Shown: positions 1-64,000 of the stretch, in pieces
How the letters are laid out: each line of letters begins with the position of its first letter
Position numbering within the stretch: the stretch's first letter is position 1
Assembly (NCBI GenBank): GCA_964457465.1
Contig: CAYWEJ010000001.1
Coordinates: forward strand, 17,991-81,990
Reading direction: 5' to 3'
Source: an uncultured Gammaproteobacteria bacterium
GTDB lineage: Bacteria > Patescibacteriota > Microgenomatia > Levybacterales > UBA12049
DNA: 64,000 nucleotides
The notes under the pieces: generated by a model
The model's input: the letters and a program-made list of their open reading frames with translations, nothing else
The model's database searches: none
Told to the model about the DNA's origin: nothing
Position numbers and translations under genes: made by a program

Positions 1-501
1 CATTTTGCCCAAGTTTATTTTTACCATTATCCGTTAGTTGGAAATATATTATCGTTTCCAAATAGAGCTGCAGCATCATATATTAAAAGAACTATCCATC
101 ACAAAAAAGTTGTTGCTCATGTCAGTAATCCACAGTTATGGGTAAGGGACTACTTTTTTTATACAAACACAATGAATAATTCTAACATACAGGAGATAAA
201 GCAAAAACTGAGAAATAAAGATTACAGTTTTAACAATCTTCAGTTCGTACAATGCACAGGCATTGTAGATGAAAAGAATGCTGTTGTGATTTATGAGGCA
301 TCCTGTACTCATAAATCACAACAAACTGCTCTTGAAATAGCACAATTGCGGGATAGTGCATCCGCATTTGAAATCTATAACGATTACTTATGTAAGCCAT
401 TTGGTCATAAAAGTTTTGTGTCATCAGTCCCACTCAAGAATTTGCATGTTGAGACAATTGAAGATAAGGAATTTTGTGAAACCTTTGTTATACAGTTGTA
501 A
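1..501 (+). CDS. hypothetical protein, probably 5'-truncated by the window edge (an internal ATG at 172 is an alternative start)
   Basis: Frame 1 has no stop codon from position 1 to the TAA at 499-501. The ORF track starts it at ATG 172. No recognisable domain. Convergent with the minus-strand gene that ends at 488. Confidence 0.3.
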   Translation, partial: HFAQVYFYHYPLVGNILSFPNRAAASYIKRTIHHKKVVAHVSNPQLWVRDYFFYTNTMNNSNIQEIKQKLRNKDYSFNNLQFVQCTGIVDEKNAVVIYEASCTHKSQQTALEIAQLRDSASAFEIYNDYLCKPFGHKSFVSSVPLKNLHVETIEDKEFCETFVIQL

Positions 502-2095
502 CTTTTTTCTTAAAGAAAAAAAGTATTGTCATAAAAAGTGATGCAACTGATATAAAATTAGAAATCATTCTAATTTTAGTCTCTTTAAATGCAATTTTTA
601 CTGCATGATTCCCTTCATTTATGCTGAAAGTAATTAATCCTTGATGATGCGGATCTTGAAATTGTATTGGTGTATTTTCGTTGTCAACATAAGCAGTCCA
701 ACCTGGGAAATAAAGAGTATTGTCTAATACTGTTATTTTTGTTGATGATTTCACATCAAAAGTATGAACGGTCGATAATCGTTGATAATTACTTACTTCC
801 CCTTCCCCTTCGATTATTTCAATTGGAGATTTGAATTTCTTTTCTGGGTCACCTGGTGACCAAATAGGAGTTGCTTCAGCACGAAATGTACTACTTCCTT
901 TATATGATTGGTAATACGTGTCGCTGTGTGTCGAACTTGGGAGCACTTTTATAAAAGGGAGGGCATATGCTGCTGAAAAAAGAGTAATAACAAAGAAAAA
1001 TTTCACTGACATTTTTTTATATAAGTGTACAAACAACATACAAGAAGCAATTGTCGGATAAAACATAAATCTCCATGGAAATTGAAATTTTTTGATAAAA
1101 TCACTTTTTTCCCAGATAAAATTTGATGCTTGCACGCTGAGAAATATCCCTCCTATAAAAATAAGGATCCAGAACAGAATTTGCACGTTCTTTTTAATAC
1201 CTTTTTTTATCAAGATAAAAGTACTTACTATCATGAGGAGCACTGCAGGAATTCCGATTTGGGCTGAGAGCCCTCCTATTTTGTTGATATCGTCGTCAAA
1301 TCCCCATGGAGAATAAATAAGGTGTAACAATGGAGCAAAGTGATCTTTGTACATATCTTTGTAAAAAATAAGAAAACTTGTGTATTTTGACTCAAGTAAG
1401 GAGGGTATCCAGAAGTAGGATGAAATACCAAGGCCTAAGATAATTACCGGGATCCATGAGGATAATGGATACTTCTTAAGTAGACAGTAGACTATAAAAA
1501 CAGGAGTGATCATAAGGCTTATTCCATTATGCGAGAGTAAGATTAGGCCAAAAGTAAGTGATCCTAGTATCGGCCTTTGCTTTTTAGCGTCAACTGAATA
1601 GAGCAATAGAGGGATAAGACTGAAAGCTAAAATTTCACCAATTGACCCTCTGACAAAAGTAGTTAAAAAACGGTACGGAAGTACAGTAGAAAAAATTGTT
1701 GCTAAGAACGCAAAATTTTTATCTGTAACTTCTTTTGCCCAAATAAACCAAAATAGTGGGCCAATTATAAAGGATAAACTGAGAAAAAAAATATATGCCT
1801 GCTCCAAACTTAGTCCAAGCATATGAAGTATTGCTGTGGCATAGCCTGCAAGGGGATAAAAAACAAGAAAAATTGGTGAGCCATATCCATAATTTAGTTC
1901 ATCAGCCCATCTTGGCGGGAACTGTCCTGCAAGGAATGCGTGTACGTAAGCATTTTCTCTTATTATATGTACAAATCCATCGTGTGTGATAAAAAAAGGA
2001 TGTATATAAATAGGCAAGAGCATGAGGAGTGAGATGCTAAGAATTATGAGAACGAGCATCTTATCAGAGAGATGAGTAAGCGAGCGCATATACAT
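488..2095 (-). CDS. polytopic membrane protein, YfhO-like (GT-C-type glycosyltransferase candidate)
   Basis: 535 aa with many hydrophobic helices. The C-terminal beta-rich domain '...TVLDNTLYFPGWTAYVDNE...' is followed by a C-terminal TM anchor. The same x-Y-x-P-x-W...V(D/N)G motif recurs in 7623-9842, 36344-39694 and 40050-41951. The family assignment is from memory of YfhO C-termini. Confidence 0.45.
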   Translation of the reverse strand: MYMRSLTHLSDKMLVLIILSISLLMLLPIYIHPFFITHDGFVHIIRENAYVHAFLAGQFPPRWADELNYGYGSPIFLVFYPLAGYATAILHMLGLSLEQAYIFFLSLSFIIGPLFWFIWAKEVTDKNFAFLATIFSTVLPYRFLTTFVRGSIGEILAFSLIPLLLYSVDAKKQRPILGSLTFGLILLSHNGISLMITPVFIVYCLLKKYPLSSWIPVIILGLGISSYFWIPSLLESKYTSFLIFYKDMYKDHFAPLLHLIYSPWGFDDDINKIGGLSAQIGIPAVLLMIVSTFILIKKGIKKNVQILFWILIFIGGIFLSVQASNFIWEKSDFIKKFQFPWRFMFYPTIASCMLFVHLYKKMSVKFFFVITLFSAAYALPFIKVLPSSTHSDTYYQSYKGSSTFRAEATPIWSPGDPEKKFKSPIEIIEGEGEVSNYQRLSTVHTFDVKSSTKITVLDNTLYFPGWTAYVDNENTPIQFQDPHHQGLITFSINEGNHAVKIAFKETKIRMISNFISVASLFMTILFFFKKKVTTV

Positions 2096-2164
2096 AATTT
2101 TATCGATTTTCCCTCTTGGTGTACAGATGACAATCGTGCAAAATAGATAGAGAATGTTTGCATT

Positions 2165-2905
2165 TTGTGTATAATAAATACTGTGAAATTATCAATTATT
2201 ATTCCAGCATATAACGAGGAAAAGACAATCACATCAATTTTGGAAGAGGTGCAAAATGTCAAAATCGACTCAGTAGATAAAGAAATAATTGTAGTCAATG
2301 ATCACTCAACCGACAGTACATCTAAAATTTTGGAAAAAATAGCCAAAACTAATTCTGCAATTAAAGTTTTTAGCCACGAAATTAATAAAGGAAAGGGTGC
2401 AGCAGTAAGAACCGGTTTTGAAAAAGCAACTGGTGACTATGTGGTCATCCAAGATGCAGATATGGAGTATAGTCCAAGCTATCTTGTTAGTTTATTAAAA
2501 CCAATCGTTTCTGGAGAAGCTCAGGTAGTTTTTGGAACAAGGCTTAGGGAAATCCCTGACTTAGAAGGGCATGGAACAATGTCAAAGACCCGTTTCCTTT
2601 TACACTTTTTTGGAAATAGATTTTTAAGTCTGATTACAAGCATTCTTTACTTCCAATGGATAACAGATATGGAGACATGCTACAAGATCTTCCCACGTAT
2701 TTTTTTAGAAAAAGCAAATTTGTCAGGTGAAGGTTTTAATTTTGAGCCAGAAATTACAGCAAAACTTATTAAGGCAGGCTATAAGATAGTTGAATTACCA
2801 ATTAAGACAAAGCCACGAGGTTATAACGAAGGAAAAAAACTACAAACATTTCCAGAGGGTTTTATCGCTCTGTGGACTCTTTTTAAGTACCGGTTCGTAA
2901 ATTAG
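2165..2905 (+). CDS. GT2 polyprenol-phosphate sugar synthase, Dpm1/GtrB-like (soluble form); true start probably GTG 2183 (MKLSIIIPAYNEE...)
   Basis: Contains IIIPAYNEE, 'VVNDHSTDST', 'IQDADMEY' (DXD) and 'DMETCYKIFPR' (D-x-x-C-G/Y-x-K motif of the Dpm1/GtrB/ArnC family). Its stop is one nucleotide before the start of an ArnT/PMT-like gene. Confidence 0.7.
   Translation: MCIINTVKLSIIIPAYNEEKTITSILEEVQNVKIDSVDKEIIVVNDHSTDSTSKILEKIAKTNSAIKVFSHEINKGKGAAVRTGFEKATGDYVVIQDADMEYSPSYLVSLLKPIVSGEAQVVFGTRLREIPDLEGHGTMSKTRFLLHFFGNRFLSLITSILYFQWITDMETCYKIFPRIFLEKANLSGEGFNFEPEITAKLIKAGYKIVELPIKTKPRGYNEGKKLQTFPEGFIALWTLFKYRFVN
2167..2175 (+). promoter_or_regulatory. extended -10 element (TGtgTATAAT) about 7 nt upstream of the in-frame GTG at 2183; putative leaderless promoter
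   Basis: Read directly: tgtgtataat. It lies inside the N-terminal extension that the ORF track assigns from TTG 2165. Confidence 0.35.
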
Positions 2906-2906
2906 T

Positions 2907-4586
2907 ATGTCAAAAGTGCTCGATTTTATTACAGAATGGTCGATTGGTATCTTAATAGCATTATTTCTATTAGCATCTTTTCTAAGATTGAATAGCCTTG
3001 ACCAAATCCCTGTTGGGCTCCACGCTGATGAAGCATACTTTGGATATAATGCTTACTCGATTGCTCAGACGCTAAGAGATGCTACTGGTAATTTTTTACC
3101 CATACATCTCCAGTCATTTTTATATAGCCCAGCAGGCTATTCATACATTGTTATTCCGAGTATGTATATTTTTGATCTCACGCCATTTGCAGTAAGATTG
3201 CCAGGGGTAATTTTTGGAATAGCAACGGTGGTTTTTTCATACTTTTTTGTCATGAAGCTATGCAAAAGCTTAAAATATAGCAAGCTTTTAGGACTCGCAG
3301 TCTGTGCGCTCCTTGCTATCTCTCCTTGGCATATCAATCTATCCCGAGCGTCAGCAGAGAATGTTGTCGTAGTTTTTCTTATAATGTGCGGTGTTTATTT
3401 TTACATTAAATGGGTCGACAAGCAGAAGAATTTGTTCATCATTCTTTCATTGGTTTTTTTCATAACGACATACTTTTTTTATCAAGCTCCTAGGGCTTTT
3501 CTTCCTCTTTTCTTACCAATTCTCTTTTTACTTTATAGACCAAGAGTCTCATTGAGAAAAGTTCTCATTATGGTAGGGCTATATGTATTTTGCATAGCTC
3601 TTCCTGTGTTTTTGATAATTTCATCTGACACTCTTTCGTATAGATTAAAAATGCTTTCTGTATTTAATTCCCCTAGAACAAATGCATTACTTTTTGAATC
3701 AATCACAGAGGACGGACATAGGCAGAGTCCAGTCCTGGAAGTCAGACTATTTCATAACAAAGTTGCAGGATATGCATCAGAGATATTTAGTGGCTATATG
3801 AAATATTTTTCGTATGACTTTTTATTTACAGACCAAAACTTTCCAGACAGGTATCGAGTTCCAAACATGGGCTTGCTTTACATTTTTGAATTACCATTTC
3901 TTATTGCTGGAATATACTTTATTTTTAGATATCGTGAGAAATTTGGGTATCTTTCTTTAGCTTGGGTTGCAATAGGCTTTATTGGTGCGTCTTTGACCTA
4001 CGATGATATCCCAAACCTTCAGAGAACCATTATTGTTTTTCCAGCACTGCATATTATTATTGGCTATGGAGTAATTAATGTATTCAGGTTTACCCCCAGG
4101 AAATATTTGCCTGCTTTTGGGATCATTTTTTCTTTAGTCGTACTATATTTCTTTAGCTATTATCTTCATCAATATTATGTTCATCAATTTGTTCGTAAGC
4201 CAATTTATCGTCAGCAGGGTTACAAAGAGCTTGTAGAGTCTTTGCAAATTGAGATTCCAAACTACAAGAGTTTTAATATTACTTCAAATGAATCGTCTCC
4301 ACTTATTATGTTTCTTTTTTACCTAAAATATGATCCGAAAGTATTTCAAAAATTTATTACAACTCAAAAACATAATTATCTTACAGAAGACTTTGGAAAA
4401 ATTAGTTTTGATCGATATAATTTTGTTCCCGAGGAATGCCCAAGTCATAAAAATACTGATCCGCTCATACTTTCTGTAGATTTAGGAAGATGCGGGGTGT
4501 CTGATAAAAAAAACATTGTCAAAGAAATCACCAGAAGCGATGGAAGTGTTGTTTTTAGGATTGTCAAGACAAATCGTAAGGAATAA
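2907..4586 (+). CDS. ArnT/PMT-like GT-C glycosyltransferase (GT39/GT83-like), paralog 1
   Basis: 559 aa. N-terminal TM followed by a loop with 'GLHADEAYFGYNAYSI' (acidic DE motif), then 'AISPWHINLSRASAENV', many TMs, and a C-terminal soluble domain 'LFYLKYDPKVFQKF'. Three paralogs at 10758-15715 share all of these. Confidence 0.65.
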   Translation: MSKVLDFITEWSIGILIALFLLASFLRLNSLDQIPVGLHADEAYFGYNAYSIAQTLRDATGNFLPIHLQSFLYSPAGYSYIVIPSMYIFDLTPFAVRLPGVIFGIATVVFSYFFVMKLCKSLKYSKLLGLAVCALLAISPWHINLSRASAENVVVVFLIMCGVYFYIKWVDKQKNLFIILSLVFFITTYFFYQAPRAFLPLFLPILFLLYRPRVSLRKVLIMVGLYVFCIALPVFLIISSDTLSYRLKMLSVFNSPRTNALLFESITEDGHRQSPVLEVRLFHNKVAGYASEIFSGYMKYFSYDFLFTDQNFPDRYRVPNMGLLYIFELPFLIAGIYFIFRYREKFGYLSLAWVAIGFIGASLTYDDIPNLQRTIIVFPALHIIIGYGVINVFRFTPRKYLPAFGIIFSLVVLYFFSYYLHQYYVHQFVRKPIYRQQGYKELVESLQIEIPNYKSFNITSNESSPLIMFLFYLKYDPKVFQKFITTQKHNYLTEDFGKISFDRYNFVPEECPSHKNTDPLILSVDLGRCGVSDKKNIVKEITRSDGSVVFRIVKTNRKE

Positions 4587-4590
4587 AAAC

Positions 4591-5505
4591 ATGAAAAAAG
4601 TTGTTATTTCAATATTAGATTATAACGGGCAAGACAAGACAAATGCATGTTTAAAATCTCTTGAAGGACTTAGTCTTCCAGATATATCGCTTCGAGTTCT
4701 TGTTATTGATAACTATCCTGAGGGAAAATTTGTTTTGACTGCGAAATTACCTAAGCTTACAGTTGATATTATTAAGACTAAAGAAAATAAGGGTTTTGCG
4801 GGAGGACATAATGTTGGCTTTGATTTTGCAATGAAAAATGGAGCAGACTACGTTATTATTCTGAACAATGATACCTTTGTTGATAAAAACCTTGTTAAAG
4901 AGTTAGTAAGCTCAGCAGAAGAAGATAATAATAGAGGTGCAATTGTCCCAAAAATCTATTTTGCAAAAGGCCATGAATATCACAAAGATGCATACAAAAC
5001 AAATGAACTAGGAAAAGTATTTTGGTATGCTGGAGGAAATATCGATTGGGATAACATTAATGGTGTTCATCGTGGTGTTGATCAAGTTGATAGAGGCCAA
5101 TACAACACTGAAGAAGAGACCGAGCTCCTTACTGGATGCTGTGTGCTTTTTACCGCTGAGGTATTACGAAAAACGAAAGGATTTGATGAAAGATATTTTC
5201 TGTATTACGAAGATGCTGATCTAAATGAGCGACTCAAGGCTCTTGGCTATATCGTTTGGTATAACCCTAAGGCAGTCTTGTGGCACATTAATGCAGGTTC
5301 AACGGGAGGGTCTGGTTCAAAACTTCAAGACTATTTTATAAGCAGAAATCGTATGCTTTTTGGATCTAAATTTGCGAGAACAAGAACAAAAATTGCGCTT
5401 CTGCGAGAGAGTATGAGAATACTTGCATCTGGACGAGAATGGCAAAAAAAAGGTGTGATAGATTTTTATAAAAGAAAATTTGGTAAAGGAAGTTTCGCTT
5501 TATGA
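4591..5505 (+). CDS. GT2 family glycosyltransferase
   Basis: In-frame ATG 5 nt after the upstream stop. Contains 'VVISILDYNGQDKT', 'IDNYPEG', 'YYEDADL' (DXD) and a long C-terminal region typical of GT2 rhamnosyl-/galactosyl-transferase-like proteins. Confidence 0.7.
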   Translation: MKKVVISILDYNGQDKTNACLKSLEGLSLPDISLRVLVIDNYPEGKFVLTAKLPKLTVDIIKTKENKGFAGGHNVGFDFAMKNGADYVIILNNDTFVDKNLVKELVSSAEEDNNRGAIVPKIYFAKGHEYHKDAYKTNELGKVFWYAGGNIDWDNINGVHRGVDQVDRGQYNTEEETELLTGCCVLFTAEVLRKTKGFDERYFLYYEDADLNERLKALGYIVWYNPKAVLWHINAGSTGGSGSKLQDYFISRNRMLFGSKFARTRTKIALLRESMRILASGREWQKKGVIDFYKRKFGKGSFAL

Positions 5506-6251
5506 ATGATAAGATTACAGCCGTAATAATTGCAAAAAATGAAGAGGAGATGATAGGAGATTGCCTGAGATCTCTCTCATTTTGTGATGCTCTCATCGTT
5601 GTTGATAATTCGTCTAGTGATAATACAGTGGGAATTGCAAAAAAGGTGGGTGCGAAAATAATTACTGTTAAATCAGATAATCTTTCAGAATTGAGAAGCG
5701 CACCTTTAAAAAAAATATCAACAGAGTATGTGCTCTATATAGATGCAGATGAACGAGTAACAAAAGAGCTTGCAGATGAGATACTCGGAACTATCTCATC
5801 AGGAACAGATGTTGTAGCATTTTACCTTTTTCGTCAAAATTATTATTTTGGCAACCATCCATGGCCTAAAAAAGAGCGACTTGAGCGATTGTTTAAGACA
5901 GAAGCATTAAAAGGTTGGAGAGGGATTCTTCACGAATCACCTATTTTTTTGGGAGAAACAGGTGAATTTAGAAATCCATTACTTCACTATACTCATAGGA
6001 ATTTTTCCTCAATGGTGACAAAGACAAATGACTGGTCAGTAAAGGAAGCTGAGTTAAGATTTCAAGCTCATCATCCACCTATGAGTTGGTGGAGATTTCC
6101 ACGTGTGATGATAGGCGCATTTTTCCAATCGTATATCGGAAGCCAAGGCTACAAAGCGGGAATGGTCGGATTATTAGAAAGTATATATCAGGCTTTTAGT
6201 ATGTTTGTTACATACGCTAAATTATGGGAGCTGCAACAGAGAGAAAAGTAG
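5502..6251 (+). CDS. GT2 family glycosyltransferase (short WaaE/KdtX-like type)
   Basis: 'ITAVIIAKNEEEMIGDCL', 'IVVDNSSSDNTVGIAKKVGAKII' and 'YIDADERV'. ATGA overlap with the upstream gene. A paralog lies at 19556-20323. Confidence 0.7.
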   Translation: MNDKITAVIIAKNEEEMIGDCLRSLSFCDALIVVDNSSSDNTVGIAKKVGAKIITVKSDNLSELRSAPLKKISTEYVLYIDADERVTKELADEILGTISSGTDVVAFYLFRQNYYFGNHPWPKKERLERLFKTEALKGWRGILHESPIFLGETGEFRNPLLHYTHRNFSSMVTKTNDWSVKEAELRFQAHHPPMSWWRFPRVMIGAFFQSYIGSQGYKAGMVGLLESIYQAFSMFVTYAKLWELQQREK

Positions 6252-6252
6252 C

Positions 6253-6492
6253 TTATTTAGAAGACTTTTTTAGTAGTTTTTTCCAGGATTTTATCTCTTC
6301 AATTGTTAACCTCTTTTTTGCAAATTTAAAAAGATAGATAATTTCAATAATTCCGATTGTGTTTATCACAAGAACTGCAACAAACCATATTTTTTGGTCA
6401 TTTTTACTTGCTCTCCATAGTGCAATCCCCTTCCAAACAAGTGACCAAAGTCCAATTATATAAAACCAGAACGGATAATTTACTGACGGCAT
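6253..6492 (-). CDS. small two-TM membrane protein of unknown function
   Basis: 79 aa: two hydrophobic helices with W/K-rich flanks and a Lys-rich tail. It is the only minus-strand ORF inside a + strand operon and fills a 295-bp gap. Confidence 0.3.
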   Translation of the reverse strand: MPSVNYPFWFYIIGLWSLVWKGIALWRASKNDQKIWFVAVLVINTIGIIEIIYLFKFAKKRLTIEEIKSWKKLLKKSSK

Positions 6493-6546
6493 ACAGCTAT
6501 CCTATCATAGGTACTCAAGAAATGCAAAACTTGTTACAATAGAAAT

Positions 6547-7626
6547 ATGAAGATAGCAATTTTCGATCCATATCTGAATACAATGTCGGGAGGAGAGAAG
6601 TATATGTTGTCTCTTGCGTTTTGTTTAAAGGAGGCACATGACGTCTCAATCATGTGGGATAAGTCACCAAAAGATGAGATAGTATCTCTTGCACGAAAAA
6701 GATTCTCATATAATCTTGAAGAATTTACATTTGTGTCTTCGATTTTCACCTCACAATTATCTATGCTTGATAGATATAGAAAAAGTAAGGAATATGATGT
6801 CGTTATCTATCTAAGTGATGGGAGTATCCCAGTTTTAGCATGTAGTCTTATTATTCATTTTCAGTCCCCTATGCTTTGGGTGCGAGGTAGGAGTATAAAA
6901 AATAGACTCAAACTAAAAAAAGCAAAAGATATAATATGCAATTCTAGATTCACCAAAAAATACATTGATAAATCATTTGGAGTTAATAGCACTGTTTTGT
7001 ATCCGCCGGTATTGCTTCAAGGATCAGTGAGTAATAAAAAAGAGAATCTCATTCTAAATGTAGGTAGATTCGGAATTAACCATGCTGGGTCAAGCTACAA
7101 GAAACAAGACGTTTTAGCTCAGGCTTTTGAAAAAATGGCAAAAGAGAATAACACGAAAGATTGGAGATTAGTTTTTATTATGAGCACTTTGGAGCAGGAT
7201 AGAGATGCTCTTGATGATTTTATTACAAAGTATAAAAAAAATAATATGGATTTTGTCATTAATCCTGATAACGATACATTATGGGAATATTATAGAAAAG
7301 CTAAAATTTATTGGCATGGAGCTGGATATGGCGAAGATGTCGACTTACATCCTGATCGAGCAGAACATTTCGGCATTTCAACAGTTGAAGCTATGGGAAT
7401 GGGGGCAGTGCCTGTTGTGTTTAGCGCTGGAGGTCAAAAAGAAATAGTTGATCATCAGGTAAATGGTATACTGTGGAGTACGCTAGATGAGTTAGAGCGA
7501 TACACTCTTGATCTTATGGAGAGTCAAGAACTCTTGGACAAGTTGTCAAAAAAGTCGATTATAGATGCTCAAAAGTATTCACTTGACTCATTCTGTCAGC
7601 ATATTAATGAAATAATCAGACAATGA
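6547..7626 (+). CDS. GT4 family glycosyltransferase
   Basis: N-terminal 'MKIAIFDPY...SGGEKYM' and C-terminal 'FGISTVEAMGMGAVPVVFSAGGQKEIV' (GT4 E-x7-E region). Confidence 0.7.
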   Translation: MKIAIFDPYLNTMSGGEKYMLSLAFCLKEAHDVSIMWDKSPKDEIVSLARKRFSYNLEEFTFVSSIFTSQLSMLDRYRKSKEYDVVIYLSDGSIPVLACSLIIHFQSPMLWVRGRSIKNRLKLKKAKDIICNSRFTKKYIDKSFGVNSTVLYPPVLLQGSVSNKKENLILNVGRFGINHAGSSYKKQDVLAQAFEKMAKENNTKDWRLVFIMSTLEQDRDALDDFITKYKKNNMDFVINPDNDTLWEYYRKAKIYWHGAGYGEDVDLHPDRAEHFGISTVEAMGMGAVPVVFSAGGQKEIVDHQVNGILWSTLDELERYTLDLMESQELLDKLSKKSIIDAQKYSLDSFCQHINEIIRQ

Positions 7627-9842
7627 AAAAAGATAAGATTTGGATTGCTCTTTTTTTATTCGCTGTATTAGCTTTTTTTCATCCCTTGCTCTCAAGCAAA
7701 GTCCCGATCCCTACTGATGTATTAGTAAACTTCTTTTATCCATTAAGGGATTCATATACAACTGAATACCCAAGAGGAGTCCCCTATAAGAACCCACTTA
7801 TAAGTGATCCTGTTACTCAACAAATTCCATGGAGAGCCCTCTCTGTAGATCTCATCAAAAGCGGACAGTTGCCTTTATGGAACCCATATCAAATGGCAGG
7901 ATACCCACTATTTCAAAATATTCAAAGTGCATCATTCTATATTTTTAATATTTTCTTCTTTATTTTTCCATTTATTGAGTCGTGGTCTCTATACATAATT
8001 TTAGAAGTTGTGTTAGCAGGAATTTTTATGTATTTATACTTGAGAAATCAGAATCTTTCTGCTGCTGCCGCGTTTTTTGGTGGGATTACTTTTTCATTTT
8101 CAGGTTTTTTTATATCTTGGTTAGAGTGGGGAACAATTGGACACACAGCGCTCTGGGCTCCACTTATGTTGTTAAGCGTTGATCGATTTCTTACATCAAG
8201 AAGGCTCTATTGGCTTGTGATTTTAGTATTTTCTCTTGCTTGCGCATTACTTGCTGGACATTTACAGACGTTCATTTATATTTTCTTGACTCTTTGTGGT
8301 TATATAATATACCAGGCTATTTGTCATAAAAAAATAACTTCAATTTTTCCTGTTTTTCTATCTATCATATTATTTATTTTTATTACAGCAGTTTTATGGA
8401 TTCCACAGCTACAATTTGTTCTTCAATCAGCAAGGAATGTAGATCAGGATTGGCATAGAGCAGGATGGTTTATCCCAATTCAAAATATAGTGCAATTTAT
8501 AGGACCAAATTTTTTTGGTAATCCAGCAACAGGAAATTATTGGGGATTATGGAACTATGGTGAATTTGTTGGTTATGTTGGGATTGCGCCATTGCTTTTT
8601 GCCATCTTGGCCTTGTGGAAAAAAGTAAGCGGTTATCTTTTTTGGTTTGTATTACTTGCCTTTGTTTTTCTATTTGCTTATGACAATCCTATTTCGCATA
8701 TTCCTTTTCAGCTATCTTTACCATTTATTGCCTCAACCCAGCCGACGCGATTAATTTTTTTAGCAGATCTCGCATTAAGTATTTTAGCAGCAAAAGGTTT
8801 AGAAAATTTTATGAGAGAGAAAAAAAACATCCTTCAGCCATTTATTTTGTTCTCAATATTATTTTTAGGAATATTTCTTTATGGTTTTATAGGGGTAAAA
8901 CTGCAAGTAATTTCTGCTGAGAATTTTAGAATCGCGTTTAAAAATCTTATAGTTCCTTTCATCTTATTTTTTGCAATTACAAGCGTATTAATTGTTAAAA
9001 AATGCATCAAAAAAATTCATTCCAATATATTTGTAATTTTTATAATTTTTTTGACAGTATTTGACCTTTTGTATTTTGCTCAAAAATATACAGTATTTTC
9101 GAATAAAGAATATTTTTATCCGAAAACAAAGATAATTAATTATTTAACCTCACAAAAAGATATATTTAGAGTAATGACCACAGATAGAAGCATTCTACAT
9201 CCAAATATATCAACCTTTTATAGAATACAAAGCGTAGATGGCTACGACCCGCTTTATCTGCAGCGATTTGGTGAATTTATGACTGCAGTTGATAGAGATC
9301 TACCTGACATAAGTGGACCTTTTGGCTTTAACAGAATAGTCCACAAAGATTATAAAGAATCTTCATTTTATAATCTCCTTGGTGTGAAGTATATATTGTC
9401 GTTAACAGATATAACGGAAAAGAATCTACGAAAAGTTTATCAAGAAGGTGAGACAAGAGTATATGAGAACGTAAACGTTTTTCCAAGAGTATTTTTTGTA
9501 GGTAGTGTTAAAAAAGCGTCTAGTAAAAATGAAGCAATTACTATGCTCTTTGAGCATAAATCTGATCTTTATAAAACTGCGATAGTGGAGAATACGCATC
9601 TACAAGATACAAATTTTTCAATTGGTGAAGTGACTATTTTAAAGTATTCTGAGAACAAAATAGTCATTAAAACTAAAAACAATGGAGAAGGATTTTTGGT
9701 TCTGACAGATGCATATTATCCTTCGTGGTCAGTTAGTATCGATGGAAAGAAACAGACGATAGTTCTTACAGATTTTACGTTTAGAGGAGTGGTTGTCCCC
9801 AAAGGCGATCATAAGGTAGAATTCAAGAATAATCTTATATGA
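7623..9842 (+). CDS. YfhO-like polytopic membrane protein (GT-C-type candidate)
   Basis: 739 aa with about 13 or more TM helices. C-terminal domain 'FLVLTDAYYPSWSVSIDGKKQTI...FRGVVVPKGDHKVEFKN' carries the shared YfhO-like motif. ATGA overlap upstream. Confidence 0.5.
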   Translation: MKKDKIWIALFLFAVLAFFHPLLSSKVPIPTDVLVNFFYPLRDSYTTEYPRGVPYKNPLISDPVTQQIPWRALSVDLIKSGQLPLWNPYQMAGYPLFQNIQSASFYIFNIFFFIFPFIESWSLYIILEVVLAGIFMYLYLRNQNLSAAAAFFGGITFSFSGFFISWLEWGTIGHTALWAPLMLLSVDRFLTSRRLYWLVILVFSLACALLAGHLQTFIYIFLTLCGYIIYQAICHKKITSIFPVFLSIILFIFITAVLWIPQLQFVLQSARNVDQDWHRAGWFIPIQNIVQFIGPNFFGNPATGNYWGLWNYGEFVGYVGIAPLLFAILALWKKVSGYLFWFVLLAFVFLFAYDNPISHIPFQLSLPFIASTQPTRLIFLADLALSILAAKGLENFMREKKNILQPFILFSILFLGIFLYGFIGVKLQVISAENFRIAFKNLIVPFILFFAITSVLIVKKCIKKIHSNIFVIFIIFLTVFDLLYFAQKYTVFSNKEYFYPKTKIINYLTSQKDIFRVMTTDRSILHPNISTFYRIQSVDGYDPLYLQRFGEFMTAVDRDLPDISGPFGFNRIVHKDYKESSFYNLLGVKYILSLTDITEKNLRKVYQEGETRVYENVNVFPRVFFVGSVKKASSKNEAITMLFEHKSDLYKTAIVENTHLQDTNFSIGEVTILKYSENKIVIKTKNNGEGFLVLTDAYYPSWSVSIDGKKQTIVLTDFTFRGVVVPKGDHKVEFKNNLI

Positions 9843-10786
9843 AAGTAAGTATTGTTGTACCAAATTACAACGGAGAAAGTTTGATCAAAGAAAATCTCCC
9901 TTCAATAGTAAAAGCTCTTGTTTTTGCTCAGAAGAAAAATGAGATTCTTGGTGAATTAGTAATTGTGGATGACGCTTCATCTGATGGGAGTGTAATATTC
10001 CTAAAAGAGTTTCAGCATGAAACAAAGAGCATTGAAGTTATTGTTCACGTGAATGAGAAAAATAAAGGCTTTTCACCAACAGTAAATACTGGGGTTAGAA
10101 AGTCTACTGGTGATTTGGTGGTTTTACTTAATTCAGACGTGATACCAGATGAAGATTTTCTTATCCCTCTAATTGCGCATTTTGAAGATGAGAATGTCTT
10201 CGCAGTTGCTTGTATGGATAAAAGTATAGAAGATGGTAAGACTGTGTTGAGAGGTAGAGGGGTTGGCACGTGGAAAAGAGGTTTTCTTGCACATAAGCTA
10301 GGTGATTTAGATGCTAACAACACACTTTGGGCAAGTGGAGGAAGTAGTATGTTTGATAGGAAAAAATGGGACAAGCTTGGAGGTCTATGTGAGTTATATG
10401 CACCTTACTATTGGGAGGATATTGATCTTTCATATCGTGCATTGAAGGCAGGGTATAAAATACTCTTTGAAAAAAAGAGTACAGTCGTTCATAAACACGA
10501 AGAAGGGTCTATTAAGAAAAGTCAATCGAAAGGGAAGGTGAGCAAGATCGTAAATAGAAATCAACACATATTCACCTTACTCAACGCTACTGACAAAAAT
10601 ATTCTATATAGTTATTTTGTTAATTGTCCAATGCATTTTTTAGCTGCAATTAAGAATAATGATACCTCATATATTTTGGGTACTCTGATGACGATTAAGA
10701 TGATGCCAAAAATCCTTGAGTATAGAAAGAGAGTTCAGAAAATGGCTGTAGTGTCTGATGCTGGTGTTATTTCGCTATTTACTTAG
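9839..10786 (+). CDS. GT2 family glycosyltransferase
   Basis: 'VSIVVPNYNGESLI', 'VIVDDASSDGS' and 'YWEDIDLSYR' (DXD). Confidence 0.7.
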   Translation: MKVSIVVPNYNGESLIKENLPSIVKALVFAQKKNEILGELVIVDDASSDGSVIFLKEFQHETKSIEVIVHVNEKNKGFSPTVNTGVRKSTGDLVVLLNSDVIPDEDFLIPLIAHFEDENVFAVACMDKSIEDGKTVLRGRGVGTWKRGFLAHKLGDLDANNTLWASGGSSMFDRKKWDKLGGLCELYAPYYWEDIDLSYRALKAGYKILFEKKSTVVHKHEEGSIKKSQSKGKVSKIVNRNQHIFTLLNATDKNILYSYFVNCPMHFLAAIKNNDTSYILGTLMTIKMMPKILEYRKRVQKMAVVSDAGVISLFT

Positions 10787-12473
10787 TTCAATTAAAGTGA
10801 GTAAAAAAAGTTTTTCTTCATTTTTAAATACAAACTTTTTTCTGATTCTTGTATTCGCTTTATCTGCTTTTATTCGATTCTATCAAATAAGCCAAGTTCC
10901 AGTTTCACTTTATTGGGATGAGATTGCAGTGGGGTACAATGCATATTCTATTTTACATACAGGTAAAGACGAGTATGGCAACTATCTACCAGTTCTTTTT
11001 GAGTCATACCATGACCAGAAAATGCCATTATTTGTTTATCTATCCTCAGTTAGTATTGCCTTTTTTGGCCTAAATGAGTTTGCTGTTAGATTCCCATCTG
11101 CCATTTTTGGCCTTACTGGAATAGTTTTCTTATTTTTTCTTATTAAAGAATTAACAAATAAAGTTGAAAAAAGCAAATACTATCTTGCACTCTTATCAGC
11201 ATTTATTTTTTGTATTACTCCTTGGCATATCATTTTTTCTAGAACTGGTTTTGAGGCTAATTTTGCTTTAACGTTTTTACTATCAGGTTTATATTTTTTT
11301 GTTAGAGGTCTAAATAGATCTTTGTATTTTTTGCTGTCAGTTATTTGTTATGTTCTGGCATGTTATACCTATAGAAGCTCATTGCTATTTGCATCATGTA
11401 TCCTATTTTTTCTAATAATTTATTTCTATAAAGATTTAAGAAAAATTGATATCAAAAAGATTATTCTTTTGATACTATTCGCTACAATATTATTTTTACC
11501 ACTTGGACTAAATTTCATACAAAAAGGCGATGAGAGGTTTTCGCAAGTAAGTATTTTTTCCAATCAGAATGAATCAATTGCAACTAATGTAAGGAAGATA
11601 CAGGAGAGTGGTAATTCATTTATTGCAAAAGCTCTTTTTAATAGAAGGATGGTATATGTAAATCAGTTTTTAACAGGGTATTTTTCTCATTTCAAACCTG
11701 ATTTTCTTTTCTCTGCAGGGGATGGGAACCCCCGTCATGGGGTAAAAGGAATGGGAGTCCTATATTACTGGCAGTTGCCCTTCATTTTGATAGGTATTTG
11801 GTATTTTTTGAAACATGATAGAAAGCTGAGTATTATTATGTTTGGTTGGCTTGCAATCTCTCCAATTTCGTCAAGTTTTGCTGTTCCCACACCGCATGCG
11901 TTGAGAGCTTTACCAATGGTTATTCCATTTGCAGTTTTTACCGCTGGAGGAATAATTTGTATACTCCAAATCTTAAAAAGTGAGAGAAATAAATATCTAT
12001 TTGGGATAGTTTTATTTTTTGTAATAATTCTTAATTTGTCTTTTTTTGTTAAACATTATTACATTCAAAACACAGAAATTGCGAATAACCAGTGGGGTGA
12101 TGGATACAAGCAGCTTGTAGTTGAGGTTGCAAATTTGAGCGACAAATACGATAAAGTTGTTGTTTCTGGACATTATTGGCAACCATATGCATACTTTCTC
12201 TTTTATTTAAAATATGATCCTGTTCTATATCAAAAAAATGGATCATCAGTGTCATTTGATAAATATATATTTGGTGGAACTGACTGGGACAAAAGTGTTG
12301 GAAGGGCTGAATTGAACGATGTCGATCTTAGAAGTTATGCAAACAACGCTAAAAAAATACTTGTTGCATTATCTCCTGCTGAATACCTCACACAAGTAAG
12401 TCATGTTATACCGATTAAAAATATAAAAAACCATAAAGGCGAAGTTGTTTTTATATTGGCTCAAGTAAATTAA
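10758..12473 (+). CDS. ArnT/PMT-like GT-C glycosyltransferase, paralog 2 (start may instead be the in-frame GTG at 10797)
   Basis: 'VSLYWDEIAVGYNAYSIL', 'CITPWHIIFSRTGFEANF' and a C-terminal 'FLFYLKYDPVLYQ'. The ORF-track start overlaps the upstream gene by 29 nt. Confidence 0.6.
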   Translation: MLVLFRYLLSSIKVSKKSFSSFLNTNFFLILVFALSAFIRFYQISQVPVSLYWDEIAVGYNAYSILHTGKDEYGNYLPVLFESYHDQKMPLFVYLSSVSIAFFGLNEFAVRFPSAIFGLTGIVFLFFLIKELTNKVEKSKYYLALLSAFIFCITPWHIIFSRTGFEANFALTFLLSGLYFFVRGLNRSLYFLLSVICYVLACYTYRSSLLFASCILFFLIIYFYKDLRKIDIKKIILLILFATILFLPLGLNFIQKGDERFSQVSIFSNQNESIATNVRKIQESGNSFIAKALFNRRMVYVNQFLTGYFSHFKPDFLFSAGDGNPRHGVKGMGVLYYWQLPFILIGIWYFLKHDRKLSIIMFGWLAISPISSSFAVPTPHALRALPMVIPFAVFTAGGIICILQILKSERNKYLFGIVLFFVIILNLSFFVKHYYIQNTEIANNQWGDGYKQLVVEVANLSDKYDKVVVSGHYWQPYAYFLFYLKYDPVLYQKNGSSVSFDKYIFGGTDWDKSVGRAELNDVDLRSYANNAKKILVALSPAEYLTQVSHVIPIKNIKNHKGEVVFILAQVN

Positions 12474-12494
12474 TTATTGGTATACTGAAATTGT

Positions 12495-14117
12495 ATGAGA
12501 AAAAATCTTTTGATATTGTTGTTGATTCTCAGTCTTGGAGCTTTCTTAAGATTTTGGAATCTGACAAAAGTCCCCCCAAGCCTTTATTGGGACGAAGTAT
12601 CTCAAGCATATAATGCATATTCAATATTAGAAACAGGGAAAGATGAGCACCAGGAGAGAATGCCGCTTGCCAGATTTCAGGCATTTGGTGATTATAAAGC
12701 ACCAGTAAACATATATCTTACTGTGGTTTCCATAGCATTTTTTGGGAAAAATGATTTCTCAGTAAGATTTCCTTCTGCTTTTTTAGGGACATTATCTATA
12801 GCTTTCGTTTTTTTGTTAGTTAAGTATCTTTTTAGTTCTGTCAAACATAAAGAGATAATTGCACTTGTTGCATCGTTTTTGCTTGCCATATCTCCTTGGC
12901 ATATCCAATTGTCAAGAGCAGCATTTGAAGGAAATGTTGCAACATTTTTTACTATTGCAGCGCTCTCTTTTTTCTTTATAGCTATAAGGAAAAGCATGTG
13001 GTTTATTTTGCCATGTATTTTTTGTTTTGTTATCGCGTTTTATTCTTTTAATGCGCATAGAGTATTTATTCCGCTTTTTGTTATTTTCTTAGGGGTGTTG
13101 TATTGGAAGAATTTACTTGAGAAGAAAAAAATTGTTGTTTTTGGAATTGTTGCTGGTTTTATGCTACTCCTCCCATTTGCAAATTTTTTCCGTTCTCCTG
13201 AAAGTAAGCTCCGATTTAACGAAGTGAATATATTTACTGATATTGGTGTAATTCAACAATCCAACAATCTTAATGCCCACAATAGCTCGCTTATTGGGAA
13301 AATTATTGACAACAGGAGAGTGCTTTATGGACAGTCCTTTCTTAAGCATTATTTTGATTTTTTTGATCCTAGATATCTTTTTATTACTGGTGATATTAAC
13401 CCAAGATTTTCAGATCAATTTAATGGTGAGTTATATTTGTGGGTTTTACCTCTATTTTGTTTCGGAGCATATACACTGTATGTACTTCGAAGTAAAGAAA
13501 CCTTTCTTATTGTCGCATGGTTATTCTTGGCTCCAGTGGCTGCGGCCACAGCAAGAGAGACGCCACATGCACTTAGGAGTGAGACATTTATTCCTGTGTT
13601 TGAAATAGTGGCCTCTGTTGGAGCAGCAACTATTTTTTTGTATTTTAAAAAGAAGAAAAAAATTTATACGGCTTTATTAACAGGAGCTATGTGCGTTGTA
13701 TTATTTTCTCTTTATTCCTTTTTACATAATTATTTTATTCATAATCCGAAAATTAATTCTTATGACTGGCAGTATGGCTACAAGGAAGTAGTTGAATACA
13801 CAGAAAGTATTAAAAACGATTACGATAGAATTTATTTCAGCAATATATATGGTAGACCTTCAATATATATTGCATGGTATGGCAATATAAAACCAGAGGA
13901 ATACTGGAAAGAGGCTCATATGACTAAAGATTTTGTAGGTTTTTTTAATACTTCACAACTTGGAAAGTATTATTTTGTTAATCAACCTCCAAAGGAGATT
14001 TCTTCAAAGACGCTTATCATAATGGAACCTTCAAAAATTCCTGAAAATGTTAAGATTCTTAAAGAAGTTGATTTTTTAAACGGTGAGCCAGCGTTCATTG
14101 TTGCAAAAGGCTTATGA
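12495..14117 (+). CDS. ArnT/PMT-like GT-C glycosyltransferase, paralog 3
   Basis: 'PSLYWDEVSQAYNAYSIL' and 'AISPWHIQLSRAAFEGNV'. Roughly 40-50% identical to the neighbouring paralogs, estimated by eye. Confidence 0.65.
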   Translation: MRKNLLILLLILSLGAFLRFWNLTKVPPSLYWDEVSQAYNAYSILETGKDEHQERMPLARFQAFGDYKAPVNIYLTVVSIAFFGKNDFSVRFPSAFLGTLSIAFVFLLVKYLFSSVKHKEIIALVASFLLAISPWHIQLSRAAFEGNVATFFTIAALSFFFIAIRKSMWFILPCIFCFVIAFYSFNAHRVFIPLFVIFLGVLYWKNLLEKKKIVVFGIVAGFMLLLPFANFFRSPESKLRFNEVNIFTDIGVIQQSNNLNAHNSSLIGKIIDNRRVLYGQSFLKHYFDFFDPRYLFITGDINPRFSDQFNGELYLWVLPLFCFGAYTLYVLRSKETFLIVAWLFLAPVAAATARETPHALRSETFIPVFEIVASVGAATIFLYFKKKKKIYTALLTGAMCVVLFSLYSFLHNYFIHNPKINSYDWQYGYKEVVEYTESIKNDYDRIYFSNIYGRPSIYIAWYGNIKPEEYWKEAHMTKDFVGFFNTSQLGKYYFVNQPPKEISSKTLIIMEPSKIPENVKILKEVDFLNGEPAFIVAKGL

Positions 14118-15715
14118 GAAAAAGCATTTTATTACTTTCTATTATTATACTTCTTGGTTTTTTCTTAAGGTTTTATCATATTGGCTCAGTGCCACCTTCT
14201 CTTAATTGGGATGAGGCATCAATTGGCTACAATGCATTCTCAATTCTAAACACCGGAAAAGATGAGTATGGAAAGCTTTTCCCGCTTACATTCCAATCCT
14301 TCGGTGATTTTAAGCAACCGGTATATATTTACTTAACGACAATTCCAATTTTATTTTTTGGACTAAATGAGATATCTGTAAGAATGCCATCTGCACTTTT
14401 GGGTTCTGTGAGCATCATCTTCGTCTTTCTGCTGGTTAAGGAGCTTTTTTACAACTCTAAAAGCAAACAATATTATGCACTAATTAGTGCTATATTGTAC
14501 GCATTTTCTCCTTGGTCTATACAATTTAGTAGATTTGCCTCGGAAGCAAATGTTGGCATATGTTTTATCATTGCTGGAGTTTTTTTCTTTCTTTATGCAG
14601 TAAGAAGAAACAAGCTTGGATATCTCCTTGTTGCTGACATGCTTTTTGTTTTAAGTATTTATACTTACCATAGCCAAAAGATTTTTACACCATTACTCAT
14701 TGGAGTTCTTTTTCTTAGTCATTATAAATATTTTTTAAAGAGTTGGTCAAAAGCAGTTATATTCATAATCTGCTTTGTTTTTTTGAATTTATTTTGGATT
14801 ATAGACCCATCCGCAACAGCTAGAGGAAAGAGCGTTTTATTTACTTCAGAGCAAACTCAGTTGTTAGAAAGCCCAATTAAGTATGAGTTGGAAGATAGGA
14901 ACAATGAAGATATACTTGGCTCTTTTTTGCATAATCGTCGAATAGTTTACGCAAAAACATTTTTAAATAACTATCTATCACATTTTAGTCCCACCTTCTT
15001 GTTTATAAATGGTGATAATGCAAGACATCATGCTCCATATATGGGTGTTGAGTATTTGGTAAGTTTCCCTTTTCTTATCGTCGGCATACTGTATCTGTGG
15101 AAGAATTATCGTCATCAAGCAAAAATAATTACCATTTGGATATTAATTGCTCCGATCACTTCTTCATTAGCAATTGACTCACCAAACGCTATTAGGAGCA
15201 TGATGTTTTTACCTGTCATTCAAATTTGTGTAGCGCTTGGGATTTGGAATTTCTATAGTGTTAAAAAAGAAAATATGAAAAGAGTCGTTCTAGTAGCTAT
15301 CTCACTTTTGTACATATCAAATGTAATATATTATGCTCATCAGTATTTTGATAATACAAATCTTCTGTATGCCAGATACTGGCAGTTTGGCTATAGAGAT
15401 GGAGTAAAATATGCCAACTCAGTTCAGGATAGTAAGGTGTTTTTTGCTTCTGACGTGGAACAGGCGTATATCTTTTATCTTTTTTATTCAAAGAAAGATC
15501 CAAGTACTTATTTAAGAAATGGGGGTTCAAAAATAACAAAAGGAGATTGTTACCAGATAGAAAATAGTTACTTTGGAGATTGTAGCAAGTATTTTGATAG
15601 CGGATATTTTGTTTCGTCAAAGCCGTTACCTTCTAACTTAGTTATGCAGGGCAGGGATGATATTCTATTTCCCGATAAAACTGTGGCACTTTCTATTTAT
15701 CAATTTAAAAAATAG
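14114..15715 (+). CDS. ArnT/PMT-like GT-C glycosyltransferase, paralog 4
   Basis: 'PSLNWDEASIGYNAFSIL' and 'AFSPWSIQFSRFASEANV'. ATGA overlap with paralog 3. Confidence 0.65.
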   Translation: MRKSILLLSIIILLGFFLRFYHIGSVPPSLNWDEASIGYNAFSILNTGKDEYGKLFPLTFQSFGDFKQPVYIYLTTIPILFFGLNEISVRMPSALLGSVSIIFVFLLVKELFYNSKSKQYYALISAILYAFSPWSIQFSRFASEANVGICFIIAGVFFFLYAVRRNKLGYLLVADMLFVLSIYTYHSQKIFTPLLIGVLFLSHYKYFLKSWSKAVIFIICFVFLNLFWIIDPSATARGKSVLFTSEQTQLLESPIKYELEDRNNEDILGSFLHNRRIVYAKTFLNNYLSHFSPTFLFINGDNARHHAPYMGVEYLVSFPFLIVGILYLWKNYRHQAKIITIWILIAPITSSLAIDSPNAIRSMMFLPVIQICVALGIWNFYSVKKENMKRVVLVAISLLYISNVIYYAHQYFDNTNLLYARYWQFGYRDGVKYANSVQDSKVFFASDVEQAYIFYLFYSKKDPSTYLRNGGSKITKGDCYQIENSYFGDCSKYFDSGYFVSSKPLPSNLVMQGRDDILFPDKTVALSIYQFKK

Positions 15716-15767
15716 AAACCCTGTTGCAAGTTGTAAAATAAGTCATATACAATCGTATGTATTATTG

Positions 15768-17501
15768 ATGAACAAGGCTAAGCGTTTCATTAAGGGAATA
15801 TACAGGTGGTTGGGAAAGAATGATCATGCCATTCTCTCTCTCTTTTTCGTTATAGTGCTAGCTATCCTCCTGGTAAATGCTTTTCATGAGGAGTATCCAG
15901 ATGAATTCGATAATATTTTAGGTGGTTGGTATATTATTCATGGTATTCCGATCTACAAAGGTTTTTTTACCCATCATGGACCTGTAGCATATATAATTTC
16001 TGCAATTATCGAATTATTTACTCGAAATTCTTTTGTAGCATTTCGTGTTTTATTTGCATGTGCAATTTTTGCCCAACTTCTTTGGTCTTATGTATATATA
16101 AGAAAGAAAATTGGTAAAGATAGAAGTTTGTTCTATCTAGCTTTCATTGGGATAATCTCTCTTGCTGGAAATTATTATTGGTTACATATGCTTCTTGCTG
16201 ATACAATTTCTGCATATTTTCTTGCTCCTGTAATAACAATCCTTCTTGTTACAAGCTTTTATAAAATTAGCTTAACTCGAAAAGATTTGATAGTCGTATC
16301 GATTCTAACATCTCTTACTGTATTAAGTTCTTTAACATTTCTTTTCCTATCCCTCATAATTTATTGTTATGCTTTTTACTATTATTTACGATGTAACCAT
16401 ATTCATATCTTTTCAAGAAAGTCATTACAAGCTCTCTTAATTTTTTTAGGTCCATACATTCTATTTTTCATATATTTATTTGCATCATCTAGTATAAAAG
16501 AGTATCTCTATCAGGGTTGGGTATTCAATCAAAAGTATTATATATATAATTACCCACGTCCAGATGGGATAACAAGAATTAATCCTGTTAGATTTGCTAT
16601 CGTAATTGCCAACACATTTTATAATAGCTACTTCACCTTACTTGAGCAAGTTAAAACACTTAATATTGGTTTTCCTTTAAACATCACATTAGCCTCTGGT
16701 ACATTTGGTACTGTGATATATTGTTTTATTAAAAAAAGATACATCTTTGGATTAACTTTTTTTACGTTTTTAGCTTACGCAAATGCAAGAAGTGAACCTC
16801 TTCACTCAAAAGAAACAGACTATCAGTCTGCAGTCTATATTATGATTGCTTTTGTAGTAATACCTTTTATTCTTATAGAAATTTTTCGAAAACTTGATAA
16901 CGATAAGAGATTTGGTGCAAATATTATTTCTATACTTCTTTTTATAGTTATTGGGTTTTATTCTCTGTTCTCCTCGCTTTTTCTTTTCCAAAAGTTTTTT
17001 AATAGAACCTATGAAAAATATATGGGTTATGCTTCATTAATTTATGATAGGCCTGAAATAGCACCAATTATTAACAAGATCGTGGCTGTAAATGAGCCTG
17101 TATGGATTGGACCTTTTGAATTTAAGGAACTTTTCTATACCCATGGCAAACCAGCTTCGAAATATCACATCTTTATTCCAGGAATGGGTTATTCTCCTGA
17201 AATCAGAAGCAAATTTATAGCAGAACTCGAGAAGAACAAGCCTTCAGTTGTTTACTTTCAAAAGACATTTTTTATTTTAGGAAGAAGTCCAGAGATGTAC
17301 GGGCAATTTTTTCTTGACTACTTAGATTCACATTATGTTTTACTTATGGACTATAAGGAAAACGGAATAAGATATAGGTCGCTAGTTCCAAGGTCAGGAA
17401 GGGTTGATCTTGAAGGAAGGCTATATATAAGAAAAGAAAATGTAAAAGAGACTATAAATAAAATGCTTAGTCAAAAATTAATAGTTGCTTCTCCTGAGTA
17501 G
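15768..17501 (+). CDS. polytopic membrane protein (GT-C-like candidate) with a soluble C-terminal domain
   Basis: In-frame ATG after the upstream stop. The first loop has acidic 'EEYPDEFDN', followed by about 12 or more TM helices and a roughly 130-aa hydrophilic C-terminus. Confidence 0.4.
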   Translation: MNKAKRFIKGIYRWLGKNDHAILSLFFVIVLAILLVNAFHEEYPDEFDNILGGWYIIHGIPIYKGFFTHHGPVAYIISAIIELFTRNSFVAFRVLFACAIFAQLLWSYVYIRKKIGKDRSLFYLAFIGIISLAGNYYWLHMLLADTISAYFLAPVITILLVTSFYKISLTRKDLIVVSILTSLTVLSSLTFLFLSLIIYCYAFYYYLRCNHIHIFSRKSLQALLIFLGPYILFFIYLFASSSIKEYLYQGWVFNQKYYIYNYPRPDGITRINPVRFAIVIANTFYNSYFTLLEQVKTLNIGFPLNITLASGTFGTVIYCFIKKRYIFGLTFFTFLAYANARSEPLHSKETDYQSAVYIMIAFVVIPFILIEIFRKLDNDKRFGANIISILLFIVIGFYSLFSSLFLFQKFFNRTYEKYMGYASLIYDRPEIAPIINKIVAVNEPVWIGPFEFKELFYTHGKPASKYHIFIPGMGYSPEIRSKFIAELEKNKPSVVYFQKTFFILGRSPEMYGQFFLDYLDSHYVLLMDYKENGIRYRSLVPRSGRVDLEGRLYIRKENVKETINKMLSQKLIVASPE

Positions 17502-17504
17502 AAT

Positions 17505-19514
17505 ATGGATCATTTTTCATTTTTAAGTATTTATTTCCCAATTTATTTAATTATTTTTTGTTTTTCAATCTTCTTTTCTTTTTATTTACCAGGAGAGCTT
17601 TTTTTCAGACATAAAAAAATAGACCCTTGCACTAGAGTACTTCTTTCTATAGTTATTGGTATAGTTCTGTGGGGTTTTCAGGGATATATTTTTGGCTATC
17701 TTCATATTCGTTTTTTAACATATGTCTATATTGCGATCATTGTTTATGTATCATTAAGGAAAAAAATAATTACATCCGAGAGATATAAAGAGATCTATAG
17801 TTTGCTTAAAAAGAACAAGCTAGGAGTTTTGTTCGTTGGTATTTGTATAATGCTACAGCTGGTTCCAATTTTTAGCTCAGGAATGCTATATGATGATGGA
17901 GTTAGATTTGTTGGCGTTAACTCAACTGATGGGGTTATGCATTTAGCTTTTATACAAAGTATGACGCATTATTTTCCACCTGTTGAGCCTGGATCGTTTT
18001 CAAACCCACTCACAAATTATCACTACTGGTCAGATTTAATTATGTCTGAAATAGCAAGGATATGGAGAATACCAGTATCCAGTATTTTCTTTCAGTTTTT
18101 CCCTTTAGTTTTATCAGCTCTTACGTCAATAGCGGCCTATCAGCTCGTTCGTAAGCTCGGATTTTCCTCGAAAGCAGGTTATGCTTCGGTTTTTTTACTT
18201 TTCTTTGGAGGAGATTTAACCTATCTTTTGATGTTTTTTGTTAGGCATACTGTATCTTTTTCAACGCCTGGTATTGATAACGGAGTGACTCAGTTCCTAA
18301 ATATGCCTAATGCATTCGCCAGGCCTATTTTCATAACTGGGGTAATAACACTTTTGTTTTGGCTTAAAGAAAAAAGTCCAAAGTGGGGAATAGCAACTAT
18401 TTTAATTTTCGCAAGTCTTTTTGGAGTTAAAATATACTACGGAATTTTTGTCTTCATCGGTATGACTTTTATTTTACTTTATAAAGCTATTCAAATAGTA
18501 GCGAATAAAAAAATAAATATACAAAAAATATTTTGGGAATTGTATCACGATAATTTTTTTATACTATATTTCCTCTTTATCTTTATTTCTTTTTTAATAT
18601 ATTTTCCTCCCAACAAAATGTCAGGAGGCCTTGGATGGTACCCTCTAGAGTGGCCTAAAATTTTTTTGGGAGCAGACGTACTTAATTGGGGAGATTGGTG
18701 GAATAGACATCTCGTCTATGAACAGGCACATAATATTAAAGGAATAATATTTCTCGATAGTATAGCTATTTTGATAGCGTTGCTATCGATCCATGGGACA
18801 AGACTTTTAGGAATTTTTTCATCTATTAGTATTAAAAGAAAAAGTGGTTTTGCAATGTTTTTATTCATTGTTCCTGGGATACTTATTTTTCATATTCTTG
18901 GTCTATTCACACTGCAATCATCTGGTGGGTTAAATGTCTTTAATTTTTTTGTAGTAAGCACAGTATTATTAAGTATTATGCTTGGTGTGATGGTGGATAC
19001 TTTCCCGATCAAAAGCAAAATAGTTAAAGTACTTTTTTTTATTCTTGTTGTAGGACTTACTGTTCCAAGGGCGATATCAGAGTTGGTTGGATATTCAGAT
19101 TCATCTGTCAACCCAAAAAAATATCATTTAATCTCAAATGACGAGGTACAAGCTTTTGAATATATTAAGAAAAATACTCATATTGGCGACATCGTGCAGT
19201 CGCATCCTGCAAATCCAGTCGAGGCTGATACTCCCTATGTGTCTTTTTTTACTGATAGACCGTCTTATTTGTCAGGTGTAAGGTTGCAAATAACGCATAA
19301 TCAACCAATTGAGAAGAGGAGTGAGATGCTTCAGTCACTTTTTTCATCAACTGATTCCCCAACTTTTTTTGCGAAGTCGAATGAGTTGGATATAAAAATA
19401 TTCTATCTACAGAAAAAAGCTGAGCAAAGGTTAAAATTCAACCCAGACAAAAATTTAATTATTCCAATTTTTGAAAATAATTCTACTTTAGTATATAAAA
19501 TTTCTGACAATTAG
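17505..19514 (+). CDS. polytopic membrane protein (GT-C-like candidate) with a C-terminal extracytoplasmic domain
   Basis: 669 aa. Contains 'LYDDGVRFVGVNSTDGVMHLAFIQSM', many TM helices and a roughly 150-aa C-terminal soluble region. Confidence 0.4.
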   Translation: MDHFSFLSIYFPIYLIIFCFSIFFSFYLPGELFFRHKKIDPCTRVLLSIVIGIVLWGFQGYIFGYLHIRFLTYVYIAIIVYVSLRKKIITSERYKEIYSLLKKNKLGVLFVGICIMLQLVPIFSSGMLYDDGVRFVGVNSTDGVMHLAFIQSMTHYFPPVEPGSFSNPLTNYHYWSDLIMSEIARIWRIPVSSIFFQFFPLVLSALTSIAAYQLVRKLGFSSKAGYASVFLLFFGGDLTYLLMFFVRHTVSFSTPGIDNGVTQFLNMPNAFARPIFITGVITLLFWLKEKSPKWGIATILIFASLFGVKIYYGIFVFIGMTFILLYKAIQIVANKKINIQKIFWELYHDNFFILYFLFIFISFLIYFPPNKMSGGLGWYPLEWPKIFLGADVLNWGDWWNRHLVYEQAHNIKGIIFLDSIAILIALLSIHGTRLLGIFSSISIKRKSGFAMFLFIVPGILIFHILGLFTLQSSGGLNVFNFFVVSTVLLSIMLGVMVDTFPIKSKIVKVLFFILVVGLTVPRAISELVGYSDSSVNPKKYHLISNDEVQAFEYIKKNTHIGDIVQSHPANPVEADTPYVSFFTDRPSYLSGVRLQITHNQPIEKRSEMLQSLFSSTDSPTFFAKSNELDIKIFYLQKKAEQRLKFNPDKNLIIPIFENNSTLVYKISDN

Positions 19515-19555
19515 CTCTCCTAGAAATAATATGTTCAATTCTCTACAATAAAACT

Positions 19556-20323
19556 ATGCAAACAATCTCTGTAGCATTGGCAACTTTTAATGAAGAAAAG
19601 AATATCTCTAAATGCTTAAGTTCAGTTAAAAGCTTTGCAGACGAAATTATTATTGTAGACGGAACCTCAAGTGACAGAACGGTAGAAGTTGCTAAGTCCT
19701 TTGGGGCAAAAGTTTTTATTGTTGAAAATAAGCAAAATTTTCATATTAATAAGCAAATTGCTATTGATAAAGCTACAAAAGATTGGATTCTTCAGTTGGA
19801 TGCAGATGAAATAGTTTCGTCTGATTTAAAAAAGGAGATTCTTGAAAAAACTAATATAGAAAATAATGAATATTCAGGCTACTGGATTCCAAGAAAGAAT
19901 TGGTTTTTAGGAAGATTTTTAACAAAAGGTGGACAGTATCCTGACTATACATTGAGACTTTATAAAAGAGGTAAAGGGAGTCTTCCTCAGAAGGATGTTC
20001 ATGAGCAAGCTGTTGTTGATGGAAAAACACAATATATGACTTGCGACTTACTGCATTATCCATATGAAGATTTCACACATTATTTTAAAAAATGGGTTCG
20101 TTATGTTAGTTTGACTTCAGTTCAATTAAGATCCAAGCCAGGCTTATGGAACCTAAGAAATGTAATAAGTTATCTATTGGTATTGCCATGTTATTGGTTT
20201 CTTTTAATTTTTGTTAGACATAAAGGTTTTTATGATTCATGGCAAGGATTTGTATTTGCTTTTTTCTCTGCGTTTAGGTACCCAGCTTCTTACATAAAAG
20301 CAATTTTCATTAATAGAAAGTAA
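19556..20323 (+). CDS. GT2 family glycosyltransferase (paralog of 5502-6251)
   Basis: 'ISVALATFNEEKNISKCL', 'IIVDGTSSDRTVEVAKSFGAKV' and 'QLDADEIV'. Confidence 0.7.
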   Translation: MQTISVALATFNEEKNISKCLSSVKSFADEIIIVDGTSSDRTVEVAKSFGAKVFIVENKQNFHINKQIAIDKATKDWILQLDADEIVSSDLKKEILEKTNIENNEYSGYWIPRKNWFLGRFLTKGGQYPDYTLRLYKRGKGSLPQKDVHEQAVVDGKTQYMTCDLLHYPYEDFTHYFKKWVRYVSLTSVQLRSKPGLWNLRNVISYLLVLPCYWFLLIFVRHKGFYDSWQGFVFAFFSAFRYPASYIKAIFINRK

Positions 20324-20324
20324 G

Positions 20325-21785
20325 ATGAAATTTTCCCATTGGATACATAGTCCGTTGAACATACTTTTAGTAATTATCTTTTTTGGAGGGATTTTTTTTA
20401 GGTTCGCAAATACTCCTGATAAGTTTGGATTTGATAAAGACCCAACAAGAGACGCTTTAATAACCCAGCACATTGCTGATGCCTTTAGCATCCCTTTGGT
20501 TGGACCACATTCTGGAATAGGATCCTTCAGCTTTGGGCCCTGGTATTATTATCAATTAGGTATTTTTAGGTTACTTACATTAGGAATGATCCCACCATTT
20601 TATTACATACCACTATTCTCGTTATTGTTTATTCTTGGAATGTACCTATTAGGTAAAGAGCTTTGGGATAAAAAAGAAGGTGTTATTTTTGCAGGTCTTG
20701 CTGCTTTTACTCCGGCACAACTAGGTCCAATAATTGGATTAAGTAATCCAAATCTTATTCCTGCACACGCTGTATTTTCACTCCTCTTTTTTGTTTATTT
20801 ACTTAAGAATAAGTTAAGCAGTAAAACTGCATTTCTTTGGGGGTTTATCATGGGAGTAGGAATTAATAATCATTATCAAATGCTTCCTTTGTTGATATTA
20901 CCACTGGTTGGATTTTTTTATAAAAGGGATCAAAAAAGGTATTTTATTTTATTTTCTTTATCATTACTTGCTTCTTTCATCCCATTTTTTATATTTAATT
21001 TTCAAACACATTGGTCATCTATCGAAGGTTTGCTTAAATACATGCGTGAAGGAGGAATATATGTTCCAAACAGTTGGACGATGTATCTTACGCAATTCTG
21101 GCCATCATATCTCTCAGAAGTTTTTGGAATAAATAGAGCAGTCATCGCGGTGCTTTATGCAATAATTTTGATTTTTCATATAGTATTCTTTTACAAAAAA
21201 AAGTTTTCAAAAGAATATAACCTATTTTTATTAATAAGTTTAGTTTTGTTTATACACTTAAGGTATTTCAAGGGGCAAAGAGAATATTATTACATGTTTT
21301 ATTTTTTACCTTTTATCCTTGTGATATTCGGTACATTTTTGAGAAATATAATGCAATTCAAAAAATTAAAGTTAGTTTCAGTATTTGCGATGCTCACTCT
21401 TTTTTTAGTTGCACTTCCAATTAATATTTCAAAACTACAGCCACGCGCTGATCAGGCAGAGGCAAGAGGCATTGCTAACTATCTTATTGATAAATATAAA
21501 GGAAAAAATATATCAGTTTATTCCTGTAGTGAAAAAAATATTAACATAGTTGAGGGTGTCGCATATTTTTTATATGAGAAAAGGATACTCAGAGATAATG
21601 GTGTAAAAATATTGCTTATTGCAAAAGGTGATGTATGTGGAGAATTTTCAGGAGTGAATTACTCCATGCAAACCAATATTGAAGATTTGACTCAAGTGTC
21701 AATAGGTGATCTAAAAAACCAAAATATCGTGAATGTTTCCCCATCAACAGTATATGCAAGTACTGTAGAGTGGTGGGGTAATTAA
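20325..21785 (+). CDS. polytopic membrane protein, PMT/ArnT-like (GT-C-like candidate)
   Basis: 486 aa. Its start is one nucleotide after the upstream stop. The first loop has 'FGFDKDPTRD'. Contains 'GPWYYYQLG' and about 12 TM helices. Confidence 0.4.
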   Translation: MKFSHWIHSPLNILLVIIFFGGIFFRFANTPDKFGFDKDPTRDALITQHIADAFSIPLVGPHSGIGSFSFGPWYYYQLGIFRLLTLGMIPPFYYIPLFSLLFILGMYLLGKELWDKKEGVIFAGLAAFTPAQLGPIIGLSNPNLIPAHAVFSLLFFVYLLKNKLSSKTAFLWGFIMGVGINNHYQMLPLLILPLVGFFYKRDQKRYFILFSLSLLASFIPFFIFNFQTHWSSIEGLLKYMREGGIYVPNSWTMYLTQFWPSYLSEVFGINRAVIAVLYAIILIFHIVFFYKKKFSKEYNLFLLISLVLFIHLRYFKGQREYYYMFYFLPFILVIFGTFLRNIMQFKKLKLVSVFAMLTLFLVALPINISKLQPRADQAEARGIANYLIDKYKGKNISVYSCSEKNINIVEGVAYFLYEKRILRDNGVKILLIAKGDVCGEFSGVNYSMQTNIEDLTQVSIGDLKNQNIVNVSPSTVYASTVEWWGN

Positions 21786-21870
21786 CTAAACAAATGATCA
21801 TGAGAGATATATTCTTAAAAAAATTACATATCTTATCCGTTTTGGCACCAGCTGCTTACTCTTTGATGCT

Positions 21871-21896
21871 TGTTGCAAGGGGCAATATTTTTTTTG
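21871..21896 (+). terminator. weak candidate intrinsic terminator after the first long operon
   Basis: Short stem ttgc-aaggg-gcaa followed by tatttttttt. Only about 4 bp of stem, so weak. Confidence 0.2.
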
Positions 21897-22038
21897 TTAT
21901 GATACTACATGTGATTTTTTGCTAGAGTAGGATAATCTTTCTGAAATAAAGATGTATAAAACATTCAGAGCAAGGAAAATAGGTGAGGAGGTCATAGTGA
22001 AACGTACTATCGCTTCTTAGAAATAAGAGTGGTATTAT

Positions 22039-22048
22039 TTGATATAAT
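22039..22048 (+). promoter_or_regulatory. extended -10 (TGaTATAAT) ending about 7 nt before the galE ATG; likely a leaderless transcript
   Basis: 'tttgatataatgtttttATG' read directly. No room for a Shine-Dalgarno sequence. Confidence 0.4.
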
Positions 22049-22054
22049 GTTTTT

Positions 22055-23029
22055 ATGGCTATATTAGTTACTGGTGGTGCTGGATATATCGGAAGCTTTA
22101 TGACTCAGCGCATTCTTGAAGATGGTGAGGAGGTTATCGTAATCGACTCTCTCGAAAGAGGTCATGGAGAAGTTCTAGATAAAAAAATTACTTTTCTTAA
22201 AGGTTCATTGCTTGACCGAGAATTTTTAATTAATACTTTCACCAATTATAAAATTTCTGCTGTAATGCATTTTGCAGGATATATTTCTGTTGCTGAATCA
22301 GTTAAAAAGCCAAGTGCATATATCACCAATAATGTAGTCGCTACATTAAATTTGCTTGATGAGATGATTAACGCTGATGTTAAGAAAATAATCTTCTCCT
22401 CAACTGCAGCTGTATATGGTAATCCTTTACAAATTCCAATTCCAGAAGATCATCCTAAGAATCCAGAAAGCCCATATGGAGATAGTAAATTAATTGTTGA
22501 AAAAATTCTCCATTGGTACCAAATGGCAAATGATCTTCGTTATGTTGCTCTTCGGTTTTTTAATGCCTCAGGTGCGGCGCTTGATGGTAGTATTGGTGAA
22601 AGTCATCACCCAGAAACACATATTATTCCAAATGCAATTCTGGCTGCTATACAAGGAGCTGAATTTAATTTATTTGGTACTGATTATAATACTCCAGATG
22701 GCACATGCGTTCGTGATTATATCCACGTTCTTGACTTAGTTGAGGCACATATATTAGCTTTGAATAAAATTACAAGAGATTCTGGAGGCTATCAGTATAA
22801 CGTTGGCACAGGCAATGGATATTCAAATAAAGAAGTTCTTAGTATGGTTGAGAAGGTGTCAGAAAAGAAAATGCATATTGTCCTAAAGGATAGGAGGCCA
22901 GGTGATTCAGACAGGCTTATTGCAGACCCAACTAAAATTTTTAAAGACCTATCTTTTAAGCCAAAATACTCAGATTTAGAGACAATCGTTTCCTCAGCAT
23001 GGAAGTGGCATAGTCGTAATATAGTCTAA
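22055..23029 (+). CDS. galE: UDP-glucose 4-epimerase
   Basis: 'MAILVTGGAGYIGS' Rossmann motif, 'PYGDSK' (YxxxK) and an overall GalE-like layout, 324 aa. Confidence 0.8.
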   Translation: MAILVTGGAGYIGSFMTQRILEDGEEVIVIDSLERGHGEVLDKKITFLKGSLLDREFLINTFTNYKISAVMHFAGYISVAESVKKPSAYITNNVVATLNLLDEMINADVKKIIFSSTAAVYGNPLQIPIPEDHPKNPESPYGDSKLIVEKILHWYQMANDLRYVALRFFNASGAALDGSIGESHHPETHIIPNAILAAIQGAEFNLFGTDYNTPDGTCVRDYIHVLDLVEAHILALNKITRDSGGYQYNVGTGNGYSNKEVLSMVEKVSEKKMHIVLKDRRPGDSDRLIADPTKIFKDLSFKPKYSDLETIVSSAWKWHSRNIV

Positions 23030-23070
23030 ACCTCTTCTCATTTTGTATTCATTCAACGTATAATAGATCT

Positions 23071-24117
23071 ATGATCATTGCTATTGACACCTCACCCCTT
23101 GAGTCAGGGCATAGCGTTCGAGGTGTTGGATTTTATCTTAAGCATCTAATTGATTCATTAGAAAAAAATTTTCCTAACAATTCATATATTTCATTTAAGG
23201 GAGAATTGCCTCAAGGAAATTTTGATGTTGTACATTATCCGTATTTTGATCCATTTTTTGTTAACTTACCTTTTAATCACAGAATTCCAATAGTAGTAAC
23301 CGTTCACGATCTTATTCCGATTTTGTTCCCCCAACATTTCCCTTCTGGGTTAAAAGGGCGTTTAAAGTGGGAGGCAAATAAGTATCTTTTACGAAAGGTT
23401 GAAACGGTTATTACTGATTCCAATTCATCAACTCAAGACGTTAAAAAGTTGATTGGCATGCCTGATGATAGAATCAAAACAGTTTACCTTGCCGCAGGTG
23501 AGGAATTTAAGGAAATTAAAACCGATTCGCAAAACCTAAGAAAAAAGTATAACCTTCCAGATGAGTTTCTTTTGTATGTAGGTGATATTACTTGGAATAA
23601 AAATCTTCCTTTACTGTCAAAAGCAGTAATTCAGACTAGTATTCCTATCGTAATGGTTGGTAAAGCAATTTCTGAGACTGATTATGATAAAAGTAATGTT
23701 TGGAATAAGGATAGACAAAATTTTAATAAAATTGTTGCTAACAGCTCCTTGTTCAATCTTTTAGGTTTTATTCCAACGGAAGACTTAATAGCTTTGTACA
23801 ATTCTGCCACTGCTCTTGTTATGCCTTCACTTTATGAGGGGTTTGGGCTCCCAATTATAGAGGCAATGCAATGTGGTTGTCCTGTTATTACGAGCAAAGA
23901 GGGGTCTATACCAGAAGTCGGTAGTGATGCTGTTTATTATGTAGAAGCGTATTCGCAAGAAAGTATAGCTAACGGTATAAAAAAAGTATTTTTTTCAAAA
24001 AAACTTCAGGATGAACTTTCACAAAAAGGCAAAAGACAAGCGATGTCGTTCAGTTGGAAAAAAACTGCAGAGCAAACAGTTGAGGTCTACAAGCATATAG
24101 CCAAAAACAATGAATAA
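23071..24117 (+). CDS. GT4 family glycosyltransferase
   Basis: 'MIIAIDTSPL' start and 'EGFGLPIIEAMQCGCPVITS'. Confidence 0.7.
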   Translation: MIIAIDTSPLESGHSVRGVGFYLKHLIDSLEKNFPNNSYISFKGELPQGNFDVVHYPYFDPFFVNLPFNHRIPIVVTVHDLIPILFPQHFPSGLKGRLKWEANKYLLRKVETVITDSNSSTQDVKKLIGMPDDRIKTVYLAAGEEFKEIKTDSQNLRKKYNLPDEFLLYVGDITWNKNLPLLSKAVIQTSIPIVMVGKAISETDYDKSNVWNKDRQNFNKIVANSSLFNLLGFIPTEDLIALYNSATALVMPSLYEGFGLPIIEAMQCGCPVITSKEGSIPEVGSDAVYYVEAYSQESIANGIKKVFFSKKLQDELSQKGKRQAMSFSWKKTAEQTVEVYKHIAKNNE

Positions 24118-25372
24118 GTTTAAAGAAAAAGTTACTCATATTATGAAAAAAGATCCAATTTTCCTTGCAACTTTTTGGATGTTTGTGGCGACTGGATTTC
24201 TTAATGTTGGAAATTATCTTTATCATCTTCTCATGATAATCTTAATTAAGTCCCCGAGAGTTTTTGGTGAGCTTGAGAGTGCAATTGCACTACTTTATAT
24301 ATTTTATGTTCCTCTGCAAGCAGTTTCACTTGTTATCGTAAAGTATATTTCAGAACAAAAAGGTAAAGGAAATACGAATAAGATTAATGCATTATATGGT
24401 TTTTTCAATAAATGCTTGCTTATCTTTGGTATTAGTGTCTCATTAATAATTATTACATTTTCATCATCTATCTCTAATCTTTTTCATTTCTCCTCGATAA
24501 TAATAGCTGTTTTGTTAGCATTTACTTTTATGACAAGTTTGCTATCAAATCTTATAAGGAGTGTTCTTCAAGGGGTTACTAATTTTTTTTCACTTGCAAT
24601 AATAAACTTTTTTGAAGTAACTTCTAAAATTGTTATTTCAGTAATGTTAATTTTCGCTGGGTACAACGCAATTGGAGGCCTTATTGGTTTTGCTCTATCA
24701 GGACTAATTGGATATTGCGTTGGACTCTTTTTTATTAGAAAGTCTCATATAGCTACTATGCATGAGAAAATTGATTATAAACCTATTATAAAATATGGAA
24801 TACCTGTTTTGCTCACAATCTTAGCCACCACATCTTTTATTACTTCAGACATTCTATTGGTCAGGAGATTTTTTTCTGGTGAAGAATCTGGATATTACTC
24901 TTTCTTGTCATTGGTTGGAAAGATTATTTTTTTTGCAGTTACACCGATTACCCTTGTTATGTTCCCACTAGTTTCAGAAGCTAAAGCAAGAGGAGGTAAA
25001 CATTCCCATCTGTTGCTTTTCAGTATTGTTGGAATGATGACGATTATGGTTCCATTAGTATTTTTTTACTTTTTGTACCCAGAAATAATTATTAGTCTCT
25101 TTTTAAGAAAGGATTACTTAATAGTTGCGCCACAGCTTGGAATGATTGCAGTCTTTTTTGCTCTTTATTCATGTAATGTTCTTTTTGCAAATTATTATCT
25201 TTCATTGCAAAAAAATAAAGCAAGTTTTTTTGTAATTTTGTTTGCAGTTTTGCAAATTTTGTTAATATATTTGTTTCATGAATCCCTGGCTCAGGTGATT
25301 CAAATGTCAGTTATTTCTTCTTTTGTTTTGTTAATTTCACTTTTGCTATACTACCCGTATGCAAAAAACTGA
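24110..25372 (+). CDS. polysaccharide/oligosaccharide flippase (Wzx/MOP-like)
   Basis: 420 aa with about 12 TM helices and no soluble domains, placed between glycosyltransferases. Assignment is by architecture only. Confidence 0.45.
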   Translation: MNKFKEKVTHIMKKDPIFLATFWMFVATGFLNVGNYLYHLLMIILIKSPRVFGELESAIALLYIFYVPLQAVSLVIVKYISEQKGKGNTNKINALYGFFNKCLLIFGISVSLIIITFSSSISNLFHFSSIIIAVLLAFTFMTSLLSNLIRSVLQGVTNFFSLAIINFFEVTSKIVISVMLIFAGYNAIGGLIGFALSGLIGYCVGLFFIRKSHIATMHEKIDYKPIIKYGIPVLLTILATTSFITSDILLVRRFFSGEESGYYSFLSLVGKIIFFAVTPITLVMFPLVSEAKARGGKHSHLLLFSIVGMMTIMVPLVFFYFLYPEIIISLFLRKDYLIVAPQLGMIAVFFALYSCNVLFANYYLSLQKNKASFFVILFAVLQILLIYLFHESLAQVIQMSVISSFVLLISLLLYYPYAKN

Positions 25373-26144
25373 AAAAGAGTACTCCTCCTTGTCTATTGTT
25401 GTCCCGGTATATAAACAAGAAAAAACAGTCCAAAGAAATGTAAAAAAAATAGAATCCTCGTTAATCTCACTTGGTTTGCCTTTTGAAGTAATTGTAGTTA
25501 TCGATGGAATTGTAGATAAATCTCATGAGAATGTTAACAAAATTAATTCTAAAAAGATAAAAGTAATATCATATACCATTAATCAAGGGAAAGGACATGC
25601 GGTCAGAACAGGTATGTTGCAGGCGAAAGGATCAATAGTAGGATTTATTGATGGAGGTACTGACGTGGACCCAGAAGGCCTTACAATGCTTTTAAATCAT
25701 ATGATTTGGTACGATGCAGATATTATTGTAGGAAGTAAGCTTCATCCTGTTTCTCAGGTGGATTATCCGTTGTTTAGAAAAATTTTGTCATGGGGTTATA
25801 GAAATATTATTAGATTTATGTTCGGTTTACGCGTAAGAGATACGCAGGTAGGAATAAAGCTCTTTAAGAGGAAGGTTGTAGAAGACGTTTTACCTAGGTT
25901 ACTAATAAAAAGATTTGCTTTTGATATTGAAGTACTCGCGGTAGCCTACAGTAGGGGATTTAAGAGAATCTACGAAGCTCCAGTTAGATTAAATTTTGAC
26001 AAAATGAGTTCAATAACAAATAGATCTTTTTGGAGAGTTGTTGTCTATATGTTAATTGATACCCTAGCTGTTTTTTATAGATTAAAAATTCTAAATTATT
26101 ATAACAGAGTCGGAAAAAAGAAAAGAAGCAAGAGAAAATCATGA
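25359..26144 (+). CDS. GT2 polyprenol-phosphate sugar synthase, Dpm1/GtrB-like
   Basis: 'LSIVVPVYKQEKTV', 'INQGKGHAVRTG' and 'RDTQVGIKLFKR' (GtrB-type D-x-Q-x-G-x-K-L-F motif). Confidence 0.6.
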   Translation: MQKTEKEYSSLSIVVPVYKQEKTVQRNVKKIESSLISLGLPFEVIVVIDGIVDKSHENVNKINSKKIKVISYTINQGKGHAVRTGMLQAKGSIVGFIDGGTDVDPEGLTMLLNHMIWYDADIIVGSKLHPVSQVDYPLFRKILSWGYRNIIRFMFGLRVRDTQVGIKLFKRKVVEDVLPRLLIKRFAFDIEVLAVAYSRGFKRIYEAPVRLNFDKMSSITNRSFWRVVVYMLIDTLAVFYRLKILNYYNRVGKKKRSKRKS

Positions 26145-27250
26145 AGATATTAATTTTAAATTGGAGAGATTTTCAAAATCCAAAATCGGGCGGAGCCGAA
26201 GTTTTAACATACGAAATCGCAAAGAGATGGGTTAAGCAAGGACATTCTGTTATATGGTTTGCATCAACATTCAAAAACTGTAAACAAAGCGAAGAGATTA
26301 GTGGTATTAAAATTGTTAGAGCAGGGAAACCTGATATTAGACATCTTCATAACTCAGTATATTTTAAGGCATTCATTTTTTATAGAAAAATTAGAAAAGC
26401 AGGATTAGATCTTGTCGTTGATGAAATACACGGCATACCTTTCTTTACAAATGTTTACGTTAGAGAAAAAAAAATTGCTTTTATCTGTGAGGTGGCAAAA
26501 GATATTTGGGATAGGATGTATCCATTCCCTTGGAATATTATCGGAAAAATTGTGGAAAGACTCTCACTGCTTAGCTATAGAGGAATTAAGTTTATAACTA
26601 TTTCAGATTCTACAAAAAAGGATTTAATTACTTATGGAATACCAATAAAAAATATAACCATTTTACCTATGGGTATAAGTAGATACAAGGTTGATAAAAA
26701 CAATAAAGAACATCATCCAACTGCGATTTTTGTTGCACGCCTGAATAAGATGAAGGGTGTTGAAGATGCAATTCTATCTTGGAAGCATGTTGTGGCAAAA
26801 TCTAAAAACGCTAAGTTGTGGATTGTTGGTAAGGGCGATGATCAATACGTCAGTTTTCTTAAAAGTCTGGTTGAGAGGTCGTCTTTGAATAATAACATCG
26901 TTTTTTGGGGATACATTTCTGAGAAAAAAAAATTTGAGTTAATGTCTAGATCACATGTAATTATTTCGCCATCTATTCGTGAAGGATTCGGATTAACTAT
27001 TCCAGAAGCAGGATCCGTTGGTACTCCAGCAGTTGTTTATAACTCTCCGGGACTGAGAGATATCGTTGACAATACAAATGGCATTGTTGTTAAAAAAAAT
27101 ACTCCACTTCATCTTGCAAATGCGGTGATTAAAATTTTTTCAGACGTGAAATTACGTGAGAATTTAAGTAGACAAGCATATAAAAAAAGTCTACAATACG
27201 ATTGGAACGAGACTGCAAAAAAGTTCACACAAGTAATGAAGTTATCATGA
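26141..27250 (+). CDS. GT4 family glycosyltransferase
   Basis: 'MKILILNWRDFQNPKSGGAE' and 'EGFGLTIPEAGSVGTPAVVY'. Confidence 0.7.
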   Translation: MKILILNWRDFQNPKSGGAEVLTYEIAKRWVKQGHSVIWFASTFKNCKQSEEISGIKIVRAGKPDIRHLHNSVYFKAFIFYRKIRKAGLDLVVDEIHGIPFFTNVYVREKKIAFICEVAKDIWDRMYPFPWNIIGKIVERLSLLSYRGIKFITISDSTKKDLITYGIPIKNITILPMGISRYKVDKNNKEHHPTAIFVARLNKMKGVEDAILSWKHVVAKSKNAKLWIVGKGDDQYVSFLKSLVERSSLNNNIVFWGYISEKKKFELMSRSHVIISPSIREGFGLTIPEAGSVGTPAVVYNSPGLRDIVDNTNGIVVKKNTPLHLANAVIKIFSDVKLRENLSRQAYKKSLQYDWNETAKKFTQVMKLS

Positions 27251-28404
27251 AAAAATTTATTCATTTTGCTCAACCTCTTTTTGGTCATGAAGAAAAAAAA
27301 GAAATTATTTCTGCTTTAGATTCTGGATGGGTTACCCTTGGTCCAAGAACAAGACAGTTTGAAGAGGAATTTGCTAAATATGTTGGTTCAAAATTTGCAA
27401 TCGCTGTATCGTCATGTACAGCTGGAATTCATATATCATTAATTGTTGCAGGCATTCAGCCTGGAGATGAGGTCATAACTACCCCGATGTCTTTCGTTGC
27501 AACTGTAAATCCGGTTGTCCATCTTGGAGCTAAACCTGTTTTCGTTGACATAGACCCTCTTACATTTAATATTGATGTAAGTAAGATTGAGAAAAAAATA
27601 ACAAAGAAAACTAAAGCTATTATTCCAGTTCATTATGGTGGGCAAGCAGCAAATATGGATAAGATAATGTCTTTGGCAAAAAAGTACAAACTTAAAGTTA
27701 TAGAAGATGCAGCTCATGGAACCGGTGGCTCATTCAAGGGTAGAAAAATTGGCACGCATGGAGATTTTGTTAATTTTTCATTCCATCCGATTAAGAATAT
27801 GTCAACTGGTGATGGAGGTATGATAACAACTAATAATGAAGAGGCTGCATCAAAGTTAATGATGCTTCGTCTTCATGGTATGAGTAGGGATGCATGGAAA
27901 AGACATGCTGCAAACGGATCATGGAGGTATGATATTGAGTATCCAGGATATAAATATAATATGACCGATTTGAGTGCAGCATTAGGCATCCGCCAGCTAG
28001 AGAAAGTTGATAGTTTCATAAAAACAAGAAAAGATTACGCTAAAATTTACGATTCACTACTTGCTGACATACCTGAGATTACTACCCCCTATGTTGGAAA
28101 GAATGAAGATCACATATATAGCCTTTACTCAGTTTTGCTTGATACATCCAATTTAAAAATCTCAAGGGACCAGGTGATCGAGGAATTAAAAAAAGCAAAT
28201 ATCGGTTCAAGTGTTTATTTCATCCCTATTCATTTGTTCACTTATTATAAAAAGACATATAAATATAAGTTAGGAGATTTTCCTGTAAGCGAGGAAGTTT
28301 TTGAAAAAATTATTTCCTTACCCCTTTACCCTAGAATGAAAAAAACAGATATACATTATGTTGTCAGGACATTAAAGAAAATAATTTCCTCTAATAGAAA
28401 ATGA
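27247..28404 (+). CDS. DegT/DnrJ/EryC1-family PLP-dependent sugar aminotransferase (ArnB/PglE/WecE-like)
   Basis: 'LGPRTRQFEEEFAKYVGSKFAIAVSSCTAG' and 'FSFHPIKNMSTGDGG' (Schiff-base lysine motif). ATG overlaps the upstream stop. Confidence 0.8.
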   Translation: MKKFIHFAQPLFGHEEKKEIISALDSGWVTLGPRTRQFEEEFAKYVGSKFAIAVSSCTAGIHISLIVAGIQPGDEVITTPMSFVATVNPVVHLGAKPVFVDIDPLTFNIDVSKIEKKITKKTKAIIPVHYGGQAANMDKIMSLAKKYKLKVIEDAAHGTGGSFKGRKIGTHGDFVNFSFHPIKNMSTGDGGMITTNNEEAASKLMMLRLHGMSRDAWKRHAANGSWRYDIEYPGYKYNMTDLSAALGIRQLEKVDSFIKTRKDYAKIYDSLLADIPEITTPYVGKNEDHIYSLYSVLLDTSNLKISRDQVIEELKKANIGSSVYFIPIHLFTYYKKTYKYKLGDFPVSEEVFEKIISLPLYPRMKKTDIHYVVRTLKKIISSNRK

Positions 28405-29120
28405 ACTACCTCTGGGAAGAGTCTCAATTTGATACAAGACTTTTTGGATTTAAGGTAGCAAAAATTTTAAATATCTCTTCAAGCATCTCCCTTAACGAGA
28501 TTTCAAATCTTGTCAACGAACTAAAAAAAAGGAAAGTTAAATATGCAACTGTAAGGTTTGAAGCTAATAATATTGAACTGATTGATATGTTATCGAAAAG
28601 AAGTTTTTATACTGTAGATATTATGTTAGCGCTGGAGAAAAACGTTGATCTAAAAAAAAAGAAAAAAGACAACGCCTCTATCAAGCCTGCAACTATAGAG
28701 GATATACCTTTTTTGAAGCAAATCGTTAAAGGAGGACTTTTTTATCATACTAGACTTTACCGAGATCCAATAGTTAAAAATTCATTGGCCGATAAATTAT
28801 ATAAAAAATGGATAGAGAACTCAGTAAATAGAAAAAATGCTGACGAGGTATATGTGTATAAAAAAAATAAATCACTTTGTGGTTTTATTACGCTAAAAAA
28901 AGATGGGCATATACCATTAATCGGAGTTTCAAAATTATACCAAGGTCAAGGAATAGCTAGCGCACTCTTACAACAAGCAGAATGCCACTTTAAAAAAAAT
29001 AATGTAGATAAAATGATGATTGAAACACAAGCAACAAATATTTCGGCATTACGTTCATATATTAAATATGGATTTATTCCATTTGGAACATTTATAACAC
29101 TTCGTTGGTCTGATATGTAA
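28401..29120 (+). CDS. GNAT-family N-acetyltransferase (WecD-like sugar N-acetyltransferase candidate)
   Basis: 239 aa. 'LIGVSKLYQGQGIASALL' (acetyl-CoA binding Q/R-x-x-G-x-G/A). ATGA-coupled to the aminotransferase. Confidence 0.5.
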   Translation: MNYLWEESQFDTRLFGFKVAKILNISSSISLNEISNLVNELKKRKVKYATVRFEANNIELIDMLSKRSFYTVDIMLALEKNVDLKKKKKDNASIKPATIEDIPFLKQIVKGGLFYHTRLYRDPIVKNSLADKLYKKWIENSVNRKNADEVYVYKKNKSLCGFITLKKDGHIPLIGVSKLYQGQGIASALLQQAECHFKKNNVDKMMIETQATNISALRSYIKYGFIPFGTFITLRWSDM

Positions 29121-29129
29121 ATTCGATAT

Positions 29130-30629
29130 TTAAATTTTTACAATTTTGACATCTCCAGACCCGTAAACCACCTGTTTTTGTGTAAGATGAAGCTCTTTCA
29201 ATGTAGCAAAGCTCTCTTTTAACAGTATGTGCGTGATATTATATTTTTTTGCTATCTCTTTAAGAGATAATCCTAAGATTGGATATATTTCCTGAATTTT
29301 CATGAGTCCTGGATTGTCAGCGTTAACTAACACCTGAGCTTTTGTATGGTATATTGTCATTGTTGTATTTTGATGTGGAATGCAGATGATTCGTAGTGGT
29401 GTTTTTTGTTTGTTGATATAATTAAAAACTTTTTTCATGTCGCTTGTAACACTTCTATTTCGATCTTTGATAACGCCTTTGACTTGAATGAAGACGATTA
29501 TCACTAAGTTTATAACGCACAACAAAATAAAAGAAATAATTGCAAGAGATCTGACTGGAGTTGGTAAGAAAGAATGAAAAATCCAGGAAGCTAATATTGC
29601 TGATGGAACAGTCGCCATTTCCATGTATCTTTGACCTTCACCTATGGGCATTAAATATTTTGTTTTAAGAACAACCACTCCAAGAAAATAAAAGAAGAGA
29701 ATCCAGATCCCAAACATGAATAGTATTGGTTCTACAGGGTAAAGTTTTAGCACAAAAAATCCTATAATAATAAATCCACTTATGCTCCAAGGATTAAGTC
29801 CAAAGAGAGCAATCGGTGAGAAAATAGAAAGAAACTTGTACAATCTATTGACGAAATCAGTTTTGGTTTCTTTTTTAACACTTCCTCTAACCTGATGAGA
29901 GAAACGGTAATCAAGGTTTTTAATCCAGAAATAGATGTTATATAGATGTCCTTTAAGGACACGTAGATAATATCCTTTTGTAAGAACAACTGCAAAAACA
30001 AAACCAAGAAGAAAACTCTGAATAAATATTGCAGTGTTAAAGAAAAAGGTAAAAAATATAGCCAAAAATAAAAATGATTGAATTGCAAAACGATGTGTTA
30101 AGAAGAGTATTGTGGTAAAAAATACTCCTATTACGTACCAATGGAATTGGCCATTATGAAAAAAAATAATCAATGGAAGCGTTGTTAGTGAAAAGATAAG
30201 ATATCCCAAAGAGCGAGGAGTTAAATAGCTATTTTCAATAGCAATCATTGGGGTCAATGTGTACATAACTTGTGCAGTGATTGCCAGCCAAAAATTATGA
30301 GTAAGAAAGAAAGCTGTATGAAATACGAGTAACACTTGTAAAGAATCAATGAACGGAGCAATGAAGCCCTGCAGGTTCAGGAGTGTTTTTTTAGGTAAAT
30401 ACGAAAGTATTGTTGGGAATACTGGAGGGTAGTCAAAATATCCATCAATAATAAATTGTCCTGTCAACTTATTTTTTGGAATCCTGTGATGACTTTTTCT
30501 AATATGATCTGTTTCAAGCAGTCTAGTCCAAACATCAACGCCAAATGATTTATTAAAAATTCTTGGATAAGACTGAAGAACAAAGCTAATAATTGGTATT
30601 ATGAATGGAATAAGAATATAGGTAAGCAT
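29130..30629 (-). CDS. polytopic membrane protein (GT-C-like candidate)
   Basis: 499 aa with many TM helices and a roughly 120-aa C-terminal soluble domain. Convergent with the GNAT gene, with only 9 nt between stops. Confidence 0.4.
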   Translation of the reverse strand: MLTYILIPFIIPIISFVLQSYPRIFNKSFGVDVWTRLLETDHIRKSHHRIPKNKLTGQFIIDGYFDYPPVFPTILSYLPKKTLLNLQGFIAPFIDSLQVLLVFHTAFFLTHNFWLAITAQVMYTLTPMIAIENSYLTPRSLGYLIFSLTTLPLIIFFHNGQFHWYVIGVFFTTILFLTHRFAIQSFLFLAIFFTFFFNTAIFIQSFLLGFVFAVVLTKGYYLRVLKGHLYNIYFWIKNLDYRFSHQVRGSVKKETKTDFVNRLYKFLSIFSPIALFGLNPWSISGFIIIGFFVLKLYPVEPILFMFGIWILFFYFLGVVVLKTKYLMPIGEGQRYMEMATVPSAILASWIFHSFLPTPVRSLAIISFILLCVINLVIIVFIQVKGVIKDRNRSVTSDMKKVFNYINKQKTPLRIICIPHQNTTMTIYHTKAQVLVNADNPGLMKIQEIYPILGLSLKEIAKKYNITHILLKESFATLKELHLTQKQVVYGSGDVKIVKI

Positions 30630-30670
30630 CTATAGTTCTGCGTCAAGGAGACATCTTAGATTTACATACA

Positions 30671-31630
30671 TTATGCATATGCTTCATTCTTCCATTGAAA
30701 TTTTTGAGCTAATAATAAAATTTCGTCTATACCCTTTTCAATTGAATATTTTGGCTCAAATCCAAGAATTTTTTTTGCAAGGGTGATATCAAGTTGTCCC
30801 CTAAAAACTTGAGTACTTGCAGGCTCCTTTACTTCGTAAGAAAACTTTGGAAAATATTTCTTTAATACTTCTGCAAATTCTTCAGCAGATCTTTCTTCTC
30901 CCATTGAAATATTAAATGTTTTATGCGATGCGCTATGAGACTCTATGCATAGATGAAATCCCCTTGCAACATCATCAACATAGGAAAAGTCCAGCATTTC
31001 ACCTTTTACAACCCACGCTGGTTTATTCTTAAATGCAGAATCTAAGAGCAACTGAGTAACTCTATTTGCACAGTCTGTGTATCCATAAACAGACGTAGGC
31101 CTGATAATCACCCACTCCTTTTTACTTAACTTAACAAAATACTCTCCTGCAGCTTTAGTTGCACCATAAGCGTTAATTGGTTCAAGAAGAACTTTTTCAC
31201 TTTGTGGAGTTTGTTTAAAGTGTCCATAAGTCATACTTGATGATGTGTATATCAGGCGACGAGCAGTCTGAGATTTTTCGAAAAGCTCAAGCACATTGAA
31301 TGTCCCATGCATGTTAATTGGGATCATTTCATTCTCGTGTTGTGGAAGTGGTCTGGCCATAGGCAACCCTGCTAGGTGAACAATAATTTCAGGTTTAAAA
31401 TCATCAAGTGCGTCTTGCAGTTCTTGCTTGTTTCTAATATCCCCTTTATAGTTTTTGGTAGGTTGTCGATAAAGGAGTTTTCTATGCTTGAGTGCAGTTT
31501 TATGATAATGTGGATTGTTAATAAATTGCAGTTTGCAATCGAAATCGGCCACTTCGTGCTCTGCCTCTACTAATCTATCAATCAATTTACTTCCTATAAA
31601 TCCTGAACCGCCTGTTACAAATATCTTCAT
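30671..31630 (-). CDS. NAD-dependent sugar epimerase/dehydratase (extended SDR)
   Basis: 'MKIFVTGGSGFIGSKL' and 'YGATKAAGE' (YxxxK), 319 aa. Confidence 0.7.
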   Translation of the reverse strand: MKIFVTGGSGFIGSKLIDRLVEAEHEVADFDCKLQFINNPHYHKTALKHRKLLYRQPTKNYKGDIRNKQELQDALDDFKPEIIVHLAGLPMARPLPQHENEMIPINMHGTFNVLELFEKSQTARRLIYTSSSMTYGHFKQTPQSEKVLLEPINAYGATKAAGEYFVKLSKKEWVIIRPTSVYGYTDCANRVTQLLLDSAFKNKPAWVVKGEMLDFSYVDDVARGFHLCIESHSASHKTFNISMGEERSAEEFAEVLKKYFPKFSYEVKEPASTQVFRGQLDITLAKKILGFEPKYSIEKGIDEILLLAQKFQWKNEAYA

Positions 31631-31638
31631 ACAGCCAC

Positions 31639-31666
31639 TTGTTTTTTAATATTCAAGTACTATAAA
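31639..31666 (+). promoter_or_regulatory. candidate promoter (TTGTTT - N16 - TATAAA) in the 44-bp divergent gap; its -10 ends about 8 nt before ATG 31675 (leaderless or near-leaderless)
   Basis: Read directly from the intergenic sequence 'cttgttttttaatattcaagtactataaactcaaaatATG'. Confidence 0.35.
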
Positions 31667-31674
31667 CTCAAAAT

Positions 31675-32376
31675 ATGAAAAATGCAAGAATGGAATTTAA
31701 TAAAAAAAGAGATAGTAACTCACTTGTTCCAGGACATCATTTTTTATTCAATTGGATTAAACCCTTTGTCAAAAAGAATACAAAAATTTTAGACATAGGA
31801 TGTTGGACTGGTCCTTTAGAAGAATTGTTTTCAAAAATAAATTGCCATGTAACAGGAATTGATATAGAAGACGAGCCTTTAAGTTTTGCAAGAAAAAAAT
31901 TCCCAAAATTTTCTTTTTTTAGATCATCAATTATAGATCCATTACCTTTTAAAAAAAAATCATTTGATATTGTTGCTTATTTTATGGTGATTGAGCATAT
32001 TCCAAAAGGTACTGAGTTAACTTCTTTAATTCAAATAAACAGAGTGTTAAAAAAATCAGGGATGTTATTTATGAATACTATGAATAATAATTTTATGTTT
32101 AATTTTTTTGACCCAGCATACTTCTTAGGCCATAGGCATTATTCTGAGAAAGAGTTAACAAAATTATTAAAAAAAGCAGGATTTTCTGTTAAGGAAATAA
32201 AGTATAATGGTGGTTTTTTTACAACCAGCTATATATTTTTGCTTTATTTTTTTAAACATGTTTTAAAAAGACCAGAACCTAGAAATAGAGTACTTGATAA
32301 ATTAATGGAGTTGGACTATAAAGATAGGGGATTTATTGAGATTGCAATCAGAGCAGAAAAAATAATTGATAAATGA
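31675..32376 (+). CDS. class I SAM-dependent methyltransferase
   Basis: 'ILDIGCWTGP' (motif I) and 'FDIVAYFMVIEHI'. Confidence 0.6.
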   Translation: MKNARMEFNKKRDSNSLVPGHHFLFNWIKPFVKKNTKILDIGCWTGPLEELFSKINCHVTGIDIEDEPLSFARKKFPKFSFFRSSIIDPLPFKKKSFDIVAYFMVIEHIPKGTELTSLIQINRVLKKSGMLFMNTMNNNFMFNFFDPAYFLGHRHYSEKELTKLLKKAGFSVKEIKYNGGFFTTSYIFLLYFFKHVLKRPEPRNRVLDKLMELDYKDRGFIEIAIRAEKIIDK

Positions 32377-33404
32377 AAAAAGTTTCTATAATTATTGTCA
32401 ATTGGAATGGTATCAATCATTTGAAAAAGTGTCTTCCCTCTTTAAATAAAATAACCTACAAAAACTACGAAGTAATCATTGTCGATAATGGGTCTCAAGA
32501 TGAATCTGTCAAGTATATTGAAAATAATTTTAAAAAAATCAAAATTGTAAAATGTAAAAAAAACTTAGGTTTTGCAGGAGGAAACAATAAGGGGTTGCCA
32601 CACGCAAGTGGAGATTTTATTCTTTTACTAAACAACGACACAATTGTTACAAAAAATTTTGTTACAGAACTTGTTGCTGAAATTAGCAAGGACGAAAAGA
32701 TAGGTGTTGTTCAAGGGAAATTAATATCAATGGAGCAAAATGAGAGACTTGATTCTGTAGGTGCATTTTTAACCAACACTGGATTTTTATATCACTATGG
32801 TTATTTGCAAAAAAACATCAAAAAATATGATAAATCAATTTATCTGTATACTGCAAAGGGTGCATGTATGCTAATAAGAAAAGAAGTAATTGAAAAAGTG
32901 GGTTTGTTTGACAATGATTTTTTTGCATATTTTGAGGAAACAGATTTTTGTCATAGAGTTTGGTTAGCTGGTTATAAAATTAAGTATGCTCCAAAGTCAG
33001 TTATCCAACATAAAATTGGCGGTACATCAAACACTATGAGAAGTGCATTTATTCAATTTCATTCATTCAAAAATAGAATAAATTCATACATTAAAAATTT
33101 AGGTGCTATTGAACTGATTATCATTCTACCTCAACATCTACTGCTCTGTGAGTTGGCTGCATTTTCATTCTTATTATTGAGAAAACCCGGGCATTTCTTG
33201 GCAATTAACAAAGCTATTTTTTGGAACCTACAAAATATGTCTTCAACTCTTCGTAAGAGGGAGCACGTTCAAAAAAGAATAAGACTAAAAACAGATAGAG
33301 AAATTATGAGAATAATTAAAAAAGGTGGTACATTGAAGTATTATTATTACCTATTTGCAAAAAGTCTTGTTGGTTATACTGAAGAAAAAACAATCCTAGC
33401 ATAA
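32373..33404 (+). CDS. GT2 family glycosyltransferase
   Basis: 'VSIIIVNWNG', 'IIVDNGSQDES' and 'FEETDFCHR'. Confidence 0.7.
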   Translation: MKKVSIIIVNWNGINHLKKCLPSLNKITYKNYEVIIVDNGSQDESVKYIENNFKKIKIVKCKKNLGFAGGNNKGLPHASGDFILLLNNDTIVTKNFVTELVAEISKDEKIGVVQGKLISMEQNERLDSVGAFLTNTGFLYHYGYLQKNIKKYDKSIYLYTAKGACMLIRKEVIEKVGLFDNDFFAYFEETDFCHRVWLAGYKIKYAPKSVIQHKIGGTSNTMRSAFIQFHSFKNRINSYIKNLGAIELIIILPQHLLLCELAAFSFLLLRKPGHFLAINKAIFWNLQNMSSTLRKREHVQKRIRLKTDREIMRIIKKGGTLKYYYYLFAKSLVGYTEEKTILA

Positions 33405-33407
33405 TTC

Positions 33408-35624
33408 ATGATTACACCAAATTTTGAATTTAATGCAAGAAAGTTTTCAAAAAAGATTTTATTTAGAATTGACACTCTAGTTTTATTTTCCCTTTTTCTC
33501 CTTGTTGCATTTTTTTATAGGAAAGCATTTTTAGGTTATTTTCAGGGTGATGAATGGTATTATTTTTCTCAGTACTTGCCACTGACAAAAAATGGTGGTG
33601 GATTATTTGGAGCAATCTCAAAAAGCATATTTTCTTTTGGAGAAATTTCAGGAGGTGGTCACTTAACTCCTGTCTATTCAGCAATCTGGTATATTCATAA
33701 TAAGTTCTTTGGTCTACATGCGAATTTGTATATTGTTGCAAGTTTAATTGTACACGCGTTAAATAGTTTCCTCATTTATTTAATTGTAAAAAAGTTTTGT
33801 AAAAATTTTATAATAGCTTTTTTATCTGGGTTTTTCTTTGCATGTTCATATCAGCATTTTCAAGCGGTGACATGGATTATGGCATATGTTCCTACTGTAT
33901 ACTCGGTACTTTTTTCTCTTTTATCGTTATATTTCTTGCAGTGGTATTGCTATAAATCGAATGTAATATATATTCTTTTAACTTTTACTTTTCTAGTTCT
34001 TGCTTTACTAACAAAAGAAACCGCATTTATTATTCTTGTTGTGAGTCCAATCGTTGTCTACTTCCTTAAAAGGAAATTTTTTAAAAAAGTAGTTTTATTT
34101 AATGTATTAACAGCAATTTCGTATATAGCTTTTCGTTTCGGTATGCCTGCTGTTCTTCATGAAAATTCTTCTCAAAATTTTTTAAGTGTTTATACTCCAC
34201 AGTTGTTTATTTTTAGGTTGTTTACATATCCAGTTAGACTTCTTGTAGAGATGTACATTCCACAAGAGTTTGTTCTTAGACTTATTGAATATATTACTCC
34301 ACTGGGTTATCCAACGTATGGCGCAGAAAAGCTTGTAAGAGGAATAAATTTTTTAACATTTACTCAAGGACCTGGAAGTGACCTTTTTATATATCCTGCA
34401 GGAGTGTTCTTTGTGCTAATAATCTTATTATTACTGTTCTCACAAAGAAGAAAAAAAAATATATACAACCTTGTATTTATCGGTCTTGCAATAATATTTT
34501 TATCAGCGCTACCCCTTCTTCTCATTGCTTTGTATGCACCAGGATGGGCTTATGTTACATTTATTGATTCGAGGCATTTATATTTTCCATCAATAGGAGG
34601 ATCAATGATTTTTGCTGCTCTGGTTTATAGCATAACGAAATATATTAAAAAATATATTGATAGCAATATGCTATTTTATATCTGGTTTGTGTTGATCGCT
34701 TTATGGATATACGCGCAATATTTCTTATTTCAGACCCAACTAAGCAAAGAGCTTCTTACAGGACAGCAAAGAAAAACAGTAATAAGTAAAATATTGACTT
34801 CTGTCCCAGAGATTAGGAAGGATGCATTCTTTTTAGTTCAGAGCAACACAGGCTATTATGGCTTTGGTCCAATACCACCATTCCAAACAAATCTTAGTCA
34901 AATTTTGGCTATACAGTATTTTGCTTTAAAGCAGCTGCCACAGGAATTTTTAACTGACTATAGTATTACCTCAAAAGGTTTGTCAGGTGAGGGAATACTA
35001 AAACATAATGATAGGCAGTTTGGATTTTTTATTAACCAATCAACATTAATAAACAAGCTACTTGATCAAAAAATATCAAAAAATGATATTTACGCTTTTT
35101 CGTGGGATGGAAATGCAAATTCAATCAGTGATATTTCAGAGGATATAAGAAATAAATTTAATATGGCTAAAAGTCGCTATGATAAATATCATTCATGGGA
35201 TAGAATTTATCTATCAAAGTCAAATATTAGAATGATGGTTCCAAGAAGTTTTGTTATCAGTAAGCCTTTACTCGAAACTAATCAGCAAGATAATCTTATG
35301 TTAAGCTTAGGCCCTGAGAGGTACCAAATAATAGTTTGGAAGAAGACAGTTAATAAGGGTATCTTTGAAGATATAGCATTTTTGAATAATAGTGATGGTG
35401 AAGAAATAGGAGAGAATTTTTATTACCGTGACATTGAGCGTATTGATGGTGAAAAAATTATTTCTAGGATGTCTTTAAAAGGTAGTTCAATGCAATATTT
35501 TTTGCCAACAATAAGCTCAGGATATATCGTGGAAGTTCGAGTTCTTGATAAGAGTAGCATCCTTAATGGGCATGATGATTTTGCTGAAGATTTAATTAGG
35601 CTTTTCTCAAACATTGATGAGTAA
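33408..35624 (+). CDS. polytopic membrane protein (GT-C-like candidate) with a large C-terminal extracytoplasmic domain
   Basis: 738 aa. The first loop has 'FQGDEWYYFSQY', followed by about 11 TM helices and a roughly 300-aa hydrophilic C-terminus. Confidence 0.4.
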   Translation: MITPNFEFNARKFSKKILFRIDTLVLFSLFLLVAFFYRKAFLGYFQGDEWYYFSQYLPLTKNGGGLFGAISKSIFSFGEISGGGHLTPVYSAIWYIHNKFFGLHANLYIVASLIVHALNSFLIYLIVKKFCKNFIIAFLSGFFFACSYQHFQAVTWIMAYVPTVYSVLFSLLSLYFLQWYCYKSNVIYILLTFTFLVLALLTKETAFIILVVSPIVVYFLKRKFFKKVVLFNVLTAISYIAFRFGMPAVLHENSSQNFLSVYTPQLFIFRLFTYPVRLLVEMYIPQEFVLRLIEYITPLGYPTYGAEKLVRGINFLTFTQGPGSDLFIYPAGVFFVLIILLLLFSQRRKKNIYNLVFIGLAIIFLSALPLLLIALYAPGWAYVTFIDSRHLYFPSIGGSMIFAALVYSITKYIKKYIDSNMLFYIWFVLIALWIYAQYFLFQTQLSKELLTGQQRKTVISKILTSVPEIRKDAFFLVQSNTGYYGFGPIPPFQTNLSQILAIQYFALKQLPQEFLTDYSITSKGLSGEGILKHNDRQFGFFINQSTLINKLLDQKISKNDIYAFSWDGNANSISDISEDIRNKFNMAKSRYDKYHSWDRIYLSKSNIRMMVPRSFVISKPLLETNQQDNLMLSLGPERYQIIVWKKTVNKGIFEDIAFLNNSDGEEIGENFYYRDIERIDGEKIISRMSLKGSSMQYFLPTISSGYIVEVRVLDKSSILNGHDDFAEDLIRLFSNIDE

Positions 35625-35675
35625 ATAGTAAATTAATTATCTAAAAATGAATCTAAAAAGGTATACTATAATTAT

Positions 35676-36347
35676 ATGAAAAAATTTGAAAAAAATTATT
35701 TTTCAGGATGGTATAAAGGTGCGGTCGGTGATTTTACAGTTAGTGATCTAAACAGATCAAAAAATTGGTTTTGGGCATGGCTTAAAAAATTAGATACTTA
35801 CGTACATGTTCAGCAAGGAAAGAATAGGGATGTGCTGGAAGTTGGTTGTTCAATTGGGGCAGTTGCTTCCCTTCTTAGTGAGAGAGGTTTTAATGTTTGG
35901 GCCTCGGATGTATCTAGATATGCTGTTAGCAAGGCGAAAAAATTAACGCCTAAAGCGCACTTCTTGACAATTGATATTCAGAAGAAGTTAAACATCAAAA
36001 AAAAGTTTAACATTATTATAGCCTTTGAGGTTGTAGAGCATTTAGAAAAACCACAGTTAGGCATTAATAATATTTTTGCAGGATTGAAGAGAGGTGGTGT
36101 TGCCGTTATTTCAACGCCATATCCATACAAGTGGAATTTCCGAGACCCTACTCATATAAATGTAAAATATCCAGATGAATGGGTGAGCATGATGAGGAAG
36201 GCTGGGTTTGTCAATGTAAAGTATTATAGGTTTACACTACTACCGTTCTTCTACCGTTTTAATAGACACTTTCAAATTATCATACCTTTTGCAATCCCAT
36301 TACCTTATGTTAACAGCCCAATATTTTTTATTGGGTACAAAAAATGA
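35676..36347 (+). CDS. class I SAM-dependent methyltransferase
   Basis: 'VLEVGCSIGAVAS' and 'IIIAFEVVEHL'. Confidence 0.6.
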   Translation: MKKFEKNYFSGWYKGAVGDFTVSDLNRSKNWFWAWLKKLDTYVHVQQGKNRDVLEVGCSIGAVASLLSERGFNVWASDVSRYAVSKAKKLTPKAHFLTIDIQKKLNIKKKFNIIIAFEVVEHLEKPQLGINNIFAGLKRGGVAVISTPYPYKWNFRDPTHINVKYPDEWVSMMRKAGFVNVKYYRFTLLPFFYRFNRHFQIIIPFAIPLPYVNSPIFFIGYKK

Positions 36348-39300
36348 TTAAAAAATTATTTTCTATTAAGAACATAGAGATTCTATTTATCCTGATAATA
36401 GGACTTGCTCCTCTTTTATGGTTTTCTTATTCTCAGGTTATTTTAGGCCATGATGCTGGCCTCCCAATAGATCCTCAAAATCATTTTCAAGATCGACTTT
36501 TTGCATGGACTGAAAGATATGCATTTGGATCTGACCAGACATATGCGTTACCTGGATTTTTTATTCATGGGTTTGAAGCTCTAGTTTCATCTATTGGCTT
36601 TTCATTATTTTGGGAACAAAAAATTACTTTTATTTTTTGGTTTTTAATTCCAGGGGTAACGATGTATTTCTTGGGAAGATACCTTGAGAAGAAATTTTCG
36701 ATATCCCACCTTGCCTTTCCAGCTACTGTTTTATATATGTATAATCATTTTTTACTTCAAGGTTGGTTTGTTGCTGAGAGAACAAAATTTTCCCTGTATG
36801 CAGCTCTCCCTCTACTGTTGTTAATTCTTTTTAAGTGGCAAGAGAAAAATATAGGCACTCTTAAATCTAGTATATATATTTCACTTTTGTTTTTTATTTT
36901 AAACGGTATGGCGAGCTTGCCTCTTTTTGGAGGTATATTCGTTTGCTTGATTGTGTATGTAATTTTTTATTTCTTAGAAAATTTAACCATTAAAGGACTT
37001 CTAGACTTACTACAATTAATTATTTTTACTGGAATAATAAGTGTGCTCTTGCAGTCATATTGGTTGATTTCCTATGCAGACTATTTACTTGGTTCATATT
37101 CTCAGTCTGTAGTTTTTTTTGGAGGGTTTGATGGTGTCATAAGTTGGGTTAAATATATCAGTGAGAACACATCACTTATTAATTTGTTAAGACTACAGGG
37201 GATTCCGGAGTGGTATCAAAACCCTTTGCACCCATACGCTAAAGATTATCTTAACAATGTGTTTTTCATTGGTGTTAGCATGGTTTTTCCAATACTTGCT
37301 TTTTTGCCTTTAGTTCTCTTTAAGGCTAAAAAAATTAAAAAATATGTATTGTTTTTTTCTTTCCTCGCTCTTTTTTCTATGATCTTTATTGGTGGTTCAC
37401 ATCCTCCATTCGGTGGGCTCTATCTTTTGTTCATAAAAATTATTCCTGGATTCTTAGCATTTAGAACTCCATTCTATAAATTTTCTCCAGCTTTATGGAT
37501 TTCTTATTCAATACTAATCGGTTTAAGTATAAGTTATTTTACAGTTTTTTTGAAAAAAAGATCTGTAAATGTCTCTTATCTTTTTTATTTTCTCTTTGCC
37601 GTATGTGTTATCTTTTATAGTTATCCTTTTTTAACAGGGAGCTTTTTTGATTACATGAAAAATGTTAGGACAATGAGGACCAATTTGCCACATTATGTTC
37701 TCGATTTTTCAAAATGGACGCAATCTCCTGAAAATAGTAATAAAAGAATATTGATGCTACCAGCTCCTAATCCAGATAGTAAGATTGAGGCATATACATG
37801 GGGCTACTGGAGCCTTGCACCCTTAAGCACATTATATTCCAACGCATCAATTATTAATGATAGTCACTACTTCAGTGATAACGAAAAAATGATCCTTCAA
37901 GATATGTTTGAGGCAATTCGAAAAAATGATCCTTCATGGACAAAATTTATAAAAATTTTAGGAATAGATTCTGTAGTTGTCAGGAAAGATTTTGCCTGGA
38001 ATCTTCCTGACTCTCCGACACAGTCTCCTGATGCCTATATTCAAGCTTTGCATAAAAGCAAGATTAAAAAAACGAAGTCTTTTGGAGAATGGGATCTATA
38101 TACAATATCTGAGACTTCGGGTGAAAAAATAAATTCATCATCAAAAGTTCATTATTTTGACGGCTCAGGGAAAGACATAGGTAAATTGATAGAAGTACCG
38201 GGTTTTGATGTGAGCATACCTATCTATGCGTCGTCGGACCCTTCAGATAATCAAGATAAGGTATTTAATGCAAGCGCGGACTACATTATTCATCCAGCTT
38301 GTCTTATGTGTGACCTTCAATATAAATATATTGACCCTGCAAAATATTCTTCGCTAATAACAAGGGATTCACTATTTTATCAGTACACAAAGCAGAAAAA
38401 TAGCATAGATATGAATAATCAGGACATGGTTACTGTTTTTTATCAGATATACAGAGAATATTTGCAGTTTTCAAGGCTAATAATTGAAGATAAAGATCAA
38501 CAGTTAATCATTGACAGTGGGAAAGATATGGAGAAAATGATTCAGTTGGCTCAAGAAAAGTTGTCATCAGCGATTAGTGATAGAAAACTACCCAATGAGT
38601 ATGAGCTAAATGATCTCGTTAGTGTTATGAGATCGGTTCAAATGGGCCTTGCGAAAAATATAAAAGATGTATCTGGACGATATAATGATTATCAGGTTTT
38701 TAGCATTATTCAGTCAAACATTGATTCCGTGATTAGTGCTAAGACAAGACTGATTGGTCTTATTGGACTTACGAGCAATAAGGCTTCAAAAAGTTTTATA
38801 GTTAACTCAAAAATAAGTGGGAAGTTCGATCTTTTTTATAAATTAAACGATCAGGTTGCAAAGAGCAAAATTCAAATAAAAATAAATGGTGTAAATAGTG
38901 AGATCAGCCAGATTGACCCTGCTAAGGATTGGTATACACAAAAAAATATACTGTTATCTAGGGGTAAAAACACTCTAGAGGTCTTTCAGTCGTCAATTGA
39001 TTTCTATGAGGGGGATAGAGAACATCTTGTAGTAGCTAAACCATCAGGAGGGTGCTTTATTTCAAAAACAATCTCTGGAAATGTGGGTGATGTTGTAAAG
39101 ACATCTTTTCTCTATAAAACAATTCAAGGCGATCAGTCATTTTATGTTAAATTTATTAAGGAAAAAGATAAGAGGAATTATCTTGATTCTGAAGATGAAC
39201 TTAGGCCTGCTGCTGTGAATATTCAATACACAAACCTTTTCGTTCTTCAAACGCATGAACCTTATGTTTTAGAGATTTGCAACAGACCATTTGCTAATCC

Positions 39301-39694
39301 TGATACAGATTTTGTAACAACGCTTCAAGTTGAAGACTTTTCCTTAATTAGGTTAGTAAGCCCTGAGGCATTTTTTGTTAGTCAACTTTCAAAAGGCAAC
39401 AGCTCAACAGTGGTGTATGAGAGAAAAGATCAGACAAAATATGAAGTTTCTTCAATTACTGGTAATGACATCCTCATCTTAAATGATTCTTACAGTCCAA
39501 GATGGAAAACAGATTTTCCAACGAGTATTCATTTTATGGCAAATGGCTACAGTAATGCATGGCTTGTGGAAGGGAGCAAATCAGGGGCTGTGTCGTATTC
39601 TCCACAAAGAACTGTTTTAATTGGTTTTTTGATTTCATCAGTCACGCTTTTAGTGGTAACATCATATGTATTACTTCGTAAAAAGAAAAAATGA
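36344..39694 (+). CDS. very large YfhO/AftD-like membrane protein (1116 aa): N-terminal polytopic region, large extracytoplasmic domain, C-terminal TM anchor
   Basis: About 13 TM helices in the first ~430 aa. The C-terminus carries 'LILNDSYSPRWKTDF...' (shared YfhO-like motif) and then the TM anchor 'LIGFLISSVTLLVVTSYVLL'. Confidence 0.45.
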   Translation: MIKKLFSIKNIEILFILIIGLAPLLWFSYSQVILGHDAGLPIDPQNHFQDRLFAWTERYAFGSDQTYALPGFFIHGFEALVSSIGFSLFWEQKITFIFWFLIPGVTMYFLGRYLEKKFSISHLAFPATVLYMYNHFLLQGWFVAERTKFSLYAALPLLLLILFKWQEKNIGTLKSSIYISLLFFILNGMASLPLFGGIFVCLIVYVIFYFLENLTIKGLLDLLQLIIFTGIISVLLQSYWLISYADYLLGSYSQSVVFFGGFDGVISWVKYISENTSLINLLRLQGIPEWYQNPLHPYAKDYLNNVFFIGVSMVFPILAFLPLVLFKAKKIKKYVLFFSFLALFSMIFIGGSHPPFGGLYLLFIKIIPGFLAFRTPFYKFSPALWISYSILIGLSISYFTVFLKKRSVNVSYLFYFLFAVCVIFYSYPFLTGSFFDYMKNVRTMRTNLPHYVLDFSKWTQSPENSNKRILMLPAPNPDSKIEAYTWGYWSLAPLSTLYSNASIINDSHYFSDNEKMILQDMFEAIRKNDPSWTKFIKILGIDSVVVRKDFAWNLPDSPTQSPDAYIQALHKSKIKKTKSFGEWDLYTISETSGEKINSSSKVHYFDGSGKDIGKLIEVPGFDVSIPIYASSDPSDNQDKVFNASADYIIHPACLMCDLQYKYIDPAKYSSLITRDSLFYQYTKQKNSIDMNNQDMVTVFYQIYREYLQFSRLIIEDKDQQLIIDSGKDMEKMIQLAQEKLSSAISDRKLPNEYELNDLVSVMRSVQMGLAKNIKDVSGRYNDYQVFSIIQSNIDSVISAKTRLIGLIGLTSNKASKSFIVNSKISGKFDLFYKLNDQVAKSKIQIKINGVNSEISQIDPAKDWYTQKNILLSRGKNTLEVFQSSIDFYEGDREHLVVAKPSGGCFISKTISGNVGDVVKTSFLYKTIQGDQSFYVKFIKEKDKRNYLDSEDELRPAAVNIQYTNLFVLQTHEPYVLEICNRPFANPDTDFVTTLQVEDFSLIRLVSPEAFFVSQLSKGNSSTVVYERKDQTKYEVSSITGNDILILNDSYSPRWKTDFPTSIHFMANGYSNAWLVEGSKSGAVSYSPQRTVLIGFLISSVTLLVVTSYVLLRKKKK

Positions 39695-40053
39695 AAAATA
39701 TCATTAGAGAAATTAGCTTGGTATTTAGTTACATTGAAAAAAATAGTTTTAAGATATTATTTTCAATTGGGATTTTTCTTCTTTTTTCATATATTTTTTC
39801 ATTGCCTTACATAAATCTTCTTGATGCATTTTTCGGATATTTTCCGCACGTTTTTTCTTTGATGGTGTTGTTATTTTTATTAAAACCACCTAAAAATGCT
39901 CTTTTACTAACAGCGCTTATTTTATTTTTATCGTCATATATTTTTATTGTGTTAAACATTAAATTTGTTGCAGATCTTTTAGGAACTATATGCTACTTTC
40001 TTTTAATGACATACGTAATACATGAGATAAAGAGCTCGTTTTTAGACACATGA
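39691..40053 (+). CDS. small four-TM membrane protein (GtrA/GtcA-like candidate)
   Basis: 120 aa with four hydrophobic helices. ATGA-coupled between two YfhO-like genes and two genes upstream of the GtrB-like synthase. Confidence 0.35.
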   Translation: MKNIIREISLVFSYIEKNSFKILFSIGIFLLFSYIFSLPYINLLDAFFGYFPHVFSLMVLLFLLKPPKNALLLTALILFLSSYIFIVLNIKFVADLLGTICYFLLMTYVIHEIKSSFLDT

Positions 40054-41951
40054 TTGATATACTAGGAGCAGATTGGCGTTTTTTTTGGCCTGAAAATATA
40101 CATTTTTTTTCTGGGACTCCACAAGCATGGGATGCAAGTCTTAATTCAGGTTTAGGAATTTCTGGACTCGCAACGATGTGGATAACAAGTTATCTTAATA
40201 TAACTGCGGTATTCGCAAAGATAGGCATTCCATGGTTAGTAGTCGGAATTTTTTTTTGGATTCTACCAATCTTCATTGTTTCATTTATTGCTTCTGCACT
40301 ATTATTTAAAAAAACAGTCTCAGCAGAAAAGAAGTATTATTTATTCTCAGGTTTGGTATATGCATGGAACACGTATATTCTCGGGATAGTGGGTGGAGGT
40401 CAATTGGGGGTTGGTTTGTCCTATTCAATTTTACCCTTAATTTTTTTAAGTTTTTATTTCTTACATAAAAAACCAAACTTTACTAGAAGCATTTTGTTTT
40501 CCTTAGTTTGTAGTCTTCAAATTTTATTTGATCCTCGTTTTTTCTATATTAGTTTGATTGGGCTCATCGTTTTCTATTTCGGGATATGTAACAAATTTCG
40601 CATCAACCTTAGGAATGTCATTTTTATTTTTATCGTCCCAGTTGTTATTATTTTTGTATTCAATGCATATTGGCTCATTCCGTTACTGCTGGCAACCTCT
40701 TCGTCTCTTCCTGAAAAAATTAGCACTCAAAGCAGCCTAACTTTTTTGAGTTTTGCTCGTTTTTCGCAGGCAATTTCACTTCTTCATCCCAATTGGCCAG
40801 AAAATATATTTGGAAAGGTATATTTTTTTCAGCCACAATTTCTTTTCTCACCGATACTATTAGCAGTAGGGCTTTTTTTACAGAAAAAAAATAGCAGAAT
40901 TTTTTTAAGCTATATTTTGCTTATTGTAATAGGGGTATTTATATCAAAAGGAGTTAATGAGCCTTTTGGGATAATTAATGTAATACTTTTTCACCATATC
41001 CCTGGTATGGTTTTATTTAGAGATCCCACAAAGTTCTACATATTGACTGCAATTTCATATGCAATGCTCCTCCCATTTGCTATGCAGCAGTTAAGTGCTT
41101 GGCAGAATAAAAAAAGGACATTCATAGTTTTATTAATAGTTAGTTTTTGGGTTTTACTTCCATTTTCAACTTTTTATCTTGGAAACGGATTTGAAAATTT
41201 TGTACCAAAGAAAATACCAGAAAAATATGTACTTCTTAAAAATTTTCTATTGTCAACGAAGGGTTTTTCTCGAACTTATTGGGTACCAGAATGGGAGAAG
41301 TATGGCTATTTCTCAAATAAGACTCCAGCTTTGGGAATGAGCGAATTTTTTGACAAGAAAGACGTGAAAATAAATCAGCAATCCATCCTGCCTACTCGTG
41401 ATGATTTGGCAAATCTATCTGTTAAATATGTGATTTTATCAAAAAACGATAGTAGTCTTAAGACAAACCCTGCTAGGGAGATTCTTCAGTACGAAGAAAA
41501 TAGAAAATATCTTGACTCAACTCCATGGCTTAGACATGTAACATCCTTCGACGATTTACGAGTATATAGCTTTTCTGATGGCAAAGCACATTTTTGGAGT
41601 GATAATAAAGATTTATTGATACGAACATTATCTGCTTCACAGAGTGAACACAAACTTTTGGTAAGCAATGTCAAAAAAGAAAGTACTATTATTTTCACTG
41701 AAACCTATGATCCAAATTGGGAGATGATTGTTAACGGCATATCATTCCGCTCTAGTCCCTATAGAAATCAATATAATAAATTTACTCTTAATAAAGAGGG
41801 TAATTATGAAATAGTAATTTCATATAGGCTTCAAAACGTTGTTCAGAAAACGATAATTGCTAGCAACTCTATAATTTTTCTTCTATTCCTTTATGTAGTT
41901 CTTTCTCTCCAATTCCCAAAGCTAAAGATACGTAGCTTTCGAAAGAAGTAG
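40050..41951 (+). CDS. YfhO-like polytopic membrane protein (GT-C-type candidate)
   Basis: 633 aa with many TM helices. C-terminal 'IIFTETYDPNWEMIVNGISF...' motif plus a terminal TM anchor. Confidence 0.45.
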   Translation: MIDILGADWRFFWPENIHFFSGTPQAWDASLNSGLGISGLATMWITSYLNITAVFAKIGIPWLVVGIFFWILPIFIVSFIASALLFKKTVSAEKKYYLFSGLVYAWNTYILGIVGGGQLGVGLSYSILPLIFLSFYFLHKKPNFTRSILFSLVCSLQILFDPRFFYISLIGLIVFYFGICNKFRINLRNVIFIFIVPVVIIFVFNAYWLIPLLLATSSSLPEKISTQSSLTFLSFARFSQAISLLHPNWPENIFGKVYFFQPQFLFSPILLAVGLFLQKKNSRIFLSYILLIVIGVFISKGVNEPFGIINVILFHHIPGMVLFRDPTKFYILTAISYAMLLPFAMQQLSAWQNKKRTFIVLLIVSFWVLLPFSTFYLGNGFENFVPKKIPEKYVLLKNFLLSTKGFSRTYWVPEWEKYGYFSNKTPALGMSEFFDKKDVKINQQSILPTRDDLANLSVKYVILSKNDSSLKTNPAREILQYEENRKYLDSTPWLRHVTSFDDLRVYSFSDGKAHFWSDNKDLLIRTLSASQSEHKLLVSNVKKESTIIFTETYDPNWEMIVNGISFRSSPYRNQYNKFTLNKEGNYEIVISYRLQNVVQKTIIASNSIIFLLFLYVVLSLQFPKLKIRSFRKK

Positions 41952-41991
41952 TTTATTTGGATTCCCCGAACGTACATGGTAAAATAAAGAA

Positions 41992-42930
41992 ATGATTAGT
42001 GTAGTTGTGCCCGTTTACAATGAAGAAGAAAGTGTTGAGCACTTTTTTGAGGCCTTAATTACAGAATTGCAAAAAATCAAAGAGGATTTTGAGATATTGT
42101 TTATTGACGATGGGTCTAAAGATAGATCGTTTGAGATTTTAAGTAACATTGTTAAAAAGAATAAAAAAGTTTCACTTTTTTCCTTAAGAAGAAACGTTGG
42201 CAAAGCTGAGGCTTTATCATTAGGTTTTCTTAAGGCTAAAGGAGATATTATTGTGACTCTAGATGCTGATCTTCAAGACCAACCGAGCGAAATAAAAAAT
42301 CTGCTATCTGTTTTTAGACAAGGATTTGATGTTGTTTGCGGATGGAGAAAAAACAGAAAAGACAAATCAAGAATGAAAATTATTTCCAAACTATTTAATC
42401 TGCTTGTAGGTACGATTTTTGAAGTAAAAATCCATGATTACAATTGTGGTCTGAAACTCTATTCAAGTGAAGCCGCGAAAAGTCTAAGGCTATATGGTGG
42501 GCTTCATAGATTTATACCGATTTTAGCACACGAGCAAGGATTTAGTGTAACTGAGGTAGTTGTAGATCACAAACCAAGAGAGTTTGGGAAATCGAAGTAC
42601 GGATTCTCTAAAATTTTTAAGGATGTTCCAGATATGTTCACGATGATGTTTTTAGTGAAATACATGAAGCAACCTTTGCATTTTTTTGGAACGATTGGAG
42701 GGCTGTTAATAGTATCTGGTTTTATTATCTTAGGCTATCTATCAGTTCTTAGGTTTTTCGGAGAGAAGATAGGAACACGGCCGCTTTTCTTATTTGGTAT
42801 TTTATTATTTCTCGCAGGAATACAAATTTTCTTTACAGGATTTCTTGCAGAACTGTTAATTAGTATTACTCATAGAAAAGATTCTGTGCATTTTCCGATA
42901 TCATATGACAGTTCAAAAGATGGTGAATAA
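41992..42930 (+). CDS. GT2 polyprenol-phosphate glycosyltransferase with two C-terminal TM helices (GtrB/CsbB/ArnC/Ppm1-like)
   Basis: 'ISVVVPVYNEEESV', 'LFIDDGSKDRS', 'RRNVGKAEALSLGF', 'TLDADLQD' (DXD), 'DYNCGLKLY' and two C-terminal helices. Confidence 0.75.
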   Translation: MISVVVPVYNEEESVEHFFEALITELQKIKEDFEILFIDDGSKDRSFEILSNIVKKNKKVSLFSLRRNVGKAEALSLGFLKAKGDIIVTLDADLQDQPSEIKNLLSVFRQGFDVVCGWRKNRKDKSRMKIISKLFNLLVGTIFEVKIHDYNCGLKLYSSEAAKSLRLYGGLHRFIPILAHEQGFSVTEVVVDHKPREFGKSKYGFSKIFKDVPDMFTMMFLVKYMKQPLHFFGTIGGLLIVSGFIILGYLSVLRFFGEKIGTRPLFLFGILLFLAGIQIFFTGFLAELLISITHRKDSVHFPISYDSSKDGE

Positions 42931-42939
42931 AAACGTTTA

Positions 42940-43149
42940 ATGAAACCACAAGACCTTATTTTTTTAAGTATTATGTTATTATTGCTTTTTAGTAAAAATC
43001 ACAAAATATTTGCTGCACTTGCTATTGGGTTGTTGATAATTGCTATACCTCTTTTTGAATTCTGGAAATTTTTTACTGCAGAGCGCATGGTGTTGTATTC
43101 TGCAATTTGCATCGTTATCTCAGTTATATTTCTTCAAAAAAAGAAATAG
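42940..43149 (+). CDS. small two-TM membrane protein of unknown function
   Basis: 69 aa, hydrophobic, directly after the GtrB-like gene. Confidence 0.3.
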   Translation: MKPQDLIFLSIMLLLLFSKNHKIFAALAIGLLIIAIPLFEFWKFFTAERMVLYSAICIVISVIFLQKKK

Positions 43150-43153
43150 TATT

Positions 43154-43693
43154 ATGAAGATTGGAATAGACATCTCACAACTTACGTATCAGCATACAGG
43201 TGTTGCAAAATATCTTGAAGGCTTGCTCTCAGCATTGATTAAGGATAAGGATGGAAATGAATATGTGCTGTTTTACTCTTCATTAAGAGGAAATCTTTCT
43301 CCAGTTTTTGAAAAAAAATTGGATCTGCCTAATGTTACTATCAAAAAGTTTAAAATTCCTCCATTACTCCTTGATCTTATATGGAACAAATTGCATATTT
43401 TTCCGATAGAGACATTTATTGGAAATGTTGATATTTTCCTTACTTCAGACTGGACAGAGCCTCCAGCCCGCAAAGCCCTAAAGGCAACCATTCTATATGA
43501 TTTGATCATATACCTCTTCCCTGAGGAGTCAACAGAAAAAATTGTTCTAACCCAAAAGAGGAAGCTCTCGTGGGTTAAGAAAGAGTCAAATGCTATTTTT
43601 TGTATTTCTGATGCGACAATGAAAGATGCTATAGAAATTTTAAAAATAAGCAGAGACAAACTCCACGTTATTCATCCAGGATTCAAAATATGA
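43154..43693 (+). CDS. GT4 N-terminal (acceptor) domain only: a truncated paralog of the next gene, possibly a pseudogene or a split glycosyltransferase
   Basis: 'MKIGIDISQLTYQHTGVAKY...LHVIHPGFKI*'. It ends exactly where the full-length paralog 43690-44817 continues ('IHVVYPGIKEV...'). Its stop TGA overlaps the next ATG. Confidence 0.45.
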   Translation: MKIGIDISQLTYQHTGVAKYLEGLLSALIKDKDGNEYVLFYSSLRGNLSPVFEKKLDLPNVTIKKFKIPPLLLDLIWNKLHIFPIETFIGNVDIFLTSDWTEPPARKALKATILYDLIIYLFPEESTEKIVLTQKRKLSWVKKESNAIFCISDATMKDAIEILKISRDKLHVIHPGFKI

Positions 43694-44817
43694 AGATAGG
43701 TATTGATGCAAATGAGGCAAATGTCGAAAAAAAAGTGGGAATTAGTGAGTATGTCTATGAGCTATTATTAAAATTATATCCACTAGCATCATCCAATGAT
43801 AATTTCATAATATATCTAAAAGATCAACCAATCGGGTTCCCACAAACATCAGCTTATTGGACTTACAAGATATTTGGACCTAAGAAACTTTGGACACAAT
43901 TTGCTCTTCCATTAAAACTTTTTACTCATAGAAAAAAACCTGATATTTTCTTCTCTCCAGCACATTATGCTCCAAGAATTTCGCCAGTCCCAACAGTAAT
44001 ATCCATTATGGATCTCGCTTTTTTTCATTTTCCTGATTATTTTACAAAAAAGGATCTTACCCAACTACATAGATGGACAAATTATTCAGTTAAACAAGCA
44101 AAGGCTATTATTACGATAAGTGAAGCGTCTAAAAATGATATAATCAGTTTGTATCACATTAATAAAGAAAAAATTCACGTTGTCTATCCAGGAATTAAAG
44201 AAGTTAAATCTTTAGATCCACATATTTATTCTATGGAAGAATTACAAAGCAGATATAATATTTCCAAGAACTATCTCCTTTTTGTTGGCACTCTGCAGCC
44301 ACGAAAGAATATTGCTCGTTTAATAGAGGCATTCTCAAAAGTTGTGGCAAAGGAAGGTGTGAGTACTGAGTTGCAACTTGTTGTTGTTGGCAAGAAAGGT
44401 TGGAAATATGAAGAGATTTTAAACGCACCTCGAAAATTTGGCGTTGAAGATAGAGTAAAATTTCTTGATTTTGTTGATGATAGTAATTTGGTTTTACTCT
44501 ATAAAAATGCACAGATTTTTGTCTGGCCTAGTCTCTACGAGGGTTTTGGTCTTCCTATTCTTGAAGCAATGCAAAATAATTGCCCTGTTATTACAAGTAA
44601 TATAAGCAGTATGCCTGAGGCGGGTGGTGATGCAGCGTTATATGTTGATCCTATGGACGTGGACGATATTGCCAAAAAGATTCAAAAAGTACTTTCTGAT
44701 AAGAAGTTGAGATTACATATGATAGAAAAAGGAAATAAGCATATTAAGAAATTTAGTTGGGATCATGCTGCAAAGAAGACTCTGGAAGTTCTGCGGGAAG
44801 TCGCTCATAATAGATAG
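43690..44817 (+). CDS. GT4 family glycosyltransferase
   Basis: 'MKIGIDANEANVEKKVGISEYV' and 'EGFGLPILEAMQNNCPVITS'. Confidence 0.7.
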   Translation: MKIGIDANEANVEKKVGISEYVYELLLKLYPLASSNDNFIIYLKDQPIGFPQTSAYWTYKIFGPKKLWTQFALPLKLFTHRKKPDIFFSPAHYAPRISPVPTVISIMDLAFFHFPDYFTKKDLTQLHRWTNYSVKQAKAIITISEASKNDIISLYHINKEKIHVVYPGIKEVKSLDPHIYSMEELQSRYNISKNYLLFVGTLQPRKNIARLIEAFSKVVAKEGVSTELQLVVVGKKGWKYEEILNAPRKFGVEDRVKFLDFVDDSNLVLLYKNAQIFVWPSLYEGFGLPILEAMQNNCPVITSNISSMPEAGGDAALYVDPMDVDDIAKKIQKVLSDKKLRLHMIEKGNKHIKKFSWDHAAKKTLEVLREVAHNR

Positions 44818-44818
44818 T

Positions 44819-45424
44819 ATGAAAGATAAGAGTGGCACAGCATTGTCTGCAAATGAGGCAATAAGGAGAGGAGCTAATAGAATGTCAGCTATCTCACTTG
44901 AGGCGACCAATTTCGTACTTCATATAATAGGTATGATCCCTTCTCATCACCTTCGACGATTTTTTTACCGTTTGGGAGGTATGGAGATTGGGAGTGGATC
45001 AAGTATTCATATGGGTATGAGAGTGTATGACTCATCCCATATTGTTGTTGGTAAAGATACTATTATTGGAGAGGGTGCAGTGCTTGATGGGAGAGCAGAA
45101 CTTCATATTGGGAATCATGTTGATATAGCATCAGAAGTAATGATTTATAACTCTGAACATAATATCCATGCGGAGGATTTTGCTGGTAAGGACGGCGTTG
45201 TAAAAGAGAAAGTTGTTATTGAAGATTATGTATTTATAGGTCCTCGTGCAATTATTTTACCTGGTGTGACTGTAGGAAAAGGAGCAGTTATTGGGGCAGG
45301 GGCTGTCGTTACAAAAGATGTAAAACCATTTTCAATTGTAGCAGGCGTACCTGCTAAAGAGATAGGCGAGAGAAGTAATAAAGAACCTTCTTATACGTTA
45401 GGGAGGGCTGCATGGTTTCGATAA
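44819..45424 (+). CDS. hexapeptide-repeat (LbH) sugar O/N-acetyltransferase
   Basis: In-frame ATG 1 nt after the upstream stop. Imperfect hexapeptide repeats 'IGEGAVLDGRAELHIGNHVDIASEVMIYNSEHN...IGPRAIILPGVTVGKGAVIGAGAVV'. Confidence 0.7.
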   Translation: MKDKSGTALSANEAIRRGANRMSAISLEATNFVLHIIGMIPSHHLRRFFYRLGGMEIGSGSSIHMGMRVYDSSHIVVGKDTIIGEGAVLDGRAELHIGNHVDIASEVMIYNSEHNIHAEDFAGKDGVVKEKVVIEDYVFIGPRAIILPGVTVGKGAVIGAGAVVTKDVKPFSIVAGVPAKEIGERSNKEPSYTLGRAAWFR

Positions 45425-46260
45425 TAATACTTTCGTATAACAGGAGTGATCTATTAAGTGCTTGCCTTGCATCATTATATAAAGATATCAAGACTGATTT
45501 TGAGGTAATTGTAGTTGACAACGCTTCAAAAGACGATAGTGTTGCAGTTGTCAAAAGAAATTTTAAGAAGGTTAATCTTATTGAAAATAATGAAAATTCT
45601 GGGTTTGCAAAAGGTTGTAATTTAGGTGCAAAGCAAGCTAAAGGTAATTTTTTATTATTTCTCAATAGCGACGCATCAGTTATTGACGATCCACTACCAG
45701 ATCTCTTAAGAACATTTGAGCAATATCCTGAAGCTGCTGTTGTAGGGGGACTTCTTCTTAATCATGATCATACTCTGCAACGTTCTTTCGGTGGATTTTA
45801 TTTCCTTAAAAATGTTTTTAGAATGCTATTTCAAGGAGAAAAAGGTGAACTTGAAAAATATAAAAGTACCACAGTTCTTGAGGTAGATTGGGTGAGTGGT
45901 GGTTTTATGATGGTCAGAAAAGATGTGTTTGATAAGGTTAAAGGGTTTAACGAATCATATTTCATGTATATAGAAGATATGGATTTATGTTATAGAATTA
46001 AGAAAATAGGTTCAAAAATATATGTCAATCCCAATGCAAAAGTTGAGCATTTAGGGCAAGGTAGTAGCAATAAGACATTTGCAATTGTACACATTTATAA
46101 AGGTCTGCAAATTTTTTATAAACAACAGCGCAGTACCTTTGAATATTACTTAGTAAAATGCATGCTTGCCATCAAAGGTATGCTATCGCTTGTGATAGGG
46201 GTTCTTACTTTCAATAAGTATCTTATTCGTACGTACATCGGAGCACTTAGGACATTATGA
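45412..46260 (+). CDS. GT2 family glycosyltransferase
   Basis: 'VSIIILSYNRSDLL', 'VVDNASKDDS' and 'YIEDMDLCYR'. Confidence 0.7.
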   Translation: MVSIIILSYNRSDLLSACLASLYKDIKTDFEVIVVDNASKDDSVAVVKRNFKKVNLIENNENSGFAKGCNLGAKQAKGNFLLFLNSDASVIDDPLPDLLRTFEQYPEAAVVGGLLLNHDHTLQRSFGGFYFLKNVFRMLFQGEKGELEKYKSTTVLEVDWVSGGFMMVRKDVFDKVKGFNESYFMYIEDMDLCYRIKKIGSKIYVNPNAKVEHLGQGSSNKTFAIVHIYKGLQIFYKQQRSTFEYYLVKCMLAIKGMLSLVIGVLTFNKYLIRTYIGALRTL

Positions 46261-49200
46261 AAATAATTTCATATATCAAAAATAATTTTCTATTGTTATT
46301 GACGCTTTTCTTTTTGGCTTTCATACCTTTATATCCAAAGCTTCCTCTTTTAGACATCAAACATACATGGGTCTATATTCGTATCGAAGATGTGCTCGTT
46401 GCATTTGCGTGGGGTGTCTTCTTTGTCTCCTATTTCCGTAGAAAAGCTACCCTTAAGACGCCTTTAACATTACCGATAGCTGTGTTTTGGGCGATTGGCG
46501 CATTGGCAACTCTAAGCGGGGTTATATTTATTTTTCCACGTCTTGAAGGGGTTTTTCCAAATTTGGCATTTTTAAGTTTTTTAAGACGAGTTGAGTATCT
46601 TTCCCTCTTTTTTCTAGCGTTTTCATCCATTAAGAATAAAAATGCTATTAATCCTATCGTCACAACTCTTTCCTTGACATTATCGGCTGTTTTTATTTAT
46701 GGCATTGGGCAAAGAATGTGGGGTTTTCCTGCGTTTTTGACAATGAATGAAGAATTCGCAAAAGGAATTCCTCTTCGCTTATCAGCACTTGCAAGGATAC
46801 CATCAACTTTTGCTGGGCATTACGATCTTGCTGCGTATCTTATCCTTCTTATTCCTATCATGGGAAGTATGATTTTTGGTTATAAAAAATGGTATCTCAA
46901 AATAATTTTCTTTTTGCTAGGAGTAGGTGGTCTTATTTTACTTCTTATGACTGCATCTAGGGTCTCATTTGCTGTTTATCTTGTATCTGTAGCGTTTCTT
47001 CTTATTTTGCAAAAACAAAAAAAATATATTATTCCTGTATTTATTCTTAGTATTTTATTGTTGAAGTCTTTTACCGGTCTTTCTCAGCGTTTTTCTCAAA
47101 CATTTACCCAAGTTGATCTTATTGTTGATTCTCGTACAGGAAAAGCCATTGGAATAGCATCAGAAATCGGAGGAGATTCGATTACTATTGAAGACAAGCA
47201 GTCGACAGGTGAAAACCTTCCAGCGGGATCAAAATATATTAACTTTCCATCTTCACAAGGACAGCAGCTGGACTCCCAAATTGTCTATAAAAAACTCAAA
47301 CCTGGTGGAGAGGGAGAGGAGATAATTACTAAAGCTGGAAAAGTAATAGTTAAGAAAGCATTTGCATATGATGTATCTTTTACAACTCGTTTTCAAGGTG
47401 AGTGGCCAAGAGCAATAGAGGCGTTTAAGAGAAATATTTTACTGGGGAGTGGGTATGGGTCGATTAGCCTTGCAACAGACAATAGCTTTTTAAGAATGCT
47501 TGGCGAAACGGGGCTCCTTGGATTTTTCTCTTTTGTTCTTATTTTTATCTTTATTGCAATCTATCTATTTAGAATTGTTGATGATATCGATGACAAAAGA
47601 ATTAGAGCGCTTGTATATGGTGTGTTAGCAGGATCGTTTGGTCTTGCATTAAATGCCATTCTTATTGATGTATATGAAGCATCAAAGGTTGCATTTGTAT
47701 TATGGACTGTTGTTGGTGCAACTCTTGGTCTTGCAAAACTATATCAGAAGAAAGATATTAAGTATTTTGTAGAAATGAAGAGGATTTTTACCTCAACTCC
47801 TGCTTTGATTGTAATTATTGTTGTTGCTGGGTTTTTGTTTTTTTCACGATCTCTTTCAAATTATTTTGCAGGCGATGATTTTACATGGCTTAGGTGGGCA
47901 GCTGATTGCCATCGGTTATTAAGTTCTACTGAGCAGTGTTCGTCAATTTTTAGTACTATTAGTCATTATTTTTCTCATTCTGAGGGATTTTTCTATCGTC
48001 CAGGGACAAGGTCGTATTTTCTTTTGGCTTATCCTGTCTTTGAGCTTTTCCCTTTACCATTCCATGTTATATCTTTACTGCTTCATCTATCGGCGACTCT
48101 TTTTGTATTTTTTATTCTTAAAAAGTTATTGCAACATACGCTTCTTGGTTTTGTCGGAGCTATATTTTTTCTATTTTTAAGTATTCATGCAGAGGCAGTT
48201 TATTGGATATCAGTAACAGGACATTTGATTGCAACTAATTTTATATTCATGTCATTCCTTTTCTTTATGTATTGGGTTGAGACTAAAAAGAAATTCCTTT
48301 TTATTTTTTCTTCATTTGCGGTAATGATCGCAACATTTTTTCATGAATTTGGAACAATAGGATCATTTCTTTTGATTGCTTATGATTTGATTTATCTTAC
48401 ACCATCAGTCAAAAATCTTTTTAGAAAATGGTACTACCTTCTCTTGATTCTTCCTGTGGTAATGTACTATGTCTTGAGGACTCAGGCATCAAGCGTATGG
48501 TTTCAAGGAGATTATTCATACAATTTTTCCATGCTACCTTTAAATGTGCTAGGCAACAGTATCGGCTATCTTATTACTAGCATCTTAGGACCTGTTTTTA
48601 TCCCATCATATTCTGCAATTCGTCTTTACAGTGGGCAGCATATTGGAGCGAGTGTTATTGTAGCACTTGCTCTTTGCATCGCTCTTGCTTTTATTGGTTA
48701 TAGAAATAAAGAGAAAATTTCAAAGACATCATGGAAATCGCTATTTCTAGGTGCAGCGTTATTTATTATTCCTCTCTCTCCGTTTTTGGGTCTTGGAAAC
48801 CTCAGTCCTCGATATGCTTATACAGGATCAATCGGAGTAGTATTCATTTTGGCTTACTTAATGAAAGGACTACTTATGACAAAAACTAAAAGAAGAAAAG
48901 TTCTCGTAGGTGGACTTGTTATTATCAGTTCACTTTTCATTCTTTTTCATATAAAACAATTAGACAAGAGTAACAACGAATGGAGGAAGGCTGGAGAAAT
49001 TACAAATAGTGCACTTGTTGGTATCAACTATGCATATGTAGTGAATAGCACATTGCAACCAGGTTCAACGTTTTACTTTGTTGACGTTCCAATTAAGTAC
49101 GCTGATGCTTGGGTATTTCCTCAAGGATTAGAGGATCCTTTGTGGTTCTCATTCCAGAACACAGCTCCTCAAATTAAAAACGCTTCATCAGAGAAAGAGG

Positions 49201-49334
49201 CTCTTTTAATGGTAAAGAATGATCCTGTTCGTATAAAGGCATTTAAGTTCCAAAAGGACGGCTCTTTGGTTGAGATAAATCTACCAATACCTACTACTAC
49301 CACCGTAACAACGGTAAATTCTTATGCGAAATAA
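46257..49334 (+). CDS. fusion protein: N-terminal Wzy_C (O-antigen ligase / PglL-like) domain plus a second polytopic GT-C-like domain and a C-terminal soluble domain (1025 aa)
   Basis: The N-terminal half has 'TFAGHYDLAAYLIL', 'MTASRVSFAVYLVS' and 'LGSGYGSISLATDNSFLRMLGETGLLGF', which match the conserved loop motifs of the O-antigen ligase/polymerase family. The C-terminal half begins with the acidic loop 'FAGDDFTWLRW' and has about 10 more TM helices. Confidence 0.55.
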   Translation: MKIISYIKNNFLLLLTLFFLAFIPLYPKLPLLDIKHTWVYIRIEDVLVAFAWGVFFVSYFRRKATLKTPLTLPIAVFWAIGALATLSGVIFIFPRLEGVFPNLAFLSFLRRVEYLSLFFLAFSSIKNKNAINPIVTTLSLTLSAVFIYGIGQRMWGFPAFLTMNEEFAKGIPLRLSALARIPSTFAGHYDLAAYLILLIPIMGSMIFGYKKWYLKIIFFLLGVGGLILLLMTASRVSFAVYLVSVAFLLILQKQKKYIIPVFILSILLLKSFTGLSQRFSQTFTQVDLIVDSRTGKAIGIASEIGGDSITIEDKQSTGENLPAGSKYINFPSSQGQQLDSQIVYKKLKPGGEGEEIITKAGKVIVKKAFAYDVSFTTRFQGEWPRAIEAFKRNILLGSGYGSISLATDNSFLRMLGETGLLGFFSFVLIFIFIAIYLFRIVDDIDDKRIRALVYGVLAGSFGLALNAILIDVYEASKVAFVLWTVVGATLGLAKLYQKKDIKYFVEMKRIFTSTPALIVIIVVAGFLFFSRSLSNYFAGDDFTWLRWAADCHRLLSSTEQCSSIFSTISHYFSHSEGFFYRPGTRSYFLLAYPVFELFPLPFHVISLLLHLSATLFVFFILKKLLQHTLLGFVGAIFFLFLSIHAEAVYWISVTGHLIATNFIFMSFLFFMYWVETKKKFLFIFSSFAVMIATFFHEFGTIGSFLLIAYDLIYLTPSVKNLFRKWYYLLLILPVVMYYVLRTQASSVWFQGDYSYNFSMLPLNVLGNSIGYLITSILGPVFIPSYSAIRLYSGQHIGASVIVALALCIALAFIGYRNKEKISKTSWKSLFLGAALFIIPLSPFLGLGNLSPRYAYTGSIGVVFILAYLMKGLLMTKTKRRKVLVGGLVIISSLFILFHIKQLDKSNNEWRKAGEITNSALVGINYAYVVNSTLQPGSTFYFVDVPIKYADAWVFPQGLEDPLWFSFQNTAPQIKNASSEKEALLMVKNDPVRIKAFKFQKDGSLVEINLPIPTTTTVTTVNSYAK

Positions 49335-50757
49335 TAGTAAGTTCTTTTTGTTGATACTAATGCTTTTCTTTGGTCTTTTTGTAAGGCTTTATGAATTCCA
49401 TAAACCTATCGCTGACTGGCATAGTTGGAGGCAGGCAGATACAGCATCTGTATCAAGGAATTTTACTGAGAAAGGTGTTGATATGCTCCATCCTACTTTT
49501 GGTGATATATCAAACGTTCCATCAGGGAGAGATAATCCGAACGGTTATCGCTTTGTTGAGTTTCCTATCTATAACCTTTTTCAAGCCACTTTATTTAATG
49601 TTTTGGGACATTTCACACTTGAAGAGTGGGGAAGATTAGTTAGTATTTTTTCGTCACTATTTGCAGGATATTTCCTTTATCTTATCGTTAAGAAGTATTC
49701 TGGTGAGCGGATTGGATTATCAGTTTTGTTTTTTTATCTATTTGTTCCGTTTAATATCTATTATAGTCGGACAATCCTTCCCGACCCCTCAATGGTAATG
49801 GCTATCTTAGGAGGAATTTATTTTTTTGGTCTTTGGGTAGATTCTAAAACTAAAAGTATATTATTTTTTATTCTAGCAGCTGTGTTTACAGGTGCGGCAA
49901 TTTTAATAAAACCCTATGCACTTTTTTATATTTTTGTGTTTTTCTCAATAACAGCTTCTAAACAATTGGAAATACTAAAGAATAAAAAACTCCTTATTTT
50001 TGGAGCAACTGTAATTGCACCATTTCTGTTTTGGAGATTGTGGATGCTTCAGTACCCGGAAGGTATTCCTGCAAGTAATTGGCTTTTTAACGGGAACGGC
50101 ATTCGATTCAAGCCATCTTATTTTCGTTGGATTGTTTATGAAAGATTAGTGAAGCTTATTTGTGGTTTTGCCGGTGTAGTTTTTTTAATTAAAGGAATTT
50201 ATGAAGTCTTAAGAGAAAAGAAAATCCAATTATACTCATCATTTATTCTTAGTGCCTTTATGTATCTTATTGTTGTTGCAACTGGAAATGTACAGCACGA
50301 TTATTATCAAATTGTCATTATGCCTTCGATTGCAATATTGTTAGGATTGGGTTTCTCAGCGTTAACATCCTTAAGAGCTTTGCAGCGGTTGGCACTTGGA
50401 TGGTTACTTGCAGTTATTATTACAATATTCTCTTTCTTCTTTGCTTGGGAAGAGGTCAAAGAATATTATTACATAAATAACCCATCTATCGTTGAGGCTG
50501 GGCGTGCAGTCGATAGGCTAACTCCAAAAAACTCATTGATAATTGCTAGTTATAATGGCGATACCTCATTTTTATACCATACAAATAGAAGCGGATGGGC
50601 TAGTTTTCAAAATTCAATCCCAGAGCTGATCAAGAAGGGGGCAGACTATCTTGTTTTCGCAAATCCAAATGAATCAGAGTTAAATTTCGCTTCAGAATAT
50701 AAAATTGTAGAGCAGAAAAAAAACTACATAATATACGATCTTCATCAGAAACCATGA
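49324..50757 (+). CDS. polytopic membrane protein, ArnT/PMT-like (GT-C-like candidate)
   Basis: 477 aa. The first loop has 'ADWHSWRQADTASVSRNF', followed by about 11 TM helices and a short soluble C-terminus. Confidence 0.45.
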   Translation: MRNNSKFFLLILMLFFGLFVRLYEFHKPIADWHSWRQADTASVSRNFTEKGVDMLHPTFGDISNVPSGRDNPNGYRFVEFPIYNLFQATLFNVLGHFTLEEWGRLVSIFSSLFAGYFLYLIVKKYSGERIGLSVLFFYLFVPFNIYYSRTILPDPSMVMAILGGIYFFGLWVDSKTKSILFFILAAVFTGAAILIKPYALFYIFVFFSITASKQLEILKNKKLLIFGATVIAPFLFWRLWMLQYPEGIPASNWLFNGNGIRFKPSYFRWIVYERLVKLICGFAGVVFLIKGIYEVLREKKIQLYSSFILSAFMYLIVVATGNVQHDYYQIVIMPSIAILLGLGFSALTSLRALQRLALGWLLAVIITIFSFFFAWEEVKEYYYINNPSIVEAGRAVDRLTPKNSLIIASYNGDTSFLYHTNRSGWASFQNSIPELIKKGADYLVFANPNESELNFASEYKIVEQKKNYIIYDLHQKP

Positions 50758-51944
50758 AAATACTTGTTGTTTCTTCATATCTACCTTACCCTTTAATAAA
50801 TGGTGGGAATATTCGTCTCTATAATCTTCTGAAATTTCTTCAAAAAAATCACGAGATCACTCTTGTCTGTGAGAAAAGACCATCACAAAATATAAGCGAT
50901 ATAAAGGAAGTCGAAAAAGTTTGTTATAAGGTTTTTACAGTTGATCGTAAAAAGCAGTGGTCTGCAAGCAATATACTCAAGACAGGTTTCTCTTTTGATT
51001 CTTTTCTTATAACCGGACACAAACTTGATGAAATGTCTAGCATTATTCATGAGTTGTTAGCTCATGAAACATTTGATGCGATCCATGTTGAAACATTTTA
51101 TGTTTTTCAAAACATTCCGAACACATCTATCCCTGTCGTTCTTGTTGAGCATAATGTTGAATATCTTGTTTATGAAAGATTTAGGGAAAAAGCATTCTCA
51201 CTTATGAAACCTTTATTAAAGATAGATGTTCAAAAAATTAAATATGCCGAAATTGCAGCATGGAAAAGAGCAGATGTTGTAGTGGCAGTATCTGAAAACG
51301 AAAAAAAAATAATAGGAGAGAAGTGTAGTTTTGTTGTTCCAAACGGAGTTGATACAAAAACTTTTACTTTAAAAAAAATTCAGGAAGGCAAAGAAGATGA
51401 AAAAAAGAAAATTCTTTATATAGGAGACTATACATGGATTCAGAATCGAGACGCAGTAGCTTATATTATTAAGGAAATTTGGCCTCATATTAAAAAAGAA
51501 CTTGCTTGCACTCTTTGGATTGTTGGAAAAAATATGCCAGCAGGGTTTAAGGATTTGGCTAAGAACGATCATGATATTTTTTTTGATGATACTAATCCTG
51601 ATACTGCAGCAGAAATCTTTACAAAGGCTGATATACTTTTGGCACCTAAGCGTGTTGGAGGAGGTACAAGTTACAAAATTATTGAGTCACTTGCTGTTGG
51701 CACACCGGTAGTTACAAATTCATTTGGGCTTGAAGGGTTAGATATTGTAAAAAATGAAGAAATTATCGTTGAGGATAAGCCTGAAAATTTAGCGAAAGAG
51801 ACAGTCAGAGTGCTAAGGCAAAAAAAACAATATGTAGAGCTTTCAAGAAATGGCAGAAGAGCCATTGAGAAAAAGTATGACTGGCACGTAATTGCAAATC
51901 AGATGGATAAAGTCTATCAATCTGTAGTAAAAAAATCATTATGA
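50754..51944 (+). CDS. GT4 family glycosyltransferase
   Basis: 'MKILVVSSYLPYPLINGGNIR' and 'VGGGTSYKIIESLAVGTPVV'. Confidence 0.7.
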   Translation: MKILVVSSYLPYPLINGGNIRLYNLLKFLQKNHEITLVCEKRPSQNISDIKEVEKVCYKVFTVDRKKQWSASNILKTGFSFDSFLITGHKLDEMSSIIHELLAHETFDAIHVETFYVFQNIPNTSIPVVLVEHNVEYLVYERFREKAFSLMKPLLKIDVQKIKYAEIAAWKRADVVVAVSENEKKIIGEKCSFVVPNGVDTKTFTLKKIQEGKEDEKKKILYIGDYTWIQNRDAVAYIIKEIWPHIKKELACTLWIVGKNMPAGFKDLAKNDHDIFFDDTNPDTAAEIFTKADILLAPKRVGGGTSYKIIESLAVGTPVVTNSFGLEGLDIVKNEEIIVEDKPENLAKETVRVLRQKKQYVELSRNGRRAIEKKYDWHVIANQMDKVYQSVVKKSL

Positions 51945-53053
51945 GAATCGGAATTGATGCGAGATTTTGGAACGAAACAGGAGTTGGCAGGTATATTAAA
52001 AACTTGATTCTTGTTTTGGAAAAAATTGATAAGAACAATTCCTATGTTATTTTCACCTTGCCAAAGAACTTTGAAGGAATTAAGAGCGTAATTAATAGTC
52101 CACGTTTTGAAATAAAAAGTGCTGCTGTTCCATGGCATTCATTTAGAGAGCAGTACCAGTTCTCAAAGATTATTGATAAAGAAAAACTTGATCTTATGCA
52201 TTTTCCTTATTTTTCGGTCCCGCTATTTTATACAAGGCCATTTATCATTACCATTCACGATCTCATCCTGCATCATTTTTCAACAGGCGAGGCTACAACG
52301 TTGCCGATACCATTATATAGAGCTAAGTTATTAGCATATAAATATATCATTGCAAAGGTAGCAAAGAAATCTAGGAAGATTATAACTGTTTCACAAGCAA
52401 CAAAGGATGAAATAGTTGATCATTTGTCGATAAGTCCTGAAAAAATATCGGTAATTTATGAAGGAGTTGACGATGCTTTGATCACGCCCAACCAAGATAA
52501 AAAAAACTCTAAGAAGTTTTTACTTCATGTTGGCAATGTATACCCTCACAAGAATATAGATCGTCTCATTGATGCATTTATTCGCGCAGACTTACATGAT
52601 GTTGATTTATTATTTGTTGGAAAAAAAGATTACTTTATGAAGAAATTAGAGAAAAAAGTCAGCAGGATAGGAGTAAAGAACATACAGTTTTTAGGTTTTG
52701 TTGAAGATAAAGACCTTGCGTTACTTTACAGAAATGCTATTGCAACAATCGTGCCATCTCTCATGGAAGGCTTTGGTTTGCCTGTTCTTGAAGCTATGGC
52801 AAATAATTCTCTTGTAATTGCCTCGAATGTCCCTTCCTTAAAGGAGATCGCTAAGGATGGTGCGGTGTATATTGATCCTTTCAATATAGAGGAAATTTCT
52901 GATAAGATTCGAAGCATTGCTTATGCTGAAAAAAACTCTTTTACATCACTTAAAGAAAAAGGTCAAAAAATTGCAAAATCATACTCATGGGAAGATATGG
53001 GTAAACAAACACTAGAAATATATGAAAGTTGCCTTGGTATACGATCGGATTAA
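51941..53053 (+). CDS. GT4 family glycosyltransferase
   Basis: 'MRIGIDARFWNETGVGRY' and 'EGFGLPVLEAMANNSLVIAS'. Confidence 0.7.
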   Translation: MRIGIDARFWNETGVGRYIKNLILVLEKIDKNNSYVIFTLPKNFEGIKSVINSPRFEIKSAAVPWHSFREQYQFSKIIDKEKLDLMHFPYFSVPLFYTRPFIITIHDLILHHFSTGEATTLPIPLYRAKLLAYKYIIAKVAKKSRKIITVSQATKDEIVDHLSISPEKISVIYEGVDDALITPNQDKKNSKKFLLHVGNVYPHKNIDRLIDAFIRADLHDVDLLFVGKKDYFMKKLEKKVSRIGVKNIQFLGFVEDKDLALLYRNAIATIVPSLMEGFGLPVLEAMANNSLVIASNVPSLKEIAKDGAVYIDPFNIEEISDKIRSIAYAEKNSFTSLKEKGQKIAKSYSWEDMGKQTLEIYESCLGIRSD

Positions 53054-54119
53054 TAAATGGGGAGGAGCTGAGAGAGTGCTTCTTGCCTTGCATGAATTAT
53101 TTCCCGATGCTCCGCTTTTTACCTCGGTTCATAATAAGAAGAAAGCCAAGTGGATTAGAGATTTATCAATTACCCCATCTTTTCTTCAGGACTTTCCGTT
53201 CGCAAAAGATGCTCATGAACTTTATCCTCTTTTAATGCCTGCAGCATTTGAGCAGTTTAATCTTGATGATTTTGATGTCGTTATTTCAGTAACCAGCGAA
53301 TCTGCAAAAGGGATTATTACAAAACCTCACACAATTCACATTTGCTATTGTCTAACTCCTACTCGATATTTATGGAGTGGGTATGAAGAATATTTTAATA
53401 AAAAAGTTATTAGGTTTCTTTCGTATCCGGCTACATGGTATTTGAGAAAATGGGATAAAATTGCCTCAAAAAGACCTGATGTCTTTGTTGCAATTTCAGA
53501 AGAGGTCAATAGAAGAATAAAAACCTATTACCAGTTAGAATCAGAAATTATTCATCCTCCTGTAGATCTATTTTTACATAGACAGCAGAAAAAGACAGTG
53601 CAAAAAAAGAATTATTTTTTAGTAGTTTCTAGGCTCGTCTCTTATAAAAGAATTGATATTGCGATAGATTCATGCAATCAGCTAAAGATTCCTCTAAAGA
53701 TAGTTGGTGTAGGAAGTCAGTATCATGCCTTGAGAAAGAAGGCAGGTCCTACGATAGAGTTTTTAGGAGAAGTATCTGACGAGAAGTTAAGACTGCTATA
53801 TGAGGAGGCACAAGCACTTCTTTTCCCTGGCTTTGAAGATTTTGGGATAGTTATGGTTGAGGCGCTTGGTCATGGTACACCAGTAATCGCCTATAACAAA
53901 GGTGGGGCAAAAGATATTGTCACTCATAAAAAATCAGGTATTCTCTTCTCAGATCAAACAAGTAGATCATTGTCGCAAGCTATTGGAGAATTCAAAAAAT
54001 CGAATTTCAAAAGATCAGATTTATATAAAGATGCATTCCGATTTAAGAAAGAAATTTTTTTTAAAAAAATCTTAAAACTTGTCAACGACAGATTGCAAAA
54101 CTCATCAAAGAGATTATAA
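53022..54119 (+). CDS. GT4 family glycosyltransferase
   Basis: 'MKVALVYDRINKWGGAERV' and 'FEDFGIVMVEALGHGTPVIAY'. Overlaps the upstream gene by 32 nt in a different frame. Confidence 0.65.
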   Translation: MKVALVYDRINKWGGAERVLLALHELFPDAPLFTSVHNKKKAKWIRDLSITPSFLQDFPFAKDAHELYPLLMPAAFEQFNLDDFDVVISVTSESAKGIITKPHTIHICYCLTPTRYLWSGYEEYFNKKVIRFLSYPATWYLRKWDKIASKRPDVFVAISEEVNRRIKTYYQLESEIIHPPVDLFLHRQQKKTVQKKNYFLVVSRLVSYKRIDIAIDSCNQLKIPLKIVGVGSQYHALRKKAGPTIEFLGEVSDEKLRLLYEEAQALLFPGFEDFGIVMVEALGHGTPVIAYNKGGAKDIVTHKKSGILFSDQTSRSLSQAIGEFKKSNFKRSDLYKDAFRFKKEIFFKKILKLVNDRLQNSSKRL

Positions 54120-54132
54120 TAATAATGGATTT

Positions 54133-55215
54133 ATGAAAATTCTTATTTTTGCCGGTGGAGTTGGCTCAAGACTTTGGCCTTTGTCGAGAAAAAACACACC
54201 TAAGCAGTTTGGCCAAATAATTGGTGATAAATCCACTCTTCAACAGACGATTGATAGATTAAGTCCTGAATTTAGTCCAGAAGATATTTATATTGCAACA
54301 GGTATTCAATATAAAGATACTGTTACTGCTCAGCTTAACAAAATTCCGGAGGAAAATTTTATTTTTGAACCTACTATGAGGGATGTCGGTCCGGCAATCG
54401 GTCTCAATGCATTTTTACTTGCCAAATTGCATCCTGACGAACCTATTGCAATTCTTTGGAGTGATCATATGGTAAAAAATCACGTTATGTTTCGACATGT
54501 ACTGAGGCTGGCTGAGGAAAGTATTACGAAATATGATGCAAATTTTGTTTTTATAGGACAGGAGCCACGATTTGCAAATCAAAATTTAGGATGGATTCAG
54601 CTTGGAGAAAAGATTAAGGAGGAGAATGGTGCTGAAATTTACGAATTCAATAAGCTTCTTTATAGGCCGAAACTTGAACAAGCTGAAGATTATTTCTCCT
54701 CTGAAAATTATGTATGGAACTTAGGCTACTTCGTAACTACACCACGATTTTTAGTCTCGTTATTTCAAGAACATGCACCGGAAATGTACGAAAGATTACT
54801 AGAGATTCAGCAGGCATATCAGACACCCGAATTTGAGTCTGTTGTTCAAGATATATACCCTACCCTTGAAAAAATTAGCTTTGACGATGCGATTCTGGTC
54901 AAGATGTCATCAAGAAATGTGTTTGTTATTTCTACTGATCTTGGCTGGAGCGATATTGGAGCTTGGGATGCGCTTAAAGAGGCATTAGCAGAATCTTCTG
55001 AGGAAAATATCACAAAAGGTAAAGTGCTTTTGGAGGACACAAGAGATTCCCTTGTTTTTAATTATACTGACCAGCTATCAGTAGGTATAGATCTTGCAGA
55101 AATGTTAGTTATTAATACTGATGATGTATTATTGGTTTGTCCAAAAAGTTCAGTTCCGAAAATAAAGAAGTTAGTTGAGAATTTGAAAGGTACTTCTCAT
55201 GAACATTTAGCATAG
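54133..55215 (+). CDS. manC: mannose-1-phosphate guanylyltransferase-like sugar nucleotidyltransferase
   Basis: In-frame ATG. 'MKILIFAGGVGSRLWPLSRKNTPKQF' is a classic ManC/GMP N-terminus. About 360 aa. Confidence 0.7.
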   Translation: MKILIFAGGVGSRLWPLSRKNTPKQFGQIIGDKSTLQQTIDRLSPEFSPEDIYIATGIQYKDTVTAQLNKIPEENFIFEPTMRDVGPAIGLNAFLLAKLHPDEPIAILWSDHMVKNHVMFRHVLRLAEESITKYDANFVFIGQEPRFANQNLGWIQLGEKIKEENGAEIYEFNKLLYRPKLEQAEDYFSSENYVWNLGYFVTTPRFLVSLFQEHAPEMYERLLEIQQAYQTPEFESVVQDIYPTLEKISFDDAILVKMSSRNVFVISTDLGWSDIGAWDALKEALAESSEENITKGKVLLEDTRDSLVFNYTDQLSVGIDLAEMLVINTDDVLLVCPKSSVPKIKKLVENLKGTSHEHLA

Positions 55216-55217
55216 CT

Positions 55218-55883
55218 ATGCCATACGTAGAAATTAAAAAAAGTAAGTGGCATGAGTTTGCGAAGAGGTTTATTGATATAGCTGCAGCCCTCGTAATTCT
55301 GTTGTTATTTCTTCCGATTATCATAGCAGTTGCAGTTGCAATAAAAGTTGATTCTCAAGGCCCTGTATTAGCAGACACTCCAGAAAGAGTTGGCAAGAAT
55401 GGAAGACTTTTTAAAATGTTTAAATTTCGTTCAATGATACCTAATGCACACGAAATTTTACGAAAAGATCCTCAGTTTGCAGCCCTCTATGATCAATATA
55501 AGAAAGGTAGCTATAAACTAAAAAATGACCCACGAATTACCAGGGTAGGTCGATTTATCAGAAAGCACTCATTAGATGAAGTGCCTCAGTTTATTAATGT
55601 TCTCAGGGGGGATATGAGTATTGTTGGGCCAAGAGCTTATTATCCTGATGAGCTTCGTGAGCAACAAAAAAAGTATCCGGACACACAGGATGCAGTTAAG
55701 ATAGTGCTATCAGTAAGGCCAGGAATTACAGGATACTGGCAGGTTTCTGGGAGAAGTGAGATTAATTTTGACAAGAGAATTGAGATGGATGCCGACTATG
55801 TAAGAAAAAGATCAATACTTTACGATTTGATGATTATTTTTCTTACTCCTGGTGCGATGCTAACAGGAAAAGGTGCAAGGTAA
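55218..55883 (+). CDS. small (PglC/WbaP C-domain type) polyprenyl-phosphate hexose-1-phosphate transferase: the initiating phosphoglycosyltransferase
   Basis: Single N-terminal TM helix, then 'LFKMFKFRSM' and 'VRPGITGYWQVSGRSE' (bacterial sugar transferase signature). Confidence 0.8.
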   Translation: MPYVEIKKSKWHEFAKRFIDIAAALVILLLFLPIIIAVAVAIKVDSQGPVLADTPERVGKNGRLFKMFKFRSMIPNAHEILRKDPQFAALYDQYKKGSYKLKNDPRITRVGRFIRKHSLDEVPQFINVLRGDMSIVGPRAYYPDELREQQKKYPDTQDAVKIVLSVRPGITGYWQVSGRSEINFDKRIEMDADYVRKRSILYDLMIIFLTPGAMLTGKGAR

Positions 55884-55996
55884 CATTTTCTGTCAAGTTG
55901 ACAATAAATAGTATCCTCACGTATCATAAGTTAATGTCAGGGTTCGAAAAAATAGATTTGGATCTCAAAAATGATACAACAACACCAGGAGAGCCT

Positions 55997-57874
55997 ATGC
56001 CAAAAAAATCTTCAAAAAAATTTCATTTGAAAAATATAAAAAAACCAGCGATTATCTCTGCCGTGGTGTTATTGGTAATTTTTATTGGGGTTATTCTACC
56101 TGTTATTTCTGTTGCTAAGTCAGCAAAGAAAACATATCTTCAGTCAAAATTGCTTTCTCTTGCAATTAAGCAACAAAACATAGAGGCGGCATCTACTGAG
56201 CTTGTTAAGACACAGGCAGCTCTCCAGGATACTAAAAAGAAGATGGGAATGATATTTTATTTTCATTTTATCCCAGTTGTTAATTTTTATTACAACGACG
56301 CAATTCACATTGTTAATGCTGGAGAAGAAGGTCTTAAGGCTGGTTCAACAGTCATCGAGTCACTTAAGCCATATGCAGATGTATTAGGTTTAAAGGGGCA
56401 AGGGACTTTTGTTGGAGGATCTGCAGAGGAACGAATTAAAACTGCCGTTTTATCAATGGGGCATATTACGCCAAAAATTGATGAAATTGCTGATCGACTT
56501 ATCAAAGTGAGGGCAGAGGTTGACAAGATTGACGCACGGCACTATCCTGCTTTTCTTTTCGGAAAGAAGTTGCGTAATCAAATAAATCAACTAAAAGAGT
56601 TAACTGATCAAGGAGTTTCATTTGTTGATGAAGCTCGGCCTTTAGTTAAGGTATTTCCAGAGCTCCTCGGCGAGAACGAGGAAAAAAGATACCTTGTTCT
56701 TTTCCAGAATGATAAAGAATTGAGGCCAACAGGTGGTTTTATTACCGCATATGCTGTATTTAGGCTTGATAAAGGTGTAATTCATCTTGATTCTTCAAAT
56801 GATATTTATCCACTTGATGATTCAATTCCAAACAAGCCTGCAGCTCCTGCTCCTATTAGAAAATATCTCCCAAAAGTGTACTCATTCAATTTAAGGGATA
56901 GCAATCTTTCTCCTGATTTTATTGAGTCTATGAAAACTTTCAATCAGATGTACAATAAGGCATCTGGACGAGCTGATGTTGATGGTATCATTGCTATCGA
57001 CACTAATGTTCTGACCTCGACTATTAAAATACTCGATGATCAAATTGTGGTAGGTGGCCAAACATTCACTACAAAGCCTGATAGTAGATGTGGGGGATGT
57101 GCACAAGTGATTTATGAACTTGAAAATAGCATCTCTCGACCTGTAAATTATGTCAAGACAGATAGGAAAGGGTTATTGGGGGATATGCTCTCAGCGCTCA
57201 TGAGTAAAGCTTTGTCATCATCTCCAAAAATTTACTGGGGTCCTCTGTTTCAGTCATTCCTAAGCCAAACTCATGAAAAGCATGTATTATTTTATCTTTT
57301 TGATGAGGATGCTCAAAGTGGCATAGAAGCATTAAAAGCTGCAGGGAGAATAGAAAAGTTCGATGGAGACTATCTTCATATTAATGAAGCAAATTTTGGA
57401 GGAGCTAAATCAAATCTGTTTGTTGATGAAGCCGTTGAGAATTCGTATGTGACAAAGTCTGATGGCACAATTACCAAGACGGTTACTATTAATTACAACA
57501 ACCCTCAGCCACCATCGGATTGTAATTTAGAGCGTGGTGGACTATGTCTTAATGCAGAGCTTCGAGACTGGATTCGTATTTACGTTCCTAAAGGAAGTGT
57601 TTTAAAAGACAGTAGTGGTTCTGAGGTAAAGATGACAACCTCTGAAGAATTTGGTAAAACTGTTTTTGAAGGATTTTTGACAGTCAGACCTTTAGGGAAA
57701 AAAACATTTACCATCACCTATACACTTCCATTTAAGGTAAAAAATTCTCAGTTGCCAGTTCTCATTCAGAAGCAGCCTGGACCAGCAGGATTTCCCTACG
57801 TAGTTAAAGTTAATGGAAGAACCGTTGAAAAATTCGATCTTACAACAGATAAAGAAATTAAGCTCCGAGTCTAA
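55997..57874 (+). CDS. DUF4012-like exported or membrane-anchored protein
   Basis: In-frame ATG preceded by AGGAG. N-terminal TM helix. 'RYLVLFQNDKELRPTGGFITAYAVFRLDKG' resembles the conserved core of DUF4012 proteins, recalled from memory. Directly downstream of the PglC-like gene. Confidence 0.45.
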   Translation: MPKKSSKKFHLKNIKKPAIISAVVLLVIFIGVILPVISVAKSAKKTYLQSKLLSLAIKQQNIEAASTELVKTQAALQDTKKKMGMIFYFHFIPVVNFYYNDAIHIVNAGEEGLKAGSTVIESLKPYADVLGLKGQGTFVGGSAEERIKTAVLSMGHITPKIDEIADRLIKVRAEVDKIDARHYPAFLFGKKLRNQINQLKELTDQGVSFVDEARPLVKVFPELLGENEEKRYLVLFQNDKELRPTGGFITAYAVFRLDKGVIHLDSSNDIYPLDDSIPNKPAAPAPIRKYLPKVYSFNLRDSNLSPDFIESMKTFNQMYNKASGRADVDGIIAIDTNVLTSTIKILDDQIVVGGQTFTTKPDSRCGGCAQVIYELENSISRPVNYVKTDRKGLLGDMLSALMSKALSSSPKIYWGPLFQSFLSQTHEKHVLFYLFDEDAQSGIEALKAAGRIEKFDGDYLHINEANFGGAKSNLFVDEAVENSYVTKSDGTITKTVTINYNNPQPPSDCNLERGGLCLNAELRDWIRIYVPKGSVLKDSSGSEVKMTTSEEFGKTVFEGFLTVRPLGKKTFTITYTLPFKVKNSQLPVLIQKQPGPAGFPYVVKVNGRTVEKFDLTTDKEIKLRV

Positions 57875-58428
57875 TGGTAAGAAATATTACCACTCCTGGA
57901 ATAGTTATCAAGAGGCGCAACGCGGGTGAAGCAGATAGAGTTATAACTGCATACACGAAAGATTTTGGTAAAATAGTTCTTAAGGCTAAGGGTGTTAGGC
58001 GTATTACCAGTAGAAGAAGTTCCCACATCGAGCTGCTTAATTATGCACAAATTTCTTTTTACAAAGGTTCACATACACCTGTACTCACCGAGGCTCAGAT
58101 GGTGAATAGTTTTTCACATATCAAAGATGATCTCTACAAAACAGGACTTGCTTACCACATTTGTGAACTTGTTGATGGGCTCTGTCCTGAAGGGCAGGAG
58201 CAGCAGTCAGTTTTTGAACTTCTCAAAAATGTATTAAATGATATTGCTGCGGCAAAAAAGGAAGAACTTGTTGTTATCACTCATAATTTTGAGGTTGAAC
58301 TCCTTTCACTTCTTGGTTATTGGCACAAAGATGCAAAAGATTTTTCAGATATTGATACGCTAGAATTTATCGAAGGAATTTTGGAGAGAAAATTGAAAAG
58401 TCATAAAATCTTTGCAAAATTAAGCTAA
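57874..58428 (+). CDS. recO: DNA repair protein RecO (short form, 184 aa)
   Basis: The N-terminal OB-fold 'GIVIKRRNAGEADRVITAYTKDFGKIVLKAKGVRR' aligns to RecO N-termini. 'ELLSLLGYW' matches the helical region. The zinc-binding C-terminus is absent. Confidence 0.6.
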   Translation: MVRNITTPGIVIKRRNAGEADRVITAYTKDFGKIVLKAKGVRRITSRRSSHIELLNYAQISFYKGSHTPVLTEAQMVNSFSHIKDDLYKTGLAYHICELVDGLCPEGQEQQSVFELLKNVLNDIAAAKKEELVVITHNFEVELLSLLGYWHKDAKDFSDIDTLEFIEGILERKLKSHKIFAKLS

Positions 58429-58468
58429 CTCTCTTCACGCCTCATCAAATTTCTGCTATTATTGCCTC

Positions 58469-59938
58469 ATGAGTGAGAATAAAATGGATTTGCTTCAAGC
58501 ACTGTTTAAAAGACGAGGTTTTGTGTATCCTGGATCTGAGTTGTATGGTGGCGTTGCCAACACCTATGACTATGGACCAGTAGGCACAGAGCTACTTCGT
58601 AATATCAAAAATCTATGGTGGAAGTATTTTGTCCAAAAAAGAGATGATATTGTTGGGTTAGATGCAAGTCTAATATCTCATCATAGAGTGTGGGAAGCAT
58701 CGGGTCATGTGGCAGGATTTGCGGATGCCTTAGTTGATTGCAAGAGCTGTAGAACAAGAATAAGAGCTGATCATTTGATTGAAGAGTATATTGATTCACA
58801 TAAGGATGAATTAGTAGGAAGCGCTCGCAGGTCTGATTATATTGAAGATCCCTTAACAGTAGACTTGATCGAGAAGGTTACAGAAACAGGAAAAGTTGAA
58901 GGGCTTTCTGTTCAGCAGTTAAACGCATTAATCAAAATGTTTAGTATTCCGTGTCCCAACTGTTCGGAGTTTGCTTGGACAGATGTTCGGAGGTTTAACC
59001 AGCTTTTTCCTGTTCAATTGGGTATTATCGAAGGAGAACAAGGGATGGCATTTCTCCGAGGAGAGACGGCACAAGGTATGTTTGTAGCTTTTGATAATAT
59101 CGTTAACTCAACGCGAGTCAGATTGCCTTTTGGTATTGCACAGGTTGGAAAAAGTTTTCGAAATGAAATAACGCTTGGCAACTCTGTTTTTCGAACCATT
59201 GAATTTGAGCAAGCTGAGATCGAATATTTCTTCGACCATACTAAAAATAATTGGGAAGAGTTATTTACTCAGTGGAAAGACTTAATGTGGAAGTTTATCA
59301 CGCAACAGCTCGGAGTAAAAGAAGACAATTTGCGTTGGAGGGAGCATAGTGACGAGGAGCGATCATTTTATAGCAAAAGGACAGAAGATATGGAGTACAA
59401 TTTCCCTTTTGGATTCAAAGAGCTTTGGGGGCTTGCATATAGAACGGATTATGACCTTAGTCAGCATGAGGAGTATTCTGGTAAAGAGCTCACCATAACC
59501 GATCCTGAGACCAATCAAAAGATAAAGCCTCATGTTATCGAGCCTGCTGTAGGCATTAACAGACTATTTCTCATGGTATTGGCTGATGCCTACTCTGTAG
59601 AAGGTGAAAGAGTGGTTTTGAAGCTAGCTCCTCGTCTTGCTCCATACAAGGTTGCAGTTTTTCCACTACTTAAAAACAAGCTTGAACTTGTCCAGAAAGC
59701 AAAACAAGTATACACTCACTTGAAAGATCAGATTGATGGAGTGGTTGTATGGGATGATAGAGGAAATATCGGCAAGAGATATTTATCGCAAGATGAGATT
59801 GGTACACCTTTCTGTGTTACAGTTGATTTTGATTCATTAAACGATGATACAGTTACTCTTCGCGATAGAGATACAGCGCAACAGGAGAGAATAAAAATAT
59901 CAGACCTTTCAAGGATTATTCAGGATAAAATTAGTTAA
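58469..59938 (+). CDS. glyQS: glycine--tRNA ligase (dimeric alpha2 type)
   Basis: 'LQALFKRRGFVYPGSELYGGVANTYDYGPVGTELLRNIKNLWW' is a canonical GlyRS N-terminus. 489 aa. Confidence 0.85.
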   Translation: MSENKMDLLQALFKRRGFVYPGSELYGGVANTYDYGPVGTELLRNIKNLWWKYFVQKRDDIVGLDASLISHHRVWEASGHVAGFADALVDCKSCRTRIRADHLIEEYIDSHKDELVGSARRSDYIEDPLTVDLIEKVTETGKVEGLSVQQLNALIKMFSIPCPNCSEFAWTDVRRFNQLFPVQLGIIEGEQGMAFLRGETAQGMFVAFDNIVNSTRVRLPFGIAQVGKSFRNEITLGNSVFRTIEFEQAEIEYFFDHTKNNWEELFTQWKDLMWKFITQQLGVKEDNLRWREHSDEERSFYSKRTEDMEYNFPFGFKELWGLAYRTDYDLSQHEEYSGKELTITDPETNQKIKPHVIEPAVGINRLFLMVLADAYSVEGERVVLKLAPRLAPYKVAVFPLLKNKLELVQKAKQVYTHLKDQIDGVVVWDDRGNIGKRYLSQDEIGTPFCVTVDFDSLNDDTVTLRDRDTAQQERIKISDLSRIIQDKIS

Positions 59939-61505
59939 CCCCACGTTGATAAATAACGCCATCTGCAGATATTGGATATTTTCCAGTAATACATCCTCCA
60001 CATTCTCCATTGTGGAGAAATATCTCTCTTACATCTTTTGGAGTTATTATTTCGCCACTTTCCTTTCTAGCTTTTATAAAATCATGAGGGGTAATAAAAG
60101 TAACACTATCTGCTCCTATTGCTTCTGCAATTTTAATTGGATCACCGCCACACATAGCAGCAATTAGCTCCTCTCTTGTTCTCATACTAACACCTAAATG
60201 GCATGTATGTTGAACTGGTGGAAAACCAACAGCCCAGTGTACTTCTGCTGCTCCAACAGCAAAAAGAGCTTTAGTAATTGCTTTTGCTACCTTTGATCTA
60301 ACAATAGTGTCATCGCCTAATATGATCTTTTTTTCTTTAAAAGCTTCTCCAGGAACAAGTGATAGTTTGACAAGAACTTTTCTTTCTATGCTTTCCATAT
60401 CGTCATCTCCCTGGAAAAGTCTTCTATCTGATTCTTGATCATAATGATCTCTAATAATAAGAGGTCTGTATGGAATTCCTGCACCTATCGCAACACCTGC
60501 TGCAAATGGCACACCAGAGTCAGGAATTCCAATGACATAGTCTGCTTTCTGAAAGTCAGGATTGCCTTTTGCAACAGCGATTCCTGCCCTCTCTCTTGCT
60601 TCGTAATTTGATAACCATCTTTCAGGATGATAACTGTCATCTGGAGCCTCAAATGTGGGCGATTGAGAGGTTGGGTCACCAAAATAGCTTACTTCAAAAC
60701 TGCAAAAATTTCCTTGTCCCTCTAGCCCCTCTCTAAGCGTCGTGATGCCTGTTTTATCTATTCGTAAGATCTCATTTCGTAAGATTTCTCTTTCAGGTGT
60801 GGATCCTATTTTTTTTAATGCACGAGTTTCAGAAGTGGCAATCCATCCATCTTGGAGTTTCCCAAGCACAAATGGTCTAATACCAAAGCTGTCTCTAGCT
60901 AGGTACAGTTTGTCTTGATAGCCAATCGCCAGGCTGTAAGCACCGTTGGCTCCATCTAGCTCGTCAAGTGATCTAACTATCTTTTCATCCATTGTTTCTC
61001 CATTAATCCCTGCAAGATAGTGAGCGTAGAGAAGGGTATCACTAATATCTTCAGGAAATGTTTCACCTGTCTGGTTCTCTATCTTTTCTCTCAAGCCATC
61101 AGTTGCAACAAATTGCCCGTTATGAATTATGGTAATAGGATTTTTCGTCCCCTTTTCATGAACTATAGCAGGCTGAAAGTTTATAGGATTGTAGCCACCA
61201 TTTGTGCCATAGCGTGTATGGATCAAGAACCATCCTTGAGGGTTGTCTTCAGTAAAGGTTGAGACTGTCTGGTTAGTAAAAACATCTCTTAGTAGTCCTG
61301 AACCAACATAATGTCTGTATCCCTCAAAAGTTGGATATGCGATGCCTGCACCAAGTTGACCACGATGTTGTACGCCGGTTGCTGCCTGCAGACCAAGTCT
61401 AACTGCGTGAGGAGTGTCAATGCTTGGGAGGTAGAGTGCTACGAGACCGCATGCTTCTTGAACCGGCTCATCTTCTACATATTGCGATCTCTCAGATTCT
61501 GACAT
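59931..61505 (-). CDS. purF: amidophosphoribosyltransferase-like protein (class II glutamine amidotransferase plus phosphoribosyltransferase)
   Basis: An N-terminal propeptide precedes the catalytic Cys ('...EACGLVALY'). PRPP-binding 'KIILGDDTIVRSKVAKAI'. C-terminal Cys cluster 'CGGC'. The 3' end overlaps glyQS by 8 nt in convergent orientation. Confidence 0.65.
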   Translation of the reverse strand: MSESERSQYVEDEPVQEACGLVALYLPSIDTPHAVRLGLQAATGVQHRGQLGAGIAYPTFEGYRHYVGSGLLRDVFTNQTVSTFTEDNPQGWFLIHTRYGTNGGYNPINFQPAIVHEKGTKNPITIIHNGQFVATDGLREKIENQTGETFPEDISDTLLYAHYLAGINGETMDEKIVRSLDELDGANGAYSLAIGYQDKLYLARDSFGIRPFVLGKLQDGWIATSETRALKKIGSTPEREILRNEILRIDKTGITTLREGLEGQGNFCSFEVSYFGDPTSQSPTFEAPDDSYHPERWLSNYEARERAGIAVAKGNPDFQKADYVIGIPDSGVPFAAGVAIGAGIPYRPLIIRDHYDQESDRRLFQGDDDMESIERKVLVKLSLVPGEAFKEKKIILGDDTIVRSKVAKAITKALFAVGAAEVHWAVGFPPVQHTCHLGVSMRTREELIAAMCGGDPIKIAEAIGADSVTFITPHDFIKARKESGEIITPKDVREIFLHNGECGGCITGKYPISADGVIYQRGVN

Positions 61506-61554
61506 TTCTCAGCATACCAACCATACAAGATGCGTGCGGTGATTGCAAGCGGTA

Positions 61555-61584
61555 TTGACAAAATGTAACAAATATGACGATAAT
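61555..61584 (+). promoter_or_regulatory. candidate sigma70-type promoter TTGACA - N18 - GATAAT, placing the TSS at or near the in-frame GTG at 61591 (leaderless)
   Basis: Read directly: 'ttgacaaaatgtaacaaatatgacgataattttgtaGTG'. Confidence 0.4.
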
Positions 61585-61590
61585 TTTGTA

Positions 61591-62091
61591 GTGAAGAACA
61601 AACAATTGCTTATCGTAGGAGTTGTAGTACTCCTTTTAGTCGTAGGAGGAGGATTCTTTTTTGTTCGAAATTCTCATCAAGATGATGAGGTAGAAAATAC
61701 CCAGACTTTTGAAGAAGATGCGATAAGCGTTTCTCCTGAGGAAGTTGGTTTGAAGTTAACAACAAAGAACAACAAAAGAGAGATAAAATTCTCAGTTAGC
61801 GCTTTGAAAGACGTTAAGACCATAGAGTGGGATTTTACCTATGATGCAGATATTCCGCCAGAATACCAAGAGGAGGGTGGCTCGGGCAAGGTGACACAAA
61901 GATTTGGTAGCAGTGAGCCTGTCGATGTTGCTGGTAAGTCATCATATGAGTCACAGTACCGTGAGATTGGCACATGCTCAAGTGGCCGTTGTAGGTTTGA
62001 TACAGGTGTTGAAGAGATACATTTTGTTCTTAAAATGGTGAAGACTGATGGTAAGAACTACCAAGTGGAAGATTCTATCAGCCTCGAATAG
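61591..62091 (+). CDS. hypothetical signal-anchored exported protein
   Basis: In-frame GTG start. The ORF-track TTG start at 61543 lies upstream of the promoter. 'MKNKQLLIVGVVVLLLVVGGGFFFV' is a signal anchor. The C-terminal region has 'CSSGRC'. No recognisable domain. Confidence 0.35.
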   Translation: MKNKQLLIVGVVVLLLVVGGGFFFVRNSHQDDEVENTQTFEEDAISVSPEEVGLKLTTKNNKREIKFSVSALKDVKTIEWDFTYDADIPPEYQEEGGSGKVTQRFGSSEPVDVAGKSSYESQYREIGTCSSGRCRFDTGVEEIHFVLKMVKTDGKNYQVEDSISLE

Positions 62092-62137
62092 TCCTCATTT
62101 TTTCCTTTCCTAATTTATTTTTTCGTATTATTTTGGC

Positions 62138-62143
62138 TTGACA
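62138..62143 (+). promoter_or_regulatory. TTGACA -35-like hexamer of the putative mraZ promoter
   Basis: Exact consensus hexamer about 90 nt upstream of the mraZ ATG. The -10 is not convincingly identified. Confidence 0.3.
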
Positions 62144-62173
62144 AGTCAGTAAAATTCAGTCATGATTACTAAA

Positions 62174-62200
62174 TAGTGATTATTAGTGATTTGTAGTGAA
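62174..62200 (+). promoter_or_regulatory. three direct repeats TAGTGAT / TAGTGAT / TAGTGAA at exactly 10-bp spacing: candidate MraZ operator
   Basis: Read directly: 'aaaTAGTGATtatTAGTGATttgTAGTGAAttc'. It lies 32 nt upstream of the mraZ start codon. MraZ proteins are known to bind phased direct repeats in their own promoter region. Confidence 0.5.
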
Positions 62201-62231
62201 TTCTGTAATCACGTCTGCTCATTTACAAGTT

Positions 62232-62669
62232 ATGCTTTTAGGTCAAGTCGAGTCAAAGCTTAGTCAGCAATTCCAGACGGCATTCCCAAAAAAATTTAGG
62301 GATGAACTCGGAAACAGAATTATTATCACGAAAGGGATAGACAAGTGCTTACTTGCTGTGTCTGAACAAAATTGGGAAACATTATTAGAGGGGACAAGAG
62401 AGATGCCATTTCTTGATAAAGCGACAAGAGAACTGCAAAGATATCTTTTTGGAAGTGCTGATGTAATAAAAATAGACAAACAAGGAAGGTTTTTTATGCC
62501 TGAGTATTTAAGAGTATATGCAAATATGTCACGAGAAATAGTATTTGTTGGAGTTCAAAGATATGTTGAGATTTGGGATTTGAATTTATGGGAAAGTCAT
62601 CAAAAAAGCATAGCAAATAGCATTGAGTTACTCACTATAAATCTGTCCAAAACTAAAGGACATGAATAA
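62232..62669 (+). CDS. mraZ: transcriptional regulator MraZ
   Basis: In-frame ATG. 'MLLGQVES...AFPKKFRDELGNRIIITKGIDKCLL' and a second-half 'IDKQGRFFMPEYLR' (DxxGR motif), 146 aa. Aligns to B. subtilis MraZ. The first DxxGR motif is degenerate. Confidence 0.7.
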   Translation: MLLGQVESKLSQQFQTAFPKKFRDELGNRIIITKGIDKCLLAVSEQNWETLLEGTREMPFLDKATRELQRYLFGSADVIKIDKQGRFFMPEYLRVYANMSREIVFVGVQRYVEIWDLNLWESHQKSIANSIELLTINLSKTKGHE

Positions 62670-63531
62670 TTATCATATATCAGTTCTTTTACAAGAAGTA
62701 CTTCAATACCTGAAAGTAACGAAAGGTGAAGATTATATTGACTGCACCCTGGGTGGAGGAGGTCATACTATTGCAATAGCAAAGCTTGGGGGAAGAGTTT
62801 TATCACTTGATGTAGATCAAGATGCTATAGATCATGTTGAGAAGCTGATTGAGAAGTCGTTGCGCGTTGATATAGTCAGAGAAAATTTTTTACATGCTGT
62901 TGACATTGCACAACAAAAAGGAATAAGCAAAGTAGCGGGAATCTTAATAGATCTTGGTGTCTCCAGCCATCAGTTTGACGAAAAGAACAGGGGATTTAGC
63001 TTTGCGAACGGGCCGCTTGATATGCGGATGGATCAAAGACTGCAAGTTCGGGCAAAAGACTTAGTGAATGGTTTGACAGAAAAAGAATTAAGACATCTTT
63101 TTGAAAAACTGGGAGAAGAGCGATTTGCAAAGAAAATTGCGAAAGTAATAGTCGAGAAAAGGAAAGAGGGCCAAATTGAGACAACAGAAGAGCTTGCAAA
63201 TCTTATCAAGGGATCAGTCTTTCGTTCTGAGCATGATATTCATCCTGCAACTCGAATTTTTCAGGCTTTAAGAATAGCGGTAAATGATGAATTGAATATT
63301 CTTGAAGAGACAATTCCAAAGATGGTATCACTTCTCAAGCCTGGGGGGAGATTGGTTATCATCTCATTCCATTCTTTAGAAGATAGAATCGTTAAAAAAT
63401 CGTTCGAACAACTCGAACAAGAGAATAAAGGAAAAATAGTCACTAAAAAACCAGTTCAAGCATCAGAAGAAGAAGTACTTTTTAATAAAAGAGCGAGAAG
63501 CGCAAAGCTGCGTGTTTTTGAAAAAATATGA
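62662..63531 (+). CDS. rsmH: 16S rRNA (cytosine1402-N4)-methyltransferase
   Basis: 'HISVLLQEVL', 'CTLGGGGH', 'LDVDQDAI' and 'IDLGVSSHQFD' (MraW signature). Confidence 0.85.
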   Translation: MNNYHISVLLQEVLQYLKVTKGEDYIDCTLGGGGHTIAIAKLGGRVLSLDVDQDAIDHVEKLIEKSLRVDIVRENFLHAVDIAQQKGISKVAGILIDLGVSSHQFDEKNRGFSFANGPLDMRMDQRLQVRAKDLVNGLTEKELRHLFEKLGEERFAKKIAKVIVEKRKEGQIETTEELANLIKGSVFRSEHDIHPATRIFQALRIAVNDELNILEETIPKMVSLLKPGGRLVIISFHSLEDRIVKKSFEQLEQENKGKIVTKKPVQASEEEVLFNKRARSAKLRVFEKI

Positions 63532-63809
63532 AAAAACCAGTTATTTTTATAGTTATCAATATTGCGATTATTGTCGGACTTTCAATAGTTCAGGTCGTCG
63601 TTGCAAATGGTATTTCAACATCAGGAATTGAGTTGAGTAAGGTGCAGCAGCAGATTGGTGAATTAAAAAGATCAAATGCTATGCTTCATGAGCAGATACT
63701 GACTGCATCATCGCTAACATCAATTGCATCAATAGCATCAAGTATGGGATTTGAGGAAGAAAAATCACCATTAGTTATATCCTCACCACTTCCTCTCGCA
63801 CGAAGATGA
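63528..63809 (+). CDS. ftsL: FtsL-like cell-division protein (single TM plus short coiled coil)
   Basis: 93 aa. An N-terminal TM helix is followed by a heptad-like region 'LSKVQQQIGELKRSNAMLHEQIL'. Sits between rsmH and the PBP gene. Confidence 0.4.
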   Translation: MKKPVIFIVINIAIIVGLSIVQVVVANGISTSGIELSKVQQQIGELKRSNAMLHEQILTASSLTSIASIASSMGFEEEKSPLVISSPLPLARR

Positions 63810-64000
63810 CATGGCGTTACCAATTTGTACTGCTCTTTTTTACCGGACTTTTTATCCTCATTTCACTGAGGCTCTTTTATTGGCAAGGGTTTAAGTCTAG
63901 CGAACTATCAGCCCTTGGTGAATCTCAGTATGGACAAAATATTAAAATAAATCCTACAAGAGGTGAAATCAAAACTTCAGATGGTTTCGCCTTAGCATCA
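63806..64000 (+). CDS. ftsI: penicillin-binding protein (FtsI/PBP2-like transpeptidase), N-terminal fragment truncated by the window end
   Basis: 'MTWRYQFVLLFFTGLFILISLRL' TM helix followed by 'INPTRGEIKTSDGFALAS' (PBP dimerisation-domain start, R-G-x-I-x-D-x-N-G type). The ATG overlaps the ftsL stop. Confidence 0.5.
   Translation, partial: MTWRYQFVLLFFTGLFILISLRLFYWQGFKSSELSALGESQYGQNIKINPTRGEIKTSDGFALAS

Follow-up and report, generated by a model that had tools for sequence, protein, structure and literature searches.

Multi-component transmembrane glycosylation systems of Gram-positive bacteria are exemplified by GacL, CsdD/CsdF, GtlB, GttB, GtcC, GtsC, and YkcB, and among these the PMT_2-type GT-C enzymes GacL, CsdD/F, GtlB, GttB, and GtsC decorate wall polymers using C55-P-sugars (PMC8035078). 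The PMT_2 family (PF13231) corresponds to COG1807, "ArnT and related glycosyltransferases of the PMT family", and falls largely within CAZy GT83. Other GT-C enzymes include Pmt (CAZy GT39), which is defined by PF02366 above threshold together with a C-terminal PMT_4TMC domain (PF16192), to which eukaryotic members add MIR; the mycobacterial EmbA/B/C, AftA-D, and PimE, which assemble arabinan and mannan on the outer side of the membrane; and STT3, AglB, and PglB of CAZy GT66.

Here, we analyzed a 64,000-nucleotide stretch of DNA (hereafter, the window; GC about 33%) from a Microgenomates-type Patescibacterium whose nearest named relatives are Candidatus Levybacteria. Our data show that the region from ~0.5 to 57.9 kb is a single surface-glycan locus (about 57 kb), and that four of its genes, designated A to D, encode GT-C-fold integral-membrane glycosyltransferases of the PMT_2/COG1807 "ArnT-like" family (Table 1). 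The genes for polymer synthesis in the window encode a Bac_transf phosphoglycosyltransferase, a Polysacc_synt (Wzx-like) flippase, Wzy_C, DegT, epimerases, NTP_transferase, and many GT2 and GT4 enzymes. The locus resembles the Gram-positive systems in that PMT_2-type GT-C enzymes and GT2 C55-P-sugar-synthase-like genes occur together in a wall or surface polysaccharide locus of a single-membrane bacterium. A YfhO-type GT-C gene is likewise present in both, a likeness of gene content rather than of directly compared sequence. The locus differs in that no GtrA-type flippase was found among the ORFs scanned, and in that it carries more GT-C paralogues (three in tandem here, and up to six in loci elsewhere). 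The interval 2907-15715, which spans A to D, also contains three GT2 genes, one GT4 gene, and the YfhO-family gene. A membrane ORF of 120 aa at 39691-40053 gave no family match.

Table 1. Positions of the four paralogues and of associated genes in the window
Feature	Position	Strand	Length	Description
GT2 gene upstream of A	2165..2905	+		Ends 1 nt before A; similar to polyprenyl-phosphate hexose synthases; candidate maker of a lipid-linked donor
Paralogue A	2907..4586	+	559 aa	GT-C membrane glycosyltransferase, most diverged of the four
YfhO-family GT-C gene	7623..9842	+		Pfam YfhO 95.6 bits; GT-C family different from that of A-D
Paralogue B	10758..12473	+	571 aa as called	Opens the tandem array
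Paralogue C	12495..14117	+	540 aa	Array gene 2
Paralogue D	14114..15715	+	533 aa	Array gene 3; overlaps the C stop by 4 nt
Gene G	15768..17501	+	577 aa	Polytopic, immediately downstream of D; predicted GT-C fold (model)
Gene H	17505..19514	+	669 aa	~13 predicted TM segments; same gene string, after G
Gene I	20325..21785	+		Distant fifth member of the A-D PMT_2-like family
ArnC/PgfS/GtrB-like GT2 gene	41992..42930	+		Second candidate polyprenyl-phosphate sugar synthase
Wzy_C protein	46257-49334			Ligase/polymerase type
Gene O	49324..50757	+		PMT_2-family GT-C gene; lies well downstream within this glycan locus

The four proteins are mutually related, as a sequence-only reading of this DNA had claimed, with BLASTP E values of 2e-47 to 4e-92 and Smith-Waterman z scores of 56-113 against shuffled sequences. 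Their identities are lower than the 40-50% given in that reading: B, C, and D share 36-37% with one another, and A shares 26-29% with the others. Since the gap between B and C is only 21 nt and C and D overlap by 4 nt (ATGA), the three genes form a head-to-tail tandem array. Only these tiny gaps and overlaps suggest co-transcription. A scan of positions 1-20000 yielded 98 promoter-like sites (85.8±10.5 expected) and 14 terminator-like sites (9.6±3.4 expected), both at background level, and provided no operon boundaries. The true start of B is probably the GTG at 10797, which would give a protein of 558 aa, because the preceding GT2 gene terminates at 10786 and its orthologues (those of B) measure 557 aa.

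The shared sequence features proposed earlier were partly borne out. The motif [H/W](A)DE..(G/A)YNA(Y/F)SI, which follows TM1, and the segment (S/T)PW(H/S)I..SR...E(A/G/N) are each present in all four proteins, and each ends in a non-membrane region of about 125-140 aa, in agreement with the proposed C-terminal soluble domain. In A, for example, HADEAYFGYNAYSI lies at residue 39, SPWHINLSR at 139, and FYLKYDP at 471. This last motif had been ascribed to all four paralogues; it is exact in A and B only, with D reading FYSKKDP and C reading WYGNIKP. The emphasis placed earlier on the acidic pair of the first loop is supported by its conservation: D33 and E34 (D numbering), directly after TM1, do not vary among 52 homologues and occur in each of the four paralogues, and the same holds for R90, R140, R237, and R361.

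Family membership was assessed with Pfam models. The PMT_2 gathering threshold of 26.1 bits was reached by B (38.1 bits), C (39.0 bits), and D (52.8 bits), and missed by A alone (20.1 bits). PF02366 (PMT) was reached marginally by A (23.6 bits, cut-off 22.7) and by C (30.8 bits), and was not reached by B and D. We count A as a member despite its sub-threshold PMT_2 score because of its homology to the other three proteins (BLASTP E 1e-47 to 1e-56). The predicted model of D has a pLDDT of 92, and all of its significant structural matches are GT-C enzymes; together with the PMT_2 or PMT scores above gathering level, this agrees with the ArnT/PMT-like nature that had been proposed. Structure comparison recognized the polytopic membrane fold of the GT-C fold superfamily (class GT-C_A), in which the N-terminal TM module is conserved and the first external loop is long. 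Acidic residues also stand at the start of what would be, in an outward orientation, the first extracytoplasmic loop, where this superfamily has its catalytic or metal-binding Asp/Glu. Foldseek gave ArnT the best mutual TM-score (0.55/0.55 and 0.56/0.56). The scores of AglB and STT3, whose donors are oligosaccharides, equal those of ALG12, Pmt4, and ArnT, so the structure comparison does not separate donor classes. In searches of PDB sequences, a four-sequence profile found no match and a 52-sequence family profile reached only ArnT (5ezm), with an E value of 0.25; the family link was therefore drawn from Pfam and the fold comparison. In a weak HMMER alignment to ArnT 5ezm, the family K67-x-P69 falls on the ArnT K-P-P.

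Collectively, A to D are ArnT-like proteins that lie outside the ArnT, eukaryote/actinobacterial Pmt, and oligosaccharyltransferase families. They share with PMT_2/COG1807 the GT-C fold, the acidic motif of the first loop, and a C-terminal domain predicted to be extracytoplasmic, whereas A is sub-threshold, characterized ArnT is approached only at the E value given above, and the ArnT equivalog (NCBIfam NF009784) was matched by C only, at 16.2 bits against a cut-off of 567. They are thus not ArnT proper. Nor are they Pmt proper, since neither PMT_4TMC nor MIR was found in A-D at E<=0.01 and the PMT scores are marginal. Searches for the STT3 and archaeo_STT3 families in Pfam and NCBIfam gave no A-D match, the WWD of the oligosaccharyltransferase WWDxG motif is absent from the translated sequences, and the soluble domain is much shorter than that of the GT66 enzymes. 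The mycobacterial enzymes belong to other GT-C sequence families, and A to D lack their large carbohydrate-binding C-terminal domains, such that the likeness is one of logic and not of membership. The best NCBIfam name, Agl23 (TIGR03663), was rejected, with A-D scoring 30-42 bits against a cut-off of 126.25.

Homologues of the A-D family number 1177 in the databases, and annotated relatives occur in Levybacteria and other Microgenomates. These relatives are labeled "glycosyltransferase family 39 protein" by NCBI, which is a naming convention and not a tested GT39 membership, and "ArnT-like" by JGI. Automatic database labels therefore already cover the family, and tandem copies are normal in Microgenomates: adjacent head-to-tail copies, two to six per locus, were found in 77 of 82 related loci. 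C-type and D-type sequences form separate clades, present in 62 and 80 of those 82 loci, respectively, and the 63 C-type sequences mostly lie directly upstream of a D-type gene. Gene order is kept in two other genomes (L001 and L002), where the positional orthologues are 53-72% identical for A, 45-59% for B, and 57-64% for C. Since positional orthologues (45-72%) are more similar than paralogues (26-37%) and the C and D clades are separate, the duplications are ancient, as had been supposed, and the paralogue lineages have been retained side by side. In a limited collection of literature, no paper described such a GT-C expansion, either for Microgenomates or elsewhere among CPR bacteria.

Further GT-C-type genes surround the array. 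Gene G belongs to no Pfam family, and its profile gave just chance TM matches to GABA receptors among PDB sequences (E values of at least 0.04). Its structure model nevertheless has a GT-C fold and, on this basis, G extends the GT-C array while falling within no described sequence family. Profile comparison (hhalign) of G and H with the A-D family was not significant, and G is therefore tied to A-D through its predicted fold only. Gene H gave no match in Pfam or NCBIfam; its same-position orthologue in L002 is 49% identical, and related loci contain 21 homologues. The YfhO-family gene also has same-position orthologues in L001 (61%) and L002 (43%). Gene I, whose position is conserved in both genomes, scores below the PMT_2 cut-off (22.5 bits), and hhalign of its profile to the A2 family alignment gave a probability of 98% (E 3e-13, 400 columns). 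Gene O reaches 39.1 bits with PMT_2 and a probability of 93.5% to A2, and its BLASTP match to A is weak (31% over 120 aa).

Two clear GT2 genes of the polyprenyl-phosphate-sugar-synthase type, and perhaps a third, are found in the window. The one upstream of A (Pfam Glycos_transf_2, 119.6 bits) has dolichol-phosphate mannose synthase (DPMS) 5mlz as its best PDB match (E 1.8e-15), with GtrB 5ekp and ArnC next; its best NCBIfam models are AglJ (119.6 bits) and PpgS (63.8 bits), matched at full length and below both equivalog cut-offs. The second (Glycos_transf_2, 113 bits) matches ArnC at 185.3 bits over residues 2-290 of 312 and PgfS at 151.1 bits, again below both equivalog cut-offs. In other loci, a DPMS-like GT2 gene immediately precedes a family member in just 11 of about 258 cases and precedes none of 18 A-type genes, these being truncated loci and so a weak test.

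Given this gene content, the best explanation, and a moderately probable one, is that A to D decorate or extend a surface glycan on the extracytoplasmic side, drawing on polyprenyl-phosphate sugars. A GT2 enzyme at the cytoplasmic face would charge polyprenyl (undecaprenyl) phosphate with a monosaccharide taken from a nucleotide sugar, the candidates being the DPMS/AglJ-like and the ArnC/GtrB/PgfS-like proteins, and the lipid-linked sugar would then be flipped to the outer side of the membrane. There, each GT-C enzyme would transfer the sugar to its acceptor by means of the invariant Asp-Glu that starts the first external loop helix and the conserved basic residues K67, R90, R140, R237, and R361 (D numbering). 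The most likely acceptor would be a surface or cell-wall glycopolymer from the same locus. We infer from these features that the enzymes face outward, are catalytically active, and use polyprenyl-phosphate monosaccharide donors, and that the paralogues divide the labor among themselves. The sequence-only reading proposed that each probably adds a distinct sugar, which is unlikely, because the window has at least eight GT-C-type genes but two, perhaps three, donor synthase-like genes. More probably, it is the position on the acceptor or the linkage that distinguishes the paralogues, an arrangement that would recall the Gram-positive systems and the mycobacterial Emb/Aft enzymes. That reading had also proposed a check for acceptor-loop divergence. 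When the A, C, and D orthogroups were compared, only seven group-specific fixed sites and no distinct loop emerged, so that the sequences bear no direct mark of differing acceptors; the C-terminal domain was the least conserved region.

Other readings of A to D were weighed against this proposal. They could be protein O-glycosyltransferases that, like bacterial Pmt and the streptococcal PgfM1 and PgtC2, transfer sugar from polyprenyl phosphate to Ser/Thr residues, here of secreted proteins, S-layer proteins, pilins, or proteins anchored in the membrane. We regard this as a possible but doubtful alternative: the Pmt-specific domains were not found and the PMT scores are marginal, ALG12, AglB, and ArnT match the structure equally well, and the neighbors are of polysaccharide type (Bac_transf, Wzx-like, Wzy_C, and GT2/GT4) with no obvious glycoprotein substrate adjoining. 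Enzymes acting in the strict ArnT sense would instead place a sugar, possibly cationic, onto a glycolipid or a lipoteichoic-acid-like anchor and so alter the surface charge. ArnT indeed has the best mutual TM-score and is the sole PDB sequence reached by the family profile, the locus encodes a DegT aminotransferase and an ArnC-like GT2, and JGI labels the relatives accordingly. This reading is improbable, however, in view of the equivalog score and of three to six paralogues per locus, which is unlike the ArnT pattern; in addition, Patescibacteria are commonly considered to have no lipid A/LPS, and a lipid A acceptor is implausible in this lineage.

An oligosaccharyltransferase- or ligase-like activity, by which a pre-assembled oligosaccharide would be moved en bloc from a polyprenyl-diphosphate carrier, appears very improbable. 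The top structural matches do include STT3, AglB, and PglB, and the locus carries a Wzx/Wzy-type pathway making polyprenyl-PP-linked units. Against this, A to D match no STT3/oligosaccharyltransferase family and lack WWD, their C-terminal domain is only about 125 aa long, and the locus already encodes a separate Wzy_C protein. Finally, the window is AT-rich and the proteins are very hydrophobic, so the shared motifs might have been a compositional artefact or the ORFs might not be genes. The chance of this is negligible: similarity far above chance in BLASTP and against shuffled sequences, 1177 homologues, syntenic orthologues, and a high-confidence fold prediction refute it.

The finding chiefly bears out an automatic annotation, that of ArnT-like GT-C glycosyltransferases, and tandem copies are typical of Microgenomates; its contribution is one of context, and it opens no long-standing question. 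An ultra-small genome devotes about 57 kb to surface-glycan synthesis, including at least eight GT-C-type enzymes, some of which fall in no described sequence family. The large GT-C set and the paralogue lineages kept side by side, as they are across many candidate classes, suggest that a complex surface glycan is put together on the outer side of the membrane. Such a glycan is probably important for an attachment-dependent lifestyle and for phage recognition, and the C/D pair and gene G are defined targets for studies of the Patescibacteria envelope and for cataloguing GT-C families.

More tentatively, and with a probability that we place clearly below even, we postulate that Microgenomates keep a lineage-specific extracytoplasmic glycan assembly line, in which a complex surface polymer is built or elaborated by conserved strings of GT-C enzymes from a few polyprenyl-phosphate sugars, and that the family of gene G (perhaps also that of H) is a previously undescribed GT-C family. 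These strings would comprise the C- and D-type PMT_2-like paralogues, the gene G family, the 13-TM gene H, the YfhO-type gene, and an AftD-like gene. The assembly line would be a functional analogue of mycobacterial arabinan/mannan synthesis, but in ~1-Mb episymbiont-type genomes, and if this is true, interactions with host or phage could depend in large part on the surface glycan.

All four GT-C genes of the sequence-only reading (A, B, C, and D) are present exactly at the coordinates it gave, on the plus strand, and the head-to-tail array of B, C, and D is a tight one, with 21 nt between the B stop and the C start and a 4-nt overlap between C and D. At the sequence level, the four are unambiguously homologous. 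BLASTP E values were 4e-92 to 3e-89 within the B-D set and 3e-56 to 2e-47 between A and these three, and the A-D local alignments scored 56-113 standard deviations over shuffled controls, which excludes the possibility that their shared motifs are a compositional artefact. B, C, and D share 36-37% identity with one another, and A is 26-29% identical to them, both lower than the 40-50% first estimated. For three genes, B, G (directly downstream of D), and the GT2 gene that follows A, the mechanical ORFs probably begin too far upstream. The most likely start of B is GTG 10797 rather than 10758; the G start at ATG 15768 (ORF, 15657) agrees with the NCBI protein; and the GT2 gene likely starts at ATG 4591 (ORF, 4516), 5 nt past the A stop.

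Features of the glycan locus, in window coordinates
Feature	Coordinates	Strand	Remarks
PTPS_related/YfhO-like GT-C-type gene	488-2095	-	
GT2 gene	2165-2905		stops 1 nt before A
A	2907-4586	+	559 aa
GT2 gene	4591-5505		from likely start
GT2 gene	5502-6251		
Small ORF	6253-6492	-	79 aa
GT4 gene	6547-7626		
YfhO-family GT-C gene	7623-9842		
GT2 gene	9839-10786		
B	10758-12473	+	571 aa as mechanical ORF
C	12495-14117	+	540 aa
D	14114-15715	+	533 aa
G	15768-17501	+	577 aa
H	17505-19514	+	669 aa; ~13 predicted TM segments; no family assigned
I, distant PMT_2-like gene	20325-21785	+	hhalign to A-D family 98%, 400 columns
Wzx-like flippase	24110-25372		
J, distant A-D relative	33408-35624	+	hhalign 87%, N-terminal ~170 columns only
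AftD-like GT-C gene	36344-39694		1116 aa
Hydrophobic ORF	39691-40053	+	120 aa; 3-4 TM segments; no family
Polytopic ORF	40050-41951		
GT2 gene	41992-42930		full-length matches: ArnC 185 bits, PgfS 151 bits
Wzy_C protein	46257-49334		1025 aa
O, PMT_2 GT-C gene	49324-50757	+	Pfam PMT_2 39 bits; hhalign to A-D family 93.5%
Bac_transf phosphoglycosyltransferase	55218-55883		

The proposed loop motif, [H/W](A)DE..(G/A)YNA(Y/F)SI, directly after the first TM helix, and the motif (S/T)PW(H/S)I..SR...E are real, each occurring in all four paralogues; FYLKYDP, also ascribed to all four, is exact in A and B but not in C and D. Across 52 homologues, D33 and E34 (D numbering) are invariant, as are R90, R140 (in the SR after SPW), R237, and R361. 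Since all of these residues are kept in A-D, the four enzymes look catalytically competent.

The GT-C fold assignment for the family is solid. B, C, and D exceed the gathering score of PMT_2 (PF13231), with 38.1, 39.0, and 52.8 bits, and A falls below it (20.1 bits); A (23.6 bits) and C (30.8 bits) pass the PMT (PF02366) cut-off of 22.7. We regard A-D as PMT_2 members that work like ArnT/Pmt-type GT-C enzymes. The NCBIfam models Agl23/TIGR03663 (30-42 bits; cut-off, 126) and ArnT (16 bits; cut-off, 567) were rejected, and A-D do not belong to ArnT proper, GT39 Pmt proper, or the OSTs, tests for the defining features of each having been negative. Sequence profiles reached barely any solved structure (ArnT 5ezm at E 0.25), and comparison of structures does not favour any one characterised GT-C family.

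The family is already annotated in public databases, and in this lineage tandem arrays are the usual arrangement. Of the 1177 scored homologues of D, those that carry a name are called "glycosyltransferase family 39 protein" or "ArnT-like glycosyltransferase" and come from Candidatus Levybacteria or Patescibacteria. At least 570 loci were confirmed in species-representative genomes, and the best 80 loci with a lineage name came from Levy-, Gottesman-, Roizman-, Woese-, Curtiss-, and Chisholmbacteria, all Microgenomates. Searches of a limited literature library found no paper on such a GT-C expansion. Loci 34-50% identical to D, in Microgenomates-type tandem arrays, also occur in many MAG records that bear the title "uncultured Gammaproteobacteria bacterium" (L003, L007, L008, L011, L014, and many others); such titles seem to be placeholders, or wrong taxonomic labels, for Patescibacteria bins.

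As the sequence-only reading held, the duplications are old. A Levybacteria MAG (L001, GCA_016214555.1) and a Patescibacterium (L002) have in common the gene order A, GT2, GT2, DUF5652, GT4, YfhO, (GT2), B, C, D, G, (H), GT2, I, epimerase, and their same-position genes are 45-72% identical to those of the window, versus 26-37% between paralogues. In 77 of 82 loci, two or more family members adjoin one another on the same strand, with runs of 2, 3, 4, 5, and 6 copies all seen. A neighbour-joining tree of 248 members, built without support values, places a mutually exclusive clade around each of A (67 sequences, 42 loci), B (12 sequences, 10 loci), C (63 sequences, 62 loci), and D (101 sequences, 80 loci; D is present by construction, as loci were chosen by similarity to it). 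The arrangement seen most often has a D-type gene immediately after a C-type one. The age of the duplications and the retention of the copies argue for non-redundant roles, and the paralogues may differ in specificity. Only 7 positions have residues that are constant within each group yet differ from group to group, and this group-specific residue comparison revealed no distinct diverged loop.

The region from ~0.5 to 57.9 kb (~488-57874), almost all of the window, is one surface-glycan locus, with ~9 GT2, ~8 GT4, and at least 8 GT-C-type genes, together with a DegT aminotransferase, epimerases, an NTP-transferase, and acetyl- and methyltransferases. I carries FDKDPTRD in its first loop in place of WDE. 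H has a same-position orthologue in L002 (49% identity) and 21 homologues in related loci, and may encode a further membrane enzyme of GT-C or polymerase type. The 79-aa ORF lies where L001 and L002 have a 78-79-aa DUF5652 (PF18893) gene and, by synteny, is probably a real conserved gene.

An extracytoplasmic glycosylation pathway is the best-supported reading. In the predicted scheme, GT2 enzymes would form polyprenyl-phosphate monosaccharides, these would be flipped across the membrane, and the GT-C paralogues, by means of the first-loop D-E, would pass the sugar to an extracytoplasmic acceptor. The GT2 gene preceding A best matches dolichol-phosphate mannose synthase (5mlz, E 1.8e-15), GtrB, ArnC, AglJ, and PpgS. 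Counting against this pathway, no GtrA-type flippase was found among the window ORFs scanned, and the GT2 gene and A are not commonly neighbours in other loci. The 120-aa ORF, between the AftD-like gene and the polytopic ORF and just upstream of the ArnC/PgfS-like GT2, gave no GtrA match; by size and location it would be compatible with a small lipid-sugar flippase.

The acceptor is probably a surface or wall glycopolymer of the same locus, because A-D lie in a Wzx/Wzy-type polysaccharide locus and because PMT_2-type GT-C enzymes of Gram-positive bacteria (GacL, CsdD/F, GtlB, GttB, and GtsC) decorate wall polymers from C55-P-sugars (PMC8035078). Modification of surface proteins, as by Pmt/PgfM1, is a possible but doubtful alternative, and en bloc transfer of an oligosaccharide, as by an OST, is very unlikely, since family-model and motif searches of A-D found neither Pmt- nor OST-specific domains. 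An ArnT-like transfer to a membrane lipid appears improbable.

A distinct sugar for each paralogue, as first proposed, fits poorly with the 2 or 3 candidate lipid-sugar synthases that face at least 8 GT-C-type enzymes in the window; differences between the paralogues more likely lie in the acceptor site or the linkage. Mycobacterial Emb/Aft enzymes all use a single donor, and we propose a parallel for A-D.

If the genome measures ~1 Mb, as a related 1,084,101-bp contig suggests, the locus takes up a large share of its resources. What makes it notable is that an ultra-small genome carries so dense a set of GT-C enzymes, that C-type and D-type lineages have persisted side by side over the long term, and that G represents an orphan family with a GT-C fold.

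Follow-up and report, generated by a model that had tools for sequence, protein, structure and literature searches.

Known transmembrane glycosylation systems

Multi-component transmembrane glycosylation systems, among them CsbB-GtcA-YfhO, GtlA-GtcA-GtlB and the phage GtrA-GtrB-GtrC system, have been described in Gram-positive and Gram-negative bacteria (PMC8035078; PMC5836110). Small membrane proteins have also been characterized as activators of polyprenyl-phosphate-sugar synthases. GacJ of Streptococcus pyogenes, a protein of 113 aa with three TM helices whose gene lies immediately 3' of gacI, forms a complex with GacI, with the Km for Und-P falling from 18.7 to 1.1 uM and Vmax rising, and Rv3632 acts likewise on PpgS of M. 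tuberculosis (10.1101/180810). In the mycobacterial arabinofuranosyltransferase AftD, a single TM12 is followed by a separate bundle formed by TM13-16, which binds ACP cytoplasmically (10.1101/2019.12.22.885152).

The locus described here was identified in a window (the whole stretch of DNA analysed, 64,000 nucleotides) from an uncultured, very small bacterium, the genome being that of a Levybacteria-type (Microgenomates, CPR) bacterium. As in the CsbB-GtcA-YfhO and GtrABC systems, a GT2 of the GtrB/CsbB/ArnC type that is anchored in the membrane (GT2_312) adjoins a multi-spanning GT-C enzyme with an extracytoplasmic C-terminal domain (GTC633), with small membrane proteins (s120 and s69) encoded in the same operon. 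It differs from these systems in several ways. The GT-C enzyme is nearer to AftD and not a member of YfhO, no GtrA-family protein is present, and the four-TM protein standing in the place of GtrA goes with another GT-C enzyme. The third component conserved here is 69 aa long and of an unannotated family, and the genes stand amid roughly a dozen GT-C-type genes and not in a stand-alone operon.

Gene organization and selection

The four consecutive ORFs that a preliminary description of the window had put forward, from s120 to s69, were borne out (Table 1). GTC633 overlaps s120 by four nucleotides (ATGA), and the stop of GTC1116 overlaps the start of s120, again at ATGA; GTC633 and GT2_312 are separated by 40 nucleotides, GT2_312 and s69 by 9, with GT4N179 starting 5 nucleotides past s69. 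The four had been described as coupled genes, and their tight spacing was confirmed, but it is not peculiar to them, being the same upstream (GTC1116) and downstream (GT4), and they are an excerpt of an array in which more than 30 genes run in the same direction. Between 35.5 and 45.5 kb, promoter-like and terminator-like sites were not above the shuffled expectation.

Table 1. Features of the window discussed in the text, with positions counted from its first nucleotide.
Feature	Positions	Strand	Length (aa)	Description
YfhO	7623-9842			true YfhO, elsewhere in the window
Wzx	24110-25372			Wzx-type protein of the cluster
GTC1116	36344-39694	+	1116	AftD-like GT-C enzyme, outside the four genes
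s120	39691-40053	+	120	membrane protein of an unannotated family
GTC633	40050-41951	+	633	GT-C-fold glycosyltransferase, AftD/YfhO-like clade
GT2_312	41992-42930	+	312	putative membrane-anchored GT2 polyprenyl-phosphate sugar synthase, ArnC/GtrB/CsbB/PgfS type
s69	42940-43149	+	69	conserved small membrane protein, founder of a large unannotated family
GT4N179	43154-43693	+	179	GT4 N-terminal (GT-B) domain alone
GT4_375	43690-44817	+		full-length GT4 (GT-B) glycosyltransferase behind the half-GT4 gene

The same cluster also encodes Bac_transf, GT4/GT2, Wzx and Wzy_C proteins. GT4N179 was found to match PF13439 over the whole protein (E 1.5e-5), and a GT4N gene of 170-190 aa is present in most related loci, kept immediately past s69 in many of them. 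GT4_375 (PF00534, E 8.5e-39) is syntenic in most loci, within a conserved block. The earlier view of the four genes as a compact three-component module was overstated, as they are a slice of this conserved block together with the GT4 pair and other genes.

Selection was examined by comparison with a relative (L002) of 86% nucleotide identity, in which s120 and s69 are intact and without indels, with dN/dS values of 0.19 and 0.10, respectively; values of 0.05 and 0.17 were obtained for GT2_312 and GT4N179. The other two frames of the s120 and s69 stretches carry 3-13 stops and gave dN/dS values of 0.7-5. Homologues of both small proteins were found in many further genomes, and all four ORFs are real and under purifying selection.

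The probable polyprenyl-phosphate sugar synthase GT2_312

GT2_312 was found to carry the previously noted motifs, 'TLDADLQ' (containing the DXD) and 'HDYNCGLKLY', with its membrane anchor consisting of two C-terminal TM helices (235-253 and 265-283). It matches PF00535 (E 1.5e-32) in Pfam and, over its full length, the NCBIfam models ArnC (1.4e-54) and PgfS (4e-44), both under the equivalog cutoffs. Searches against the PDB returned ArnC (9hwj, 1e-45), GtrB (5ekp, 2e-38) and DPMS (5mlz, 3e-18), with residues 2-289 colinear with solved ArnC and GtrB, membrane helices included. By family it is a full-length ArnC/GtrB-type polyprenyl-phosphate sugar synthase, in agreement with the GtrB/CsbB-like type first proposed, and the membrane lipid probably receives its sugar from this enzyme. 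The family is assigned by homology to ArnC and GtrB and the activity is predicted from it; the sugar used is not determinable from the family assignment, and any named for it would likewise be a prediction.

Among proteins of solved structure, ArnC is the one most closely related to GT2_312, and the ArnC-ArnE/ArnF-ArnT lipid A aminoarabinose pathway is similar in logic, leading from a lipid-phosphate-sugar synthase through small multi-TM flippase subunits to a GT-C transferase. In contrast to that pathway, GT2_312 scores 185 bits against an ArnC equivalog cutoff of 529, neither an SMR-like ArnE/F nor an ArnT (PMT_2-type) partner is adjacent, and lipid A is not to be assumed as the acceptor in this organism.

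The GT-C enzyme GTC633

At least 438 homologues of GTC633 were identified, almost all lacking Pfam annotation, and the clade is confined to Microgenomates-type CPR bacteria. The family has 48 invariant columns, including D8, W27, H246-P247-N248 and R324-D325. In the AF2 model (pLDDT 81.5, pTM 0.83) a multi-TM domain is followed by a beta-rich C-terminal domain and a final TM helix, and Foldseek matched this model with a probability of 1.00 to AftD, PglB, STT3 and AftA, the best structural match being AftD 6w98 (E 1e-6; about 3e-4 for PglB/STT3). GTC633 had been called a YfhO-like GT-C enzyme, of which the GT-C fold was upheld by the model, with AftD the closest, and the YfhO part was not: GTC633 itself did not match PF09586 (YfhO), and among 30 family members one matched PF09586 and eight PF11847 (GT-C_AftD). 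Membership of the YfhO family was ruled out on this basis. The fold is what the model shows, with donor and acceptor being putative, and GTC633 probably hands the sugar on to the cell surface.

GTC633 resembles AftD in having a GT-C TM domain, a periplasmic domain and a single returning TM helix; it differs in a sequence identity of only about 11% and in lacking TM1, the large multi-domain periplasmic portion and the four-helix bundle. N-terminus comparison showed that its subclade is without the first TM helix and begins at a conserved 'GGDW' loop, D8 being invariant. In GT-C enzymes the catalytic loop normally comes after TM1, and the absence of this helix is an observation that speaks against GTC633 acting in the glycosylation step proposed below.

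GTC1116 and its probable partner s120

GTC1116 and GTC633 are distant paralogues (BLASTP E 8e-6 and 0.006, in two colinear stretches). GTC1116 begins with a multi-TM domain, continues with a large domain outside the cytoplasm and ends in one TM helix, predicted at 1090-1106; it matches the Pfam family of AftD (PF11847, E 1.6e-7, 30.1 bits with a cutoff of 26 bits).

The adjacent s120 has an N-terminal helix and four TM helices (AF2 pLDDT 94, pTM 0.74), and its family, represented by 36 stand-alone cluster representatives of 105-129 aa, has invariant P39, Y40 and N42 ('LPYxN'). It had been assigned as the GtrA/GtcA-type flippase which, with GT2 and a YfhO-like GT-C enzyme, would complete a self-contained GtrABC or CsbB-GtcA-YfhO-type module. 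Its place directly 5' of GTC633 with an overlapping start fits such a role, as does the absence of any other GtrA-like gene in the window, which leaves the role of flippase otherwise vacant. However, none of 19 family members matched GtrA (PF04138), even at E <= 1, and s120 was rejected as a GtrA protein, its family being tied to GTC1116. An s120-type ORF lies directly 3' of the GTC1116 orthologue in 31/33 cases (at -40 to 0 nucleotides), 37 of the 46 evaluable s120-family ORFs are immediately behind GTC1116, and in five loci (L008, L011, L070, L073, L084) s120 stays with GTC1116 where GTC633 is kilobases off or beyond other genes. As s120 keeps this place even with GTC633 and GT2 distant, it belongs with the upstream gene. 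With many GTC633-GT2-s69 loci also lacking s120, and GTC633 failing the YfhO HMM, a self-contained module of this kind is highly improbable.

From synteny we infer that s120 is a dedicated four-TM partner of GTC1116. The TM13-16 bundle of AftD sits where the separate s120 gene follows GTC1116, and s120 may, by analogy, stand in for this fused bundle, although no sequence or fold similarity between s120 and AftD TM13-16 was detected and the conserved s120 motif is predicted to face outward, unlike the cytoplasmic ACP binding of the AftD bundle.

The s69 family and its possible partners

The small proteins had been said to have no detectable sequence signature, which was contradicted by the s120 motif and by 1,707 database proteins homologous to s69 (E <= 0.01), those among the 120 matches listed being 68-100 aa long and without a Pfam domain. 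The s69 HMM matched 144/161 sequences examined, never inside a longer ORF. The family motif is MK[PI]QD ... SIPLFxFW[IV]FFTA[EQ]R, with M1, K2, Q4, D5, F39, F44, F45, T46 and A47 invariant. Two full-length helices were found, in line with the earlier 'two-TM' label, but this count is not secure because of an additional short N-terminal hydrophobic segment (12-13 residues). No similarity of s69 to DUF2304/GacJ, GtrA or PDB chains was detected.

Linkage was counted in the 62 GTC633 loci whose downstream sequence extends for 3 kb or more. The orthologous GT2 is directly 3' of GTC633 in 15 of these and is separated from it by s69 alone in four more; s69 occurs within 3 kb in 47/62 and the orthologous GT2 in 26/62. 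This adjacency of GT2 and GTC633 lent support to the earlier description. A proportion of only 42% for the GT2 is an observation against a dedicated pairing of GT2_312 with GTC633. Of 16 fully covered loci sampled through s69, 13 have GT2 no further than 3 kb away and nine have GTC633 within 5 kb. GT4N lies downstream of s69 at up to 3 kb in 13 of these 16, and in 39 of 48 fully covered loci. Directly upstream of s69 stands GT2_312 in 21+21 loci and GTC633 in 24+11, and GT4N follows s69 directly in 22 and 14 loci. Synteny alone does not single out the s69 partner, GT4N being at least as constant as GT2 or GTC633, and GT4N179 is a possible alternative partner.

These counts bear on a reading without a dedicated module, in which GT2_312 would be a shared donor synthase for several GT-C enzymes of the cluster, s69 would belong with the cytoplasmic GT4N179/GT4_375, for example as a membrane anchor, and its adjacency to GT2 or GTC633 would reflect no more than gene order being conserved along an extended operon. 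That the block is syntenic between genera over its full extent, GTC633 to Wzy_C, is consistent with this, as is the presence of a single GtrB-type GT2 with two C-terminal TM helices (and one short DPM1-like GT2) beside so many GT-C-type genes, for which reason GT2_312 may supply more than one of them, and not GTC633 in particular. However, s69 and GT4N are often parted by 0.7-1.5 kb of other sequence, whereas s69 remains beside GT2 or GTC633 when these are apart, often with a stop/start overlap, and, among the loci listed, more often accompanies GT2 where this has moved away from GTC633 (e.g. L012, L028, L033, L055). The most conserved polar s69 motif is moreover predicted on the outer face (positive-inside rule), where an anchor of cytoplasmic enzymes would not be expected to have it, and this reading is considered unlikely.

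A GacJ/Rv3632-like s69 would bind GT2_312 in the membrane and raise its affinity for polyprenyl phosphate, with no part in flipping or in the GT-C reaction. The locus resembles the GacI-GacJ-GacK-GacL and PpgS-Rv3632 systems in having a small membrane protein gene right behind that of a polyprenyl-phosphate-sugar synthase GT2, a GT-C enzyme as final transferase and a Wzx-type gene in the cluster. It differs in that s69 is shorter than GacJ and DUF2304 is not among the families reported for 31 s69 members, GT2_312 has two membrane helices whereas GacI, a cytoplasmic GT2, has none, s69 adjoins the GT-C enzyme as often as the GT2, many GTC633-s69 loci lack an orthologous GT2 within 3 kb, and no GT2-s69 fusions were found. 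Activation as the sole role of s69 is therefore distinctly unlikely.

A putative lipid-linked glycosylation step

The observations of the preliminary description were thus confirmed and its interpretation partly supported. The explanation we favour, at a probability of about 0.55, is that the genes provide a single glycosylation step, using a lipid-linked monosaccharide, in a very large gene cluster for surface glycans. GT2_312, seated in the membrane with its catalytic domain on the cytoplasmic side, would load polyprenyl phosphate with a single sugar taken from a nucleotide sugar, and the lipid-phosphate-sugar would then be flipped to the outer face, no recognisable flippase having been seen near these genes. 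Outside the cell, GTC633 would use it to attach the sugar to a glycan or protein acceptor, presumably a product of the cluster's Bac_transf, GT4/GT2, Wzx and Wzy_C genes. s120 would stand outside this step and serve GTC1116. As a conserved third membrane component travelling with GT2 and GTC633, s69 would act foremost as an accessory subunit or lipid-handling partner of this pair, a GacJ-like activation of GT2 being ranked second and a membrane partnership with the adjacent GT4 pair third. On this best reading, the locus would be a variant on the multi-component transmembrane glycosylation systems described so far.

Organisation of the GT-C-rich cluster

Roughly a dozen genes for GT-C-type membrane glycosyltransferases were identified between positions 488 and 50757 of the window (see table), an unusually high density and a count that may be raised by two large proteins for which no Pfam family was matched. 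The cluster was also found to encode several GT4 and GT2 enzymes as well as sugar-nucleotide modification enzymes, with no GtrA-family gene being identified in the window. The genes mraZ and mraW (rsmH) are situated at the 3' end of the window, so that the dcw (division/cell-wall) cluster begins where the glycosylation cluster ends. A 79-aa ORF was observed in one of the few intergenic gaps of the array; its product has two hydrophobic helices and a tail rich in lysine.

Features of the glycosylation cluster and its flanks, by nucleotide position in the window
Feature	Position	Strand	Remark
PTPS_related/YfhO-like GT-C	488-2095	minus	
GT2, 246 aa	2165-2905		no TM helices
PMT-type GT-C	2907-4586		
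ORF, 79 aa	6253-6492	minus	
YfhO	7623-9842		PF09586, 95.6 bits (cutoff 28.5)
GT2, 315 aa	9839-10786		no TM helices
PMT_2	10758-12473		
PMT_2	12495-14117		
PMT_2	14114-15715		
Large protein	15657-17501		no Pfam match
Large protein	17505-19514		no Pfam match
PMT_2	20325-21785		
Wzx-like protein	24110-25372		
Weak PMT_2	33408-35624		
GTC1116, AftD-like GT-C, 1116 aa	36344-39694		overlaps s120 by ATGA
s120, 120 aa	39691-40053		4-nt overlap (ATGA) with GTC633
GTC633, GT-C fold, 633 aa	40050-41951		40-nt gap before GT2_312
GT2_312, GT2, 312 aa	41992-42930		9-nt gap before s69
s69, 69 aa	42940-43149		GT4 gene starts 5 nt later
GT4N179, GT4 N-terminal domain	43154-43693		
GT4_375, full-length GT4	43690-44817		
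Hexapeptide acetyltransferase ORF, 219 aa	44765-45424		overlaps GT4 end by 53 nt
Wzy_C protein, 1025 aa	46257-49334		
PMT_2	49324-50757		
Initiating Bac_transf enzyme	55218-55883		
mraZ and mraW (rsmH)	62196-63531		

The ORFs of the small membrane proteins s120 and s69, the GT-C-fold enzyme GTC633 and the glycosyltransferase GT2_312 were found exactly where the preliminary description had placed them. The "compact module" that it made of them proved to be one part of a more extensive conserved block that includes the GT4 pair. Essentially the entire window forms a single co-directional gene array, and tight coupling is seen beyond these four genes too. A scan of the region for promoters and terminators that might mark sub-operon boundaries returned no sites above shuffled expectation.

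Comparison was made with 160 related loci, half of them fetched via GTC633 (80) and half via s69 (80). Homologues were found to derive almost exclusively from metagenome-assembled genomes assigned to Levybacteria/Levyibacteriota, Gottesmanbacteria, Roizmanbacteria or "Patescibacteria group"; the window is accordingly attributed to a CPR bacterium of the Microgenomates type, and its G+C content is approximately 33%. Both small ORFs have homologues elsewhere, with s69 being detected by tblastn in most loci (32-52% identity), and s120 giving only two hits in a word-indexed search but 36 in an exhaustive phmmer search, the latter being representatives of clusters of stand-alone proteins (105-129 aa). 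Using a related contig (L002, 86% nucleotide identity over 20 kb) as the reference for selection, both ORFs were found to be intact and free of indels, with dN/dS values of 0.19 for s120 and 0.10 for s69, compared to 0.15 for GTC633 and 0.05 for GT2_312. The two alternative frames of the s120 and s69 stretches contain many stops and gave dN/dS values of 0.7-5. Both s120 and s69 are genuine genes.

The first gene of the GT4 pair, GT4N179, encodes in its 179 aa the N-terminal domain only of a GT4 (GT-B) enzyme and is followed by a full-length GT4. A GT4N gene of 170-190 aa is kept in most related loci. The dN/dS of GT4N179 is 0.17, which marks it as a genuine gene for half a glycosyltransferase rather than a pseudogene. 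The acetyltransferase orthologue of L002 is 201 aa in length and starts just past the GT4 stop; the true start of the acetyltransferase in the window thus probably lies downstream of position 44765.

GT2_312 and related GT2 enzymes

The product GT2_312 matched PF00535 (E 1.5e-32) and carries a DXD motif in the form "TLDADLQ". Its residues 2-289 were found to be colinear with residues 10-295 of ArnC (9hwj, E 1e-45), with further matches to the solved GtrB sll0501 (5ekp, E 2e-38) and to Pyrococcus DPMS (E 3e-18). Two C-terminal TM helices were identified (residues 235-253 and 265-283), both of which are present in GT2_312 alone among the nine GT2 genes of the window. Full-length NCBIfam matches were obtained to ArnC (1.4e-54) and PgfS (4e-44), both below the equivalog cutoffs (185 vs 529 bits and 151 vs 500 bits, respectively). 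These similarities indicate that GT2_312 is a putative polyprenyl-phosphate glycosyltransferase of the ArnC/GtrB/CsbB type, which belongs to this clade and is an orthologue of neither ArnC nor PgfS.

Other GT2 genes were observed beside GT-C genes. The 246-aa GT2, which is DPM1-like and 28% identical to GT2_312 over the catalytic region, is situated directly before the PMT-type GT-C, and the 315-aa GT2 overlaps the 3' end of the YfhO gene, forming a second GT-C/GT2 pair. Furthermore, GT2s of approximately 243 aa that, like the 246-aa GT2, match GT2_312 only weakly adjoin GTC633 in some of the other genomes (L010, L024, L109 and L131).

GTC633 is a GT-C-fold enzyme

No Pfam match was obtained for GTC633, including to YfhO (PF09586), at E <= 0.1. 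At least 438 homologues are present in the database, and an alignment of 30 relatives revealed 48 invariant positions; in the N-terminal loop D8 and W27 are invariant and D28 is kept in at least 90%. When these 30 relatives were scanned singly, eight matched GT-C_AftD (PF11847, best E 1.4e-8), three matched PTPS_related and only one matched YfhO (E 1.8e-6). The upstream GTC1116, of which GTC633 is a distant paralogue, passes the GT-C_AftD threshold (30.1 vs a cutoff of 26 bits). An AF2 model of GTC633 (pLDDT 81.5, pTM 0.83) gave AftD (6W98) as its top Foldseek match (E 1e-6, probability 1.00, TM-score 0.51 on the query), followed by PglB, STT3 and AftA, each with a probability of 1.00. From these structural matches, the AftD HMM matches of its relatives and its paralogy with GTC1116, GTC633 is a GT-C-fold enzyme, with D8 as the conserved acidic residue of the first extracytoplasmic loop.

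According to the AF2 model and TM prediction, the protein consists of a multi-TM N-terminal domain, a large extracytoplasmic domain and a single last TM helix, an architecture common to YfhO and AftD-like proteins that does not discriminate between them. The designation of GTC633 as "YfhO-like" in the preliminary description is thus apt for its fold and its architecture only, with the family HMM being unmatched, and the product of 7623-9842 is the real YfhO family member of the window. The pairing of a GT2 with a GT-C enzyme was right in kind, and the clustering with processive GT2 synthases that would have spoken against a polyprenol-phosphate sugar synthase was not seen.

Residues 270-364 of GTC633 ("LHPNWPE ... 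FRDPTKFY", conserved) are matched locally by the NCBIfam model of MmpA (E 7e-9), whose annotation is that of a trehalose lipid delivery protein. This match hints at a GT-C-like segment common to MmpA and GTC633.

Distant relatives of GTC633 begin with a TM helix (TM1) followed by "F[KR]xWF...GGDW", whereas GTC633 of the window and its nearest clade begin straight at "GGDW" (40050-40200), TM1 having been lost in this clade; when the 120 closest homologues are considered, at least 60 look TM1-less. In GT-C enzymes TM1 normally lies ahead of the catalytic loop. The possibilities that s120 is the source of this helix, or that s120 and GTC633 are a single frameshifted gene, were considered and rejected. 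The helix count of s120 is even, with a predicted N-in/C-in topology; TM1-less GTC633 occurs without s120 upstream in L006, L012 and L021, and TM1-bearing GTC633 occurs with an s120-type ORF upstream in L018 and L052. In addition, an in-frame stop is present nine codons upstream of the GTC633 start.

s120 belongs with GTC1116

In the confident AF2 model of s120 (pLDDT 94), a helix at the N-terminus is joined by four TM helices. The presence of three to four TM helices in a small protein fits GtrA/GtcA, yet it is a generic property. With GtrA (PF04138) no match was obtained for s120 at E <= 0.1, nor for any of 19 family members at E <= 1, and the s120 profile returned no match among PDB sequences at E <= 10. 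Fusions of s120 to longer proteins were not found by exhaustive phmmer, by motif grep of the fetched proteins or by HMMs on ORFs of the 160 loci and the window.

For 31 of 33 GTC1116 orthologues, the next ORF starts at -40 to 0 nt and encodes 103-177 aa, mostly with four TM helices, and 28 of these 31 ORFs carry an invariant "PYxN". Examined from the other side with the family HMM, 37 of 46 evaluable s120-type ORFs were located directly 3' of GTC1116. This pairing is kept where GTC633 lies kilobases away or is split off by other genes (L008, L011, L070, L073, L084), and s120 is missing from many loci in which GTC633, GT2 and s69 occur. Rather than being the GtrA-like component that it had been suggested to be, s120 belongs with the upstream AftD-like GTC1116.

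s69 is a conserved component of the GT2/GT-C block

A profile search with s69 retrieved 1,707 database proteins, of which the best 120 listed are approximately 70 aa in length, lack Pfam domains and are called "hypothetical" if named. Residues M1, K2, Q4, D5, F39, F44, F45, T46 and A47 are invariant in the alignment, and the hairpin bearing FFTA[EQ]R is predicted by the positive-inside rule to face outward. The GacJ/DUF2304 family (PF10066) was absent among the families listed (25 of 34) for 31 s69 members at E <= 1, and no match of the s69 profile to PDB sequences was obtained at E <= 10. Matches to DUF7657 (weak, E 0.003, three of 31 members) and Lycopene_cyc (nine of 31 members, best E 6e-4, family cut-off not applied) were set aside as hydrophobic-composition noise. 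No fusion of s69 to a longer protein was detected by motif grep of the fetched proteins or by HMMs on ORFs of the 160 loci and the window.

The gene directly upstream of s69 was identified as GT2_312 in 21 loci, GTC633 in 24 and a minus-strand methyltransferase in three for the genome set, with corresponding counts of 21, 11 and nine for the metagenome set. The methyltransferase is usually itself 3' of the GT2, and overlapping stop and start codons are frequent at the junctions of s69 with its upstream genes. In the fully covered loci sampled via s69 (n=16), GT2_312 was found within 3 kb in 13, GT4N within 3 kb in 13 and GTC633 within 5 kb in nine. Where the sequence downstream of GTC633 extends for 3 kb or more (n=62 loci), GT2_312 and s69 were found within 3 kb in 26 and 47 cases, respectively. 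On the basis of these neighbour and linkage counts s69 travels with GT2 and GT-C, being a conserved third component, or small partner, of the block. As it is linked to similar degrees with GT2, GTC633 and the GT4N/GT4 pair, synteny names no single partner.

In many relatives (L013, L035, L116-L118, L120, L130, L138, L140, L156, L161 and L162) a methyltransferase-like gene of approximately 199 aa on the opposite strand sits exactly between the GT2_312 and s69 orthologues; the window lacks this gene.

Proposed pathway

The best-supported reading is that these genes encode a variant of those multi-component systems of transmembrane glycosylation for which there is known precedent (PMC8035078), a pathway whose functional steps are all inferred. 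GT2_312 would produce a polyprenyl-phosphate monosaccharide at the cytoplasmic face, this lipid-phosphate sugar would be flipped to the outer face, and GTC633 would then pass the sugar on outside the cell. The acceptor is likely to be the product of the surrounding cluster, with its Bac_transf, GT4/GT2, Wzx-like and Wzy_C proteins. Given that no GtrA-family gene is present in the window, the part of flippase could fall to s69, to the Wzx-like protein or to the product of some other locus.

A precedent for a small membrane protein encoded immediately 3' of a GT2 of this type is GacJ, which has been described to bind GacI and to sharply lower its Km for Und-P (10.1101/180810). The s69 gene takes up the same position in the window and in 21 loci of each set. 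However, s69 belongs to another family and follows GTC633 directly in 24 and 11 loci of the two sets, and GT2_312 differs from the GacJ system in having membrane helices of its own.

A further, rather improbable reading is that s120 and s69 are obligate membrane subunits of an AftD-like GT-C, with s120 as a free-standing counterpart of the four-helix bundle TM13-16, which is fused in AftD, and s69 as a minimal carrier or handover partner for the lipid-sugar. The s69 motif would in that case face outward, and s69 would hand the polyprenyl-phosphate sugar to the GT-C or move it across the membrane. If this were true, s120 and s69 would be membrane subunits of a kind not described before, and s69, should it act in flipping, would be a novel flippase-type component of very small size that takes the place of GtrA in CPR bacteria.

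Significance

A lipid-phosphate sugar synthase working with a GT-C transferase is textbook logic, and the enzyme assignments are for this reason unsurprising. Since the organisms are uncultured and the functional steps inferred, the analysis is of value for annotation and as a source of hypotheses. Its new element is the recognition of two families of small membrane proteins, conserved yet unannotated, each of which is linked in CPR bacteria to a GT-C-type enzyme of its own. The genomes of these bacteria are very small, yet a large share of the 64-kb window is given to surface glycosylation. The strict pairing of s120 with an AftD-like gene could show the origin of the AftD C-terminal helical bundle, or its supply in trans. 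With no recognisable GtrA here, the s69 family, which counts approximately 1,700 proteins in the database and shares an invariant motif, is a concrete candidate to supply the flippase or accessory function that is missing.

Follow-up and report, generated by a model that had tools for sequence, protein, structure and literature searches.

A membrane protein of Microgenomates bacteria joining an O-antigen-ligase/polymerase-type module to a protein-mannosyltransferase-like module

[quoted passage not shown] In SEDS proteins and most inverting polymerase families (clan GT-C1) this His is replaced by Asp or Glu, the ligases of GT121 retaining His (PMC10920833). WadA of Brucella and Mesorhizobium combines a GT121 ligase with a GT25 glycosyltransferase, the latter adding the last core sugar, which is the O-antigen acceptor (PMC10920833). 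PglL/PglS enzymes are marked by the domains PglL_A and Wzy_C_2 (PMC12645811).

The gene described here lies in a 64-kb stretch of DNA (the window, meaning the whole of it) from a CPR organism whose named relatives are Candidatus Levybacteria, and it joins an O-antigen-ligase/polymerase-type module to a protein-mannosyltransferase-like module (Table 1). An earlier note had described it as a Wzy_C domain fused to a GT-C-type module, which is borne out by a PF04932 match above the gathering score in the first half and a GT-C core fold in the second. The same note called the fusion unusual, yet within the CPR at least 586 species-representative Microgenomates genomes encode it. Keyword searches of the literature on the fusion architecture and on CPR envelope glycosylation returned no description of it, and it appears undescribed in the literature searched. 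We read the protein, with a probability of roughly 0.6, as a bimodular glycan-assembly enzyme with two active sites outside the cytoplasmic membrane, in which lipid-PP-glycan and polyprenyl-P-sugar steps would serve one product. The structure model of the full-length protein has a pLDDT of 81.4 and a pTM of 0.82, and the topology predicted from alternating basic loops puts the linker in the cytoplasm, with all invariant motifs facing outward. NCBIfam has no match for the fusion or its PMT_2 neighbour, and queries of PDB sequences with the complete protein, its full-length profile, a C-half profile or the aa 372-500 motif segment gave nothing relevant, the matches to ribosomal protein uL3 (E 1.5) and a P450 (E 1.2) being chance ones. 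As to the WWDxG motif in the soluble domain of STT3/PglB/AglB (GT66), the fusion contains no WWD and no WW.

Table 1. Coordinates, in the window, of the fusion gene, its parts and its conserved neighbours
Feature	Position	Strand	Remarks
ArnC/GtrB/PgfS-like GT2, two C-terminal TM helices	41992..42930	+	candidate polyprenyl-phosphate sugar synthase, GT-C donor supply
Upstream GT2, 282 aa, one C-terminal TM	45412..46260	+	Pfam Glycos_transf_2; conserved partner
Whole gene, 1025-aa bimodular integral-membrane glycosyltransferase	46257..49334	+	about 25 TM helices; ORF list
N-terminal module (module 1), aa 1-494, WaaL/Wzy_C fold (GT-C_B class)	46257..47738	+	12 TM helices
TM5-TM6 outer loop, aa 156-190, motif FPAFLTMNEEFAKGIP...R180...TFAGH188YD190	46722..46826	+	family-specific, almost invariant
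R235, 'TASR' motif, outer end of TM8	46959..46961	+	candidate first pyrophosphate-binding Arg; 120/120
Beta-rich insertion, aa 281-375, large outer loop of Wzy_C module	47097..47381	+	model strands
R378 in 'TTRFQGEWP'	47388..47390	+	candidate second pyrophosphate-binding Arg; 120/120
D408-N409, candidate Asp at place of WaaL acceptor-activating His	47478..47483	+	profile mapping; D408 Asp 120/120
Basic cytoplasmic linker, aa 495-513 (LYQKKDIKYFVEMKRIFTS), between modules	47739..47795	+	predicted topology
C-terminal membrane module (module 2), aa 514-928, GT-C_A fold, PMT/ArnT-like	47796..49040	+	conserved GT-C core fold
First outer loop, aa 535-598: D540-D541, C551/C561, FFYR581P582	47859..48050	+	outer face by predicted topology
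Extracytoplasmic alpha/beta domain (module 2), aa 929-1010, invariant 'AWVFPxGxxDxxW'	49041..49286	+	models, alignment
Downstream PMT_2 GT-C protein, 477 aa	49324..50757	+	Pfam PMT_2 E 1.1e-9; conserved neighbour
ManC-like GDP-mannose pyrophosphorylase	54079-55215	+	end of conserved operon
PglC-size polyprenyl glycosylphosphotransferase (initiating)	55218-55883	+	end of conserved operon

Module 1 scores 33.8 bits with Pfam Wzy_C (PF04932; gathering cut-off 31.7; E 3.4e-8), the match spanning profile positions 4-149 of 149. This margin is narrow; removing the beta-rich insertion that interrupts the match lowers the score to 31.3 bits. Most homologs carry a precomputed PF04932 label. [quoted passage not shown] FtsW and RodA are the next structural matches in the fold search, and no Wzy-type polymerase is among its matches there. 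Module 1 departs from WaaL in an extra invariant TM5-TM6 loop motif, in a beta-rich stretch of 95 aa inserted into the outer loop and in its fusion to a second glycosyltransferase. The loop motif includes R180 and D190 in 120/120 sequences and H188 in 118/120, with residues 166-186 modelled at low confidence (pLDDT <50). The insertion, which has no Pfam match at E <= 5, is modelled with strands between 283 and 371 at pLDDT 49-67 and conserves G295, G299, G318, E319, G361 and D372.

At the sequence level similarity to the solved WaaL (7TPG) is not detectable, no sequence method tying module 1 to it. With E. coli K-12 WaaL, the global hhalign comparison of the N-module profile failed and the local one aligned only the R235 motif with 'TQTR215', weakly (E 0.016). 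R378 lies in an amphipathic outer helix (376-392 in the model) inside Wzy_C profile positions 80-149 and, by order and motif, is the putative second WaaL Arg; the two residues have the order and location of the WaaL Arg pair, R235 alone being aligned. Residues 403-427 occupy profile positions 125-149 without a gap, so that D408 stands at 130. Residues 205-354 of E. coli WaaL map to profile positions 6-146 and residues 283-355 to 79-147, so that H338 also falls at 130 if this stretch is gap-free. A Smith-Waterman comparison of the motif region with E. coli WaaL was not significant, 42/500 shuffles reaching the score, and the equivalence therefore rests on the Pfam profile coordinates. On the assumption of a gap-free WaaL stretch, D408 is the candidate counterpart of the acceptor-activating His.

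Asp at this position is a signature of SEDS proteins and most inverting polymerase families of clan GT-C1, ligases (GT121) having His (PMC10920833), and the fusion, like inverting Wzy-type polymerases and SEDS proteins, combines conserved Arg with an acidic residue at the WaaL-His position on the outer face. A tentative alternative is thus a polymerase, in which module 1 would be an inverting Wzy-type enzyme, module 2 would add side-branch or capping sugars and a separate enzyme would attach the polymer to the wall or a lipid. The Wzx-like flippase and the initiating transferase in the window favour this reading, as does the established pattern in which a GT-C protein and a GtrB-like GT2 decorate polymers extracytoplasmically (GtrABC, CsbB/YfhO, GacL). 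Lenient Pfam scans of four unannotated polytopic ORFs revealed no separate Wzy polymerase. A DUF4012 neighbour considered as chain-length regulator was rejected for having no TM beyond a single N-terminal one.

The first outer loop of module 2 is acidic and its C-terminal part is a soluble domain, as the earlier note had claimed. D540-D541 is situated six residues past TM1 (514-534), on the outer face by model and topology, and so supplies the acidic residues in the first extracytoplasmic loop after TM1 that are expected of GT-C_A enzymes; this pair would be catalytic. The invariant outer-loop C551 and C561 are consistent with a disulfide. Strands and helices are modelled at 938-1006 of the C-terminal domain, where P945, A951, W952, F954, P955, G957, D960 and W963 are invariant. 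Residues 501-1025 have no direct Pfam match at all, neither PMT (PF02366) nor PMT_2 (PF13231) being reached even at E <= 5. The module is related to a paralog in the window, ORF 2907-4586 (hmmsearch E 6.9e-9; hhalign 92.6%), and its distant standalone relatives match Pfam PMT/PMT_2; ORF 33408-35624 in the window has a sub-threshold PMT_2 match. As judged from these profiles, homology to the PMT family is indirect, through paralogs, and hhalign found no significant relation (0.65%) between the module and the PMT_2 protein next to it. In contrast to PMT/ArnT (GT39/GT83; GT-C_A), module 2 has family-specific motifs (NYFxGDDFTWLRW, C...C, FFYRPG, GDYSYN, GLGN..RY), lacks MIR domains and stands downstream of a Wzy_C module.

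Full-length homologs of the fusion number more than 118. Across the 120 sequences compared, R180, D190, R235, R378, D408, E417, D471, K477, D541, C551, C561 and P582 are present in all, and D540, R581, E646, E697 and D752 in 119/120. The earlier note had also proposed a search for split genes in relatives: the modules are fused in 84/87 loci, and at least one locus (L006) carries them as overlapping adjacent genes of one operon, with the break exactly at the linker. A second apparent split (L007), likewise broken exactly at the linker, is counted as doubtful, since the break falls at an A-rich run and a 1-nt indel would restore the fusion. Three supposed standalone C-modules (P0121, P0122, P0126) were rejected as they start inside the last helix of module 1, P0121 being confirmed at a contig edge.

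In one locus (L090) the motifs of the fused module 2 are gone (DD to RD, RP to PP, E646 to Q, D752 to F), yet the module remains in frame and full length beside an intact module 1. Module 2 can therefore persist without catalysis. This is the observation behind a further reading, that module 2 has mainly a non-catalytic part, as scaffold or substrate-binding partner to the Wzy_C module, and is a pseudo-glycosyltransferase. We consider that highly improbable: the other 119 sequences all retain the full set of candidate catalytic residues in module 2, an intact standalone module 2 paralog near the L090 fusion explains relaxed selection on the fused copy, and a standalone module 2 without an adjacent Wzy_C gene exists (L089).

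The stop codon of the upstream GT2 gene shares 4 nt (ATGA) with the start of the fusion, suggesting translational coupling, and the fusion stop and the PMT_2 start overlap by 11 nt. The order GT2, fusion, PMT_2 is kept in 78-82/87 loci, with a GT2 ortholog in 78/87 and a PMT_2 homolog in 82/87; across the wider operon, conservation stands at about 46% identity. In L089, L090 and L091 this GT2 directly precedes the standalone GT-C gene. The ArnC/GtrB/PgfS-like GT2, which also belongs to the operon, matches NCBIfam ArnC over its full length (E 1.4e-54), below the equivalog cut-off, and PgfS (E 4e-44); its TM helices lie at about 235 and 265, and L001 and L003 have a GT2 of about 310 aa in the same place. 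The ManC-like and PglC-size genes are kept in L001, L003 and L007. Roughly 15 polytopic proteins, mostly GT-C-like, are encoded in the cluster. The window contains no tRNA and no Rfam feature.

From such neighbours the earlier note had drawn a pgl-like pathway, of which the PglC-size transferase, GT4 enzymes, DegT aminotransferase and Wzx-like flippase stand. Its bacillosamine branch does not: the hexapeptide enzyme resembles WcaF, from an O-acetyltransferase family, ORF 22055-23029 encodes GalE, and a WecD-like acyltransferase accompanies the aminotransferase. These amino-sugar genes lie 17-24 kb from the fusion, outside the operon conserved around it; the closest flippase gene is 21 kb away, and L001-L004 have no flippase gene within 10 kb of the fusion. 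The note's preferred role, a PglL/PilO/WsaB-like O-oligosaccharyltransferase moving an Und-PP-glycan en bloc onto Ser/Thr/Tyr of an S-layer protein or pilin, is unlikely. In addition to the other type of the supposed bacillosamine genes, PglL_A (PF15864) and Wzy_C_2 (PF11846) are absent at E <= 0.1, an invariant Asp takes the putative place of the acceptor-activating His, and, unlike in PglL/PglS/TfpO, no acceptor gene is linked, the conserved operon containing neither pilin nor S-layer genes. In PglL the His corresponding to that of WaaL is also essential. The note's doubt about a WaaL-like role was well placed: the organism belongs to the CPR, a clade treated as monoderm (bioRxiv 10.1101/2021.05.31.446380), which makes it unlikely that the protein serves as a classical lipid A-core ligase, and the 64-kb window has no lpx or core genes. 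In contrast to that of WaaL, the host should be without a lipid A-core acceptor.

For the substrates, step order and final acceptor of the bimodular enzyme we infer the following scheme. The PglC-size transferase would start an undecaprenyl-PP-linked oligosaccharide, which GT4 and GT2 enzymes encoded in the operon would extend before it is flipped. Module 1, as a ligase or a Wzy-type polymerase, probably binds this Und-PP-oligosaccharide via R235 and R378 and would pass it on, by an inverting reaction, to an acceptor hydroxyl that D408 would activate. Module 2 probably uses a polyprenyl-P-monosaccharide made by the ArnC/GtrB-like GT2, possibly mannose since ManC is conserved; both donor identities are guesses from neighbouring genes. 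The modules are fused in most genomes and lie in adjacent genes in a few, which implies that they would carry out successive steps on one product. Module 2 may add the sugar that module 1 uses as acceptor, following the logic of WadA, or may decorate the chain made by module 1. Like WadA, the fusion ties a ligase-type module covalently to a glycosyltransferase of the same pathway. In WadA the partner is soluble, acts on the cytoplasmic side and belongs to the nucleotide-sugar-dependent GT-A enzymes, whereas here it is a polytopic GT-C module with an outward-facing site, presumably lipid-P-sugar-dependent, and the acceptor would not be LPS. The product is probably a surface glycan of the monoderm CPR cell rather than LPS, and we do not assign it to protein glycosylation.

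A broader possibility, held with reserve, is that the fusion forms the core of a previously unrecognised, Microgenomates-specific envelope-glycan machine in which a GT-C_B enzyme (lipid-PP-oligosaccharide) would be physically coupled to a GT-C_A enzyme (lipid-P-monosaccharide), one priming, capping or branching the other's substrate at the outer membrane face, to give a lipoglycan or wall polymer as complex as mycobacterial LM/LAM. The many polytopic, GT-C-like proteins of the cluster fit this, and the L090 case would point to an additional structural role of the GT-C module that outlasts its catalytic activity. The CPR comprises a large share of bacterial diversity, mostly uncultured, and its cell surface, the interface that would serve host attachment, is essentially uncharacterised. 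Databases call the fusion an 'O-antigen ligase family protein', a name that misleads in a clade regarded as LPS-free and passes over half of the sequence. With strong synteny, occurrence in hundreds of Microgenomates species and invariant candidate catalytic residues, the fusion is likely central to making a major surface glycan. It constitutes a natural 'Rosetta stone' between a WaaL/Wzy-type and a PMT-type GT-C enzyme, suggesting a coupled two-donor mechanism (lipid-PP-glycan plus lipid-P-sugar) so far undescribed.

The open reading frame at 46257-49334 encodes two polytopic modules in one chain, module 1 (residues 1-494) and module 2 (residues 514-1010), and is firmly read as a fusion of a GT-C_B (WaaL/Wzy-type) module with a GT-C_A (PMT/ArnT-type) module, both with predicted active sites facing outward and under strong purifying selection. 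The two-module architecture proposed in an earlier note thus stands, as do the sequence segments on which it was built, namely AGHYDLAAYL (residues 186-195), LGSGYGS...ETGLLGF (residues 395-422) and a GDD loop (residues 539-541). The Wzy_C domain suggested there is matched by Pfam (PF04932, residues 223-427, E 3.4e-8), the sole Pfam match of the protein and, at 33.8 bits, barely over the gathering score of 31.7; an NCBIfam scan gave no match. The start of the gene overlaps the stop of an upstream GT2 gene (ATGA), and its own stop overlaps the start of the downstream PMT_2 gene by 11 nt.

A word-indexed search returned 1786 relatives at E <= 1e-3, and in 118 of the 120 listed the length is 997-1131 residues, the other two being fragments. 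When scanned with one genome per species, a relative is present in at least 586 species, the best 80 of which are nearly all full-length fusions, with a few truncated where a contig ends. These 80 belong to Levy-, Gottesman-, Roizman- and Woesebacteria and to MAGs titled 'Gammaproteobacteria'. Close homologs that carry names belong to Candidatus Levybacteria and Patescibacteria. The title 'uncultured Gammaproteobacteria bacterium', given to dozens of species-representative MAGs with this CPR-specific gene (loci L009, L015-L018, L024-L026 and others), is evidently a placeholder or a taxonomic error.

The modules are fused in 84 of the 87 loci examined. In two loci, L006 and L007, they are adjacent, slightly overlapping genes of one operon, divided precisely within the cytoplasmic linker. 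The L006 case, which has a linker extended on both sides and an ATGA-type overlap, is a convincing split into two genes, while the L007 break may be a frameshift mutation, an assembly error or a slippery site, because it falls on the A-rich run GAGAAAAAAGCAAAG (L007:7986-8020), where a 1-nt indel restores the fused frame. Three further apparent standalone proteins were rejected as splits, being truncated gene calls. Since the modules are fused in most genomes and encoded by adjacent genes in at least one, they can be argued to act on one shared product of the pathway. Module 2 also has genuine standalone paralogs. That of L089 has no adjoining Wzy_C gene and is still preceded by the upstream GT2 ortholog. 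In L090 (GCA_964406795.1, CAYOTA010000010.1, L090:2984-8512) the fusion ortholog of 1061 aa has an intact Wzy_C module and a module 2 without its motifs (DD to RD, RP to PP, E646 to Q, D752 to F), and an intact 503-aa standalone paralog of module 2 lies two genes downstream, after a GT2. Such a pattern suggests subfunctionalisation in which the fused copy persists as a scaffold.

Short basic loops (RRKATLK, KNK, YKK, QKQKK, LYQKKDIK, KK, NKEK, TKTKRRK) occur in regular alternation, and by the positive-inside rule all invariant motifs of both modules and the C-terminal domain are therefore predicted outside the cell, and the inter-module linker (residues 495-513) in the cytoplasm. The position of C551 and C561, in the first outer loop of module 2, is consistent with this topology. 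From an alignment of 60 sequences, AlphaFold gave a confident model of the fusion (pLDDT 81.4, pTM 0.82), in which module 1 has 12 TM helices and a large outer loop joins TM9 to TM10. Inside the Wzy_C outer loop lies a 95-residue, beta-rich insertion (residues 281-375) that splits the Pfam match; it is modelled with low confidence, conserves G295, G299, G318, E319, G361 and D372, and may serve to bind the acceptor or a glycan. Searches of Pfam and PDB gave no relative of the insertion, a match to ribosomal protein uL3 being rejected as chance level (E 1.5). The TM5-TM6 outer loop (residues 156-190) is almost invariant, FPAFLTMNEEFAKGIPLRLS..R..TFAGHYD, and poorly modelled (pLDDT <50 for residues 166-186), and no alignable counterpart was found in WaaL. 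H188, previously taken as the WaaL His, instead belongs to this separate, family-specific site.

In WaaL, two Arg residues bind the pyrophosphate of Und-PP and one His activates the acceptor, a position at which Asp or Glu stands in SEDS proteins and, within this CAZy clan, in most families of inverting Wzy-type polymerases (PMC10920833). Sequence methods gave no link from module 1 to solved WaaL, and the position was mapped by scanning sub-segments against Pfam and comparing profile coordinates. Residues 403-427 map gap-free to Wzy_C profile positions 125-149, so D408 occupies position 130. For E. coli K-12 WaaL, residues 205-354 map to positions 6-146 and residues 283-355 to 79-147, which places the His of HLH338N also at position 130 if the last 17 residues are gap-free; the motifs at D408 and at H338 are DNSFLRMLGETGLLGFF and HNEIIEAGSLKGLMGIF, respectively. 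The residue is Asp in all 120 aligned sequences, and module 1 therefore combines a WaaL fold with the acid-base signature of its polymerase-type relatives. Also invariant in these 120 sequences are R235 (TASR), R378, E417, R180, D190, D471 and K477, with R235 showing a weak alignment to R215, which is essential in E. coli WaaL.

Module 2 has no Pfam match even at E <= 5, and a profile search of PDB sequences gave none either. Modelled alone, this half is confident (pLDDT 84.1, pTM 0.86), and its profile finds two paralogs within the window, ORF 33408-35624 (E 1.7e-12), whose own PMT_2 match is sub-threshold, and ORF 2907-4586 (E 6.9e-9), a Pfam PMT protein that hhalign aligns with module 2 at 92.6% probability over 169 core columns. 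PMT and PMT_2 are likewise matched by distant standalone relatives. Module 2 belongs to a very large superfamily, an exhaustive representative search returning 53,520 representatives at E <= 1e-3 and only 209 at E <= 1e-30. Invariant, except for the substitutions in L090, are D540-D541 right after TM1, C551, C561, R581-P582 (FFYRPG), E646, E697, D752 and R852, together with a C-terminal AWVFPxGxxDxxW in the soluble domain. The OST signature WWDxG is absent from the fusion.

Almost the entire window, with a G+C content of ~33% and no tRNA or Rfam features found, is a single glycan-assembly cluster with many GT2 and GT4 enzymes and an extraordinarily dense set of polytopic membrane proteins (~15 in 64 kb), those annotated being GT-C-like.

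Features of the glycan-assembly cluster and of the fusion gene (window coordinates)
Feature	Coordinates	Description
Fusion gene	46257-49334 (+)	ATG to TAA, 1025 aa
TM5-TM6 loop of module 1	46722-46826	residues 156-190
Beta-rich insertion of module 1	47097-47381	residues 281-375
GT4 N-terminal half	43040-43693	217 aa, Glyco_transf_4 domain only
Complete GT4	43690-44817	directly after the half-GT4
Downstream PMT_2 gene	49324-50757
Initiating phosphoglycosyltransferase	55218-55883	PglC-size
DUF4012 protein	55898-57874	658 aa, one N-terminal TM, large outer domain
ManC-like GDP-mannose pyrophosphorylase
Sub-cluster ~17-24 kb upstream of fusion	22055-29120	GalE, GT4, Wzx-like flippase, GT2, GT4, sugar 4-aminotransferase, WecD-like N-acyltransferase
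GalE	22055-23029	above equivalog cut-off
Wzx-like flippase	24110-25372
Polytopic protein stretches	488-21785, 29130-41951, 49324-50757	five or six consecutive at 10758-21785
Annotated polytopic proteins		six PMT or PMT_2 (five PMT_2), one YfhO, one PTPS_related/YfhO-like, one AftD-like
AftD-like protein	36344-39694	1116 aa
Polytopic ORFs, no Pfam match at E <= 5	15657-17501, 17505-19514, 29130-30629 (-), 40050-41951

Around the fusion, gene order is conserved at ~46% identity: ArnC-like GT2, GT4 N-terminal half, GT4, WcaF-like acetyltransferase, GT2, fusion, PMT_2, GT4, GT2 or GT4, GT4, GT4, ManC, phosphoglycosyltransferase, DUF4012 and RecO, with the PMT_2 neighbour in 82 and the upstream GT2 in 78 of the 87 loci examined. 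The half-GT4 gene is not a pseudogene fragment, because it is conserved (176-189 aa) in L001, L003, L007 and L090. The DUF4012 gene, kept between the initiating transferase and recO at the operon end, as in L003, gave no NCBIfam match and is a candidate to carry out the missing step of attachment or export.

By analogy with the enzymes of its family, each module would have its own lipid-linked donor: an Und-PP-linked oligosaccharide for module 1, which the initiating transferase, the flippase and the GT4 and GT2 enzymes could provide, and a polyprenyl-P-monosaccharide for module 2, possibly supplied by an ArnC/GtrB/PgfS-like GT2 of the conserved block that ends in two TM helices; ManC hints at mannose. 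The modules could plausibly act in either of two orders. In the bimodular ligase WadA (GT121 + GT25), the partner glycosyltransferase adds a sugar that the ligase then uses as acceptor (PMC10920833), and module 2 may similarly add the sugar that module 1 takes as acceptor; such en-bloc ligation is somewhat favoured by the very large number of glycosyltransferases and by an operon in which no chain-length regulator or LCP ligase was found. Alternatively, module 1 may polymerise repeat units that module 2 decorates, and the Asp-for-His signature leans towards such polymerase-like chemistry.

As to the acceptor, the earlier note rightly set aside a classical WaaL role: CPR bacteria are treated as a monoderm clade (bioRxiv 10.1101/2021.05.31.446380), and no lpx genes were found in the window. 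Its preferred alternative, a PglL/PilO-type O-oligosaccharyltransferase, is unsupported. PglL/PglS enzymes are marked by PglL_A and Wzy_C_2 domains (PMC12645811), whereas a Pfam scan of the fusion finds neither, Asp replaces His, and no acceptor protein gene is linked. Protein may nevertheless be the glycan acceptor, given that protein O-mannosyltransferases are among the structures most similar to module 2, although no result here points to it. The accompanying bacillosamine 'pgl' pathway also falls away, as the hexapeptide enzyme is of WcaF type and resembles NeuD/PglD in its C-terminal repeat region only, ORF 22055-23029 is GalE, and the aminotransferase, of a generic kind (PseC/ArnB-like with scores below cut-offs), has the WecD-like acyltransferase as its partner. 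These amino-sugar genes, assigned to the fusion pathway in that proposal, lie outside the operon conserved in relatives, and the make-up of their sub-cluster suggests that it provides a sugar of the 4-acetamido-4,6-dideoxyhexose type and not di-N-acetylbacillosamine.

Keyword searches of the literature found no description of the fusion architecture. Each module is of a known kind, and ligase-glycosyltransferase fusion is precedented by WadA. What is new is the joining of two polytopic enzymes of the GT-C class in one chain, a WaaL fold with an invariant Asp, and a family-specific insertion and motifs that are near-universal and syntenic in a major CPR lineage.

Follow-up and report, generated by a model that had tools for sequence, protein, structure and literature searches.

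Few bacterial transcription factors are as widely conserved as MraZ, yet a structure showing how it recognizes DNA dates only from 2026. The E. coli promoter Pmra reportedly carries three TGGGN repeats with 5-nt spacers and is autorepressed, a description attributed to Eraso et al. 2014, and the R15A substitution is likewise said to abolish the function of E. coli MraZ. In diverse bacteria the MraZ operator usually consists of three, and at times four, GTG(G/T) boxes (4-nt cores) separated by 6-nt spacers, which gives a 10-bp period, and it overlaps or adjoins the core promoter or start site (PMC12957436). In M. genitalium, the mapped transcription start site lies inside box 1, and repression was demonstrated by EMSA and reporter assays (PMC12957436). 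Cryo-EM of the M. genitalium complex revealed a cradle formed by both DxxxR loops, with one subunit per box, in which the bases of G-T24-G25-T26 are read by Lys13 (T24 and, in box 1, also the G before it), Arg15 (G25) and Arg86 (T/G26); Asp11 and Asp82 position the arginines, and each of the substitutions K13A, R15A and R86A abolishes DNA binding (PMC12957436). Repression in B. subtilis depends on three GTGG[A/T]G repeats, and R15A abolishes MraZ function there (bioRxiv 10.1101/2022.02.09.479790). Arg15 has been treated as both invariant and essential.

The window analyzed here, i.e., the whole 64,000-nt stretch of DNA, contains three direct repeats upstream of an mraZ gene of the Levybacterial type. 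Named homologues and genome records assign the window to Candidatus Levybacteria/Levyibacteriota, within the Patescibacteria. The three repeats belong to a single array. They resemble the operator of M. genitalium (four boxes, AAAGTGT-N3 ... AAAGTGG; 9r4j/9sz7) in their 10-bp period, their place before mraZ, the A-richness of their spacers and a transcription start (predicted in the window) located at box 1, and the residue numbering of the two MraZ proteins is identical. The window differs in having three boxes rather than four, a (G)TAG core rather than GTG(T/G), and a MraZ with Gln at positions 13 and 15, where Lys13 and Arg15 make base contacts in M. genitalium. The B. subtilis operator (4-nt spacers) shares with the window three promoter-proximal boxes at a 10-bp period, but the third core base is A here instead of G, and the arginine at position 15 that is essential there is a natural Gln here. 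The E. coli Pmra is also said to present three direct repeats of 10-bp period at the dcw promoter, but with a G-rich core and a cognate MraZ that reportedly keeps D11, K13 and R15. The kind of element is already known; for the sequence variant, coupled to a natural Arg15-to-Gln replacement, no earlier description was found in the searchable literature, and nothing relevant emerged from the literature on MraZ of Patescibacteria/CPR or on specificity variants at Arg15.

The repeat array, its predicted promoter and the mraZ operon

Three heptamers, TAGTGAT, TAGTGAT and TAGTGAA, separated by tat and ttg, fill positions 62174-62200 of the window, and their starts (62174, 62184 and 62194) give an exact 10-bp period. 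Together with the base preceding each heptamer, they make up the predicted MraZ boxes, all on the forward strand: box 1 (aTAGTGAT, 62173-62180, core TAG at 62174-62176), box 2 (tTAGTGAT, 62183-62190, core TAG at 62184-62186) and box 3 (gTAGTGAA, 62193-62200, core GTAG at 62193-62196), the last being the only box that retains the first G. A preliminary description of this DNA had placed three phased TAGTGAW repeats with a 10-bp period 32-58 nt upstream of mraZ and downstream of a perfect TTGACA. Reading of the sequence bears out each of these points, with the mraZ ATG at 62232 and the TTGACA at 62138-62143.

The heptamer alone is not over-represented in the 64-kb window (24 copies versus 21.7 expected). 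The arrangement is significant: outside the array, which has two, the window has no TAGTGA-N4-TAGTGA pair free of mismatches, and the array is the single instance of TAG-N7-TAG-N7-TAG in the two strands of the window together, where 0.36 are expected. The array is also the sole exact 6-mer tripled at period 10 in the window, and any such triple appeared in just 2 of 300 first-order Markov simulations of it. Two further candidate sites were rejected. The best near-match to a second operator (18010-18025, one mismatch) falls within a 669-aa open reading frame and was taken as chance, and TAATCAC (62206-62212), an inverted partial copy considered as a fourth box, is not conserved in the related locus L001.

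A dcw-type cluster begins here with mraZ, and the array is located in the 140 nt that separate mraZ from the preceding gene. A consensus scan identified the TTGACA at 62138-62143 (+) as the -35 hexamer of a predicted mraZ (Pmra) promoter; the predicted -10 hexamer CATGAT (62161-62166, +), a consensus match only, follows after a 17-nt spacer, and the two together match the sigma-70 consensus at 10 of 12 positions. When the closest relatives are aligned, TTGACA(A) shows no variation, and CATTAT or CAAAAT occupies the -10 position; TTGACA(A) also served as the anchor in 128 Levy-like loci. Promoter geometry would place the transcription start at 62172-62174 (+), 6-8 nt past the -10 and at the edge of box 1. 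Box 1 begins about 7 nt past the predicted -10, and its spacing to the -35 is conserved in relatives; the boxes would span roughly +1 to +28 of the transcript, within a predicted 5' untranslated leader at 62173-62231 (+). The last 15-18 nt of the leader, directly ahead of the mraZ ATG (window 62214-62231; GCTCATTTACAAGTT), recur in the closest relatives as a conserved stretch (…CATT.ACAAGCTATG) and contain no recognizable Shine-Dalgarno sequence; this part of the leader may represent an unusual translation-initiation context.

The mraZ gene (62232-62669, +) encodes a protein of 145 aa that matches Pfam PF02381 (E = 3.6e-23; 81.8 bits, cut-off 23) over two stretches corresponding to two tandem SpoVT/AbrB-like MraZ domains. 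Its score with the NCBIfam equivalog model TIGR00242 (98.1 bits) lies slightly below the cut-off of 98.35, which implies that some pipelines may leave Levybacterial MraZ unnamed because of the divergent first motif. The ATG at 62232 is the true start, since all homologues begin with MLxGQ; the in-frame upstream GTG at 62196 given by the open reading frame lister was ruled out on the same ground. The AlphaFold2 (AF2) model of the protein (pLDDT 86) has a TM score of 0.80 to 9qlg and of 0.77-0.80 to those DNA-bound chains of 9r4j/9sz7 that match it best. Second in the operon, rsmH (mraW; 62662-63531, +; PF01795, E = 5.9e-96; TIGR00006, 318 bits), overlaps the end of mraZ and is followed by a gene for an ftsL-like membrane protein of 93 aa (63528-63809, +) and by the start of a penicillin-binding protein gene (ftsI-like; within 63528-64000, +) that runs off the window. 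Gene calls on a second assembly show PBP_dimer and Transpeptidase domains in the penicillin-binding protein gene. The second assembly carries an identical MraZ and promoter, which are thereby seen on two contigs, although the samples are not necessarily independent. The dcw-type cluster seems to be short: in L161 (4575-6438, past the window end), the penicillin-binding protein gene is followed by a convergent gene with a tRNA_bind domain, so any mur or ftsZ genes would not be contiguous with the mraZ operon. Within the ftsL-like reading frame, CATCAA occurs three times at a 9-bp period (63718-63745) and encodes …SLTSIASIASS…; it is probably just a coding repeat.

Conservation of the array and register of the box

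The 130-160 nt upstream of mraZ were read in 160 related loci, 80 from species-representative genomes and 80 from metagenomes. The initial proposal of an MraZ operator had named lack of conservation upstream of mraZ in relatives as the finding that would speak against it. Nearly all 160 loci, in Levybacteria and beyond, carry two to four direct repeats, usually three, which follow the -10, precede mraZ and are spaced with a 10-bp period. Among 131 Levy-like loci, the exactly phased chain comprises three boxes in 89, four in 29 and two in 12. The first core lies 36-39 nt past the TTGAC start in most of them (36 nt in the window), and at 28 nt in those loci that have an extra weak AATAG box overlapping the -10; this conserved spacing puts box 1 at the predicted transcription start. 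The three boxes of the window are the same over six bases and exactly phased, which makes them the best-preserved array among close relatives. One Gln15 locus, L091 (metagenome contig Ga0113563_10248781), lacks a cleanly phased array and has irregularly spaced TAG motifs (GGTAGGTAATAGTAAAATCTTTAATTAGTATAG); either its operator has degenerated or its promoter is arranged differently.

In the closest relatives (L002-L005, L008 and L047), the box is AGTAGTGA; AAAGTAGGA or AAAGTAGTC is found in most other Levybacteria, and AAAGTGGGA or AAAGTGGTC in those Levy-like relatives that have Arg15. Firmicutes often carry AGTGGTGA (as in L059, L075 and L080; TGTGGTGA in L078), one base off the AGTAGTGA of the window subclade. 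In general form, Gln15 relatives have AAAGTAG(G/T)(A/C) and Arg15 relatives AAAGTGG(G)(A), and a single column sets the position matrices of the two classes apart, the flanks being alike. This correspondence implies that the (N)TAG of the window is the equivalent of the canonical GTGG and that TGA is a 3' extension, found in this subclade as in the Firmicute box GTGGTGA. The preliminary description had likened an AGTG core to the AAAGTG of low-GC bacteria, a register that is three bases off. GTG is missing from most Levybacterial boxes (AGTAGGA, AGTAGTC); what they all share is GTAG, flanked like the GTGG of the Arg15 relatives, and the equivalent core is (G)TAG. Instead of the canonical GTG(G/T), the window boxes have the core (A/T/G)TAG, and A occupies the third position in every one of the 98 Gln15 loci. 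As this deviation is matched by the Arg15-to-Gln replacement in the cognate MraZ, the array was classed as a variant rather than a canonical member of the family.

MraZ residue 15 and the third base of the box

The window MraZ aligns without gaps over residues 1 to about 120 with the M. genitalium and M. pneumoniae MraZ proteins (PDB), so that residue numbers coincide with those of M. genitalium (S11, Q13, Q15, D82 and R86). MraZ proteins are characterized by two DxxxR motifs with K13, R15 and R86; here, the first motif reads S11-Q13-Q15. Codons 11-15 (62262-62276, +) encode S-Q-Q-F-Q in place of the canonical D-x-K-x-R, with Q13 at 62268-62270 and Q15 at 62274-62276, and codons 82-86 (62475-62489, +) encode an intact second motif, D-K-Q-G-R (D82, R86). 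This agrees with the earlier observation that the first motif, SQQFQ, is degenerate and the second, DKQGR, intact.

Gln15 is present in all 116 scorable top homologues of the window MraZ. Phased TAG pairs accompany Gln15 in 51 of 51 genome loci and TGG pairs accompany Arg15 in 25 of 25 informative ones (Fisher 1.3e-20, uncorrected for phylogeny); the metagenome set has 47 Gln15 loci with TAG and 26 Arg15 loci with TGG. For the 149 informative loci combined, counted again without correction for phylogeny, Gln15 goes with TAG in 98 of 98 and Arg15 with TGG in 51 of 51. When loci were classed by DNA alone (98 A-class and 51 G-class, representing 142 distinct proteins), position 15 was the sole perfect predictor among the 145 columns of MraZ (MI/H = 1.00; next best, 0.74-0.84). 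Residue 11 was rejected as the covarying position: G11 and S11 both occur in both classes, and L053 combines S11 and R15 with GTGG boxes, which shows that residue 15, not 11, tracks the base. Because a box base covaries with an MraZ residue that contacts DNA, the repeats are linked to MraZ and not to another factor.

Arginine-guanine and glutamine-adenine are classical bidentate major-groove pairings, and the co-occurrence of Gln15 with a third-position A fits them, suggesting an atomic Gln15-adenine contact. Arg86 is retained, and the fourth position of the box is still G. The preliminary description had suggested that the degenerate first motif bears on binding stoichiometry. Sequence specificity is the more likely consequence, because in the cryo-EM complex each box is read by one cradle, to which the two motifs of a subunit contribute jointly (PMC12957436), and the changes in the first motif are more likely to reflect an Arg15-to-Gln replacement matching the G-to-A change in the box than decay. 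Levybacteria-like loci with Arg15 (L048, L050, L088, L125 and L142) share the promoter layout and the flanks AAAGTxG(G/T)(A/C), and their MraZ proteins are 44-60% identical; they differ in combining R15 with TGG boxes and thus represent the natural 'other allele' of the switch.

Residue 15 appears to have changed more than once. Gln15 loci were monophyletic in none of 100 RsmH neighbor-joining bootstrap trees, and the four Levy-like Arg15 genome loci were grouped in none of 100. RsmH trees required at least 7 Arg/Gln changes; for an MraZ tree in which residues 9-17 had been masked, the minimum was 3 (2 in the lowest bootstrap), and for a concatenated tree it was 5 (4 in the lowest bootstrap). 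Since all of these are single-gene or two-gene neighbor-joining trees, whose noise inflates parsimony counts, the estimate is of at least two and probably three to five independent switches, each with the matching base change.

A second protein-DNA pair may have changed in the window itself. Among the 120 top homologues, the window MraZ is the only one with Gln13 in place of Lys13. None of the 72 operators of Lys13 proteins (out of 73 distinct Gln15 operators with at least three boxes) lacks the G before TAG in more than one of three boxes, and 62 of them have it in all three, whereas the window operator keeps it in one of three, having lost it at 62173 and 62183, and is the sole such case among the 73. 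The K13Q replacement and the loss of the first G look like a second compensating pair, seen in one genome only. Taken as a whole, the comparison favors, though with a good deal of room for doubt, the view that Levybacterial MraZ re-specified its operator by a one-residue/one-base switch (Arg15/G to Gln15/A) that flipped repeatedly, with K13Q and first-G loss as a second step in the window.

Predicted mode of action, alternative explanations and other promoter motifs

On sequence grounds, the array is very probably the MraZ operator of the mraZ-rsmH-ftsL-ftsI operon, with a variant (G)TAG-TGA box and an autorepressing function. The three boxes would lie on one face of the helix from the predicted transcription start onwards, straight after the -10, and an MraZ oligomer would dock on them cooperatively, one subunit per box. 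The docked protein would hinder RNA polymerase at open-complex formation or promoter escape, so that MraZ would repress its own operon, and the Levybacterial Arg15-to-Gln replacement would be paired in this complex with the G-to-A change at the third base of the box.

The position of the boxes is what suggests repression as the direction of control. MraZ might instead bind them and activate, or merely fine-tune, transcription, e.g., by recruiting or stabilizing RNA polymerase; overexpression of M. gallisepticum MraZ is cited in PMC12957436 as having been reported to activate. This is unlikely for the present locus, as boxes about 7 nt past the -10, at about +1 to +28, occupy a position typical of repression by occlusion, and an identical layout brings about repression in both M. 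genitalium and B. subtilis. It is more improbable still that the array is a relic, left functionless in this genome by a MraZ that no longer binds. The window MraZ lacks both Lys13 and Arg15, the residues whose replacement by alanine abolishes binding in M. genitalium, and its affinity could thus be low; the uniqueness of Gln13 among the 120 homologues and the absence of the first G from two boxes point the same way. Nevertheless, the six-base identity and exact phasing of the three boxes would be unexpected under neutral decay, the remainder of MraZ is conserved with a confident predicted fold, and the joint loss of the first G and Lys13 has the look of compensation, not of degeneration. The occurrence of the same protein and promoter on two contigs also speaks against a relic, with the reservation that the samples are not necessarily independent.

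Phased direct repeats near promoters are typically used by winged-helix response regulators, and a different regulator of 10-11-bp phased repeats, such as one of the OmpR/PhoB type, might be envisaged without any involvement of MraZ. That explanation is very improbable, given that the box base covaries perfectly with MraZ residue 15 alone over 149 loci and several independent switches, that the array is always attached to mraZ, and that the window holds no second TAG-N7-TAG-N7-TAG. Least credible of all is an origin by chance or replication slippage, or a role as a post-transcriptional element of the RNA leader. The lack of enrichment of the heptamer in the window and the location of the boxes within the predicted 5' leader would be compatible with such an origin or role, but the arrangement is significant and deeply conserved, the leader has no Rfam match at E up to 1, its folding does not stand out against shuffled sequence (z = 0.19), and TAATCAC, the inverted partner, is not conserved in L001. 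Conservation of the array effectively refutes this explanation.

As an MraZ operator, the array would be the expected autoregulatory site of a dcw operon, apart from the switch. A whole candidate-phylum lineage with natural Gln15 and a G-to-A change, next to close relatives in the Arg/G state, offers an independent evolutionary check of the Arg15 contact and a specificity rule that experiments can address directly. Levybacterial TAG sites will escape any operator search that relies on GTGG. If the one-residue/one-base switch holds, MraZ and its box would constitute a simple, readable beta-sheet recognition code, testable by swaps and usable for orthogonal repressor-operator pairs.

Other motifs were observed in the mraZ promoters of relatives. 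A sharply positioned (G)ACAC(AC)TA(C/G) occurs upstream of the -35 in, e.g., L010, L012, L021, L024, L025 and L027; 'CACTA' starts 22-23 nt 5' of TTGAC in 77 of 128 Levy-like promoters and recurs at -54/-55 in 30. The motif is absent from window positions 62040-62137 and from L001. It is also visible by eye in the Arg15 loci L048 and L050 (the count of 77 of 128 pools the residue-15 classes), which suggests no apparent covariation with MraZ, and it may belong to another factor; its GACAC resembles the WhiA motif. GTGAAA or its complement TTTCAC lies 9-10 nt past the TTGAC start in about 34 of 128 loci (e.g., L002, L006, L022 and L081) and recurs upstream of the -35 in many, but neither is present in the window spacer (62144-62160). 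In L048, L050, L081 and L082, both orientations combine into a palindrome, TGTGAAA-N4-TTTCACA, that extends across the spacer and the -10.

Many genome records with a Levybacteria-type mraZ (L002, L005-L010, L014, L024, L026, L038, L040 and others) are titled 'uncultured Gammaproteobacteria bacterium', 'Candidatus Acidiferrales', 'Lysobacterales', 'Methylomirabilota' or the like. These titles conflict with the gene content, and the entries look like mislabelled MAG records.
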